This document shows, piece after piece, positions 1 through 64,000 of a DNA stretch of 64,000 nt (its first letter is position 1; each line of letters opens with the position of its first letter). The stretch lies in contig NC_092670.1 of the NCBI RefSeq assembly GCF_964355755.1, positions 32,352,388-32,416,387 on the forward strand, written 5' to 3'. The position numbers were made by a program, and so were the translations under genes. Under the pieces are notes generated by a model, which was not told the DNA's origin, made no database searches, and saw only the letters and a program-made list of their open reading frames with translations. This DNA is from Antedon mediterranea (taxonomy: Eukaryota > Animalia > Echinodermata).

Positions 1-2054
1 GCGACGTTCATTTTGACCGTGAGTACGTCGGAGGGCTATTACACTTATTATTGTAAGCGATCTAGGTGCGAAATTGTCTGGCGGTGTCCCTTTGTACGAA
101 TCGTTCAACATTGGGCCCAGCTGATTACGGTTTAAGCGTGCACGATATATCATGTTCTATCATTCATGAGAGTCCAAAATGCGCAATTACTTTCCAGGCG
201 AAATTTACCGACGCGTACGTCATTTACAGTAAGTGTATCGACGTACGCTACAGAAAAATGTTACGAATTATGTTCACGATCATTTTTTCTTCTTCAAATG
301 TACGATTAACCCTCTGTACCATGGGGTACCTAGATTAGATGTCCCTCTGTACCATGGGGTACCTAGATTAGATGTTTCATTGCATGCCTATTGTATAGGC
401 CTACATTACTAAACAAAAAACATGCACTTTTCGTTTAGCAAAATTCTTCTTATAGCTACGTTGTTAATGAACCCCTCATCGTGCTTGAGAAAGAAAGTTC
501 CGAAAATGGTACGCATAATTGACCTGGGAAGTAATAAAATGATTTTTTTTTTCGATGGAAAATGGTATGTCTACGCTTTTTTTGTTGCCTTGTTCCGCCG
601 GTCACGCATGCCATCGAACCTCGCCGGTGACGTGAGTGTGTTTTGTAATTAATGGGTGATGTTTTCAGATTTGTTTAGAAGAACATAATTTTCTGGGCTG
701 TGTCAAAGTTACAGGGACAAAATGTGAATCAAGTTAGTTTATAGTGATAGAACGCACTTGTCTGTCGGTGTCTCTGTCCTTTGTACGAACAATGTATACA
801 GTAACTCTATATTTAGAAGTTGGCACAGCGCAGACGTTGACATCCGGGTCCATGCTATACACATAAAAAAAAAGCGTAGTTACGTCAAGAGGCGGTATCA
901 TCCATTTGCCGCGGTCACTTTCGTTGCCTTGTTTACTACACCAACGCCTAGAATGTACTGTGTACTAATATCGCGCACGCTTGCACGTCATACAAAAAAA
1001 GTTGCAGGGCACGATTAACGATTAAACAAAATTAACATCTTACACATTTTGGGTACGCGGTTCGTGTATATGTCACTTTTTTTTTTAATGTAAAGAATGT
1101 AACAGTAATAACAGTAACGCATACTACCATCGGACCCCGTGCAATGTGTTAGCACACAGTACCATAGAAAAGGACAAGGTTTTCCTCCCCTAAATCTGAA
1201 TAAAACGTCCTCAAATTGGTTACGATATCGCGTATTTTGTTTCCTTCTTATTTCTTAATGTTAGCATGAATACTCAAAACAGTTATTTAGAAAGAATTAA
1301 ATATTATTTAAGTGTCCTTCTAGGACTCCCAACATACATTTTTATCATGTTCTTCTCCAAATTTCTTTTTAATATTATATTGATGATACAGAGTGATTTA
1401 AGGTAAGAGGTTTTTATAATGTGTAACAGAGACATCCTAACCACTGTCGGTTCTTTTGATCTTCAATTTTCCTCTTGTTGGTGAATGTATTGTTATGCAA
1501 ATTACCGAATTGACGGAATTCAACGATTTTACAGGAAATGGGGTAAAAATGAACGTTAAAAATTGTTAAAATCTGTAATCGTTGACGTTGAACGAACTTC
1601 AACGTTAGGATCGTTAAAACTGACCAATCAAATGATTAAAAAATTACGTCATTGCAATTTGTGAAAAAATAGGTACGCACTGACATTCTTGAATATTTGC
1701 AACGCGACGATGTTTTTCACCTTTTTTGTACACTTTTTAAGGTCGAATATTTCAAAATAACAAGTAGTTATAATTATAGTTTTAAAAAAAGGAATGTTTA
1801 AGTATTATAATATTTGTTTTTAGTGTAAGTATAGATTAAGATATAAGCGAAAACATATCCAAGGCAGTTAGGCTGGTTTGAAACATCAAAACTCTTAACT
1901 TTTCCACACGGTTTTGCAACATTAACACTTCACGTCAGCGTGTCCCAACAACGCTCGAAAGACCCAAGAAACAATGAACAATGAACGATTGCGTAAAAAT
2001 ATGTAAATATTAGCGGTCCGGGTCGATCATTATTGAACAATACCATAAAACTTC

Positions 2055-2120
2055 GCAAATTTTGCTGAGTCAACGAGGGGATTAAGGTCGTTGTTGATGA
2101 CTCTGCAAATTTACATAGCA
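2055..2120. promoter_or_regulatory. Second copy of the ARE module (inverted pair of AREs)
   Basis: TGCTGAGTCA at 2063-2072 and TGACTCTGCA at 2098-2107. The flanks (gcaaattt...ttaaggtc...tgatgactc...caaatttacatag) align with 10515-10590. Confidence 0.35.
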
Positions 2121-3282
2121 AAGAGATACACAGCGTCGAAACTGTCGGCAAGTGTGCACAAAGGGAAATTTAATCATAATAATTTTAATTGTTTCCAGTA
2201 TCTGGTAAATTGTTTTCTCAGCATTGTGTAACTGCTGACTAAACCTCAGTATTTATAAGTTTATCAAAAGCTCTACTTTATTGATAAATGTCATAATATG
2301 ATAAAATATTCTATTTCTCTGTATTGAAATGTAAAATTACTTTTAAAATGTTATTCTTTATAATTTATCATGATTATTTTGAGTTTACTGTTCAATATTT
2401 TCGCTGAATACACTCGCTATATTGTGACAAATTTGAGACGCCATATCTTCCTAGTCAGGTCAGAGAAATCTGATACTGGAAAAACAGGAATATTCTGTAT
2501 GAGGGTCGAGTCGTCGGCGACTAAACCGTCAACCCAGCTAGTGAGGTGGATGGCTGGATGGAAATAAAAAATAAAATCCATCTATAATTGCGAATGAGCT
2601 CTCGCATTAGAAAGCCAACGGCCATCGCAAAATGTCAGTATAACCAGTGTAATGCAATTTCACGCAGGCCTCTATCATCTGCAAAACCACAGGAATCCCA
2701 GTAAGTCGGACAGCACTGAGGCAGAAAGTAACGAGAACCCACTATTAAATACCGCCGGGAATACCATAGGATACGTGTTAAACAGGGACCCTTAGTGTAC
2801 CTATTAGATGTTACTGAGGAAGGTTTCTGAGAATGAAAGGAGTGTTGACAGTGGTACCCCAAACTCCGCGGAAAGGAAACCGCTTGACGCTTATCAATCA
2901 GTATCATGTCAACCTAATATGGGAAGAAGGGAAAGGCTTTCCAAATTGGAACTCGGAATGTAAGAACTCTGAATCAGGATGGACACCTTGAGTTGATACT
3001 GCACAGGAAACCAAAATGAAAGAGCTGACAGGCTTGCTGAAGTCTGCTGTGCCAGCAACCTAACAATCACGAATGCTTGTTTAGATCACCACAAAAGAAA
3101 CCTGTACACATGAAAATCACCTGGTGATCAAGCCGGAGTCATTGTAGTAGACCAGCGAGCAAATACTTGGAAGAATCAAAAGAACTCATAAGAAGCCGTG
3201 GATTAGTCAAGTAGTACTTGATCTTGCTGAGGAAAAGAGCAGGTTGCGTAATCAAAGAAACACACCAACCCAAGAAAGAATT

Positions 3283-3286
<4 letters not shown>

Positions 3287-3326
<40 letters not shown>

Positions 3327-3631
3327 ATTGCCTGAAAGAGATAAAAAGAGTTATAAAATTAAGAATTCTGTGGTAAATTATACGTACATTGTTAAGGATT
3401 GAAAAACGTGTAAAGAGTGTATAACATAGAGGAATTTTTTTTTCTTTCCTTATACTATTATATATAAAATGCAATGGTAGGAGTGAGATATCAGTTGTAC
3501 TGAAAGTTAGTTAATGTCAATTATATTGTATTGTATCATTACATTACTCATGTGCTCAATGTACTCATTGTAAACGAACATTTTATTGATGAAGAAATAA
3601 AAGTGGGTCGATCCTACATAAGACAACAAAA
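3287..3631 (-). mobile_element. Short poly(A)-tailed retroposed insert with 12-bp TSD
   Basis: 42-nt poly(T) at 3284-3325 on + (poly(A) on -). Direct repeat AAAGAATTGTTT at 3275-3286 and 3632-3643. No ORF. Confidence 0.7.
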
Positions 3632-4559
3632 AAAGAATTGTTTGCAAAGATCCAACGAAACATCCGGAGAGATAAGGTAATTGGGCCCGTGTAAAGTGGA
3701 TCAGTAATTCTGATGCTAATGGCATATCTAAAGAAATGTTTGAACAAATTAAAACTTTAAAACAAATCTACCTCAGCACACAGCAAGCATGTATCAAAGA
3801 CAGATGGAAATGTGCTCAATGAATTAGTAGATATCATAAACAGCGTATGGCATAAATCGTTTTGAAAATCAGATGGAGAAGAATCTTGTCCATGCCGAAA
3901 TCACTGGTAGTACAGGCTATATGTGACATTTATCCTATGTAACCTTGAAAAAATTCTAATAAAAGGTCTTTTGGTATTTTCTTGTAGCTTTAGGTGTGAA
4001 TAAATACCAAAAAATTTTTGCAGCCTTCTAGTTGCTGCGTTAGTGAGATATTGAGGGTCAAAGGTCAGTGACCTTTTTGTGGCATTTGATGGCTCATAAC
4101 TCCTCAATTCCTGGGTTTAAAAAGACAACTGTGGTGTCTACATCTATGTTTTAGTGGTCAAACAACAAAATAAAGTTTTTGCAAATTTCGGGTTACTTGT
4201 GCCATTGGTCAGATAGTCGGGTCAAGGGTCATTGACCTTTATTCATTAATAACTACTACTAGTTTAGGACCTGGGTAAGATTTGTATGCATTCAATTTAG
4301 GAGAGAATATCTCAACTGTTATAGGATAATTAGACCCCAAGGAACAACATGGGATATGTGCCAAATTCGTTATCGGGGGCGAACATGCCCAAAATCGGGG
4401 TCAAAGGTTAGAAATGTGTGGTTCTTATATCTCGACAACCAAATCATACAGATTTGCTTTTGGTGTCAAATTGTTCAGAAAATACATATTTATATTCAGT
4501 CTAACACAACGTTTACCCCAAAAAATGACCGGAAATGCTTTTACTGACCTTTGACCAAA

Positions 4560-6275
4560 CTTACTTACTTAATGTCATCCCACTATTAAGTGGGTGCCAT
4601 GATAATTTGTCTCCACACATCTCTATCAAGCATGCTCTTTCTCAGTTCACTCAGGTCTAGTTTGGTATCTTTCAACAGAATGTCGAGCGAAGTCAATTGA
4701 GGTCTTCCCACTTTCCTTTTCTCTTCTGGTTCCCAAAGGAGAACTCTTAAGGCAGGCTCAGAGCTTCTCATAACATGACCGGCAAGGCCCATGCGACGTC
4801 TTTGAATGATGGTCGTAAGACGGGGAAGGTTGGCATATAGTGTCTTGTTGGTGGCGTGTGAGGACCATGGGATGTTTTGGACTTTCCTCAGCATGCGGGT
4901 GTATGCTCCATCCAATGATTTTGAGAGCGATGAAGTAAGATAGACTCCATGTCTCACAGCCGTAAAGAAGAATGGCTTCAACTGTTGACTTAAAGAGGCG
5001 GATTTTTGTGGACTTGTTGATACGAGATGCCCATATTTTTGAAAGACTGTTCAGCGCACCCCATGCTTGACCAAGTCTTGCTTCGACATCATGGTTAGTG
5101 GATGAACAGTAGCTTCCGAGGTACTTGAAATCCTCTACTTGTTCTATTGCTGATCCATCCAGTGCGAGAGTTATAGAAGGTGATGAGGGGTGTAAATGTA
5201 TGAATTGGGTCTTCTTGATGTTTAAGTATAAACCTATAGCTTGTGTGGCTTGTTGAATTCTGTGCAGTAGATTTTCGGCAGCATGTATGGAATCTTCAAG
5301 AATGGCGATGTCATCGGCAAAGTCCAGGTCTGGTAGTACTTCAGCTGGATGTCTTCTACTACGGCGGAGGGTGAGACCGTCTGATGATGTAGTTGCTGAT
5401 CGCACTACATAGTCAAGGCAGACAATAAACAAGAATGGAGCAAGAGGGTCTCCTTGAACTACGCCAGAGTCGATGTTGAAGCAATCAGTCTCACCATCTG
5501 GAGTCAGGACAACTGCTGATGTATTGATATACATTACTCTGATGGCTTCTACAATTTTATGAGGGATGCCGTATGCTAAGAGGATCTTCATCATGATGTT
5601 GCGATTGATGGAATCGAAGGCTTTGCGAAAGTCAATAAAGATAATGACTGCCTCTTTGTGATGGTTCTTAACCTTTTCAACAATTCTCCTCAGTGCAAGA
5701 ATGTGCGTAGTTGTTGATCGTGCCTGACGAAAGCCATTCTGGTTGGGGCGTAAAACTTCATTAATCACAGGACGTATCCTATTTAAAATCAGGCGATTGT
5801 AGATCTTTGCAGCCAATTGTGATAATGAAATACCCCTGTAGTTATCTGGTTTTGAAAGATCACCTTTTTTCGGGATATAAACGAAATTCCCCATTCTGAT
5901 GGCCTGTTTCCATCAAGAATTTGATTGCAGAAAGAAGTGAGAGCTTTCTGGGTGCCCGGTAATTTCCATATTTTGATGGGAAGACCGTCAAGACCAGGTG
6001 CTTTGCCAGATTTCATCTGTTTGCAAGCAATTGACACCTCAGCCTCGGAGAACCTCTCGGAGCTTATCTGGTGGTTAAGTTGAAGATTTTGACGATATCC
6101 ATGTCATCTACCACTGAAGTCTCCACCGATAGTAGTTTGTGGAAGAGAGTTTTCCATGCTAGAGAACGATCCTCTCCCATGATGCAGGCACTTTGAGATC
6201 TCTTCCCTGAGAGTTGTTTGACAAGTTGCCATGCAGATCTTAAGCTGTTGGCCGATGCTGGTTGATCGAAAAAAA
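4560..6275 (-). mobile_element. 5'-truncated RTE-clade LINE (frameshifted RT ORF) inserted in the left TIR
   Basis: RT motifs KSGKAPGLDG, NYRGISL, FIDFRKAFDS, GVVQGDPLAP, DFADD and FKYLGS spread over ORFs 5789-6037, 4758-5894 and 4586-4981. Very short 3' UTR with a (TAAG)n tail. TSD TGACCAAA at 4552-4559 and 6276-6283. Confidence 0.9.
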
Positions 6276-6464
6276 TGACCAAAAAAACACATTTTCTGGT
6301 TAAATTATTCTTTAAAATGTCAATGGACACACTGTATGGTATAAAATGGAAGCATATACAATATGCTACCCATTGCTACCCAACTTGTATTGAAATTTTT
6401 AATTAGGAATATAACTTTATGGAAAATGTGCATAATTGACTTCAGTATTTAGAATTATTATTAA

Positions 6465-7482
6465 TTTATCTTTATCAACTGGTACGACCTTTCCTGATGA
6501 TTTGAAGTTGGGTCTAGTTACATTTATTTTAAAGAAACCTTCACTGGATCATACTTGCATGGCAAATTTTCGATCTATTTCTAATGTCGCTTTTTTATCT
6601 AATTGATCCTTGAGAAATGCGTTGCTTTAGATCTCATACATTTTCTTGACGACAATAATCTGTTCGACCCTCTTCAATCAGCATATAGAAAGCACCACAG
6701 TACAGAGTCAGCCATTCTCAAGGTGCATAATGATATTATTTTAACTCTAAATAAAGGTAATTGTCTTTTTTCTGTGTACCTCGACCTGTCGGCAGCTTCT
6801 GATACCATGGACTATTCCATTCTTATTGCAAGACTCTCGTCTATTGGTATCTGTGGATCTGCTCTAAATTGGTTCAAGTCATATTTGTCTTCTAGGAAGC
6901 AGCAGGTCCGGATTGGTAATGTCAAATCTACCTCTATCGACCTGAAATGCGGTGTTCCTCAAGGATCAATACTGGGTCCAGTATTGTTTTTAGTTTACAT
7001 CTCGCCCATGAGTGATATCATTAAGAGACATTGTGTCCAATATCATGTGTACGCAGATGATACACAACTGTACATCAGCTTTAATCCAGCAGAGTTTAAT
7101 GAGGCGAAATCGGTTATCGAAGCTTGTGTTGTTGATGTTCAGGATTGTCTAACTAAAAACATGCTCTTTTTAAACCTGGTAAAACAGAAATCTTATTTCT
7201 TCATTCAAAACACTTCAAGAAATTGGCCATTGCTAGAAACATCAATCACATCATCGTTGGAGGTTAGATATATCGGAGTTGTATTTGACTCAGCAACGAT
7301 TATGTCCAGACATATCAACAACATTAGTAACTGATACCTACCACCTTCGTAACATAAGATCAATTCGCAAACACACTCCTCGCTTATTAAACTTGTCCAT
7401 GCACTAATAACATCACGGTTAGACTACTGCAATGCCATTTTGTTTGGTCTACCAAATAAAGAACCTAATAAACTACAACTAA
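6465..7482 (+). mobile_element. L2/CR1-group LINE reverse transcriptase fragment between the TIRs
   Basis: KKPSLD...NFRSISN, QSAYRKHHSTESA, LDLSAASD, GVPQGSILGP, YADDTQLY and [14 protein letters not shown] motifs. Frameshifted and truncated at both ends. Confidence 0.85.
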
Positions 7483-9295
7483 GTCTTTTCTTTTTTATAC
7501 CAAATATTTCATTACAACGCTAGAATTATTTCACCTAAAATAAACTTACATTAATTTATACTCATTTTTGTCTAAATTTAATAAAATATGCATATTTTCC
7601 AAAAATAACATCACATAATTAAATACAAGTTGGGTAGCAATGGGTAGCATATTGTATATGCTTTCATTTGATACCATACAGTGTGTCCATTGACATTTTA
7701 AATATTTAACCCGAAAATGTGTTTTTTGGTCAAAGGTCAGTAAAAGCATTTCCGGTCATTTTTTTGGGTAAAAGTTGTGTTAGACCGAATATAAATATGT
7801 ATATTCTGAACAATTTGACACCAAAAGCAAATCTGTATGACAAGTGGTTGTCGAGATATAAGAACCACACATTTCTAACCCTTGACCCCGATTTTGGGCA
7901 TTTTCGCCCCAGATAACGAATTTGACACATATCCCATATTGTTCCTTGGGGTCAAATTATCCTATAACAGTTGAGATATTCTCTCATAAATTGAATGCAT
8001 ACAAATCTTACTCAGGTCCTACACTAGCAGTAGTTATTAATGAATAAAGGTCAATGACCTTTGACCTGACTATCTGACCAATGGCACAAGTAACCCAAAA
8101 TTTGCAAAAACTTTATTTTGTTGTTTGACCACTAAAACATAGATGTAGAAACCACATTTGTCTTTTTAAACCCAGGAGTTGAGGAGTTATGAGCCATCAA
8201 ATGCCACAAAAAGGTCACTGACCTTTGACCCTCAATATCTCACTAACGCAGCAACTAGAAGGCTGCAAAAATTTTTTGGTAATTATTGACACCTAAAGCT
8301 ACAAGAAAATACCAAAAGACCTTTTATTAGAATTTTTTCATGGTCAAACCATATATAGCCGCTACTATGGTTGAAGAAGCTGAACAACCTCCACATTTAT
8401 CTAAAGTTGAGCATGCAGTCAGCAAACTGAAGTCTGGAAAATCACCTGGTCTTGCCGAACTTATAAAATCCGCAGGGCAGCGTGGAATAGAAGCATTACA
8501 CCAACTTTGCACAAGCATAGATAAACTTGGCCGGATTACTGGAAAATACAAGAGCTCTTTGTAATGTTCATAGACTACTCAAAAAGCGTTTGATTCGGTC
8601 AGTCACGTCAAACTGTTTGTTGTAATGACAGAAATGTGTTTCCCATCCGTTGTCAAACTGTTGCAGTCTTTGTACATAAACCAAAGAGGGAAGATCAGAA
8701 GAAATGGTGAAAATACGGTGGTATTCAGCATAACAAAAGTTGTAATACTGTACAAGGATGTATAGTCTCATCATATCTCTTTGTGACATACACAGAGAGA
8801 GTAATGCGGGTTTCTGAAGTGGATCCTTATGGGTTCAAAATATGAGGCATACCAAATTCTTCTCCGTTATCCTGATGACACAGTACTTCTTAAAACAACA
8901 GTAGAAGGCATCGAAAGCAAACTGCACAATTGCAGAACGGACAAAAGAAGGATGACCGAACTTCAAGATCTGTGGAATGATCGCAAGCTTACAACAGGAC
9001 TACTGAAGATGAAATTAATCAAAATTCTAGTATGGAGTGTACTTCTTTTTTCGGCTTAGCGGGCTGGACTCTTAAGAAAGCAAACGAGAACAGGGTGCTT
9101 GTTGCCGAAATGTTCTGGAGAAAAATTGCTGAACATCACATGGAAATATAAAATAACAAACAGAAGCATACAAGGAAGGAACTTGGCGTGAAAAGAAAAC
9201 TACTGGCGGAGATCATGAAAAGAAAATTAGCCTACTTTGGCCGTTTCGTAAGAGGAGAAGCGGCAGTGAAATTCGTAACTTAGATATATCTCTTA

Positions 9296-10125
9296 AGCCC
9301 CTTTCTCACAGATGTGTCTGCAATATACCGGTACAGTGCTGGCGTCGTGCCGGTATCGTTACCGGCATATACCCATTCTCATCGGACTATCGTGCCGGAA
9401 ATATAACCGGTATATACCGGCTTTCTGTGAGAAAGGAGTCGGGCATATTCGGCCAATAAAAAGTCTCTGACAAAATAATTATTGAGGGCGTCCTTTATTG
9501 TTATTATTTTTGTCTAGGGATATATGGCGGCGAATGTTAGGTTACAGATTATTATCTTCCTTTATAGCATATTTATGCAATACATGCTATGTACAGTATA
9601 TTGTGCATATATTATACAGGTACAGCAATTAATTAGCCGTCATCGGCAATCTGTAAAACACCTTAGGAGGCTGTACAATTTACAAGGCGACGAAGGGTCA
9701 GGCTAGTTAGGCACCAACAAAGAGCTAGCTAGGCCTATATGGCCCAGGCCTGCTATAGATTATGCTACAAATTTCTTCTTGTCCCCTTATTTTAAGCAGC
9801 TCTCTTATCTCATTATCCCTCCAGTTTGACATTATTATTGTTAATTGAATTGAATCGGCGCCAAAGTGATACACTTGACCGCGCAAGGTGTCTGAAGCCT
9901 CGACAGGGAACCCCGGAATATAACGACGTTACGTTCTCACAGAATGACCGTCTGGCATTGCGGGGAATATCCCTAGAATATTACTAGGTCTAAAGCAGGT
10001 CATGTCGATGCCGGCATGGTGCCGGCATGATGCCAAGACGACCCGTTCTCACAGAAAACCATACCGGCATGGTAATGGTATATTCCCGCAATATTCCTGG
10101 CACTCAGCTCTGTGAGAAAGGGGCT
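9296..10125. mobile_element. PIF/Harbinger-like non-autonomous element (830 bp)
   Basis: TIR AGCCCCTTTCTCACAGA...TCTGTGAGAAAGGGGCT, TTA on both sides (9293-9295, 10126-10128), and internal subterminal TTCTCACAGA and ccgg repeats. Confidence 0.8.
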
Positions 10126-10514
10126 TTAGATCTTTTAAGCTTCTTACTCAAAACAGATCTGCTTGAAATAAAGAGATACGGAGATTTGAAAGATTAATAG
10201 CCAGTAGCCAATCGTCAGTCATGATAATAATTAATATTGTATTCCTTAAATATATTATATTAGGCCAATTTTTTTTTAAATATATAAATTTTATTGAAAA
10301 TGTATTTATTTTTTATTTTAAAAGGAACTAGGCCTATAACACTATATTTACTAAATACATTTAACATAGGGTAGGCCTAATGTCGTATCATCATCATATG
10401 TATTTAGCCCGGTGAAGTCACACGGTTGCATGCCGTATTGAGATTTCGCAAGAGACTCTCTCGAAATGTCTTCATGCATCACTGATTTTGACTAAACAAT
10501 AGAACTGCGCAAGC

Positions 10515-10590
10515 GCAAATTTGCAGAGTCACTAACGATGACCAATACGCTTTAAGGTCATTATTGATGACTCGTCAAATTTACATAGAA
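10515..10590. promoter_or_regulatory. Putative ARE/CNC-sMaf (Nrf2-type) element module upstream of ABCB6
   Basis: The reverse strand of 10518-10532 reads GTGACTCTGCAAATT, matching RTGACnnnGCAWW. A second, degenerate ATGACTCGTCAAAT lies at 10567-10580. A homologous module is present at 2055-2120. Confidence 0.4.
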
Positions 10591-10716
10591 AAGCAAGTGC
10601 GACACAGGAGCCGTTGCATATCTCTGATAGTGTTGTCTGAGATTACACGGTCAATTGAACGGGTCTAATTCCTTTGCTGAACGCGTCACCTGTGGTTGTT
10701 TGAAAATAAATTGTCG

Positions 10717-10743
10717 ATGGCGCACGTCTATTACGAAATATTG
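10717..10743 (+). CDS. ABCB6: Candidate short first coding exon of ABCB6 (MAHVYYEIL)
   Basis: ATG at 10717, 9 codons, then GT (TTG|gtagtt). Phase 0 matches the acceptor at 11116, and the join gives a 633-aa ORF. It lies ~150-200 bp downstream of an ARE-bearing, CpG-containing segment. The donor is weak and the true 5' exons could lie upstream of the window. Confidence 0.4.
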
Positions 10744-10877
10744 GTAGTTTTGTTTAAACATTATCAACATTAAGTTTTTTTCTACTGTAATATAGAGAGG
10801 ATGTGTGTTATTTTGGCTTCTGAATTTACCATTTTATAAATACATGCATTAGTCATTGACTTGCTGGCCTAACAATT

Positions 10878-10981
10878 AAAACAAGGTCATATACATGGCT
10901 GCGGTCGCGTGCTAAAGTTAGTGTTTACCGACCGACCGACCAACCGACCGACATAGTGAGCTGTAGAGTCGCGACTAAAAA
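10878..10981 (+). mobile_element. Small Helentron/HINE-like element with (ACCG)n microsatellite
   Basis: aacaag 5' end, (ACCG)n tract at 10927-10952, and 3' palindrome agtcgcgact followed by an A-run. Confidence 0.4.
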
Positions 10982-11115
10982 GCATTTAATGAAGAAAGGA
11001 CATAACACTGTTTTAAAAAGCTGTTACGTCAAAAAGTCGAGCGGCGTTTTTTGTAAGAAATATTGTTTGTTCTAACACCATTTTATCACCTTCATTTTAT
11101 ATTTATTTTCCACAG

Positions 11116-14100
11116 CCACATCCAAAAGAAAATGTCCAAAGGTCAGCATGGGCAGGGTTCTGGCACAAGACTAAGCTGATATGGCCATACATTTGGCCAA
11201 AGGGTCACTATATTCTACAAATCAAGGTCATCATCTGTCTGTTAATACTAATTACTGGACGTGTTGCTAATGTTTATGTTCCTGTGCTTTACAAAGATAT
11301 TGGTAACTTTATTTTTTTATTGAATTTTATTTACAATCACATCCAACAGCAAGTAACTCACAAATTACATAATGGATAAACCATTGTGCTTATAAACTAA
11401 GAGAAGAGTGTCTTATTTACAGTTGTGAGTTAACCTTTGACCTCACGATTGGAGGCAAAGTTGTTTAATATTGTATTAAAAAAACTGTATCAAATTTATC
11501 GTAAGTTTAAAAATAAGTACTAACAAGCGCAACCTCCCCCAACACACACACTCACCCATCCCTACCCACTCACCCCGTTCAGTGGTGGCGCCAGGATTTG
11601 CCCGACCGGGGGGGGGGGGCGAATTCCCCGGGGGAGGGGGGCGTACGCGCGGTTTGGGAGCAACTGTTTCCATTACATTTAATAACAATGTCACATAATG
11701 TAAATTTAAATAAATCCTTCCTAAATACTCTAATACGGATCTTTTTCGACGAACTAATAATAAACATTTAATGAACATTTGGTAAATGCGGCACTCCGAA
11801 AATGCCTCGATAGTGCATGTGCTTTGGTGGTCTGTTAACCTCAGATATATACCCTATAGCCGGGTGAATAACTCAATATAATTTGGTATACAATGATTGC
11901 CGTAATCGCCGTGTCTATAACACAAATCAATAAAATACCAAATACGCCACACACATTTTTTCGACCGTGTACATAGAACAAGACATTTCATGTTTATGTT
12001 ATGCCTATGAAATAATAATAAAAAGAACATCATGTTTCTCGTTTTTTTTATCGTTTAAATACTGCATACCATTATATAAAAAACCTTCATAGGCGAGAAA
12101 AAAGTTTACGATCTTACACTCTACTCTCTACAGGGGTGTAAATATACAGGTCCACGCGAACGCTTGCACACGGACCATGGCGGAAAATGGTGTATTTTTG
12201 GAGAGTGACGACGTCAGCATTCACACGAGGAGCGAGCTAAGACAACGTGATGCTGGTAGTGGGAGCATGCATGTGTTTTGAAAATAACTCAGTTGTGGGT
12301 ATTTTCCGAAGATTTTAAATCGCGTTTTCTTTTTAAACTCTTGAATTCATAAATAGTAATTAAACTCTTAGCTCTTTCACTATGTATGCCTATTTACCCC
12401 ACTATAGCTTTAGCCTACTCTTCTTAATTAAAAGAGTCAAGTGCGTCGAATCCGCGTCTAGCGACGGTCGCGGATTTGGTTTTTTTTCTCTTTAGAATTA
12501 AGTAGGGGGGGGGGGGAGTGGCTAGCCACCCTATTCACTCCCCTAGATCGAGATTTATGCGCGAAAAGAAACGTGACCAGACCCTGTTTTATGGTTAGGG
12601 CCAACCGCTTCCTTTTTTCCCAATCGAACCCCCACCCAAACCCCTTTAATCGACAGCGAATATACGCGGTACACCAATGGTTATTGGTAAATTGAAACAA
12701 TTCGTAAACTCAACCGCGAGAACATAACTCGTACATTTATCCCTGTATGAACGTACGTCGATGCGTAGTTGCAAATGAATTTCCGATTTTCGCCTGGAAT
12801 CTGAAAAATACACATTTTGGTCCCTGGATGTAGCCCAGATATGTCCACGCGTATACCTCAGTGAGCCGGGCGGGCGGGCCATGAAAGATTCGTACAAAGA
12901 GATACCGCCAGACAAATGCGTACCACATACTGTTTACTTCGCTGTCAGTGTATCCATGGAGTAAAGGTGTATCGTACGTACGTCAACAATGGAATGCCGC
13001 AGTTACTTAAAATATATAGTAGTACACTTAATATGGTTTTATTTTTTACCAGAAAAGAAATGATCATATTTTTTTATCCGCGACAAATATGGCCAATACT
13101 CACCGAGGGAAAGCTGACCCTTGACCTACTTTATCATTTGTCACCCTAGTTCTGCAAACTTGATTGTATCTATTCCCTCTACGGCGAATAAGTAACCAGC
13201 TTTACGAATGTTATAATTTTTGACATACTTAATTTTCAAAATATTTTGATATGGATTGATGACCCTTGACCTACTCTACCATTTGCCACCTTAGTTTCGT
13301 GAACTTTTTGTGTTTTCGCCCGCCACGGCGAATAAATAATTAGTTTTCCGAACGTTATAAAAATTGACCCACTTAATATTTTAAAATATTTTGGTATGGA
13401 TCGATGACCCTTGACCTACTTTATCATTTGTCACCCTAGTTCTGCAAACTTTATTGTATCTATTCCCTCTACTGCGAATAAGTAACCAGCTTTACGAATG
13501 TTATGATTTTTGACATACTTAATTTTCAAAATATTTTGATATGGATTGATGACCCTTGACCTACTCTACCATTTGCCACCTTAGTTCCGCGAAATGTTTG
13601 CGTTTACGCCCTCTATTGTGAATAATTAAATAGTTTTACTAACGTTATAAAACTTGACCTATTTAATATTTTCAAAATATTTTGCTTTACGAATGTTATA
13701 ACACTTGACATACTTAATTTTCAAAATATTTTGGTATGGATTGTTGACCCTTGACCTACTCTGCCATTTGCCACCTAGTTCTGCAAACTTGTTAGCATTT
13801 ACGCCCTATCGCAAATAAGTAACCAGCTTTACAAACGTTCTAACACTTTACCTACTTAATTTTTAACAAATATTTTGGTATAGATCGATGACCCTTGACC
13901 TACTTTATTATTTGCCACCCTAGTTCTGCGAAATAGGCGCCTATAGTGTCTCGCATTTTTTTGCATTGATCGAATAGAAAGTGTGATATCTTCCTACTAG
14001 TACTACACTACCTTTGTTGTCCTTTAAAAAAAAGGTATGATAGCCTAATCCGGGCACATGAATATAAAATTTAGCCCACCAAACCTCTCCTCTCTACTTT

Positions 14101-17100
14101 AGCCTCCTTGTCTTTTCTCTGTTTAATTACAATGAAATTTCTTCCTTATTGTAGTTGATGAATTGACCGAGGATTCTGAGGAAGGTGCACACATAAATCC
14201 ATGGAAGTTAATCGTCACTTACGTCGCTATCAAATTCCTGCAAGGTGGAGGTTTTGGTAAGTCTATTATATTTCAAAAGTTTTTCTGTTTATGACATAAT
14301 GAATACATTTACTACAGTAGATGAGACACCTTGGAGACAAGAGTGGAGGTGTCCCAATATGGTTTGGCTATTGTTTCAACACATATATTTCGGTCAATTA
14401 TTTTACAAGAAACAGTGTCATAATAAGGTTTCCACTCCTTGAATAGGGGTATCCCAAAGAAGGAAGTTTACTGTACCCGGAACATTTGAAATATAAAAAA
14501 TGTTGAAATAATAATCACCTTCCTATCAAAGTTTTTAGTCTTTTTAATAATCCTGAGGACCTTTTTTCTAGTCACATTAATGTGAGATGTATTTCTCTCT
14601 TGCATGAAAACATTCAGATACATACATACATTTCTTCTATATTATACTCTAATTGACTGTTCAAAGTTGTTTTGTAAAATTCTTTTTTTAAATGTTTTCA
14701 GGTGGACTTGGGTTACTAAACAACTTGCGATCGTTTCTTTGGATCAATGTTCAACAGTATACAGCCAAGAGCATCATGGTCCGACTCTTTGCTCATCTAC
14801 ATGGGTAAACAAATAATCTATTACTGATTGCCATAATCAGAAAAATAATTCATCCACAATTGTATTTTTTTTCCTATGAGGTTAAGGCAGAAATCATGAA
14901 TAATTCATTACCTTAATTATTTTCTATTATAAAGAATTGCCAGATAGCTGATCTACTTCCTAAATATACTAAAACTAACCCTCTAAATAATCTCTCTCAA
15001 CTATTAAAAAATACCACTAGACCAAACATTTCGGTTGCAAACGCTGTTTACACAAATTATTTAATCTCTCTTCATGGTAAAATAGTGCCCTTTGTAATGT
15101 CCCAAATTATGTCATAATTATTCTAATGAATTATTAATGATTTCTGCCTTAACCGCATAGGAAGAAAAATAATGCTTCCAGGCTTTGTTTTTAAGGTGTG
15201 ATCACTTGCCTAGAAAACTCTTAAAATGACCTTGAGGTGTGCGATTTTTACAGCACTCTAAAACTTATTAGTAACTTCTATATACCAAGATACAAACAGC
15301 AAGCACACCTGCTGAATGTGTTGAGGAGTGCAATTTGTAGGGCAACTGCAATTTCCAAAAGGCAATTAGGCCTGCGATTTTCTAAAGACAAGGCCTGGTA
15401 TTCTGTTTAAGATGGGCAGGGTTTACCTAGTTTAATATGTATTACAGTTGGCCAACTACATTGCACAAAATTCTGTTTTTTACCTACATGAGCAATATAC
15501 CAATACAATGTGCACAATTTGAATAAACCATTCAGAGCTCCCACCTACTGTAGGGAAACTGAAATATTGGTATACAACTTTATAAATCTATAGAGGGTGC
15601 TATAATAATAATAATAATAATAGAGGTTGCTATGAAAAACCTAAAGATTTTGGCATCTTTCATTGCAAAAATGTGTGCCAAATGCATTATTTCACTTAAT
15701 AATTAACCATTAATTTATTATAAACAACTTACGGACTGATTTTAGTATTAGTTTTTTCCTTATTAAAATCTAGAATAGTTAAAATTATGAATGTACACAC
15801 ATCTGGGTTTATTGGTTTATCAAAATATCTGGAGAAACTGCATTTTTCATTCTATTGATATAAAGTGCTAGGCAAATGATGTGATTGATTGAAATATATA
15901 TATTTATACTGGGTAACCTCTTCAGTCAAAGATTGACCTCCAAGAGGGCCCAGTTGGTGATCAGTGGCTGTGATGTACTAATACACCGGGGTAACCCCCT
16001 ACTCGTCTCGAAAGATGTAATAGGTTCTTTAAAGTGCACACGAGCTAGTTGTGTACACTGGACCTACGGTTTATAGTCCTTATCCGAGAAGACTCATTCT
16101 ACCACCAGAACCATGGAGTGAGTGAGCCTCGAACCCCTACCAATGTTATGGCTACGTAATTATGTTGGGAAGAATTTACAGTTTATTATACTTAAATAAA
16201 TTATACTTACTGTACTTAAAATTACATAATTTTACCCACTCTAGGCACTGTTAAGCTTTGTCTACACTATCAAACTGGTTTGACAAAAAAAAGTGTGATT
16301 TACCCAAAGTTGGTAGTGATATGCTCGAATATGGTAGTGATATGACATCATCATGTCCATATATGGGCACATCACATTTGTTTTTCACATAAAAATTAGT
16401 GTGGACAGAGCTTTAAAGAAGGCACCTACTTTCCATTATTATAGATTGTGTATACAGTATCTATACATCACCCAATGCTAAATTCCCAAATAAGTTAATC
16501 TTGTTTTTCTTGTAGATTGTCCCTTCATTGGCATCTGAACCGCAAAACTGGAGAGGTTCTTCGAATTATGGATAGAGGAACAACCAGTATTAATAGCATT
16601 CTAAGGTTTTTTGGAAGATTCGAACATTTCCTTTCTATTTTGCACGAATAAAAACATTCCCTATTTGTTATATAACAATGTATATAGTGTAACCTTCTTT
16701 TTGCAAAATCACTACGGAAGGGACACATTTGCATGAACAATGAGGAGGATAGGTTTTAACACTACAACAAACCCTATTCCAGTGGAACCTATTAGGGGAC
16801 AATCGATAATAGAATTTCTACTGTATTTGTTATTTGGGGCTATGAGTGCAATTTTTTGTATATGCACAGAAAATATATTAAATTTATAATTTTGACATGG
16901 GTCACCTGTTGTCATGTGGTCTACATTCTGGCAATCAAATTAAAGGATCTACTTGGATGTTTATAATTGCATGTTCTGTTTTGGTGGCTAACATTTGTTT
17001 TAAAGGTGCAATTCCTGGCTACATACTAACTTTGTTTCCACCGCAGCTAGAACAACATCACCAAAGCTCATTCAAGATAATAAAATCTAAACTAAACTGT

Positions 17101-20100
17101 TTTTATACCCATGTAACAGTGTATTTGTACACAGGACAGTTTTAAAGAACAATGCATTCTTAATGATAAGGATTTGTGTTTTTTCCCACAGTTATATAAT
17201 ATTCAATATAGCTCCAACTATTGCAGACATTTTGATTGCCATTGTGTTTTTCGTCACAAGCTTTAATGCTTGGTTCGGTCTTATTGTGTTCGTTGCCATG
17301 ACCGCATATGTTGGTAAGTTCTTGAAGAAATGTTATATCAGTTTTTTTTGTGTAATTTGTAGGATTGTGAAAGGTTAATCTTAAAATGTAATAGTTTCAT
17401 TGGCAAAAATGTATGTTGTGTCAAGGGGACAACTTGTTAATAATAGTCACAAATCATAGCCATGAAATCGGCACATGCGCTGAAAAAGCGCTATAAAGGC
17501 AGTTTATTATATCTATTTATAGACATTAAGTTTTAATAGATTCAGGTGAGTATAAGGAATGAAACGAGAAATTGCAAAAATGGTTCTAATTGCGGAAAAA
17601 GAGTATAAAACAGTAGGCCTATTGGATTGTCCATTACCACAATGATATTGCGTGCAATGTTTTAAATTATTTTAAATTATATTAAATTTAGCTTTAAAGG
17701 GGTTTTCATAGGCTGTTCATCTTTAAAAATAGGCCCTGAATGAAACAAGGTGTAAATAAACAAAATTACAAGACGGTTTCCCTACACAATTACAAGATTG
17801 ATGATTAACGAAACTCATATTAATACGGCCTATGTCATACTGTAAATGCTCAGTTTTATTATTGGATAAAAACAGTGTTCCTTATTTTATTTTTTATTTC
17901 TAAAGCTGCTACAATTGCGATAACTGAATGGAGGACTAAATTCAGACGTGAAATGAACCTAAAGGACAACAAGACCAAACAGAAAGCTGTTGACTCTCTA
18001 CTGAACTTTGAAACGGTAAGTTAGAAAGTTGTACTGTAGATAATATGTTTGTTTGAGGTCAAGACACAACTTTGTGCTGGTTACTAGCTGCATTATGGGA
18101 GTAAGTTTCTGTGGTTTTAATGGTATAATAAGGCTATTTATTTTTCCCTTTTTCAAATCAGATGATGAATCTGCTGACATGTTTTGAGCACTATATATTT
18201 TACTATTACTGTACATACATTTGTAATTGTATATTTATTCATCTATAAGTTTTGTTTAAAATACATTGACCATTGTGCAGAAGGTCACCTTAAATAAAAA
18301 AGGTTTTTTTTTTTATCCGAGTACTGATTTAAAAAATAATGATGATAATATATTTAAAACTTTTCTTATTAGGTGAAGTATTATGGTAACGAAGACTTTG
18401 AAGTGGATCGATACAATGTAGCTATTACAGAATACCAAGTAAGTGTATAGCATTACACATTATACAGATAATGAATGTTTAAGAGAATATTTCATAAGTC
18501 AAAAATCAATAAATATTCTCGCCATTTAACAACTACAAAACATATACTTTTATTCAATTTGTCCATCATATTAAAATCATTGACGAATGCGAGGACGGGA
18601 AGCTAGGACATTAAAAAAGACAGTGCTCCAACTTTGGACGTCAGTATAACATAACGTGCACAACAAGCTGTTGTACGTGGATGAGTAAAAAATGTTGCGT
18701 GGCAAAAATTCTCAAAATGTTTACAAAAAACCTAAACGTATTAGAGAGCGTTAGTTATCATTAATAGATATCACCTTTCCGTTAGGTAGAGCTAATTCCA
18801 AATGACATGTGATACATAATTATCCAATCAAATTGTTATTGTTATAATAAAGGTATAACTGACGTTTTCTAATCATCAATGAGATTTTTGTCTAGATTTG
18901 ATGGTCACAAACTGACTATTTTTTTAATTTGTTTCAGAGTAGTGAATGGAAGTCCTTATCATCTCTGTGTGTTCTAAACATGTCTCAGAATATTATCATC
19001 ATCACCGGATTGTTAGTGGGATCACTTTTGTGTGCCTATCTTGTCAGCACACATGAATTAAAGGTTAGTTTTTGTTAGAAATTGAATAGCACAAACTTCC
19101 TTTTTATTGGCATTTATATTGAGCTATTATGGCGGATGGCTGACTGCACATTCTATCAGCTGAAAGTCATGTCTCGGGTCCATTCTGTTGCTGTACAAAT
19201 AGACTACTACATCAGTACTATGAATGGATGGCTAGTTGGTGACAAGAATGCTAGTTGATCATACCCAGTACCATTTTGATTTTGCGATCATTTGGAAAAC
19301 CACCTCACAAGTTGTTGATTTTCCACAAATAATAAATACTGTATTTCTTTATAAATCATTGTAAGTATATATACTGTAAATGTATACATACATGACACAG
19401 TTATTTGCTGGCATGGCAATTCATTTTATCTTTATAAATTCTGTGCTTTTCAAATAAGGAAAAATTTCTGTATTTTGTAGGTTGGAGATTATGTATTGTT
19501 TTCAACATATATAATGCAGTTGTACGCACCTTTAAATTTCTTTGGTACCTACTACAGGTAATAATTTTGATATGGTATTGATAAGAGTGATGAGTTTGTT
19601 TTTTGTGAATTAGGTGGTGATGAAAGCAGTGTGGGGAGCTAGGATGGTATTTATACTAACATAAAAACAATGTATGGCCTTAACATTTCGAAACACCAGT
19701 TGTCTGATCACCAAAGTTAAGCAACGTTGGGCCCTGTTAGAACTTGGATGGGAGACCATCTGGCAATATCGGGTGCTTTATATTATAGACAAACGAAGTT
19801 GAGGTACCATCAGGCATTTCAAATCAGCCCTGCTGACTCTCATGGCAGCCCCTGCATCTATAGTATCTGCCTCAAACGTATTGGCCCATGGCTTTACTCC
19901 TGTCAAGGTGGGCATACTGGTCGGGAGAATCCCTTTATCAATAGGACCAACCAAGGTGCATTAAGGCGCTTTAAACAGTCCTGGCTTATTCATCATACAG
20001 ATTCATGTAGGACTAAATTGTCATTGTCGTTTTCGACAGATGTCAGCTATAAATAAGATGTTTGCAATTATGTGCTTGGAAATGAGAGTTCAGATGATTT

Positions 20101-23100
20101 TGATATGGCAGTATTGGTGCGAGGGTAGTATACCTGATGGTGTAGCAATATGTTAACATGTATTATATTGTTTAGTGGTTCTTATACATCAAATGCTATT
20201 CACAGTTTTTGTATTTACAGAGTTCTTTATATAAAGTAATCATCTATTTTATTACTAATATTTAATAATGTTCTGTTTTATTAGTGGTAGTTACTATTTA
20301 ATTTCTTGATTCTATTTAGGATGATTCAACAGGCTTTTATTGACATGGAGAACATGATAGATTTAATGGAAGCTAAGCAAGATGTAAGTTATTTATTGTT
20401 ATTTAAATAACAAGTTATTCTTTTTATGTGAACATATACTTGGAAGTCACCTAATGTATACTCAATTTTAATTATGATATTGTTATATAATAATAATGGT
20501 TGCTTATAGTAATGCGTAATACAAATATTCCTAAGCGTTTTACATACAAAAATATATAAAAATTCATGAAATATCCTAAAAATACCAAAATCAAATTGAA
20601 TACGGCGCAAAGGAACCATTTTCACAGCTCCATCTCCAGTAACACTATCACATTAATATCTAATGTCCATCTCCATTCTCTTTTTAATATTGAATATAAA
20701 CCAGTTAAATGTCTTAATTCATCAACAAATACAATTTATAATTTGTATAAATATAATTTTGTTTTTTTCTTCAGGTTTGTGATGATCCTAATGCTAAAAC
20801 ATTAATACTAACTAAAGGAAAGGTTGAATTTAGGGATGTATCGTTTCATTACAATGCAAAGTAAGTACATCAATATATTAATTTGTACATAGATTTATTA
20901 AATTTTATCATTATTTCTTTCTTTAATTTTGGCAAAAATCGTCCTAAGTTGGCCCCCTTAGGACGTAGCGACCATTGTTGTATACTATTGAAACCAATCC
21001 ATGTTATACCTACCTCTAACTACACCACTTGTACTATCCAACCGTATCGTAACTCGTCGGTTAGATCATTTGGATCGTGGATCACTGCCCATGACTGGTG
21101 CCATGTTCTTGATAGCCAATCAACAAGTGTTAAAACAAATGAATTTCTTACTGTGCTTAATGGGAAATTTGCAGATTTTTTCCCCGTGAAATCGATTTGC
21201 CATAAGAAAACCGATAAGCCGTGGATGACGCCGAGAATCAAGAGATTGATTGTAGAACGACAGTTGGCCTTTTCTAGTAACCATACCCAACAATGGCGAA
21301 GGATACGTAACTCCATACAAAGAGCAATTACGCACGCGAAGGAGAAGTTTTACGCGACCTCATTAAAGTGTCTAAAAAGCAATAGCCCTGCTAGATGGCA
21401 CAAAGGAATTGTGAATCTCTGCAATCTAAAGAAAAAGGACACGTTTAACATCCCTGGTCTATCAACGCAAGCGGCTGTTGAAGTAATTAACCAACATTTT
21501 GCCACGATTTGTAGTGAACTTTCAGCGCTTGACATTACAAAACTACCAAGTTACTTACCAGCATCGGAACTCCCACCCGTTATCTACCCAGGACAAGTGA
21601 AATCTGCAATCGATAAGTTAAACATACAAAAAGCAGGACACCCAGAAGATCTACCGATCAGATTAATTAAGGAATTCTCATTTGAACTCTCTTATCCATT
21701 AGCGGACATTTTTAATTCTTCTTTAAATGAAGGTAATTTTCCTGAACAATGGAAAAAGGCTACTATAATACCAGTTCCTAAGGTTCCAGATGCTAATAAT
21801 TGTAATGACCTTCGGCCTATATCCCTAACACCCATTTTTTCTCGGATATTTGAAAGCTTTTTAGCGGAGTGGGTAACTAATGATATAAAAAATTCTTTAG
21901 ATAGTAAGCAATTTGGTTGTCGTAGAGGCTCGTCAACTTCACACTACCTCGTAGACTTGATAAATTCTGTTGTATCTGACCTGGAGGGGGGTAGCAAATA
22001 TTTAAACTTATGTGCTGTAGACTTTACGAAGGCTTTCGATCGTGTGGATCATAATGTTGTCATAAATAAATTAATATCCATAGGAGTGAGGCCGTCCATT
22101 CTTCCTACCGTTTGTAGTTTCCTCTTAAATCGCACATGCAATACCAAAGTTAAGGGAGCCACCTCTTCAAATTCTAATATTACTTGTGGGGTGCCCCAGG
22201 GCACAAAGTTGGGCCCCCTTCTCTTTTTGGTATTAGTCAATGATGTTGCTGAGGGAACTGACAGGCGGTGGAAATATGTGGACGACCTCACTCTTAGTGA
22301 AGTAGTTAGAAGTAGTGATAGCCAATTGTTGCAGGACACTTTAAATCAACTTGATGATTGGTGTTTGATAAATAGAGTCCTCCCCAAGCCATCTAAGTGC
22401 AATGTGATGCGTATTTCCTTCCTAAAGTCCGACTGTCCTCCTCCCAGTTTCAATCTAAATGGCCATGATCTTAAATGTGTAAATCACATTAAACTGCTTG
22501 GTGTCACCTTGCAGGATAACCTTAAATGGGAGATGCATATTCATGACATCGTTGCTAAAGCATGTCGACGTTTGTACACTTTGATTATACTTAAGAAAGC
22601 CAAGGCGCCTTCTAAAGATTTACTACAAGTATATACTTGCTATATACGTCCTTTAGTTGAATATGCATGCCCTGTGTGGCACAGTTCAATTACGAAAGAC
22701 CAAACTAAGTCAATAGAAAGAGTTAAAAAAAGAGCTCTACGAATCATTTATGGCATGAACTATGTATCCTACGAGTCTGCTCTTAAATTGTCAGACCTTC
22801 CATCGCTAGTTAACAGAAGAGTCCAACTCTTACTGAAATTTGGTAAAGGAATAATAAAGTCCGATACATTTAGAAGCATTCTTCCCCCTGTTCGTGACAT
22901 TAGCAGAACCCTGAGGTCTGCAAGTAAGCCTCTACTCAAAATCCCGTTTGGTCGTACAGAAAGATTTAGATCTTCACCAGTCCCTTTTTTGGTCCGACTC
23001 ATTAATGATGAATATTGAATAGGCTGGCACTATTTTAACTTACAGGTGGACCAATTTTAATGTGGTAAATTATTATTTTTTTTTTTTTTAAAACTAGTTT

Positions 23101-26100
23101 TACCTTTTATACATAATGTATTTATATATTTTTATCAAATTTTGTAAAATGCTACTTTTCAGCCTTTTGGCTGCCGTTGTATTTTGATGTCTTTTTTATG
23201 AATAAATATACCTAAAAATATAACACAAAGAAAAAAAACCCAGTTATCTTTTTAAAAGTTGTATTATTATCTTTTATTAATGTATTTTAATTTTTGTATG
23301 TTTTTAAGCGTTCCCACTCGACACAGTGTCTAATGTTTCTGTTTTTTTATACCCGTATGTTTTATTGTTGTACTTTTCTACTGTCCTTGTTTTGAGATAA
23401 ATCAATTTAATGAAACTTATCGTCAATTGAACGCCAACAATAAAAAAAGCAAGAAGTAAATGCTAAGTCTAGAATAATATAAGAGCCAAAATAAAATACT
23501 GTATAACCTGAAAATGGGCAAAGGAATAGAAATGTATGATTGTGTTTAATTAATATTGATATTAATGACCTTATAAGCCTTAATTATCTGGAAAATCAAG
23601 CCTATTCTATAATTTATTGTTTTCTAAATGGTACTTTGATTGCATCTTGTATCATCTTGTCTGCTTCTTGGCAATATGTTCAATTGGCAGAGAATGTCTC
23701 AAAAATCATATTATTGTAGTAGCAATTCACAACATTTACAGCATTCATTTCGAAAAAGAAGTGCCCTCTTCAGTTTGCAAAAGTAATCTTGAAAAGAAGC
23801 CCATCCCGAAAAGAATCCCACCCAAGAGCCCTAAAAAATTAAGCCCATGGGCTTCTTATTAAGGTTATATGGTATAATCTTACTTTTTAAAGCTAAAAAC
23901 CATTTTGTAATTTCAACAGGCGAAAAATTTTGAAGAACATATCATTTACTGTCAATGCAGGAGAAACAGTTGCTTTGGTGAGTATTTACTAATGTAACTG
24001 TGTATTGGGCGTGTGGCGCAGTGTGTTGGACGTTGGACTACCGATCGTCAGACCTAGGTTCGAATCCAACTCTCGCCGCATTGCTTGTATCCGTAGGCAA
24101 GATACATTACTTACGTTGCCTCTCTCCACCCAGATGTATAAATGGGTACCCAGTTAGATCTAGACACAACTTTGCGCTGGTTACCGGCTGCATTATGGGA
24201 GTATGTTTCCATACGTGTTTGATCCCCAAAAAATACTGGGGTAATAATGCTTGTAAAGCGCCTTTGAGCATGATTACTCATGAAAAGGGCGCTATATAAA
24301 TGTGGTATTATTATTATTATTATAACTAAAGTTCTGTCTACACTATCAAACTAGGTTGACAAAAAAGTGATGTACCCAAATATGGTAGTTATATGACATC
24401 ATTATTTCCATATATTTTTATTTATTTTATTTCTAAACCCAACCAACAGCAGCAAAATTCGCCAATAACAAGAGGCCATCGCATTCTTTTGTCACATAAA
24501 GTTTGATAGTGTAGACAGAGTAAAACTATTTCAATAGATTATGCATTTGTCGGTTTTTGTATAGAGATATTATAGTGAATAATATAACGATTTTTGCTAA
24601 TTCCAGGTTGGTCCATCTGGAGCAGGTAAAAGTACCATCATCCGTTTACTGTTCCGTTTTTATGATTTAAATGGAGGAGATATTCTTATTGATGGCCAAG
24701 ATATTAAAAAAGTAAGTTGATTCAACTTTTAAATTACATATTGATAATGCAATAGTTAAATAATAAAAAGTAGCTTTGCGTCATAACGCTAAAGTAAGTC
24801 AGATGTTTGCTTTACCCTGCTTTTGAAAACTCATACTAAATGCCAATTTACACAGACGAGCGGTAACGATGATTCTCATCTTTTTGTATCCTATTATTTC
24901 TACAACCTTTTTTGGCAATGTTGCCAGATCTAAAAACCTTGCACACTCTTATCACCTAATGTATTTTTTATCACTTAGATTACACAGAGTTCGTTACGTA
25001 AAGTCATTGGAGTAGTTCCTCAGGACACAGTCCTTTTTAACAATGATATACTGTAAGTACAGTTACAAAGTTCAGTTATAGGCCAATTAATTGATATGTA
25101 ATATGTGTACATATATGTATATAAACGTTTTTATATAATGTTTTCGGAAAGCTCAAAGTAAATTTTAGACATCCAGAGTAACCTAGGGTAAACCGTCACC
25201 TCCTGAGTAATCTAGGATCAACCTTTGCATCCACTAACCTACCCATCCAGGGTAGTTATATTTAACCTGCTTTGACATGCAGGTAAAAGCCATATCCAGG
25301 GTAGTATATTTTTCATCCAGGGTAGTCTATGTTATTATTCACTTTGAAGCATGTTCTGCTGGATTTTAGATACTTGTGCAAATATATGTACTTTACTTTC
25401 ATCTTCTTTAATAGTTACAACATCCGATACGGGTCTGTAAAAAGCAACGATCAAGATGTTGAAGACGCGGCCGTCGCTGCCGATATCCACCATAAGATTC
25501 AACATTTTCCAGAAGGTACAATTGAATCTTTGATATTATTTTATTATTATTATTATTATTACAAGCAAATAAGCTTTTACAGTATTTTTCCCCTAACTCA
25601 TCTGTATCCACTTTTCAACAGTTAAATAAAGGTCAAAGGATAAAGGTTTGTGAATGTTCTTCATTATCTTTTGTAGGTTATGCAACAGTTGTTGGAGAAC
25701 GAGGCTTGAAATTAAGTGGTGGAGAAAAGCAGCGGGTAGCTATTGCAAGGACAGTACTAAAAGCACCAGAGATAGTTCTACTAGATGAGGCAAGTAAAAA
25801 TACTAAAATATTTACTATGTAGCAACATTGTGAACCGCTAGTAGCAATATGGGTCTGTGTAAAATGTAATACTAAATGTCTGTATGATACTATAGCAGTA
25901 TGTGAGTTCCACTATAGCATGTGTGGAGTAGGAGTCTACATGTGTTACTTGTACCAAGATAATGTATTCCACTGTAGCAACTTTTCTGTGTACACCTAGT
26001 AGCAACGTCTGTGTATGACTAGGAGCAGTTATATGCATGTGTTAATACTAGTAGCAACATTATGTATGCCACTGTGTCGACTTAGTAGCAATTTCTGTGT

Positions 26101-29100
26101 CATGAGTAGCAGTATGCACGTGTTACTAGCAGCTTGTGTCTGTGTCTGCCTCTATGTGTCAACAGTGTGCATGTGTTACTAGTAGCAACTTGTGTGCCAC
26201 TAGAAGCAATATGTGTCTGACACTAGTAGCAACATTATGTATGCAACTGTAGCAACATGTGTGTGTGTCCACCTAGTAGCAACATCTATGTGTCAACAGT
26301 GTGTATGTTTTACGAGTAGCAACTTGTGTGCCACTAGAAGCAACATGTTTCTGACACAAGTAGCAACATTATGCATGCCACTGTAGCAACATGTGTGTGT
26401 CCACCTAGTAGCAACGTCTGTGTGTCAACAGTGTGCATGTGTTACTAGTAGCAACTTTTATGCCACTAGAAGCAATATGTTTCTGTCACTAGTAGCAACA
26501 TTATGTATGCCACTGTAGCAACATGTGTGTGTCCACCTAGTAGCAACGTCTGTGTCAACAGTGTGCATGTGTTACTAGTAGCAACTTGTGTGCCACTTAA
26601 AGCAATATGTTTGTGACACTAGTAGCAACATTATGCATGCCACTGTAGCAACATATGTATGTCCACCTAGTAGCAACGTCTGTGTGTCAACAGTGTGCAT
26701 GTGTTACTAGTACCAAAATTGTGTATGCCACTGTAGCAACATGGGTGGAGGTGTGTGGTTGTGTCTGTCCTTCTACAGTAGTAGCAGTATGTATGTGTCA
26801 CTAGTAACAGAAACTGGATATTGCAAAATATAGCATGTCATGCCACTATTATAGCCAAATGCCGCTATGCAACAACATGCCTTAATATTATATGTAACAT
26901 ATGATTTATATAAATCTCTACAAATCTCTCTAGACCACCTTTATACAGTAGTGTGTTTTACAGTCATCATTTTGTTTATTCTGCTACTTGTTATAAACAC
27001 TTATTAATCACATTAATAGCCAATAAATACTCTAATGACAATTAACCTATCTCTTTCTACTTCAACCATTATTTACTACCTCCTTATATGGCTAATTTAC
27101 AGCAATTACACTGTCTGGCTTTTCAACATATTAATATTGTATATATACATAAGGTCTGTGTATTGTGTGTATGGATTGTCCATAATATATTTATAACATG
27201 TCTAAATTAATGTTTACATTTAATTTAAATGCAATTCAGTCATAACATCATATAATAAATAATCTTGAGAAGAAACCTCTATCTGGAGAGATGCCAACCT
27301 TTGGTTGAAATTGTAACAACAGGCAATATATTATGGAGACAGTTTGTAGGGTCTCATAGGAGAAGTATTGAGGGGAAAATATTTGGAACTGTTATGTAAA
27401 GTGTCAAACTAAAATTGGAAATTTAAAAAAAAGAAATACAAAAACTATTACTTAATAAATACTCACTCTTGTAGAGTTCACTTTTGTTACTTTTTACTTA
27501 TATTTGATATTTTTATTTTTATTGTTTTATTCGCTAATTAGATATTATTTAAAGGGTAATGTGTTTAGGAGCTTTGGCTCGTTGCATAGCCCATTTTGTA
27601 TCAAATACCATGTTTTCCGTTCATTTTGATTTAGATTAAACTAAGTGAAATATTCTTGTAAAAAAAATACTGTATATATATAATAGTGATACAAAATAAA
27701 TGATGTCTAGTGCCACAAATAATAATAATAGGTATCCACTTAATAGGAGTTGTACTGTACACAGTTTCTATAATGTCAGATTTATATCTGTATAAATCAT
27801 CTAACTTGTTATTCCCATGCAATAGACTAATGGCAGCCATGCAATATATTTATCATCCTTTTGAATTTGATAATATTAATAAAGCAGTCAATTTTTTAAC
27901 TCATGAAATATTCTCAAAATCATAAACATTCATTATTTGTATAATTTATAATTTATGTTTTTAGAATTATTTGATTGATTTGTTTGTGACACATATTTTA
28001 TAAATTATACAATTAATGAATGTTTATGATTTTGAGAATATTTCATTAAGTTAAAAAATTGACTGCTTTATTTTTTATACGTGATATTTAACCAATCAGA
28101 TTGCAAGAATACAATTAGGTGTGTTATAAATTATACTAACAAATTATGCAAAATTATAATGAAATGAATAATCTGTTTATAGGCAACATCTGCTCTGGAT
28201 ACAAAGACAGAACGAAACATTCAAGCATCGTTAAACAACGTGTGCAACAACCGGACAACAATTGTTGTCGCGCATCGTTTGTCAACAATCATCAACGCAG
28301 ATACGATCCTAGTTCTTCAGGATGGCATGATCGTAGAGCGAGGGCGGTAAGTCACAAAGGCCAAATTTAGAAATTGTTTCTAATCTGATTGATTATGTGT
28401 TTATTTTGTAAAAGGTTTTGCCTTAGGTGTTGTGAATAATTTCCGTTGCGGATTGAATGTATGTTAAGCCATGATTTTGCGGTTGTTTGATAGTATGATT
28501 AAACTCTTTGACCTGTTGAGAAGGTGCTAATCTTTCTATACATTATATCCTCGGGTTGTATCATAATATGTATTTTATTCAGCAGTATGTAATTGCATGA
28601 GATAACTGGTTTGTTTAAATGTAAAGCCTATTCGTAATGAAATTGAGTAATTTTATTTAATTTATTTACTTTCTCACTTTCAGTTTGAATGTAATGTAGA
28701 ATTTGATGGTTTTAGTTTTACAGATACAAGAACTAGTTTTGTTTCCTTTATCTATTTAATCAGCATTATATTAATACAATAATAATTTACAATACAACAC
28801 ATCAAAATAAACAATTTTGGGCAGGGACTGCTTAAGTATGTAACTTAAATCCAGACCTTTATTTAAAGAAATAATAAGTTAAAAACATCATTTTTTGGCC
28901 AAACATAAAAAAAATTATTTATAAAGCGAGGGAAAACCTTCATATGAATCTGAAATACCACCCAAAAAAGATTTGCTGCTTACAACTTGATATGCTTTGG
29001 TTTAGAAGATAGATGTTCTTATTCCTCATTAACATTGTTCCCAAAAGTAGCTGAAAATATCGTAATCTAACCTTTGATGGTTATGTCAAGCGCTGATGGT

Positions 29101-29642
29101 GTGGTCAACTCTGAACTGTGAAAGTTTTCTCTAAGAAGTAGATGCAGTGGCGTAACACAGACGCCTAGGGCTCCTGGTTTAGGAACCTTAAGTGGTCCTC
29201 CAACACTGGAGGCTAAAGAACATTTTTAGCCTTTTTTAAAAATATTGTAATGCCTGTTTTTTTCCTCTGGGACCTGTTCATGGCCCCCCATAAATCATGG
29301 GTCTCTAGTGAGTGAGCGCTCATAGCCGTTATGCAACTGAGTACCGGTAGATGTTTGTTGTTTCCTCTTTATCATTTCAAGTTAATTAAATTTCAGAAAT
29401 AAGTGGGCGGTTTAGAATTTATTCTGTGCTTGTGATGTTTATATAGAAATATAGTATATTAATTCTGTTTATTTATTTAGATATTTCAACTATTAATTTC
29501 CCCTTTATTTTACAGACATGATGAATTGATTGAGATGGGTGGAATTTATGAAAGTATGTGGCTATCACAACTTAGTGCCGATGATGAAATGGGGGATCAG
29601 TTGAACCCAGATGACAATGGCTCAAATAAGAAAGACAAATAA
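11116..29642 (+). CDS. ABCB6: ABCB6/HMT-1-type ABC half-transporter (TMD1+NBD core), 18 exons: 11116-11302, 14155-14256, 14702-14804, 16516-16605, 17192-17313, 17906-18015, 18373-18438, 18938-19063, 19481-19557, 20320-20383, 20775-20860, 23920-23977, 24607-24711, 24979-25052, 25415-25515, 25677-25789, 28183-28346, 29516-29642
   Basis: Exons traced by hand; splice phases are compatible throughout. The translation gives ABCB6-typical segments ([80 protein letters not shown]), Walker [11 protein letters not shown]-loop VVPQD, signature LSGGEKQR, Walker B/D-loop LLDEATSALD and H-loop AHRLST. Stop TAA at 29640-29642. Confidence 0.95.
13110..13935 (+). repeat. 145-bp tandem repeat (290-bp dimer) in an ABCB6 intron
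   Basis: GACCCTTGACCTACT recurs at 13116, 13261, 13406, 13551, 13746 and 13890; alternate units are more similar to each other. Confidence 0.85.
14871..15163. mobile_element. MITE-like element with ~40-bp inverted termini
   Basis: ttcctatgaggttaaggcagaaatcatgaataattcatta versus taatgaattattaatgatttctgccttaaccgcataggaa. Confidence 0.6.
15897..16160 (-). mobile_element. Deu/Nin-domain SINE
   Basis: The minus strand reads ggttcgag (B-box-like)...cttctcggataaggactataaaccgtaggtcc...ttaaagaacc...ttcgagacgagtagggggttaccccggtg, resembling the Deu domain of AmnSINE1-type SINEs as recalled. Confidence 0.7.
16254..16412. mobile_element. Small Harbinger-like MITE, copy 1
   Basis: TIR AGCTTTGTCTACACTA...TAGTGTGGACAGAGCT with TTA TSD. 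Same family as the copies at 24330, 29871 and 30476. Confidence 0.8.
19671..20060 (+). mobile_element. 5S rRNA-derived SINE (SINE3-type)
   Basis: The head at ~19671-19780 aligns to 5S rRNA (gtctgatc...aagttaagca...gggccctgttagaacttggatgggagacc...aatatcgggtgct) but is diverged and continues into ~280 bp of non-5S body instead of a T-terminator. Confidence 0.7.
20935..23210 (+). mobile_element. 5'-truncated CR1-group LINE with uninterrupted RT ORF, inside an ABCB6 intron
   Basis: ORF open to 23018. It contains the APE end (PLGRSDH), PWMT linker, [29 protein letters not shown] and [12 protein letters not shown]. The 3' UTR has a cagcc/ggctg hairpin and AATAAA at ~23202. The ORF-track start at 20883 is host intron sequence. 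Confidence 0.9.
24007..24323 (+). mobile_element. tRNA-derived SINE with CORE-like middle and L2-type tail
   Basis: A-box TGGCGCAGTG and B-box GGTTCGAATCC; middle ggcaagatac...ctctctccacccagatgtataaatgggtacc; tail tgtaaagcgc...gcgctatataaat followed by (TAT)n. Confidence 0.8.
24330..24521. mobile_element. Small Harbinger-like MITE, copy 2 (with internal insertion)
   Basis: Ends AGTTCTGTCTACACTATCAAAC...GTTTGATAGTGTAGACAGAG. Confidence 0.7.
25810..26810 (+). repeat. Complex satellite built on (T)AGTAGCAAC subunits, ~120-130-bp higher-order unit
   Basis: Repeated ccacctagtagcaacgtctgtgtgtcaacagtgtgcatgtgttactagtagcaac blocks within the GC-AG intron. Confidence 0.85.
27878..28072. repeat. Long near-perfect inverted repeat (~58-bp arms)
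   Basis: aataaagcagtcaattttttaactcatgaaatattctcaaaatcataaacattcatta versus taatgaatgtttatgattttgagaatatttcattaagttaaaaaattgactgctttatt. Confidence 0.8.
29145..29339. mobile_element. hAT-like MITE
   Basis: TIR CAGTGGCGTAAC...GTTATGCAACTG. 8-bp TSD AGTAGATG (29137-29144), whose right copy is interrupted by CCGGTA. Confidence 0.6.
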
Positions 29643-29870
29643 AGAGCAACATAGGCAAGAATAATGTTAAAAGTAAAAAATGATTGTCCCTTTGATAAGG
29701 TATGATACCTTTTCAATGGAAAGGGACAATCGACGTAAAGATTTTACATCTTTAAACACAACTAACATGCTCTAACCACATTTTCCAGAGCATTGATGAT
29801 TCCTTACTATATCCTCTTAAAGTTTCAGAAAAAAATGACCACTTCTCTGGTGTCCAACAGCCTAAACTAA

Positions 29871-30003
29871 AGCTATGTCTACATATCAAACTTTATGTGA
29901 CAAAAAAATGTGATGTGCCCATATATGGACATGATGATATCACTACCATATGTGGGTACATTACACTTTTTTGTCAAACTAGTTTGATAGTGTAGACAAG
30001 GCT
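29871..30003. mobile_element. Small Harbinger-like MITE, copy 3
   Basis: AGCTATGTCTACA...TGTAGACAAGGCT with TAA TSD. Confidence 0.8.
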
Positions 30004-30139
30004 TAAGAAACTGAAATAATGAAGCCTGGGTGTAATTTCAATTATGAGGTATTTAGTGCTTGTCTTACTACTAAGTATACAGGACTAGCATATCCTTTAT
30101 TTTGGAGAAAACAAACCTGAGATTGATTTTGTGATATAA

Positions 30140-30390
30140 TAGGGAAAGCTGAGTGTAATTTAAGGCGTTAATACTTGTCTGTATATACAAGACTAACATA
30201 TTGTTATCTTGACAGAAGAACTTGGGATAGATTTTGTAATGGAAGAAACTGAAATAGGAAAAGCTGAGTGTAATTTAAGGCGTTAATACTTGTCTGTATA
30301 TACAAGACTAACATATTGTTATCTTGACAGAAGAACTTGGGATAGATTTTGTATGTAAAAAACTGAAATAGGAAAAGCTAAGTGTAATTT
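30140..30390 (+). repeat. ~117-bp tandem duplication downstream of the ABCB6 stop
   Basis: aaagctgagtgtaatttaaggcgttaatacttgtctgtatatacaagactaac... is present twice, with a partial third copy. Confidence 0.8.
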
Positions 30391-30475
30391 CCAAATAATG
30401 AGGGGCACTGTTCTAACTAAATAGTAGCATGTCATTATCCTAGGGAAAAAACTTGATATAGATTTTGTGCTCTAA

Positions 30476-30616
30476 AGATCTGTCTACACTATCAAACTAG
30501 TTTGACAAAAAGGTGTGATGTGCCAAAATATGGTAGTGGTATGACATCACCATGTCCATATATGTGTACATCACATTTTTTGCCACAAAGTTTTATATGA
30601 TAGTGTAGACAGAGTT
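30476..30616. mobile_element. Small Harbinger-like MITE, copy 4
   Basis: AGATCTGTCTACACTATCA...TGATAGTGTAGACAGAGTT with TAA TSD. Confidence 0.8.
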
Positions 30617-30929
30617 TAAGAAAAGAAATATATATATTCATATGAATGGAAAATACTGTAAATATATGTAAAAACTGCTACAAATATTTTAATTTAATGA
30701 CTTAAGATTTTCTATTCTATTTTTGTTTATCATAATATTGGTGGTTTTAAGAGCTTCAGCTACAATTGGTGATTTTGAGCCCACAAAATACATTAGTACA
30801 GTATTTATAATTATATTAATTTTGGTATAAGCCTATAGTACACTTTTCTAGTTACTTTTACTTTTAACTATTACTTGAACCAGGTGTTCAGGTTAGGGTT
30901 GTATATAGATTTGAACAAATGTGTAAACC

Positions 30930-31880
30930 TAGACTACACTGGCAAACTTTAGTTTGAAAACTTTAAGCTTGTCAAGAAAAGTTTTCCAAAGTTTGCTATT
31001 GTAGGCCATCAAAAATCTTCAGCAAACAGTTTACAGTCGTAGACTTTAGTTTGCAAACTCGAGCAAACTGCGAGCTTGTCAAGTAAAGGTTTCCCAAAGT
31101 TTGCTATTGTAAACTACAGTAGTTGACAAAGTTCAGCAAACTGCAGAAAACAAGTTTGCAGTTACAATTCTACACTAGCAAAGTTTGGTTTACAAACTCG
31201 AGCAAATTGCGAGCTTTGTCAAGAAAAGTTTTCTAAAATTTGCTATTGTAAACTACAGTAGTTGACAAAATTCAGCAAACTGCAGAAAACAATTTTGCAG
31301 AATTCTACACTAGCAAACTTTGGTTTGCAAACTCGAACAAACTGCTGAAGCTTGTCAGGAAAAGTTTTCCCAGAGTTTGCTATTGTAGACTACATTAGTT
31401 GACAAAGTTCAGCAAACTGCAGAAAACAAGTTTGCTGAATTCTACACTAGCAAACTCGAGCAAATTGCGAGCTTTGTCAAGAAAAGTTTTCTAAAGTTTG
31501 CTATTGTAAACTACAGTAGTTGACACAATTCAGCAAACTGCAGAAAACAATTTTGCAGAATTCTACACTAGCAAACTTTGGTTTGCAAACTCGAACAAAC
31601 TGCTGAAGCTTGTCAGGAAAAGTTTTCCCAGAGTTTGCTATTGTAGACTACATTAGTTGACAAAGTTCAGCAAACTGCAGAAAACAAGTTTGCTGAATTC
31701 TACACTAGCAAACTCGAGCAAACTGCGAGCTTGTCAAGAAAGGTTTTTCCCAAAGTTTGCTAGTGTAGCCTACAGTAGTTGACTAAGTTCAAACAAACAA
31801 ACAAACTTCAGAAACCAAGCTTGTGGAATTCTACACTAGCAAATTTAGTTTCCAAACTCGAGCAAACCCGTAACTCGCTA
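30930..31880 (+). repeat. Satellite with ~120-137-bp units containing internal inverted repeats
   Basis: TCTACACTAGCAAA recurs at about 31170, 31304, 31441, 31562, 31699 and 31830, paired with inverted AGTTTGCTATTGTAG. Confidence 0.85.
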
Positions 31881-31933
31881 ACAAAAATTTGGTTTCATCT
31901 GTTTCAATACACTACAAAAATGTTGACTGGTTC

Positions 31934-32515
31934 AAAAGATTTCACATTTCCTTCCCTAGGTCAGGAACCGTGAAAAGATTTCACATTTCCTTCCCTAGGT
32001 CAGGAACCGTGTAAAGATTTCACATTTCCTTCCCTAGGTCAGGAACCGTGAAAAGATTTCACATTTCCTTCCCTAGGTCAGGAACCGTGAAAAGATTTCA
32101 CATTTCCTTCCCTAGGTCAGGAACCGTGAAAAGATTTCACATTTCCTACCCTAGGTCAGGAACCGTGAAAAGATTTCACATTTCCTACCCTAGGTCAGGA
32201 ACCGTGTAAAGATTTCACATTTCCTACCCTAGGTCAGGAACCGTGTAAAGATTTCACATTTCATTCCCTAGGTCAGGAACCGTGAAAATATTTCACATTT
32301 CCTTCCCTAGGTCAGGAACCGTGAAAAGATTTCACATTTCCTTCCCTAGGTCAGGAACCGTGAAAAGATTTCACATTTCCTACCCTAGGTCAGGAACCGT
32401 GAAAAGATTTCACATTTCCTTCCCTAGGTCAGGAACCGTGAAAAGATTTCACATTTCCTTCCCTAGGTCAGGAACCGTGAAAAGATTTCACATTTCCTAC
32501 CCTAGGTCAGGAACC
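31934..32515 (+). repeat. 39-bp minisatellite, ~15 near-identical copies
   Basis: Head-to-tail unit aaaagatttcacatttccttccctaggtcaggaaccgtg with no spacers. Confidence 0.95.
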
Positions 32516-35124
32516 ATAACATGCATAGAACAACAACAACAACACAATAATATTTTTATATTGTTATTTTCATAGTGTAAACAATATGGAAATATTAGCG
32601 CTAAAAACTGCTACTAACTACCTCTTAAACCTGCATCGCAATAGAAAATAGTAGTACAACTTGAATAGAAATATTTACCCAGCCAATTTATTTATTACGT
32701 TGACCATTGATAGAATTGACCCAGCTGATCTCCGGGTCAATTGTGGATACATACCATAAAACTGTAAGTACAATATAAAGTGTTTATGGACAAATAGGTT
32801 CATTAGCCCTGAGAATGTTGACAGTCGTAAATATTACAAATAAAGCTGGGGATTTTTTGTAAGTTATTTATAGAATAAAATAAGTATGATAAATATTTGA
32901 TAATTTATATTGAAATGACCGTCCAGGTCAATTGTGAAGTTATATATCATGTAACTAATATATTAAGTATGTACAAACTAGGTTCGTTAGAAATAAAGCT
33001 ATGTTTTTTGTAGGTTGTTTATAAAAAGAAACAATGTTTAAGAAATATATCTTAATTTATATTAAAATATGGATAGTTAAGACTTTAAAATGATGGTCGC
33101 CCTCCAAACCGTGATGTTTATTTTTGAACTGTATTTGTTAAATCCCTGTAGGATTAAGAAATCGCAGGAATCAAGAGGCAGTTTCCATGAAACAGACAAA
33201 GATATGACAAAAAATATATGTTCAGTAATTTACTACTACTGTACTATACTAAAAAGCTCTTGCTAGTTAAAAGCCCATTTACACTAGGATAATAACGATC
33301 GATAAATAGATAAAATATGCTTTTTTTCCTACATAAAACAAACAAACAACATTTATGATGCCTTTGATAAAAATATATTTTTTTAATCCAATCAAATGAC
33401 GTCACATAGTAAGATCAATTCTATCTCGTGACGATACAGCGATTTTATTGTTCTTATTGATCATGACGTCATTTGATTTTAGTGCATAAAGCTACGTTTG
33501 TATATATTTGTTCTAATATAATATAATAATATAACCATGGAGGTATTTATACCTCCATAATATAACTATACGATTAGTTTTAAACAAATATGTCAGATTT
33601 TAATGATGGCCAGTATCGACGGGCTACTATTTGTACTACGTAGAATTTGAATTCAATTTGATTTACTATTATAAGGTCTTCCCCACTCCACTTTCCTGTT
33701 TCCTCTATTTGTCAATGAATAATAACTAACAATTGTTTACAGATCTGGTATATAAGGTGTATGACTATTGTATAATAAGATTGTGTGTTTATCAGTTTAA
33801 AATACCTTTATTTTATGCTGAATTATTCGGCCTGTATTTGCGACACATTTGGATGTCATTAAATTAAAAGTCGATCTGTGAAACACATTAGTTTGCCACT
33901 GAATCGCAGATTATTTCGTGACCGTACAGACAGTACAGTATATTAAGATAATCACGTGGAATGCCTACACTAATGTTTGTAGGCCTATGAATTGTGTTAT
34001 ATTGTGTTATATTTAGTAGCCAACCTATACGTATTTAGGCATACCTGCACGTTGTAGGCCTATACGTATATTCGCCTTCACATAAGTAGTATAGGCTACC
34101 CGAATAAAAAGATACCACGCGTGAATTCTGGCAGGAGGTTGATCTACTCTTTTTTTTCAACGCAAAGAAAAAACTCTGGACAAGATGACATTCGAGTAGC
34201 ACGCACCCCTTCCATGGTCATAATTTGAATGTATGATATGAAAGAAAAATAAATAGGCTCAGTAAACTACAATTTAAGTTTATACCCTTGACCGTATGTG
34301 GTAATAATAGGCCTATGATATATTGAACAAATTGTCTTTATATCTACATTAAGAGTTTTAAATCAATACGTATTGCAATAGCATTACAATAGCGGTAATT
34401 TGTGTTAATCCGGTCTTGTTTGCATTAGTCGGGTTCAACGACCCCTGCAAAACGATTGATCATACACCGCGTGGTTTCAGGAACTTATTCGACCGCGCGG
34501 CGTTATTTATTTCAGCGGTGGCACTTGAGATGCATGTAATGCGTTTGTGTCACATGAGCAGCTTGAAAAAAATTAGTTTTAACGTGCGGCGCGGCGTCTT
34601 GCGTCGGTTTTAAAACCGCGGCGGTGTCTTTATTGTTATTGTATTTCATTGTTTGATGTTCTTTAATCATGATGTTTGCTAATTAAATGTTTACTTCTCA
34701 ATCGAATAAAACGTGAAGCCAATCTTGTAAATCGTCAACGTACGTAAATTGACAGATCGGTGCTTTTAAAAGATATAAATAAATATTGGACTTCCGCTGC
34801 TCTCCATATCTTTCGAAGAATTTAAACCTCGTCGAAGTATTAAGCGTTATCCCGACACGATTTGAGTCTCTGTGACTTTTAGTTTTGTCCACAATAAAAT
34901 GTGGTCGATTGTTCAAACGAAATCCACCCGGTTGACGGAAGTAAAAAGAGAGACATATATAGATATTATATATAACATTGAAAGTTAAAAATAACCTGCT
35001 AACTAATGGCTACGGGAAGTCATGACACTTACATCGGTGGTCTATTTTGTTAATAAATTAATATTTATCGCTCAATACGAATCACTCTTATAATAAAACA
35101 GAAAAATAACTGGGTTTGATCAAT

Positions 35125-35368
35125 TCAATCGTCAATCGAACAACAGGATGCTGAGCTTCGCAGATCAAAGAGTTTATCCGTGGCTGCGACATGATCAGTT
35201 CCATGCCCTATCAGGCACCCGTGCTCCGCGGAGATCAGGCACCGCGCTCCGCCGAGAATTTGTACAGTGCTCTTAGTATTGGTCGCAGCCAGACATAAGA
35301 TCAAGTGACTGTTAAGAGTTCCTATCTTGGCAAGGCGAGATCAGTGTCCTGTTTTTAGATTGCCTTGG
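35125..35368. mobile_element. Hairpin MITE family, copy A (homologous to 61041-61220)
   Basis: Shared core gtggctgcgacatg...gtcgcagccagacataagatcaa...ttcctatc.tggcaaggc...gtgtcctgtt..tagattgc. Confidence 0.6.
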
Positions 35369-36468
35369 TGTGATTTTGATAAAAAAAAAACATACAGGAA
35401 ACAAAAGTCCCTTGCACCTTGGTCGTTCTACGAGTTGGTGTAACGTCATCAATATCTGACTTAATAATAGCCATACGTTACCAACTTCGCTAAAGAGTTT
35501 GATAGTTTTCGATTGAAGCCTGCTGCGAGAAGTTTAAATGGCGGTAAAGTTTAAAGACACCCCAGCGCGACCTGGCGTGCCAGTGTGGATCTGGTGTCGT
35601 ACAGTCTAATTGATAAATGTGCTATATTGTGTATGACATGGGAAATTATCACCAACTGCCTGTCTTAATTTCTATAGGTATGTTCACACAACAAATCATG
35701 CAGCAATATAGTACGTGGGTTAGTCTAGGTTCTAGACGAACGGAGTTTAGACTTAATAATAGTAAAGATAAATATTTTGGCACATGTGGCGTTTCATACG
35801 TATACTACTTGAGCTTGTAAACTGTAGTTTTCAGACAAACATCAACATGCCGACTGGTGGACTAAAAAGGAACAAAAACAACAGACTTTGGGAAAGTCTA
35901 TACGTGGATCTAAAAATTACTCAACCGGAATTCTGTTTGAACAGGTATAACGATATTGCAAATCACGTCCTAGTAGGCCTACCCCTTTTACACTATCACT
36001 GTAACAGCGGTGTAACCCCGCAGTTGTTACACTATCACTGTAACAGCGGTGTAACCCCGCAGTTGTTAGTACACCGGGCCGTTAAACGCCGGTGTTGTGG
36101 TTTTTATTGACTGGTGTAAATGGGAAAATCCAACCACCCCGGTGTGCTCTCCCCGGGGTGAAACAAAGCTGAATGTTTTCCGGTCCGGAGTAACGAAGTG
36201 TAAACGGTTTTTGTGGTTCAACACCGAGCTGTTAAAGGTCATTGACGTGAAAATGTAACATGTTGTCACAGAAATACAATATATTATGCAAAAAAAATAG
36301 GTTTTTTGCTTAAAATACCCTTTTTTGCTTAAAATAATAATTGTACGATATATTGTGCTGTTCGTTATTTTCCTTTCTGCTGAAAATATTGAAATTGTTC
36401 GTGTGCTTTCTACCTTACCAGAAGGCCTAAAATAATGTAATATTGGTGTAACTCTACCCTGGCCGATT

Positions 36469-39125
36469 TAGTGGGGAACCTAATGTTCCAAAAATCAGTT
36501 CCGTGAGATTTTAATGCTCAAGTTGAGTTCTTGGCAGTTTTGGAATCCTTGGGACCAGCATAATTCATTGCAACTGGGGGCCAATTTTTCCCGACCCTAT
36601 TTTGGCCGCCATCTTGGATTTCAAAATGGCCCCCATTTTTTACTCAAAACTTCTATTTTAAACCACGTACGAACGTAATTTGTGTGATAAATCTTACAAT
36701 AGTATGATAAATCAGTCCAATGGTACAATTTATAATAATAGCATATGGCAGCCATATTGAATTCCAAGATGGCCGCCATTAAAAACGTATATAATATATG
36801 CATTTTATAGTCAGGGTCCTCGTGTATTTCCGTAGGATTTTAATGCCCAAAGTGAGATTTCACTTCTTTAATATGGTGGTAGGATACCAAAAATGCTAGG
36901 TAACCAATTTTCACGATCCCGTAACCATGGTAACAGCCCCAAGATCAAAATGGCGCCCAATTGGCCCTATCTCCGTATCCCTTTGGTCTATGAACAAGAT
37001 ATTGGTATCAAAATACTCGGAGCGTATATATTTATATTCATTGTAATGGAACATTTTGACGAAATGTAATAGGAAATGGTATTTTTCTGCACTATTGACC
37101 TTTGACCTTGACTTGCATTGTATCTAAAAAACGGCTGGTCATTGAAATTTAAAAATGGTCTCAAATTGCTGAGACCATACATATTTATATTTATTGTAAT
37201 GCAACATTTTGTTAGAAAATGACCGGAAGTAAAGTTATTGACCTTTGACCTAATAAACATGAACTTGATGTATACAATAATCGGCAATTATTTGTGGTAG
37301 GTATTAAACAATGGATTTATACATATTATTATCATTTGAATAGCTAATTTCTAATTCACATAATGAACCAGCTTGGCTTGATGTAGATGACTAAGTAACA
37401 GAGAATAAAAGAAGTGTAATTAATTTGAATGTAAAGAAAAAAAATCTGTATTTAAATAGTTCTCTTTTCCCGGACCAGGCTCTAGAAGAACAGAAGGAAC
37501 ATAGTTGAAATGGGTTGGTGGTCTTGTTGGCGGCATTACTCAAAATGAGGAAATCGAACTGGATTTCCCATCGAACTCACTCTTTAACACAAAACACACA
37601 AATCCTTCAAGATTTTATCAAAATACATTCATAACAAAATCAACACTTTTTTTAAACATTGTCTTAGTAATAATTTCAAATGAAGTCAAGAAATATATCT
37701 TTAACAGAGATGATAAAAAAAGAGTTAAAGCTTTTTGAAGTTTGTGAGCAAAGTCTGGTTGTGGACTCTTTGAAAAAAAATAAAACTAAACACATTTAGT
37801 AGCTTGAAGGGAACATAAAATGCTGTAAACATCCAAAACCTCTTGGTCACTTCTAACAATCTCACTCTATCTAATCTAAAATGATTCCTTGGCTTGGCGA
37901 TATAACTACAAAATGGCAGTCAATGTTAGCATTGGAAGATTACTTCTTATATCGAAACATCAAAGAAGCAACCCCAAGGAACGTCTAATCAAGCAACTGA
38001 ACGCAGCAATCAAATTATCATCTACGACCACGTAATAATGTATAGCAGTTCAATGTATGAGAAACCTATATATATGAAATTGTTTCAAGAAAAACAAGGT
38101 ACAAAGTTTAAGAATCAACCACTCTCACTCCTTTGACTGTCTTAATGGAAAGAATGGGACGAGGATGCTGACACAATAAATGCATGGTATTGATTAATAT
38201 TTATAAAATATATAAAAACAAAATTAGAAATTAGATATTCAAATGATAATAATATGTATAAACCCATTGTTTAATACCTGCCACAAATAATTACCGATCC
38301 ATTCTGAAATAGATAAATGCTTATTGTTTACATCAAGTTCATGTTTATAAGGTCAATAACTTTACTTCCGGTCATTTTCTAACAAAATGTTGCATTACAA
38401 TAAATATGAATATGTATGGTCTCAGCAATTTGAGACCATTTTTAAATTTCAATGACCAGTCGTTTTTTAGATACAATGCAAGTCAAGGTCAAAGGTCAAT
38501 AGTGCAGAAAAATAGCATTTCCTATTACATTTCGTCAAAATGTTCTATTACAATGAATATAAATATATACGCTCCGAGTATTTTGATACCAATATCTTGT
38601 TGATAGACCAAAGGGATACGGAGATAGGGCCAATTGGGAGCCATTTTGATCTTGGGGCTGTTACCATGGTAACGGGATCGTGAAAATTGGTTACCTAGCA
38701 TTTTTGGTATCCTACCACCATATTAAAGAAGTGAAATCTCACTTTGGGCATTAAAATCCTACGGAAATACATGAGGACCCTGACTATAAAATGCATACAT
38801 TATATACGTTTTTAATGGCGGCTATCTTGGATTTCAATATGGCTGCCATATGCTATGATTATAAATTTTACCATTGGACTGATTTATCATAATATTGTAA
38901 GATTTATCACACAAATTACGTTCGTACGTGGTTTAAAATAGGAGCTACTATCAGTTTTGAGTAAAAAATGGGGGCCATTTTGAAATCCAAGATGGCGGCC
39001 AAAATAGGGTCAGGAAAAATTGGCCCCCAGTTGCAATGAATTCTGCTGGTCCCAAGGATTCCAAAACTGCCAAGAACTCAACTTGAGCATTAAAATCTCA
39101 CGGAATTACATTAGGTTCCCCACTA
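36469..39125. mobile_element. Non-autonomous Academ-like DNA transposon with ~890-bp TIRs and a transposase remnant
   Basis: Termini TAGTGGGGAACCTAATG...CATTAGGTTCCCCACTA. ATT at 36466-36468 and 39126-39128. Arms ~36469-37360 and ~38220-39125. The core carries a broken DQALE...GGLVGGITQNE motif at ~37470-37550. Confidence 0.85.
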
Positions 39126-40994
39126 ATTCTATGTAGGCCTAATTATTGAAAAAGGGAAAAAAATATATAATACTAACGTCTCAATGGATGAAAATGATAC
39201 ATAAAATGAAAACGTACCATACAATAATTAATTTTCCTTTATTGATGCATCGTTATGCTAATTAACAAATGCATTTTTTATTTTAAATACCTACCGTACC
39301 TACCCTATTTTACGCCAACCTAACAACGTAAGGCCTATTTAATGTACGTACAGTCTACTAGGCAGAAATGCAGTCATTTTAAAAAGAAAAATAATTGTTA
39401 ATGTTTAAAATAATAAATGATAATCTTAATAGCCACAAAGAAAATTTAACACTGAACTACATTCAAAATTAAATAAATTGTGCGTAAATGTGTGTAGATA
39501 ACTGTTTTAAACAGTTATCGTATTGTTTAAATGTTCACTGTTTATAATGTTATAACAAGACAAATAAAAAACTTGTTAATGTGTCGTTATTGACTTGAGG
39601 CTCATGCTATTTTAGTCCTACATGATTATATTCATGTGAAACAAGAGATAATATAAAACATCCCCCACCTCAAAGTTGACGAGTCCCACCCGTTCTTTCC
39701 ATCCTATTTATTTGTTGCCACAATTGGTTAGGTCATGTGCTTAGGTTGTCAAATTATGTTATATTAATTATATGTAATAAACCCATTTCTCAAAGTAGTT
39801 GAGTCCCAGCCGTTTCCTTCTCTACCTATCGTCTCCCAACGATCACGCCGTTAATGAAAAATAGCAAATGCTATAATATATGGTAACATTTTCATTTTTT
39901 TTTTTTTTATATTTTTGAAAATCGCATACTGTACATATTGTTAGTATATTGCGGTATTATTGTATCATAATATTGTTTTGACAGCTACCGTATGTATTTA
40001 AAACGTATTTGAAATGAAATAAATACGAAGTTTATAAATAGCGGAAAGATCAAAGAATATACTTTCAACATGCTAAGGTAAGTTGATTCAATTGCGCAAA
40101 AGTCAATGATCCGCGGCTACGATGTAAAACTCTATGATCAGCGGTTTACGCGCAATCAGAAATCTTTATTAATTAGTGAATAGTAATTTCAGATCGAAGG
40201 GCATTTTCTCTTATCCGACAAATCGCTGTAGTAATTAGGTAAAACATTCCGATAGATCTGCATGCTAACCGACGCTGTTTGTCGTGTATGTGTTTAAATC
40301 CAGAACGGCAATTGTTGAAAGGGAGCTGTTTTAATTAAACGGTAGAAACTGCATTGGAAATTAATGCTACGGCTTTTGGTTGGTCCGACGAGTTACTGTA
40401 ACATTATACCGGGTATCTTAGAAGTATAACTTCTTAATTTCTCATGTCTTCCTGAAGGTTGGTAAATCCAGAGATTGTAACGTCAGTATGGCGAGCTCTG
40501 TCATCACACGAACAAAATATGTAAACTTTTTAAACACATAAACCTCTTAATTAAAGCGGACACTTTGAACGTGGTATTAGCCGAGATTAACGCAAACACG
40601 CGAATGTAACATTCTCTTTTCGCGAGGAGGTCGGTGTTTTCCGCCGTGGTTTATTTGTTATTTACCACATTAACGGCTTACGCCAGGCCTAGTTTTGTTT
40701 TTTTTTTTAAGCAGGGACTGATCGCAAGAAGGACTGCCGTGTTTCTCAGGCCTAATTCCTTTTAACCATTATAATCCCACTCAACATACTTAAATGGCTT
40801 GACCTAGATTGACCTATCTGAATTATGACTGTTGTTTACTATATTATTAGCACGGTATTATTGCAAACGTTACAGCGGTAACGTTCATAACTATCTACCA
40901 TACTGTATTTAACATAAGATTGATATGATCCATATAAAATACAGATTATCTTGACTGAGAGCGAAATGATTATATCGGACTAGCTAATTAAATT

Positions 40995-41510
40995 TGGCAT
41001 GGGTTCGGGTCTGCACCATACTAGGCTAATTGTATCCGTCCTTTGGATGAGACGTAAAGCCATTGGTCCCGTGTAGGCCTACATATAGTACACACGCTAA
41101 AGAACTTGGTACACAATTCGAAAAGAGGTAGGCGCGCTTCACTGCTGGCTGCAATGGAGGGCCTAATCAGAATTTCCTCAGTTTCCAGTTAAGCTTGAGG
41201 ACAAGTGTCTACCTTTACATATTTCTTTTTATAGATAACGACTTAAAACTGGAGGTTCAGTATACACATCTGGCTCGTGTGTACTAGAACCCAGTACATC
41301 TTTCGAAAGAGTAGGGGGTAACCCCGGTTTACTGGTCCATTCAGCCCCTGTCGGACAGACAAACAAGCACCGTTTGGTGGCAACGTTCGACAAGAAGGGA
41401 CCCCTAGGTGAGTAGAGAAAGTTGTGATAGTATATGTCCTCCACACCTGTGTGCAATTCAGCCCAGCGACTGCAAGTCGCCAGTTATTCCTCCATTTACA
41501 TTTACATTTA
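40995..41510 (+). mobile_element. Two adjacent Deu/Nin-domain SINE fragments
   Basis: ccgtcctttggatgagacgtaaagcc...taaagaac...ttcgaaaagag at 41036-41130; a second copy at 41230-41335 (ctttcgaaagagtagggggtaaccccgg); (ACATTT)n tail near 41495. Confidence 0.6.
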
Positions 41511-42715
41511 TGCCTAAACAAAACCCGTCAAACTGTTTTAATAAATTATTTGAAAAAATAATTGTTCGAGGAAATGAAACAAACATTTATTACATTACGT
41601 GTGTATGATGGTCAGAAGTTTCGTTTTGACAAATACTTGTGAGTATGACCTAATCAGGGAAACTGCAAGTAGTTCAAAGTTTTCGTTATGAAACTTAATT
41701 TCCGCGTTCGATCGTGCACGCGTTTAGTTTATGACAATATGTTTTGCTTTTAATTGCGTAGGCCTACACTAAATATTACATTTCCTTGTTGCGATCGATA
41801 TTTTTACATGACTAATGATATTACTGGCTGTGTATTTAAACTGTAGGCTACATTTGCAAATGATCATAAAGATATCGAAACATAAACAGCGTGAACATGC
41901 ACTTTTTATGCCAGTTAGTGAAAGCATATTAAAGATTACTTGAACCTGAACTTTAGGCCAGTGTCAGTCGAATCTTACGTTCTTTAAACTATTTCGTGTT
42001 GCCATGTACTAGATACCAGAATGTGGGTACACTTTAACAATATAACAACGCAATTCTATCTAGTTTTTAATCCATTGCTTTAATCAAACAATTCTGCATA
42101 ATCGCTTCAGAGTTCAGATTTGTACATTAGAGAGTTTCAAGATTTCCTACAACATTGACATGAGCATTGTGTTGCAATTTAAAGCGAAATTACACAAATT
42201 CGTTGTTCCTGTGTCTTTAGCCATTGAATCTGTATCAGTCAACTATCAGCAAACTCATCCGTACCGATAAAAAACTGAACCTTATGCATGGCCGACGGCG
42301 TGCCGAAGAAAATAGACGCACTATTGACACTCAAAATAGAAAACGTCTAAATACGTCTGTACAATCCACAGTAAACTAGACGCTCGGTATATTCTTCGGA
42401 TAGAAACAATCGAGACGCACCCATACGATCAACCGTGGCGGTAGAAATCAGTAGTCTAAAAGCAAGTGTGTGGATAGAAATATTTAAATAGCACACACGG
42501 TTTGGTGTCAGTGACCTTGCCGAATCATTTCTTCAGCAACACGTAAATACGTCGACGTACATTGTCGTAGAAATAACGGTACGGTGACTTTTTTTGACGA
42601 TTGAATGAAAATTGCATTCGTAGCCTCGACTGAATTTTACTGTTTTTCAGACTTCATATTACAAAAAGTGATGTAACCCTTTCCAACGACCGACAGAAGA
42701 CAACATACACGTAAG

Positions 42716-44122
42716 ATGACGTTCCTTTTTCACTCTTACTGTGTAGTAGTCAGCTTTCTGGTTGCCAGGCGTGCCTCTGCAGTCAAGAAACCTATTAAAT
42801 TTGACTCTCATTATACGTGCCAAACACATACCGGTTCTTTGACAATCTTACCTTCAACTATAAAAGAAAACTTGTTAATAACTTCAGAAACGTTTGGAAT
42901 AAATTACAACAATGATAGTAGATTCAGCAAATACTTTGAGCATTCCTTCCAAGTAAACTGCCAAATCGTGATAACTGTTGATACGCACAATGCCATTTAT
43001 GCATGTCAAGACGCTGGTAATAGATACTATATAATTCCTTCAGATTGGGTTCGCCAAGATTTTCCACCATACAACGATGAATTGATTGTTACTTGTGATG
43101 ATTTCGTGACAGATATCATCGAGGGAGAGGTCGTAACGCTCCCATGTACGGTACAACCACTATTCGAACCTCAGGAAATAATGATTGGATGGCTTCAAGG
43201 AAGCGACAATATCACAACGAAATTCGATGGTTTGAATCAGAACGATACAGTACAATTGAACCAGACGTTTCAAGGCTTCCATTCTGGAGAAGGTATATTC
43301 TTTGTCTGTGTGTCACTCAGATCTAAAAATAACTCTGCAGTGGAAACGCATTGCTATAGTTCGACATTACAGGTGCGTCCTCAATTAACAGTGGACATCA
43401 ACACTTACGTATTATTTCTAGATCAACGGTGCTTTAGATGCAGAGCTAACGGTGGCTCCAGTACTGAGATGGATTACTACTGGACATTAAAAGGTGCTGA
43501 ATTAAATAGAAACAAGAATGAACGCATGTCTGAAAGATGCGTGAACAACTTACCAACTGGTGATTACAACATCAAGTGTCTGGTGAGTACCGATGCTCAG
43601 AACGCTTCTGATGAGTTAGATTTCATTGTTGAAGATACCATAACACTTAATGAACAGGATAGTAGCAACTGGAAGTTGAATGGCAAGTTGATATTCATCC
43701 TGGTAGGGACTATATCGATATTGTTATTTATTGTTGGTATACTTGCAATTACAATATACGTCATGAGAAAACAGCTTAGGCACACTGGTGGCTACCATCA
43801 CAATAACACCCAAACACACGTTGCTGTGAATAGCCAAACCAGTGAACATCCAGACGTCAACATGCAAGTTGAACTTCGACACCATGTTATTTACGATGAA
43901 GCTGCAGCTGACGAACATTTGATCACTCCTGTGGAAGCAGCAAGGCGCATGGTATACAGGACGGATGATGGGGAATACATTAACCTTGCATCAAGTTTTA
44001 ATCTCACTCACAAACCAGAACTTTCGAGCAGCCAACATTCACAAGATATCATTTCTCTGCAAACGTCAGAATTTAGTAATGTATTTGAAGCAGATGATGA
44101 AGCGGAATACATCAATTATTAA
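42716..44122 (+). CDS. Intronless type-I membrane receptor with Ig-like ectodomain and short tyrosine-motif tail (paralog A, 468 aa)
   Basis: Signal peptide ending ...RRASA. Ig-type C-W-C spacing (VVTLPC...IGWLQG...FFVC; FRCRA...YYWT...YNIKC). TM LIFILVGTISILLFIVGILAITIYVM followed by RK. Tail with EYINL and terminal EYINY. Confidence 0.85.
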   Translation: MTFLFHSYCVVVSFLVARRASAVKKPIKFDSHYTCQTHTGSLTILPSTIKENLLITSETFGINYNNDSRFSKYFEHSFQVNCQIVITVDTHNAIYACQDAGNRYYIIPSDWVRQDFPPYNDELIVTCDDFVTDIIEGEVVTLPCTVQPLFEPQEIMIGWLQGSDNITTKFDGLNQNDTVQLNQTFQGFHSGEGIFFVCVSLRSKNNSAVETHCYSSTLQVRPQLTVDINTYVLFLDQRCFRCRANGGSSTEMDYYWTLKGAELNRNKNERMSERCVNNLPTGDYNIKCLVSTDAQNASDELDFIVEDTITLNEQDSSNWKLNGKLIFILVGTISILLFIVGILAITIYVMRKQLRHTGGYHHNNTQTHVAVNSQTSEHPDVNMQVELRHHVIYDEAAADEHLITPVEAARRMVYRTDDGEYINLASSFNLTHKPELSSSQHSQDIISLQTSEFSNVFEADDEAEYINY

Positions 44123-45676
44123 TGCAGTAGAAAGGAATGATTAGGTAGGCTACAATGACGTCACTAAAAATATAAATAGCTGTAAGAAGAACTCTTACTA
44201 TCCTTAATATAGGTAAATCTGAATATAATTTATTTAAATTCGTATAATTAAAAACTTAAATAATGATCTCGCCTTACTAAACTATACCAAAGCCGAGAAG
44301 GTAGACCATAGCTTATTAAAGCCTAATAATAGTAGGCCTACTGGCACAAGGCCAACAATCTAGATTTCCGCATAAACTTGGTCTACGTCGACGTTATGTT
44401 GTTTTCTTTACCATTCTCAAAATATAATCTACCGTATAGTACACTTTCAAAAATGTAACTTTACTTGCCTTTATAATTATAAATACAGCAGAAATTGTTA
44501 GCTTTACAACATGAACATAAGGAACAGCGCATTTCCACTTGGTATAAACATAGGAACATTAGGACCGCAACTTACTCGATTACTGTTCGACATTTCCGTC
44601 TAATCGTGTGGTTTAAATCTCATCCCATAGGCCTACACTGTTTTTAAAATGCAAATACAGCGCAATAATAATATTTGTTTAGAAAGCGCGCCATAAAAAT
44701 ATCGAGTACTACTTTTCTGATTTTTCTCATGAAACAGTACCGTAGCCGGTTGTGTGTAGAAAATAAGTTACTAGGGACCCTTCGATTTTCAAAACTAGGC
44801 CTACGTCATGCGATAATATCGCGACGTATGTCCTCGCTCCCACCTCGACACATGTTTGATAGTTTTTAGGTCCAGGCGACGAACGAAACATCGATTGATC
44901 TCATCTCCGGCTGTCGCAAACCGAAAGCTTCTTACTGTCTGTTGACAACACGTCATGCTAGGTCTACGATACCGTCAAACTATTATGATAAATTGTACAT
45001 AAATAAATTGTTTAAGAACGAAACCAACTTTATTATATTGTGTAATATGGGAACTATGTGTCAGCCCAAATGTCTAGTTTAGCAAAAGTTCCATGTAGTA
45101 TACGCGGGTAACAAAGGTTACTCAAGTTTTGCATCGTCCACTCGGGAAACTCTAGGACGGTCAAAAGTCTAGTAATAAAAAAAAACATTGTTTTTGTTTT
45201 AAATGAATTACCGATACTTTTTGTATTTCCTTGTTGCGATCAATATTTGTACATGCAAATCTAAATCACTGCATAGATACATTTATTATGATTGTAAATC
45301 TTAAAACACAAACAGCTACAACATGATGTATGTTATCCGAAAGTCGTTATAGATCATTCCTTACGATATTTTCGTACCGACAGAAAACAGTGAACTACTG
45401 TGCAGATAGATGCAAAATCGACTGTGTCGATAGACATTTAAAATTACACGGACGGTTCATCTCGGTGTCGAAGGACTTCGAGGTACAGCATTGCAGAAAT
45501 AACGGCACAGTAATTTTCGTCGAAATATCAACGGAGTCTTCTAATATTAAGAATCCCGCTTTAATAAACTTGCATTGGAAAATGATGTACATGATACTGC
45601 AACGGAAGACGTAAACAATATAACATATCGACAGACAAGTTTCGTCACGATTTTTTTTTAAACCTGTGAACTTAAG

Positions 45677-48094
45677 ATGACTTTGTTTCTTATTATTCGC
45701 TGTTACTTTGCAGTAATCAGCTTTCTGGTTGCCAGGCGTGCCTCTGCAGTCATGAACCCTATTAAGTTTGACTCGCATTATACGTGCCAAACACATACCG
45801 GTTCTTTGACAATCTTACCTTCAACTATAAAAGAAAACTTGTTATTAACTTCAGAAACGTTTGGAATAAATTACAACAATGATAGTAGATTCAGCAAATA
45901 CTTTGAGCATTCCTTCCAAGTCAACTGCCAAATCGTGATAACTGTTGATACGCACAATGCCATTTATGCATGTCAAGACGCTGGTAATAGATACTATATA
46001 ATTCCTTCAGGTTGGGTTCGCCAAGATTTTCCACCATACAACGATGCATTGATTGTTACTTGTGATGATTTCGTGACAGATATCATCGAGGGAGAGGTCG
46101 TAACGCTCCCATGTACGGTACAACCACTATTCGAACTTCAGGAAATAATGATTGGATGGCTTCAAGGAAGCGACAATATCACAACGAAATTCGATGGTTT
46201 GAATCAGAACGATACAGTGCAATTGAACCAGACGTTTCAAGGCTTCCATTCTGGAGAAGGTATATTCTTTGTCTGTGTGTCACTCAGATCTAAAAATAAC
46301 TCTGCAGTGGAAACGTATTGCTATAGTTCGACATTACAGGTGCGTCCTCAATTAACAGTGGACATCAACACTTATGTATTATTTCTAGATCAACGGTGCT
46401 TTAGATGCAGAGCTAACGGTGGCTCCAGTACTGGGATGGATTACTACTGGACATTAAAAGGTGCTGAATTAAATAGAAACAAGAATGAACGCATGTCTGA
46501 AAGATGTGTGAACAACTTACCAACTGGTGATTACAACATCAAGTGTCTGGTGAGTACCGATGCTCAGAACGCCTCTGATGAGTTAGATTTCATTGTTGAA
46601 GATACCATAACACTTAATGAACAGGATAGTAGCAACTGGAAGTTGAATGGCAAGTTGATATTCATCCTGGTAGGGACTATATCGATATTGATGTTTATTG
46701 TTGGTTTACTGACATTTCTACTATACGTCATGAGAAAACAAGTTAAACACACTGTTGACTACCACCCCAATGACAACCATACACATGTTTCTGTGAATAA
46801 CCAAACCAGGGATTCAGACACCAACGTGCAATTCGAACATCATAATATTGATGAAACTGAGGCAGCTGTAGTGGATGGTCACCAGCAAACAATCAACCAT
46901 TCAACATTACAGAATTACAGCAGTCGACAGTTATATGGTGCTGATACCGCACAGATGGTCATCAATGAAACATATGATTGCAATGTTGCAGAAGAACCCT
47001 TCAACACCTTTCTGGAAACACCAAACAACAAGACAGATGACAGACAATACGTTAATATTGTAGCAAGCCTCAGTCTTGCTAAAGAACCTCCGAGAAGCCA
47101 CCAGAAACAAGAAGGGTTCATTCCTCTGCAAACGCCAAAGCCCAGCGATGTATGCGAAGAAGATAAATACGTTAATCTTCTATCACGTCGTTTCAATCTC
47201 GCTGAACTTCCGAGAAGCCACCAGAAACAAGAAGTGGTCATTCCTTTGCAAACGCCAAAGCCCGGTGATGTATGCGAAGCAGATAATAAAGATGAATACG
47301 TTAATGTTCTATCACGTTGTTACAATCTCGCTGAACTTCCGAGAAGCCACCAGAAACAAGAAGTGGTCATTCCTTCGCAAACGCCAAAGCCCGGTAATGT
47401 ATGCGAAGCAGATAATAAAGATGAATACGTTAATGTTCTATCACGTTGTTACAATCTCGCTGAACTTCCGAGAAGCCACCAGAAACAAGAAGTGGTCATT
47501 CCTTTGCAAACGCCAAAGCCCGGTGATGTATGCGAAGCAGATAATAAAGATGAATACGTTAATGTTCTATCACGTCGTTACAATCTCGCTGAACTTCCGA
47601 GAAGCCAGCAGAAACAAGAAGTGGTCATTCCTATGCAAACGCCAAAGCCCGGTGATCTATGCGAAGCAGATAATAAAGATGAATACGTTAATGTTCTATC
47701 ACGTCGTTACAATCTCGCTGAACTTATGAGAAGCCACCAGAAACAAGAAGTGGTCATTCCTTCGCAAACGCCAAAGCCCGGTGATCTATGCGAAGAAGAT
47801 GATGAAGATGAATACGTTGATGTTTTATCACGTCGTTTCAGTCTCGCTGAACTTCTGAGAAGCCGCCAGAAAGAAGAAGTGGTCATTCCTTCACAGATGC
47901 CAAAGCCCAGTGACGTAGGCCTATGCGAGAAAGATGATGAAGATGAATATGTTGATCTTCTACCACGTCGTTCCAATCTCGCTCAACTTCCGAGAAGTCA
48001 CCAAAAACAAGAAGCCGTCCTTCCTCTACAAACGTCAGAATCCATAGATATTTGTGAAGCAGTTGAATACGTTAACCTTCCATTTACAAATTGA
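45677..48094 (+). CDS. Intronless type-I membrane receptor with Ig-like ectodomain and long repetitive YVN-motif tail (paralog B, 805 aa)
   Basis: Ectodomain differs from paralog A at 8 residues by eye. TM LIFILVGTISILMFIVGLLTFLLYVM. Tail has 8 modules of ~43 aa and 9 YV[N/D][VLI] motifs. Confidence 0.88.
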   Translation: MTLFLIIRCYFAVISFLVARRASAVMNPIKFDSHYTCQTHTGSLTILPSTIKENLLLTSETFGINYNNDSRFSKYFEHSFQVNCQIVITVDTHNAIYACQDAGNRYYIIPSGWVRQDFPPYNDALIVTCDDFVTDIIEGEVVTLPCTVQPLFELQEIMIGWLQGSDNITTKFDGLNQNDTVQLNQTFQGFHSGEGIFFVCVSLRSKNNSAVETYCYSSTLQVRPQLTVDINTYVLFLDQRCFRCRANGGSSTGMDYYWTLKGAELNRNKNERMSERCVNNLPTGDYNIKCLVSTDAQNASDELDFIVEDTITLNEQDSSNWKLNGKLIFILVGTISILMFIVGLLTFLLYVMRKQVKHTVDYHPNDNHTHVSVNNQTRDSDTNVQFEHHNIDETEAAVVDGHQQTINHSTLQNYSSRQLYGADTAQMVINETYDCNVAEEPFNTFLETPNNKTDDRQYVNIVASLSLAKEPPRSHQKQEGFIPLQTPKPSDVCEEDKYVNLLSRRFNLAELPRSHQKQEVVIPLQTPKPGDVCEADNKDEYVNVLSRCYNLAELPRSHQKQEVVIPSQTPKPGNVCEADNKDEYVNVLSRCYNLAELPRSHQKQEVVIPLQTPKPGDVCEADNKDEYVNVLSRRYNLAELPRSQQKQEVVIPMQTPKPGDLCEADNKDEYVNVLSRRYNLAELMRSHQKQEVVIPSQTPKPGDLCEEDDEDEYVDVLSRRFSLAELLRSRQKEEVVIPSQMPKPSDVGLCEKDDEDEYVDLLPRRSNLAQLPRSHQKQEAVLPLQTSESIDICEAVEYVNLPFTN
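47048..48080 (+). repeat. Coding tandem repeat, 129-bp (43-aa) unit, 8 copies
   Basis: gatgaatacgttaatgttctatc recurs at 47291, 47420, 47549 and 47678. All length variants between units are multiples of 3. Confidence 0.95.
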
Positions 48095-48290
48095 GGGAAA
48101 TTGTGAACGGCAATAACGTCACTAAAAAATGGCGATTTGGGTAGGCCTATACCACCTATAGATTGTAAAAAACTAAAGCAGATTCCGTTATGTTTTTCTA
48201 TGCGGTAGAACTTAAACATCTTACAAACGTTTACAGATAACGCCCATTGCGGTAAATGTGAACACATTTAAATGTGTAGGCCTGTATTAA

Positions 48291-48593
48291 AGATTTATTG
48301 TCCCCCAAAAACATGAAAAATTAAGATTAATTAAATAAGATTTTTAATATGTTATTTGTAGTTTTAATAAAGTTAATCACTTCCATAGAAAAAGAAAGGA
48401 AAAAAAATATAATGTTTTCACCTATAAATTGACTAAATAAATGGTTAAATTCAATTTGGCCATGTTTTGCTTTAAATTAAAGTTTTTTCAGGTAAATACA
48501 TTTTTTTTCGATTCAATTTTTGGTCAAAGTGGATAACTATGTTACATTAAAATGGCATATTTAAGAATTATTTTTCAGGGGGACAATACATCT
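48291..48593. mobile_element. TTAA-flanked MITE (Kolobok-like AG...CT ends)
   Basis: TIR AGATTTATTGTCCCCC...GGGGGACAATACATCT with TTAA at 48287-48290 and 48594-48597. Confidence 0.7.
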
Positions 48594-49065
48594 TTAAATG
48601 TGTAAGAGGACACGGGGCAGAATCGAATATCTCGTGTCCTACATCAATTTTCCGCTGTTTTATTTTCTTCTTGAAATCTAATATACCATCTAGTATGTGG
48701 AGTAAATTTATAACGCTTTCGAACATGTAACACGTTGGAAATTTTAAATACGATTTGTTTGCTTTACAACGTAAACATAGAGCACATAATATGTATAAAT
48801 ATGGGAACCAACATTTTATTATGATTTATACGCAAAGCAGTCGTACATGTTTGCCATTTCCCTCTATTTGTGTACTGAGTTAACAATCTCACATTTTGAA
48901 ATGTAAAGGTGGTTAGATTTAAGCTTGGAATAAGGTCAGGTGATGCGTGCGTCCTACAGTGTTGTGTCAATGCTGCAATATAATAGGTATAGGTATACTT
49001 GTAAATAAGTAATAATCTAAGTTAATAAGTAATTAATCTCATTGATCATTATTGTCGTTACTAAT

Positions 49066-49430
49066 AATGTGTAGGCCTAACTCATATTGTATAAAATAGC
49101 AGTAGCGTATACATAGATTAACGTTCTTCCAGCTAAGGAAACGTCTTCTTAGGCCTACAATGTGTAGGCCTAACTCATATTGTATAAAATAGCAGTAGCG
49201 TATACATAGATTAACGTTCTTCCAGCTAAGGAAACGTCTTCTTAGGCCTACAATGTGTAGGCCTAACTCATATTGTATAAAATAGCAGTAGCGTATACAT
49301 AGATTAACGTTCTTCCAGCTAAGGAAACGTCTTCTTAGGCCTACAATGTGTAGGCCTAACTCATATTGTATAAAATAGCAGTAGCGTATACATAGATTAA
49401 CGTTCTTCCAGCTAAGGAAACGTCCTCTTA
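49066..49430 (+). repeat. 93-bp tandem repeat, ~4 essentially identical copies
   Basis: aatgtgtaggcctaactcatattg... starts at 49066, 49159, 49252 and 49345. Confidence 0.95.
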
Positions 49431-52400
49431 CACATCCATGTTACATTCACAGAAATAATAATGATGATAGAAAAGCTTACGTATTAATGCAGGCGAGTTA
49501 ACCAATGACAAGTGACAGTTCGAATACACCATCGCTTGTGATTGGTCGCGTATGTAACCAAGCATAAGTGAAGCAAGTCATTCATTTAATATTTCTAAAT
49601 TTATTTATTCATATTTATGAAATACCACAGATTTATATTTTAGAGGTGACACATTTATATCAATGCGTAAACTTCATTAGAGATATAAACATTAAACCAT
49701 TGTTTGATCTTTTCGTGATCAGATTAATTCGCGTATTAAATCTCATGATCAATACACGTGTGAAGAATGTTGTCAGCAGATAGGCAGCAGACGATTTTTT
49801 TTTCTAATAAGTGCGCTCTCTTTTTTCCATCCCAATAGAAGCTCGCTCTGGCATTATCTTCTTTTAATTCTTCCCGAGCGATTCGTAGGCGGTTCTTTTG
49901 AACCTCCGCGTCAGAATTTTGATTCAGCAGAAAGACATAATGCGATATAATTAAAACAGAGGCATACTTTACATACTTTGAATTTGCCGACAAAGAAAGT
50001 CCACCGGGGAAACTGTATCTCAATTTAGTAGTAAACACGAGAAGTCGTCTGCTTAAAATACTTCTATATCCAATCAGATTACAGAACATGTTAATTTTCT
50101 AATCTTTATAATAATATATTAATTTGAGAACACTGTGAATGTTCAATTCTCAATGTTGTATGCTGCACATTCTGTTTATTACAGTAGGCCTACAATTACT
50201 ACATACTCTTCCCGCGCGAAACAACGAGAAGCAATATATGTTTTTAACACTGTACGGCTACTCCCTCTTCAAAAGACACTCCTATAAACAGGAGAGGTTT
50301 TTTTGGTCCGGAGTGTGTCCACTTAATACAGAGGTTGTACTGAACTTAATTTCTCCGTCTTATCAAGTTTATTTTTGCTTTCTTTCGGTCTAATCGTGTT
50401 CCCGAAACAATAGATCTTGCTTTTCGAAATGCCAATTAAGCATCATAATAGATTGGCGGTAATAATAATCAGTATTAGTCGTTAGCACTTGGCTTACAAT
50501 GTTAGTGATAATGTGTCTAATTATTGGTTTTTGATCTTATACCGAAATGTCTTTTAACATTCATAACAACACACTTCTTCGGACAGAAATCGCCAAAAAA
50601 ATTGGATTAGGCCTAATACAAAATGGCTTTACACTCGAATAGGCCTACTATCGGCAGCTCAGGCCTATAAAACATAATAATGTAATGGAAATTGTGAGGG
50701 CTGCTGAAATTGGCCAAACAAAATTAATTAACAGGAGCGCACAAGAATTGAATAGCAGCACAATAAGGTTGTGAAAAAAAATAGTATTGAATCACATTAA
50801 TATTCAATTGTAAATTAATTGTTTATAATAGAGAAAATGTTAAATTATATATTATAGATTACGGTATGTTATATTACATTTTTGAACACTGATTTTGTAC
50901 ATTGAATGTTCGAATGAGATAAAATAGTTCTCTCCACAAAAGAGAACAAAAACAAAAGAGCGCACACAAATTGTCAAAGGTTAAACAATGAAATTAGTTT
51001 TTCAATGAATGTTTTTAAATAATTTAAAATGAGGTTAAGTTTAATTTTAAACTTGGATGAAACAAATTTGATAACATAATTTTGATATTACTGTATTAAA
51101 CAAATTAAATAAACAAAATAATTTCACCGTATATCTTTAAAATGAAAATATTGATATTTGAAAATGTATCTTAGCGTTGCATTTGCGCGGCCGGATTGGT
51201 GATCAGTTAATGTCTATAGTTTTAATTTAAAAAAAAGTTAGTCTTAATGTTCTTCTTCATTATTATGCTCATTGCCGTGCTCTCGTATCCTGAGTATATT
51301 AGAACATGATGTTAGTATTTAACTTGCACACTATTTATAGAGTAGATAATAAATATTAATATTTGAATTGGTAATACATTTTGGGGCTTCGGGGTTCTGT
51401 ACTCACCCTGTTGTAGATTTTAGAGTTTTTTCTGAAAATTTTACGGTTCTGTACTGACCATGTATGACCATTAATAACCCCTTCTCACATCGTGAATGAG
51501 GCAGACGACCTGCCTTGAATGTAGTCACGTGAAGTTCGATTTATTTAAATGATTGCATGCAAAACGTGAATTAAAGAATTTGTAGAAAAAAATACAGATT
51601 TTGTTTTTAGCATTGAATTTGTTGATTTCTTTTGATAAGGTTACGAAGGTGTTGATGTCTGATTATTACCAGGTTGGTACAAAGGATCCGCTTAACCCGA
51701 CTTTGATTAACGGGCTCACATGGGGGTGTTGTAATTACCGAAGTGAAATGTGCACTGGTAAACATTTAATAACAATGCGTGTGTAGACATTGCTAGAAAT
51801 TCCGTTATGTGGTCAGCCTGCGCGGGCTTAGCATTTCATTAGAGTTTAATGGAACCAGGCTCTAGAGTTCATACTGAAGCAATATTAAACGTATGATGCA
51901 GGGGGAAGGACCTCTTCTGTTTACTGGTATGATCTTCAACTGGTAGACGGCATCATTGAAAAGAATTAGGCCTATACAAAACACGCCGAAAGTAAAATCA
52001 TTTGATGGTGTCGCCTTTGAACATGGTTATGTACCGATACGGAACATCACCTTGTACACGTATTGTGGTTGAAAAGATATTTAGGTGTGTTAGGTAAAAT
52101 TACCAAAAAAAAAAAGCATCATATAATTGATGTGAGTATAGATGAATGACGTGTATGTCATGTTAATGAACTCTTTTAAATACGAATGTCATCAATGTAA
52201 AAGGTAAAGGAGGAAGTTTTAGGGAGGATTGAAGATACGATCAGCAGTGGATCTTCTCACCTACTAAGATTATTTGAATATCAATATACATCATAATGAT
52301 AGTACTGTCTATACAGAGGCTAATTAAATATGTTCAATAAGCATTTTGTTAAAATCAGTCCATTTTTTTAAACAATGCCATAATAACAATACTCGTTCTT

Positions 52401-53039
52401 ATTCTGTATAGCGCTTATTAGCATCATCATTAACAGACAAAACAAAGTTGTCTTTGAAAAGCAAAACATTTTAAGAATTCTTCTCATTGTTTATTTTTCT
52501 TGTTAATTGTAACTATTCATAACACATGCATACAAAGAATGAAGGAAATTAATGAGAAATTGTACAAAAGGGCCGCTACAGATCGGTACCGATAAACACT
52601 CACACTCGACATGAAAACTCAAGTTTTAATTTTAATTCACACCTTACGCGCGGTTTACGTTTAATTGTCTGAAAATCACGGCCAAACTCAGAAGTATAAA
52701 TCCGTCTAAGCCGAGATACCCACGCCTTACCAATCAGCCAACATGTGGCAAATTGCAGGCGAACAAAACACTGACATCGTCGGCTTGTTTCGGGTTAGAG
52801 TTTCATACAGCATCACGTATTATAGACTATGACAGTAATTTTTTCGGCATGTCTTTGATTGGTTACCTGACGTTAATTAAGTCTGACCACGGTCGCCAAT
52901 TTTTAGGTTGCGTGCTAGCTAGGAAATTTAGCATGGAGACAAGTTGGAATATATCATACGTTTTTATATATCGAAATATCGTGAAACGATTATTTTAATT
53001 ACGAAAATAATCAATACTGCTGTCACCCTTATAATAATT

Positions 53040-53440
53040 ATTGTCGTCATCATAATATTTGATTGTTAATGTAGTTACTATTCGCGTCGTCTTCAATACC
53101 AATATTATTTTTCTTCTTCGTTGTCCTTATCACTATTCGGAGTCTATTACTATTACTGTACTCATCCAATCTTCATCATCCCAGGCAAGAGTGCCCTGGT
53201 CATCCCAAATATTTTTGTATTATTGATCTTCGTCATCGATCGTCGTCGTCCTTATAACTCTTCGTCGTCGTCTTTCGTATCATGCTTGATTCGTCATCAT
53301 TCAATTTACGTCATCAATGTTTTCGTCATCATCATCATCATCATTATCATCAATTTTCTTCGTAGTTTTCAATTATTGATCTTCGTCGTCGTCTCGTCAT
53401 CGATCGTCATCAATCTTAGTCGTTTCGTTCTTATATATTT
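53040..53440. repeat. Low-complexity (CAT/CGT/TCT)n tract
   Basis: Degenerate trinucleotide repeats, e.g. tcatcatcatcatcatcattatcat. Confidence 0.7.
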
Positions 53441-56384
53441 TTTGTCCATTTGCTCTTTTTGATTGATTGAATTTAAACACTTTGACTGATTACATGTTTG
53501 TTAGTTGGTCTGTTTGGCTAATTCGGATCACAACTTTCGAACTAGACTTATGTCTTTGTGTGGTATTGCAAGGATCATGCCCTGACTGAAACCAAGAAGT
53601 AATACCGAAGAAAAAAAATAAACACCGAAGCCTTCGTTTAATATTTTAATTTGGGAGTATACAGTCCACGAAAAGGGTCTTTAGTAAATACAATCTTTTT
53701 CACATTGTGTAATAATGCTCTATCCGTCTGCGTAGAGTGCAATATTCTAATGTCACATTTCCAAAATGCCCCTCCTTTTATATACCCCTCTCCTAGTCAT
53801 CGTGTTTAGTTCATTATTTGTATTCATTAATCACTCATTTGTTTTTTATTGTTTTCTTCATCATCTCCTCATTTGTATAATTCATTCGTAGTATAGTTCA
53901 ATTTGCAATAAAAGTATCCTTATCTTTTCTTATATCATCACAATTATGGATGGTCCATCCTAATACACAAGGTATGACAACATCTACGGATCCTGATTCA
54001 TTGGCCTACTATTATACTATGCGTATATTAATGCATTCACTGATATGTTTTCTCACTGAGTTAAAGTTCAAAACGAATGGTGTATAACTGTATCACCTGT
54101 ACCTATGGTACGGAGTTCACTCTTACTATCCACGCGTACTCAACACTCTTTATTTTCCTTCTGTCAAAATTAATGTGATTTGTTATTTTCATATTAATAA
54201 AAACAGGATGGTAAGTTGCCTAATCGCCGATTCTTTAAATCAACACAACGTAAAGAACAATAAATGGCTGACGTGTTTCCATAACAACCGTCTTTAAGAA
54301 CCCATTATCATCATCTTTTCCCCATTATCATCGTTCAAGTTTTTCTCATTTATCATCTAAATTAGTTTCTTTTTCGGTTGCAACAACTTCATGTTTGTGT
54401 GTTTAGCCTTGTTTATTTACAGGTTTTAATGTTGCCGACATCCTCTGGTCATTTTGGCTAGCCCACATCATAGCTAAGTAACCGAGGAAGCGTCGTCGGG
54501 TCTATCCGGGACTGAGGACCGGGGCATAGGCCATTGTATATTCCTCGGTCGCTCTTTTAAGTAGCAAATGCACCCCTACCGGTACACGATTGCCGTAAAT
54601 AGCCGGCATGCTGGGCGCTGCCTATTATCACAGCGGTTGTGTAACGCGGTGTTTCAGATCCGAACGCATTTCAGGGAACCAACGCTGTTACACTGTCAAT
54701 ACTACTTTAAGAGCAAATTGAAAAGTGCATTAATGACAACTAGATACGTCGCTTTGGCCGTGCTGCTTATAAATTGTGTGATTTCTCCATGGTTAAACAG
54801 AAACACGTTTTTATCTTACTTTTCTGTTCAATTTGTTTCTCTTATTTCGGACGTCAACATATCAAGAGTTTTAGCTAAGGCTTTCTACAGGAAAAAGGGG
54901 AAAGACAAGAAAAAATGTTGGCCTATACCTTCAGTTAAACCATCAGTATAGTAGACGTCGCCAACACCCCCTAATTAACAAATAGTAGGCTATATTATAT
55001 TACCTTTAAACAAATCTTATCAACACAAAACATCGAGATTTTTCATTTATTTATTAAAAAACGTCTCATCCTGCAAATCGTCAAACGATACTGTATAAAT
55101 CAGGGTTACATCTTCCTGAATGATGATGCATAAAGCCCGTTGTTCAGACTTAGTTACGTGTAGGTTGTTGCCGGCCTAGCGATCAAAGTTAGACCATGGC
55201 TTAGCTGGTTAAATAATAACTATAAGCCCGAACCGGTCAATGATGTATCAATCCAATTAACACAAAAAGGGAAAAACACTAATATTTTGTGGTAAATTAA
55301 TATATTTCCAGATGTTAGTTTTTCTGATAGTGATACATCTCGGTATCTCAGTGGGGCCAGCGTTGAATTTCAACCAAAGGAGGGAGTGGCAGGTAGCTAT
55401 CACATGTTTGAAAAATGTTTGATCATGATGGATTGTTATTGAATGTACTGCTACCGCGGAAATAAACCTGAACATTATACATAATCGGTAAAAGCAGTCA
55501 TTATAATGTTTCATTCCTCGCAATCACCTTGGAACCGCATGCATAATAGAAAAGTGTCGGCGACTGGAGTAACAAGTAAAAATGTGTTGTTCAAATTGAA
55601 TTATGTAAGTAAAGTACAGTAATTGATACAATTGAAGTTGATTTAATACACCATAGTTCCAGTTGATCTAATATTCCAGTCGTCATTTTCATGAATATAT
55701 ATGCCTATACTTTTTTTAGTTAATTTGCGAGCGGTCCTTTTACTTTTTAACGAACGCTCCGAAAACAGGCTTACTGCATTACAATATAGGTCGTATAGGC
55801 CATAAGTTTCACCGTATTGTCATAAATAAAAATGATAGTAGGAATGTGATGTTCGGTGGCTTTTTATATTAAATTGATGTTTTCATAATGTGCTGAGTGA
55901 CGAACCACAGGTGCAGTTTAATCGACTATCGATATAATGAAACGGTGATTTTGATTGGCTGAAAGGCGGGCGGCACACACGTTCTAAGAAATCTAAGAAC
56001 ATTGATTGGTTATGAAGATTGTACACTGGGGGTATATGCTGTATGGGTGTATCGTCTGACTTCTCATTTGCAAGCCTCGCATGACTAGTTTTAAAAGCTT
56101 AACCGCTTTATTTGTGTTTTAAGTATGTTTCTCTTTGATCTGCCGCTTTGGCAATGCGAAGGTAGTTGAAAAGGCAATAAGTTTGTTTTGTACTTTACAT
56201 TCAGCGTTGATATCAACACGACTTGTCCTGTATTAGTTGACGTCGTCAAGTTTGCTCCTTGGATGAAGTTATATTATTTCTCATCAACAAAAAAAATGGA
56301 AGTATTTTAAAAGTGTTATTAATATTATTACTTGATACGAAAGAAGAAGATTTCTTACAAAACTTACTAAAAATACTCTTCATT

Positions 56385-59300
56385 ATGGCATATTTTACGA
56401 TATTTATTAGCATATTGTTTATTTTACTCCGGTTTCTTGGATTATCAACCATTGCGTTGTGTGTTGTGCTGGAAGATGATAAGTCGTCAAATGAACTTGT
56501 TCCCCAAGCTTCAAGGAATACGCACGAATATTGGGTGTCACAAGCCGTTGATTTTATTTACCAGTTAGACTGTACGCAAAATAGCCAATTTATTACAAAA
56601 TCCTCCTGTTGGGCGCTAACAAAAACTAGTAGAGACTCCATAAATATCTATATAGCGGCTCATACGAGATCAGGTTCGAGAACCAACAGAAAATTTAACA
56701 CAGTCTTGCCGGACAGTTCTTTAAGGCGGAGTGGGTCACATGAGGCGGTCATTGTAATTGACCCTTTCCCAGAGGCTAACTTTGGACATCTTGTTATTGT
56801 TTTTTATGTGGATAGGAAATCCGAATCGTGCAGAGGCAAGCTTGAGAAATCAATGGGTAAGTAAAAGCTATGTTTACATGCCCAACACACGTGTTTGCTT
56901 TCCTTTTTGGGTCACGTTTAGGTTAACTCCATTTTTTTAGATTCAATTTTTTTATTTAATACGTATGGGCTCATTCGTGTTTAGTTATTTACCCGGGTAA
57001 GTTGGTTTAATGTCAGTTGTTGCTATTGGTGGATTGGAATCAACTTAGGCCTAAATGTCAAATAGCTAGGCGCGGCCTGAGCGGTCATGTCATGTCTCTT
57101 ACAAGGCAAGGAACACGACGTTTGACACGCACGTGAATGTACTCGGTATATTGCCCACAAAACATTGTACATTAAAATAAACCACCAGAGCCCTACAATA
57201 ATTACTAACAAGGGTTGTTCCACGTGGTCCCGACAGGTGTTCAATCATAAAAATAACCATTGTGTTATCCGTTGTACGATAACCCATGTTGTTCAATTAA
57301 AAAATTCAAAGTTGGTAGTATTGAATGTTACCCAAAAATATAAACGTACTAGCGTTGTTAGATATGGCATACGCAGAGCTAAGACGTATATAATTAGGTT
57401 GGTTGAGTAGGCCTACAGTCAATATTATGAAGTTGTATAATAAATACTAAATAAATTTACTCAGTGATTGGGGTCCTCATTCATTGAACGTATTTTATAG
57501 GTAACACCAATCATGAGGATATAAAAACGTAATTACATCGCATTATAAACATAAACAGACACTTAAACATGTAGGCCTATTGTACCGTATGTTTAGGATT
57601 GCTGGCATGTATAGTCTACTTATGAAACATGTATAACTTTCGTGCAATCATATATATATAAAGTTAAAAGAATAGCGTTTGCGCAACGCTATCAGAGAGG
57701 ATAGAACATCATTTGGCATGGGTTCCAGAAGGAGTTTTGACTTAATATTAGTAAAAATATGTTGGCACATATGTCGTTTCATACGTCTACTTCTTGAGCT
57801 TGTATTTCCAGGTATTTCAGAAAAACATCGAAAAGCCTCGAAATAAATACAGACTTAGGGGAAAGTCTACATTTGGCACTGCATCAGGTACCGTAGTAGG
57901 CCTACGCGTTACGTGTCTACACAAGCGTTATTCGTGTGACGCTTTTGGTAATTGTGTGTAACAAGCTATCTGACGCAGTACACACCTGAGAATTTCACAG
58001 GTGTTGAACTTGATCCAGAAGCACGTCTGCTATGATTTATTACATGATCGGAAGGTCGGCAATTGGTAGTAATTTGTACTTGCTCGCTTCATAAAGAGAT
58101 TAAGAATTATTGAATTACCAATGTCAGCCACTTAACTTGTATACTTTTATGGTTGTTTTATGAGTACTGTGTATTGTTTACTCGTTTATGAGAAAGCTAC
58201 TATTTTATGAGGAAAACTTACGACTATAAGTACTAGTATTTTACACGTTGTTATACGCCGTATACGTTGTGTTATGCAATGTACGTTTCCATTTTCGACC
58301 ACTTTAAATCCTAATGTTCGGAAGGTGTGCCTATGCTACCGTATACATTACGAGTTACATACCACTCCCCACTATTCTTCTTATCAATGTTCGCGTCCTA
58401 TTGTTTTCAACATTTCTATAATAATTTAATTTAAAGTGAGTTGACTTAATTCATTTCCACGCGTTGCAAATGGAATCGTGAATGACATAACCGCAAGGTG
58501 TGTTCTGATGAGGGCAACGATACGATTTGAACCAAGACCCCAAACGTAAACCAAATGCCACTCACAATTCAGTTTCTATTATTACTCTGGCTATGCACCA
58601 CTCAAATAAAACCACTTTGTGGAGTGGATACAAGTTCATGGTCTTGATTGAACTCAATACCTATCTATCTTGGGGGAAACGTTAATGTTTAAACTTTAAA
58701 ATATGGTTAGTGGTTAAGCTAATTGAAAGTACTATGAGACATCTAAATCTAAACCTTGTATTGGTTTTAAATTTTGGAAAATTTCGGCGAAATATTGAAT
58801 TTAAAAAAAACCTAATAAAGAGATTAACTTAATTATGTCTCTTAAATTTCTTATAACGAACAATACCACGTGACAGTTGCAACGTGTACTGTTATTAAAT
58901 GCAAATTGTTGCTTTATAATTCAATTTCATTGTAAAGTCAATGGAATGCAAAACAATATTAGGTATTTGAAAATTTTCTAAACCGTACTATAGAATTTAC
59001 AGCAAAATTGTCATTGCACTTCTATCGTTCTGATTGCATTCCATCAACGAATTGAAGTACGAAGCCGTAATCATAGCAACCGTTAGCTATCTTGTCAGAC
59101 GTGAGTACCTGTCTGACTCGTCAGCCGAATTAAATCTCCACCCGTACCGGCAAGATCAAAGGCAAGCCGCCAACGGACAAGGCCTTCCGCGGAGGACTTG
59201 GCTGCATATCTTATTTTCTTGAGTATTTTTATATAAAGCAGTATAATTGATCTCGTGCGTAGGGCCAAAGTATTCACACGCTGGCGCGACTTGGTTGTAA

Positions 59301-62300
59301 TCAATCCGACGAATTGTTACATTTCCTATAATTTCAATGACTTTTCCTGTCGGCTACTTCTAAGAACAAGATGAATAGTAACCCGCTTTACTTTGGCGGC
59401 GGACTTGCATACATGGGCTGATGCCTATTCAAAAGAGGTCTATTAAACGAGACAGAGGCAATAACACCTTCATTTCCCTTTAAGACAGGTCACTCAAAAC
59501 ACCTACGCAAAGCACCCATCGCGCCTATTATTTACGCCGAACGAGTATTTGTCACACATTTCGGACAAAAGCGCTTTTGTTGAGCATTTATTTGTAATCC
59601 GATGAATGTCGTAAGCTATTGATGTAAAACCTAGATTAATGGTATTTTTGTTTTTATCGTCTGATCAATACACGCGCGAGTTTGTTTACAAATTGCTCGA
59701 TTGAAAATGATCTTTCTTAATCCACATAAATCTGTTCTTGAGAATCCGGAAGCTAATATTTTTCATTCATTCATTCACTCGACTCGTCAACAACATTTTT
59801 TATTCAAATTATCATCGTATTTACGTTTTGTATAGGCCTACATGTTACGACATTGCTGGCCAAATGGGAGTGAAGGATTTAGGCCACTAATGTCCGTAAA
59901 CTTTACACAATGTTGTTTGCCGTTGGTTTTCATTAAGCCTACACTCATAATTGTAGCAAATTACAAAATTCTTAGCCCAATATTTATCACAATTTGTTCA
60001 AGACATAGTTATGACGTAGCCTAAATATAAATAGGTCATTTATTATTAAAATATGTACGTTGCGTGGTGATCAAGCAAATGTACAGACTTACTATTACGT
60101 TAGAGGTACAAGCTAATCTACTTGTTAACACTACTATGTCTGATTCTCTTTTTCTTCCTCCACCAACGTACTTCTAGGCTTATGTAAACGCGATTTCAAA
60201 GTTTTCCCATTTCAATGAGAGAAATTCTTCAAAACATTCGTTGTGTACTGAGTTCCTTTATGTTTTTCTCTTCACCTTCGATCTTAAGAATATATGTCTT
60301 CTCGAATAACAACTTTATAAATCAGCCATTGTTCCTCGCCACAAAAGCGTTCGTGACAAATAAATGACGATCCGAGTTTACCTGTGAAGGGTGAAAGAAA
60401 TAACATTCCCCAGCGCTTACGCCAAAAAGGTATTTAAAGTACCAATTATAGGAATTCTTTTCTCCTTTCTTTTGCCACGAACCGCCATGGAAAGAAAGAA
60501 TTTTCACCGGAAAGAATGTTCAAATAGATATTTAAAAGATAGGCCTATCAACGTGTGGTAAAAAGGTGTGGAAAAAGTTATTAAACACGATCTTCTGCGT
60601 TTTTGCGCCGGAACGTTGTCCAATTAAGTAGGCCTACTAAATAGTGACGCTCTAGAGTAAATGCATGTGCACACTGTACTAATAATATATACCAAGTAAA
60701 AAGTGTATCTTCCGGACTGCTGTGAATTAAATGTGTTCATATATTGACGTACCGTAACACATTTTTAGATTTAACACGTTCAGCAGATATTCTTAATATT
60801 ACACGTGGCCATTGTATATCAGTATTCATTTTTCATATTTAGATATTAATGTTAAAATTTAAATATATAATTAAAAGCTAATAATCTTATCTTTTTTTAG
60901 GAAGGGAATGTTTACAAGTAGCAGTCAAGAGCAGATGTAAAAACCGATTAAAGACGTCATCTAAACGACACTGTGAAATCAACATGTTGCCACTAGTATA
61001 CAGAGAGGGTGACAGCGTAAGTGTTTGTGCCTATTTATATCAAGGCAATCTAACAGGATGCGGTTTGTCTGTGGCTGCGACATGGTCATTTCCACTCTAC
61101 GCCTTAACAGACACCGCGCACCGTACTATGTACAGTACTATTGGTATTTGTCGCAGCCAGACATAAGATCAAAGTTCCTATCATGGCAAGGCAAACGTGT
61201 CCTGTTGTTAGATTGCTTTGTTTATATATTTCCAATTTGAAAGAATACTCGATGGCTTGGGTATATGCATACGAAATAAGCTGTAAACCCGGTTCGGTAG
61301 GATTTCTTATTATAGAGAGTCTTGGTTTAAAATTAACTCATTCAACATTCTCAGGGCTACATTGTAGTGATAAATATGTCTGTAACACTGGAGGTACTGT
61401 ACCAACTTCTAGTCGGTCCATACGAACCCAATTGCGGACCAGGATGTTAAAATATAGAATGAACCAAATTGCTTAACTGAAAGATGCGAAGCACATTAAA
61501 TCTAACCTTACTCATACAGCCAATGTTAACCAGTCAGTTACTTTTTTGTATTTACAGTCACATGAACAGCAGTTAAAATGCATTGATTCTCCATTATATG
61601 CAAAGTGTCCGAACTACAGAACAGGGATTAGCAATTTCACGAGAAACTGTGAATTGGAAACTAACACGAAACGGTGCCAAAATCAACGAACAAATGTAAG
61701 TAGTAGGCCTGTCAGTGCTATTGGTCGAATGAAGTGGTTGAATGATATTCGCGCGAATCGGCATGAGTTCTGATTGGTTGTGGATTTTCCTCACGTCACC
61801 ACAAATAGATGAAAATATTAATTACGCATGCGCATTAGTCAACGCTTTCGATTCGCGTGAAAAAATTTGCCTAGTGGAAAACATGGTTAGTGCGTGCGTT
61901 CGGTTACCGAATTTGCGGAACTATAGGCCTATTGTAAGAAATCTGAAGACGTGTTATTTTGTCAAGATACCGCGGTCAATATATAATAATTGTTTAATTT
62001 TGTTTTATTGTTCTGTCTAGTTTGGACGTCGATGTAAATTACACGAAACATGCGATTATGGCGTGATGATATCTGGCGGCTGGAACAGGCAGACTAGTAT
62101 TAAACGACATTCAGAAAACATTAAAAATATGTATTCAATGTTACGAGAGCAAGGCTTCAAGAAACACAATATTAAGATGTTCTTTGCTGACAATACAGAT
62201 ATTGAGCGTAGGTATTTCTTTTATATGAGTAGGCCTAGTTTTACAATAATGTTGAACTTCCCGAAAGCTAGCAGTAGTGGGCTTGGTAAAAAGATCGGGT

Positions 62301-63965
62301 TAAACTGTGAAAAAATAACTGTTCATATTTCGTCTTTACCAAAAGACAATACAAAAGGCATTGACAACAATCTGAAACAATTCAAGAATGGGGGGGGGGG
62401 GTGATGGAGGGGAGTCTTTGTAGTATATAGCAAATTATTATTTCAGTACGTCCTTGTATCAAGAAGAGAAGAAAAAAGAGGATGGGGAGAGAGACTGCCC
62501 AGACACGGTTAGATCGTCTGCCATGAATGGGCCATGTAATATAATTGAGTAGGCCTAGGCTAATCACTGTCCTAGTGCCAATTCCTTGAATGGAAAATTA
62601 TTTGTGGCAACAAATTCTGCGAGTTTTATCCAATTGTTTCCATTATAGTAGTCTGTCTGGGCATTGTCCAATAGCAGCACATGTCAACATAATTCCATTT
62701 TTACATCGTTTTCCACATTTATTTTGATAGGTTTCACTTAATTTTTTATATATTGTATGTGCCGATACAATACAATGACAGATTTTACATTTTATTTTCA
62801 GTGTATGAACAGAGCAATCAGCACGTTGACAACCGTTACCCAGCGACGCAGAAGAATGCGATTCGTAACCATTTGAGCGGTCTTTGTAGCTCAGGTTGTA
62901 ACGTGGATACACTCATACTATACTTGAATAGTCCAGCTCTACCGGATGGAAGAAGTCTGTTATGGGACATTGATGAAAATGGACAGGTACGGTAAATCCG
63001 AGCGCATGACGTAATCATTCGTATAAATCCTAACGTATGACGTAAACATTCGTAATTTAAGCGTGTGACGTAAATATTCGTATAAATCCTAGCCTATGAC
63101 GTAAACGTTCGTAATCCAAGCGTATGACGTCAATATTCGTATAAATCCCAGCGTGTAACGTAAACATTCGTATAAATCCCACCGTGTGACGTAAACATTC
63201 GTATAAATGCGAGCGTATGAAGTAAACATTCAAAATATTAATTACATTTTTTATTTGTTTTGTTTTTTAAGATGGCAGCCAGTGAAATGATCAGCGTAAG
63301 GGAGATATTGGAGGACATATCGGATTGTAAAGCTTCGCATGTCTATCTGATTGTGGATCAAAGTTATTCGGGTATTTTCGCCGAAGAAATAAGAAAATCG
63401 AAAACTCACGAAAATGTAGTTGTGTTCACAAGCGGAAATAAAACGGAATATTCATGGAGAAGTGACCTGACCAATGCATGGTCATACAGCAACCACACGC
63501 AGCAATGTGTAGATGAGGTGTATGAGGTAGGCCCTACCGTATTCTACATTACTGTTGTTATCATCATTGTGTACCGTAATCGTTATTTCTAATCGTCATT
63601 ATTATGTTATCCTATTCATAATAATATCGTCATAATCATCGTGTTATTGGAATTATCATTATTATCGTGTTAGTCATTGTTAACGTCATTGCTATGTTTT
63701 TATATCCATATGTCATCTATACCGTCCTCCCAAAAACGGCCGATTTCCATGTAAAGAAATTGTAGACTTACTGAAATGTGTGTGTTTTATATTCTAGATC
63801 TACTCGGATTCATTCACAAACTCGAATCCTAGGATGATGGAAGGATCGGCAAACGCAGCCAACTCAACGGTATTCGGAGGTCACCCGTGCTATCTGTTAC
63901 CATTCATGTCGAACAAGGAAATCCGCTCGACTTTTACGGGGTGCAGATACAGGCCGTACGGCTAG
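56385..63965 (+). CDS. Secreted Cys-rich protein with legumain/GPI8 (peptidase C13, clan CD)-like domain, probably catalytically inactive; 7 exons: 56385-56856, 60901-61016, 61558-61695, 62021-62207, 62802-62986, 63272-63526, 63798-63965 (506 aa)
   Basis: All introns are GT-AG with compatible phases (1521 nt total). Signal peptide MAYFTIFISILFILLRFLGLSTIALC. Clan-CD-like motif order: GVMISGG, MYSMLREQGFKKHNIKMFFAD, LILYLNSPA, VYLIVDQSYSG, NVVVFTSGNKTEYSW. Stop TAG at 63963-63965 and AATAAA at 63980. Confidence 0.85.
61041..61220. mobile_element. Hairpin MITE family, copy B
   Basis: TIR caaggcaatctaaca...tgttagattgctttg with an internal ggctgcgac/gtcgcagcc stem. Homologous to 35125-35368. Confidence 0.65.
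63001..63232 (+). repeat. Intronic 28/31-bp minisatellite, 8 units with TGACGT(A/C)A cores
   Basis: TGACGT at 63007, 63038, 63066, 63097, 63125 and 63187, plus two variant units. Confidence 0.85.
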
Positions 63966-64000
63966 CACACACACTCTCAAATAAAAAGAACTCTATCCAC

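Follow-up and report, generated by a model that had tools for sequence, protein, structure and literature searches.

Paired receptors are defined by near-alike extracellular regions encoded in a small gene cluster with one ITIM-bearing member, by an activating member with either a short tail and a charged transmembrane residue or an ITAM, and by opposite outputs and expression on overlapping immune cells (PMC3533184). Siglec-11/16 and the Xenopus and mammalian CEACAM pairs are described as clustered genes with within-species homogenisation of the ectodomain, divergent tails and diversification between orthologs (PMC5701461, PMC5112662). ITT-like YxN motifs in the membrane IgG tail, DAP10 and CD28 recruit Grb2 after phosphorylation by Src or Syk (PMC4263166). 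YxN adaptors compete with one another, NTAL with LAT, and the multi-YxN NTAL can regulate negatively (PMC2211846); for one receptor tail, three pY cluster, two do so only at much higher concentration and one never does (PMC4238058). The Hydractinia Alr genes form an invertebrate cluster; their products are unusual Ig-type proteins of three domains that cross the membrane once and end in tails with varied tyrosine motifs (10.1101/2022.03.04.482883).

The window (the whole 64-kb stretch of DNA analysed) had been predicted to hold two tandem type-I membrane genes. Both open reading frames (genes A and B, Table 1) were found intact and uninterrupted on the same strand, separated by 1,554 nt (about 1.55 kb), each hydrophobic at its N-terminus and with a single transmembrane segment that, as also predicted, carries no charged residue. 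The gene next to the pair is nearly identical to its counterpart in the crinoid Antedon mediterranea, and the relatives described below are crinoid proteins, which supports the invertebrate origin proposed for the system. No further family copies were found within the window, and Rfam gave 0 matches across 40-52 kb of it. Sample X2, possibly the same sample as the window's source, supplied a contig (43694-45382, 1 differing letter) running from the A helix through the tail to 295 nt before the B start. Depth in X2 was 280-332 over the unique parts of A and B and both flanks and 496-516 over ectodomain contigs, a ratio of 1.66-1.73x that matches a two-copy model. Upstream of the genes, two patches were faintly homologous (score reached by 0 of 300 shuffles), so the duplication is an old one that extended into the upstream DNA. 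Downstream, the 3' flanks share an 18-nt match that 16 of 500 shuffles equalled, short of significance.

Table 1. Features of genes A and B, in positions of the window.
Feature	Position	Strand	Description
Upstream patch of A	42458-42618	+	faint homology to the upstream patch of B
Gene A	42716-44122	+	single ORF, 468 aa, type-I membrane protein (hydropathy)
Homogenised tract in A	42752-43723	+	codons 13-336; putative gene conversion
A domain 1	42782-43075	+	residues about 23-120; all-beta in model
A domain 2	43076-43378	+	residues about 121-221; predicted Ig-like beta sandwich, C144-W159-C198
A domain 3	43379-43636	+	residues about 222-307; predicted Ig-like beta sandwich, C242-W256-C288
A transmembrane helix	43688-43765	+	residues L325-M350, no charged residue
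A tail module	43976-44119	+	one 44-aa module, acidic-flanked YINL (Y421) and C-terminal YINY (Y465)
Upstream patch of B	45414-45576	+	faint homology to the upstream patch of A
Gene B	45677-48094	+	single ORF, 805 aa, type-I membrane protein
Homogenised tract in B	45719-46690	+	ectodomain and first half of transmembrane helix
B transmembrane helix	46655-46732	+	residues L327-M352, no charged residue
B tail repeats	47048-48067	+	8 modules, 120-135 nt (40-45 aa) each
B terminal motif VEYVNL	48062-48079	+	residues 796-801; consensus ITIM and YxN site

The mature ectodomains of A and B differ by exactly 8 amino acids in about 300 (A numbering: 24, 25, 55, 110, 122, 152, 212 and 251), reproducing the original count. 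At the nucleotide level, 15 of 972 positions differ in the tract (1.5%) and 40 of 189 in the adjoining coding sequence (about 21%; p 1e-21), and a tract like that observed was obtained in 0 of 10,000 permutations. Synonymous divergence is 0.034 in the tract versus 0.275 in the flanks, so protein-level constraint alone is an insufficient explanation. This concerted evolution lends support to the paired-receptor-like history that had been proposed. Clustered Ig-type genes, homogenised ectodomains, divergent tails and diversification between orthologs are shared with the Siglec-11/16 and CEACAM pairs. Unlike them, A and B have no ITAM and no short charged-helix tail, are single-ORF genes in a crinoid host, and build both tails from one homologous module differing in copy number; no sequence homology to the Siglec or CEACAM families was found. 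New in A/B is the sharply bounded 1.5% ectodomain tract, with about 21% on either side. Near-identical outer parts joined to tails of unequal predicted strength are a design so far described mainly for vertebrate immune receptors, and our literature search found no echinoderm case of ectodomain-only conversion between different-tailed receptors.

Contigs of a second, related species, as displayed for three samples of one study (X6, X8 and X9), contained A upstream sequence and the A tail, and on the B side the upstream sequence, transmembrane part, repeats and end. Against the window, the displayed ectodomain contigs differed at 25/699 (X6), 28/699 (X8) and 31/750 (X9) positions, that is, by 3.6-4.1% between species in the tract versus 1.5% between paralogs (15/972; p 0.009, 0.003 and 0.001, respectively). 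Most second-species ectodomain contigs lay at 1.5-1.6x single-copy depth, which corresponds to about 1.5-2.3% paralog divergence in that species too, by a method that returned 1.1-1.5% for a true 1.5% when calibrated on the window's organism; one short domain-1 contig had only 1.1x in X6 and X8. Judged from divergence pattern and contig depth rather than from phased second-species sequences, gene conversion probably made the ectodomains uniform once the two species had separated. All 15 of 15 second-species changes counted fell where A and B are the same, as expected by chance and no test alone. In X9, species differences were denser on the domain 1 side (18/292) than in domains 2-3 (13/458; p 0.04), an excess that comes from low-depth contigs of this one run. 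Among the differences listed (40 of 415 and 40 of 280), 8 of 9 domain-1 codon changes between species were non-synonymous, and domain 1 is apparently the fastest-changing part. The A tail coding sequence had 15 changes among those listed, with no stop and none in its two motifs.

The original prediction of an Ig-like ectodomain held for domains 2 and 3, modelled as Ig-like beta sandwiches with a C-W-C pin; domain 1 came out as all-beta and unclassified. The ectodomain model had a pLDDT of 74.5 (only 37 from single-sequence prediction), and a fold search gave Z 8-9.5 to CD22, FcRL5 and FcRLA, with Fn3-like and other sandwiches scoring equally well; a viral fold library matched generic beta sandwiches. 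By sequence, domain 3 matched Ig_3 at E 0.0017, below the Pfam cut-off, and PDB searches gave weak Ig matches only (best E 0.024 and 0.02). Domain 1, with one Cys pair (C82, C97) conserved across the family, was folded with the whole ectodomain and not alone, and was barely covered by the fold-search rows, so the absence of a named fold among them means little; an atlas search placed it with unnamed clusters at 0.91-0.92, with V-set leads under 0.9. The Alr proteins resemble A and B as three-domain Ig-type single-pass proteins with tyrosine-motif tails in an invertebrate cluster. Their domains are V-set, I-set and Fn3-like and their tails bear ITAMs or ITIMs, whereas domains 2-3 of A/B keep the C-W-C pin, and no Alr protein was among the named matches of a homology search (9 of 10 looked up).

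Two uncharacterised Antedon mediterranea proteins, XP_071950092 (P0001; E 1e-48) and XP_071957072 (P0002; E 9e-31), share the ectodomain family at 37-38% identity. P0002 is shorter (249 aa), and the Lys-rich tail of P0001 is unrelated to those of A/B and has no YxN or ITIM, so the tyrosine motif is not family-wide. Word-index searches returned no match with A and only P0004 with a four-sequence profile; they are insensitive here, since both relatives were missed. The A and B proteins were not found in the public protein collection that holds the neighbouring gene's protein, an absence that may reflect missing transcript support.

Counts in the tails agreed with those first reported: one module of about 44 aa in A, and the homologous module 8 times in B with 9 YV[N/D] motifs. 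The A tail (116 aa) has its module bounded by EYINL and EYINY, and its two [DE]Y[IV]N motifs were given by 0 of 20,000 shuffles. The B repeats carry YVNI, YVNL, YVNV (four times), YVDV and YVDL; in four of the modules a further tyrosine, in YNL, follows 8 residues later. DNA identity between the A module and the B modules is 63-75%, and B2-B6 are 93-98% identical to one another, with 13 variable sites, none synonymous, and an unchanged Y-V-N core. The module tree is unrooted, without a starred branch, and so does not order B expansion versus A loss. Identification of the tail motifs as Grb2-type YxN ligands stood for 7 of the 9 in B and for the 2 in A, and failed for B's YVDV and YVDL. Neither tail has an ITAM. 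It had also been stated that neither has a canonical ITIM, which is correct for A; the terminal VEYVNL of B fits [ILVS]xYxx[ILV], a pattern with no match in A. Each of the 9 B motifs matches Yxx[LIV], and in 8 of them the hydrophobic residue that an ITIM has at -2 is absent. In a peptide study (PMC3514216), the IRS-1 pYVNI peptide binds both Grb2 and the SHP2 N-SH2, and pYIDL binds SHP2, not Grb2; taken with these data, the consensus ITIM and the two YVD[V/L] sites of B indicate that the tails are unlike in type and not just in motif number. The proposal that output is tuned by valency rather than by ITIM is weakened to that extent. Because the tails differ in kind and multi-YxN adaptors such as NTAL can be negative regulators, the output may be of either sign.

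Against the definition of paired receptors (PMC3533184), A and B show the ectodomain similarity, the clustering and, by motif only, the ITIM; they depart from it in the activating member, the A tail being long and lacking a charged helix or ITAM. With ITAMs and charged transmembrane residues lacking from both proteins, A/B is not a classical inhibitory/activating pair. The YxN core and predicted Grb2 recruitment are shared with ITT-like receptors (PMC4263166); those carry one motif, and A and B have 2 versus 7, without YxxM. LAT, NTAL, FRS2, IRS-1 and the nephrin tail are alike in bearing many YxN on an acidic, probably disordered tail whose valency sets clustering (7 sites in B, 2 in A); nephrin uses Nck, not Grb2. 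The difference is that A/B have the scaffold fused to a 300-aa three-domain ectodomain and made from tandem DNA repeats. The LAT and NTAL transmembrane adaptors have only few extracellular residues.

The reading that we favour, tentatively and with somewhat less than even confidence, is that A and B share a conversion-kept ectodomain and the same ligand but would signal with very unequal strength, output being set mainly by docking-site number. Its historical steps are firmer: we strongly infer an old whole-gene duplication giving A and B, conversion in both lineages after the species split, and recent module amplification in B. Recurrent conversion would keep the ectodomains alike, so that both bind one ligand; ligand clustering would lead a Src- or Syk-family kinase to phosphorylate the acidic-flanked tail tyrosines, and the phosphorylated pY-[VI]-N-hydrophobic sites would recruit Grb2-family SH2 domains, by specificities taken from mammalian proteins. 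B, with 7 YxN sites about 43 residues apart, would form a multivalent LAT-like network, its terminal ITIM and YVD sites serving to dock SHP2. The 2 sites of A would leave it under the clustering threshold, where it would signal weakly or compete for ligand and adaptor. B is thus best read as a putative high-valency scaffold and A as a putative sub-threshold competitor for one ligand; a non-self ligand (pathogen or allo) would be the likeliest reason for conversion together with a fast-changing distal domain. A bolder version, which we regard as doubtful, is that crinoids independently evolved a pair that uses one Grb2-docking module in both partners and straddles a condensation threshold: B (7-9 sites) would nucleate clusters and A (2 sites), on binding the same non-self ligand, cap them, conversion would lock specificity, a coding tandem repeat would tune gain, and a beta domain outside any named family would recognise the ligand.

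Gene conversion needs no selection between copies as close as 3 kb, and this counts against the favoured reading. A and B may be unpaired in function: close duplicates converting passively (the tract copies are only 2,967 nt apart), with tract ends set by accumulated divergence and a B tail that is a slippage-expanded coding minisatellite, the proteins perhaps serving separate tissues, or having roles in adhesion or development. This is unlikely, if a serious contender. It would fit the near-equal pN and pS of codons 337-384 (0.31, 0.28), the high identity of B2-B6 and the unrelated tail of the other family member; it fits less well with a tract that spans the mature ectodomain and ends mid-helix before that gap-free, diverged 48-codon stretch, with the retention of both genes in the second species, or with a Y-V-N core held constant amid the variable sites of B2-B6.

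It is slightly less likely still that the two have opposite signs, B being a high-valency SHP2-type-recruiting inhibitor through its terminal ITIM and YxxL/V sites and A a Grb2-coupled activating or decoy partner. The single ITIM in B alone, the fit of every B motif to Yxx[LIV], SHP2 N-SH2 binding to pYVNI at about 2 uM, with pYIDL bound by SHP2 and not by Grb2 (PMC3514216), and the vertebrate pattern of inhibitory-activating conversion (PMC5701461, PMC5112662) all speak for this arrangement. Against it, the -2 residue is missing from all B motifs except one, a single change there suffices to create one ITIM match, 7 B motifs are of the YxN type reported as high-affinity for Grb2 (PMC3514216), and A is built from the homologous module, not from an ITAM or charged helix.

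Silence or decay of one or both copies is improbable. Absence of both from the protein collection agrees with it, and the lack of synonymous sites among the 13 in B2-B6 (0/13) fits relaxed constraint as well as selection; opposed are the two intact ORFs, pN (0.010) below pS (0.034) in the tract, and the listed A-tail changes between species, which bring in no stop and leave both motifs untouched. X9 contigs (kind unrecorded) tile most of 42777-44713 in the shape of an A transcript, a hint only; none lay upstream of A or over the unique parts of B, a lack of cover that is not evidence. X5, guessed to be RNA, is uninformative on expression, its depth over intergenic pieces being as low as over genic ones. 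Finally, an assembly artefact with alleles or haplotigs set in tandem is scarcely credible and largely refuted: none of the contigs displayed spans the whole pair and X2 leaves 31 nt (45383-45413) unbridged, but the X2 contig links the A helix and tail to B upstream sequence, depth rises 1.66-1.73-fold over the ectodomain contigs, as a two-copy model predicts, and both tails are present in the second species.

Ectodomain-only conversion with different tails is an evolutionary mark of vertebrate pathogen-driven receptor pairs. Annotation-based surveys would overlook A and B, which are apparently missing from public protein sets. If co-expressed, they would provide a natural two-point experiment (2 versus 9 sites, one ligand) on whether phosphotyrosine valency can by itself encode different outputs, and would offer a first crinoid candidate for a family of Ig-type receptors that signal.

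Each of the two tandem genes, A and B, was found to encode a hydrophobic N-terminus, an extracellular part of ~300 residues carrying six N-glycosylation sequons, a single uncharged helix and an acidic tail (positions in the table). Mature ectodomains of A and B differ at 8 residues, and the original prediction of tandem genes with a shared ectodomain, 8 amino-acid differences and no charged transmembrane residue was borne out by the ORFs and their comparison. A pyrimidine tract ending in CAG was noted by eye at 42630-42651, 65 nt before the ATG of A, and is possibly the acceptor of a 5' UTR intron; no joint supporting it was present in the contigs matched to the window.

Features of the window, with coordinates relative to its first nucleotide
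Feature	Position	Strand	Basis
A, uninterrupted ORF, 468 aa	42716-44122	+	
B, uninterrupted ORF, 805 aa	45677-48094	+	
Downstream multi-exon gene, seven matched pieces, Pfam PF01650 (presumably peptidase C13)	56385-63962	+	protein match
ABC transporter gene pieces, MTABC_N and ABC_tran, upstream of pair (taken by us to be ABCB6-like)	11017-11376, 25526-25819	+	Pfam (36 of 123 stop-to-stop ORFs scanned)
Candidate LINE-type reverse transcriptase fragments (ORFs)	4758-5894, 6807-7334, 21225-23018	-, +, +	by eye
Very high-copy repeat directly 3' of B	48287-48600		summed depth 1e4 to 1e6, all four runs
Smaller multi-copy element between A and B	~44839-44881		contig depth
Non-coding tandem array, period 145 nt	13115-13684		
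Non-coding tandem array, period 132 nt	26151-26724		
Non-coding tandem array, period 137 nt	31043-31791		
Non-coding tandem array, period 39 nt	31934-32515		
Non-coding tandem array, period 93 nt	49066-49430		

Across codons 13-336, A and B differ at 15 of 972 nt, versus 7 of 36 nt over the opening codons and 33 of 153 nt directly after the tract (p 1e-21; 0/10,000 permutations as extreme), and synonymous divergence is 0.034 in the tract and 0.275 outside. Upstream of the genes only a faint homologous patch was detected (0/300 shuffles), so the duplication, upstream sequence included, is old. In a related species, organism B (runs X6, X8 and X9; three samples, one study), the portions specific to A and to B are each represented by contigs, none of which joins the two genes. 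Among the contigs listed, organism B ectodomains differ from the window by 3.6-4.1%, more than A differs from B within it (p 0.001-0.009); paralogs are thus closer than orthologs, which implies gene conversion after the species split unless rates differed strongly. Such a difference is disfavoured by contig depth: five of seven organism B ectodomain depths imply 1.5-2.3% paralog divergence, the remaining two (one short domain-1 contig each, X6 and X8) being approximately single-copy. Ectodomain-only concerted evolution has good evidence, its organism B part coming from contig depth rather than phased sequence. By sequence comparison, domain 1 (the N-terminal part, ~ residues 23-120 of A) looks to change faster between species than the rest (18/292 vs 13/458; p 0.04, from a single run of low depth). 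Among the differences listed (40/415 and 40/280), it has 9 codon changes, 8 of which alter the residue. One low-depth contig from X5, another sample of the window's species, carries the organism B letter at 43141 and 43174, unlike both window paralogs; this single contig could record very recent conversion.

The tail of A is a single 44-aa module with YINL at one end and a terminal YINY at the other (two such motifs in 0/20,000 shuffles), and that of B has eight modules with nine YV[N/D] motifs, as had been predicted for module and motif numbers. Only seven of the nine motifs in B are YxN. The accompanying claim that neither tail has a canonical ITIM failed, since the last motif of B, VEYVNL, is a consensus ITIM; no ITAM is present in either tail. 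Modules B2-B6 are 93-98% identical to each other, which suggests that they were amplified or homogenised recently. Of their 13 variable sites, none is synonymous or in the Y-V-N core (weak, p ~0.04 with linked sites). An organism B contig lacks 114 nt (a multiple of three) at 46912-47027, in the spacer preceding the first module of B, so tail length also varies between species.

Acidic residues lie immediately upstream of every tail motif in A and B. Src- and Syk-family kinases prefer such residues upstream of tyrosine, and by analogy with mammalian proteins the tail tyrosines would be substrates favoured by these families. In a peptide study (PMC3514216), ShcA pYVNV binds Grb2 at 23-53 nM, IRS-1 pYVNI is a ligand of Grb2 as well as of the SHP2 N-SH2, and pYIDL is bound by SHP2 and not by Grb2. 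Other sources describe YxN as the core of the ITT-type costimulatory motif (PMC4263166), the nephrin tail, in which three phosphosites give clustering, two require a much higher concentration and one never suffices (PMC4238058), LAT-Grb2-SOS condensates of this kind (PMC13729540), and NTAL, a negative regulator with five YxN sites proposed to compete with LAT (PMC2211846). By analogy with these mammalian proteins, the reading that fits best, plausible if short of probable, is that both receptors share a single ligand, that the many Grb2 sites of B would make it a multivalent scaffold with some sites for SHP2, and that A would be a partner whose site number lies below the clustering threshold.

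The homogenised ectodomains could also reflect passive gene conversion with no functional pairing, which we consider unlikely. Slightly less likely still is that B is inhibitory via SHP2. Silence of one copy is improbable; contigs of X9, a run of unrecorded kind and so at most a hint of expression, cover most of A plus 590 nt past its stop. Tandem assembly of alleles or haplotigs is highly improbable, because in X2 (a run that may be the source sample of the window) a single contig extends from the helix of A to 295 nt short of the start of B with one letter different, and depth is 280-332 over the flanks and the stretches that A and B do not share, against 496-516 for ectodomain contigs, as a two-copy model predicts, although a 31-nt stretch between the genes is unbridged and none of the contigs listed spans the pair.

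The sole Pfam match was to Ig_3, below the cut-off. The ectodomain was modelled from a six-row alignment (both paralogs, three family members and, over domains 2-3, a crinoid Ig stretch) as three all-beta domains (pLDDT 74.5). Domains 2-3, which the crinoid row may bias toward an Ig answer, matched Ig and Fn3-like sandwiches including CD22, FcRL5 and FcRLA (Z 8-9.5), and each has a C-W-C pin in its sequence. For domain 1, scarcely covered in the fold comparison, no family could be assigned with confidence, and the proposed Ig-like ectodomain is supported for domains 2-3 only.

With HMMER run in full over 1.84 billion representative sequences, 10 matches reached E <= 0.001. The two strong ones (37-38% identity) are uncharacterised A. 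mediterranea proteins, P0001 (XP_071950092) and P0002 (XP_071957072); among the nine of ten identified, the weaker were an unnamed 133-aa fragment and generic Ig proteins from a crinoid, oyster and fishes. Neither exact sequence was in the searched protein collection, and the pair is apparently unannotated. The tail of P0001 is unrelated to those of A and B and lacks YxN; its gene is probably near the downstream gene, as its accession number is 8 above XP_071950084, the A. mediterranea protein which the pieces of that gene each match at 90-100% (Anneissia japonica, 69-87%). These matches assign the window to A. mediterranea or a species very close to it. Over domain 3 (43570-43606 in A, 46537-46583 in B), 4-8 short contigs per run with conservative codon changes in both organisms hint that the genome contains additional paralogs, more distantly related, at other sites. 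A crinoid Ig receptor similar in domains 2-3 (P0005; Anneissia japonica XP_033099058) has a tail that fits the ITIM consensus at three places (VQYASV, IIYLNV, LQYADL), so crinoids have classical inhibitory-type tails as well.

A and B resemble the Siglec-11/16 and CEACAM pairs in mode of ectodomain evolution (PMC5701461, PMC5112662). They fall outside the definition of classical paired receptors (PMC3533184), since the activating feature, either an ITAM or a charged helix combined with a short tail, is absent from both. Hydractinia provides known examples of invertebrate Ig-type receptors whose tails bear ITAMs or ITIMs (10.1101/2022.03.04.482883). Among the leading results of full-text searches over mostly non-subscription papers, and in passages of reviews PMC11999971 and PMC2248247, neither this family nor an echinoderm receptor pair coupled by conversion was described. 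A and B are a real, lineage-restricted receptor pair with an unusual difference in the copy number of their tail module, and the main new result is the concerted evolution confined to their ectodomains.
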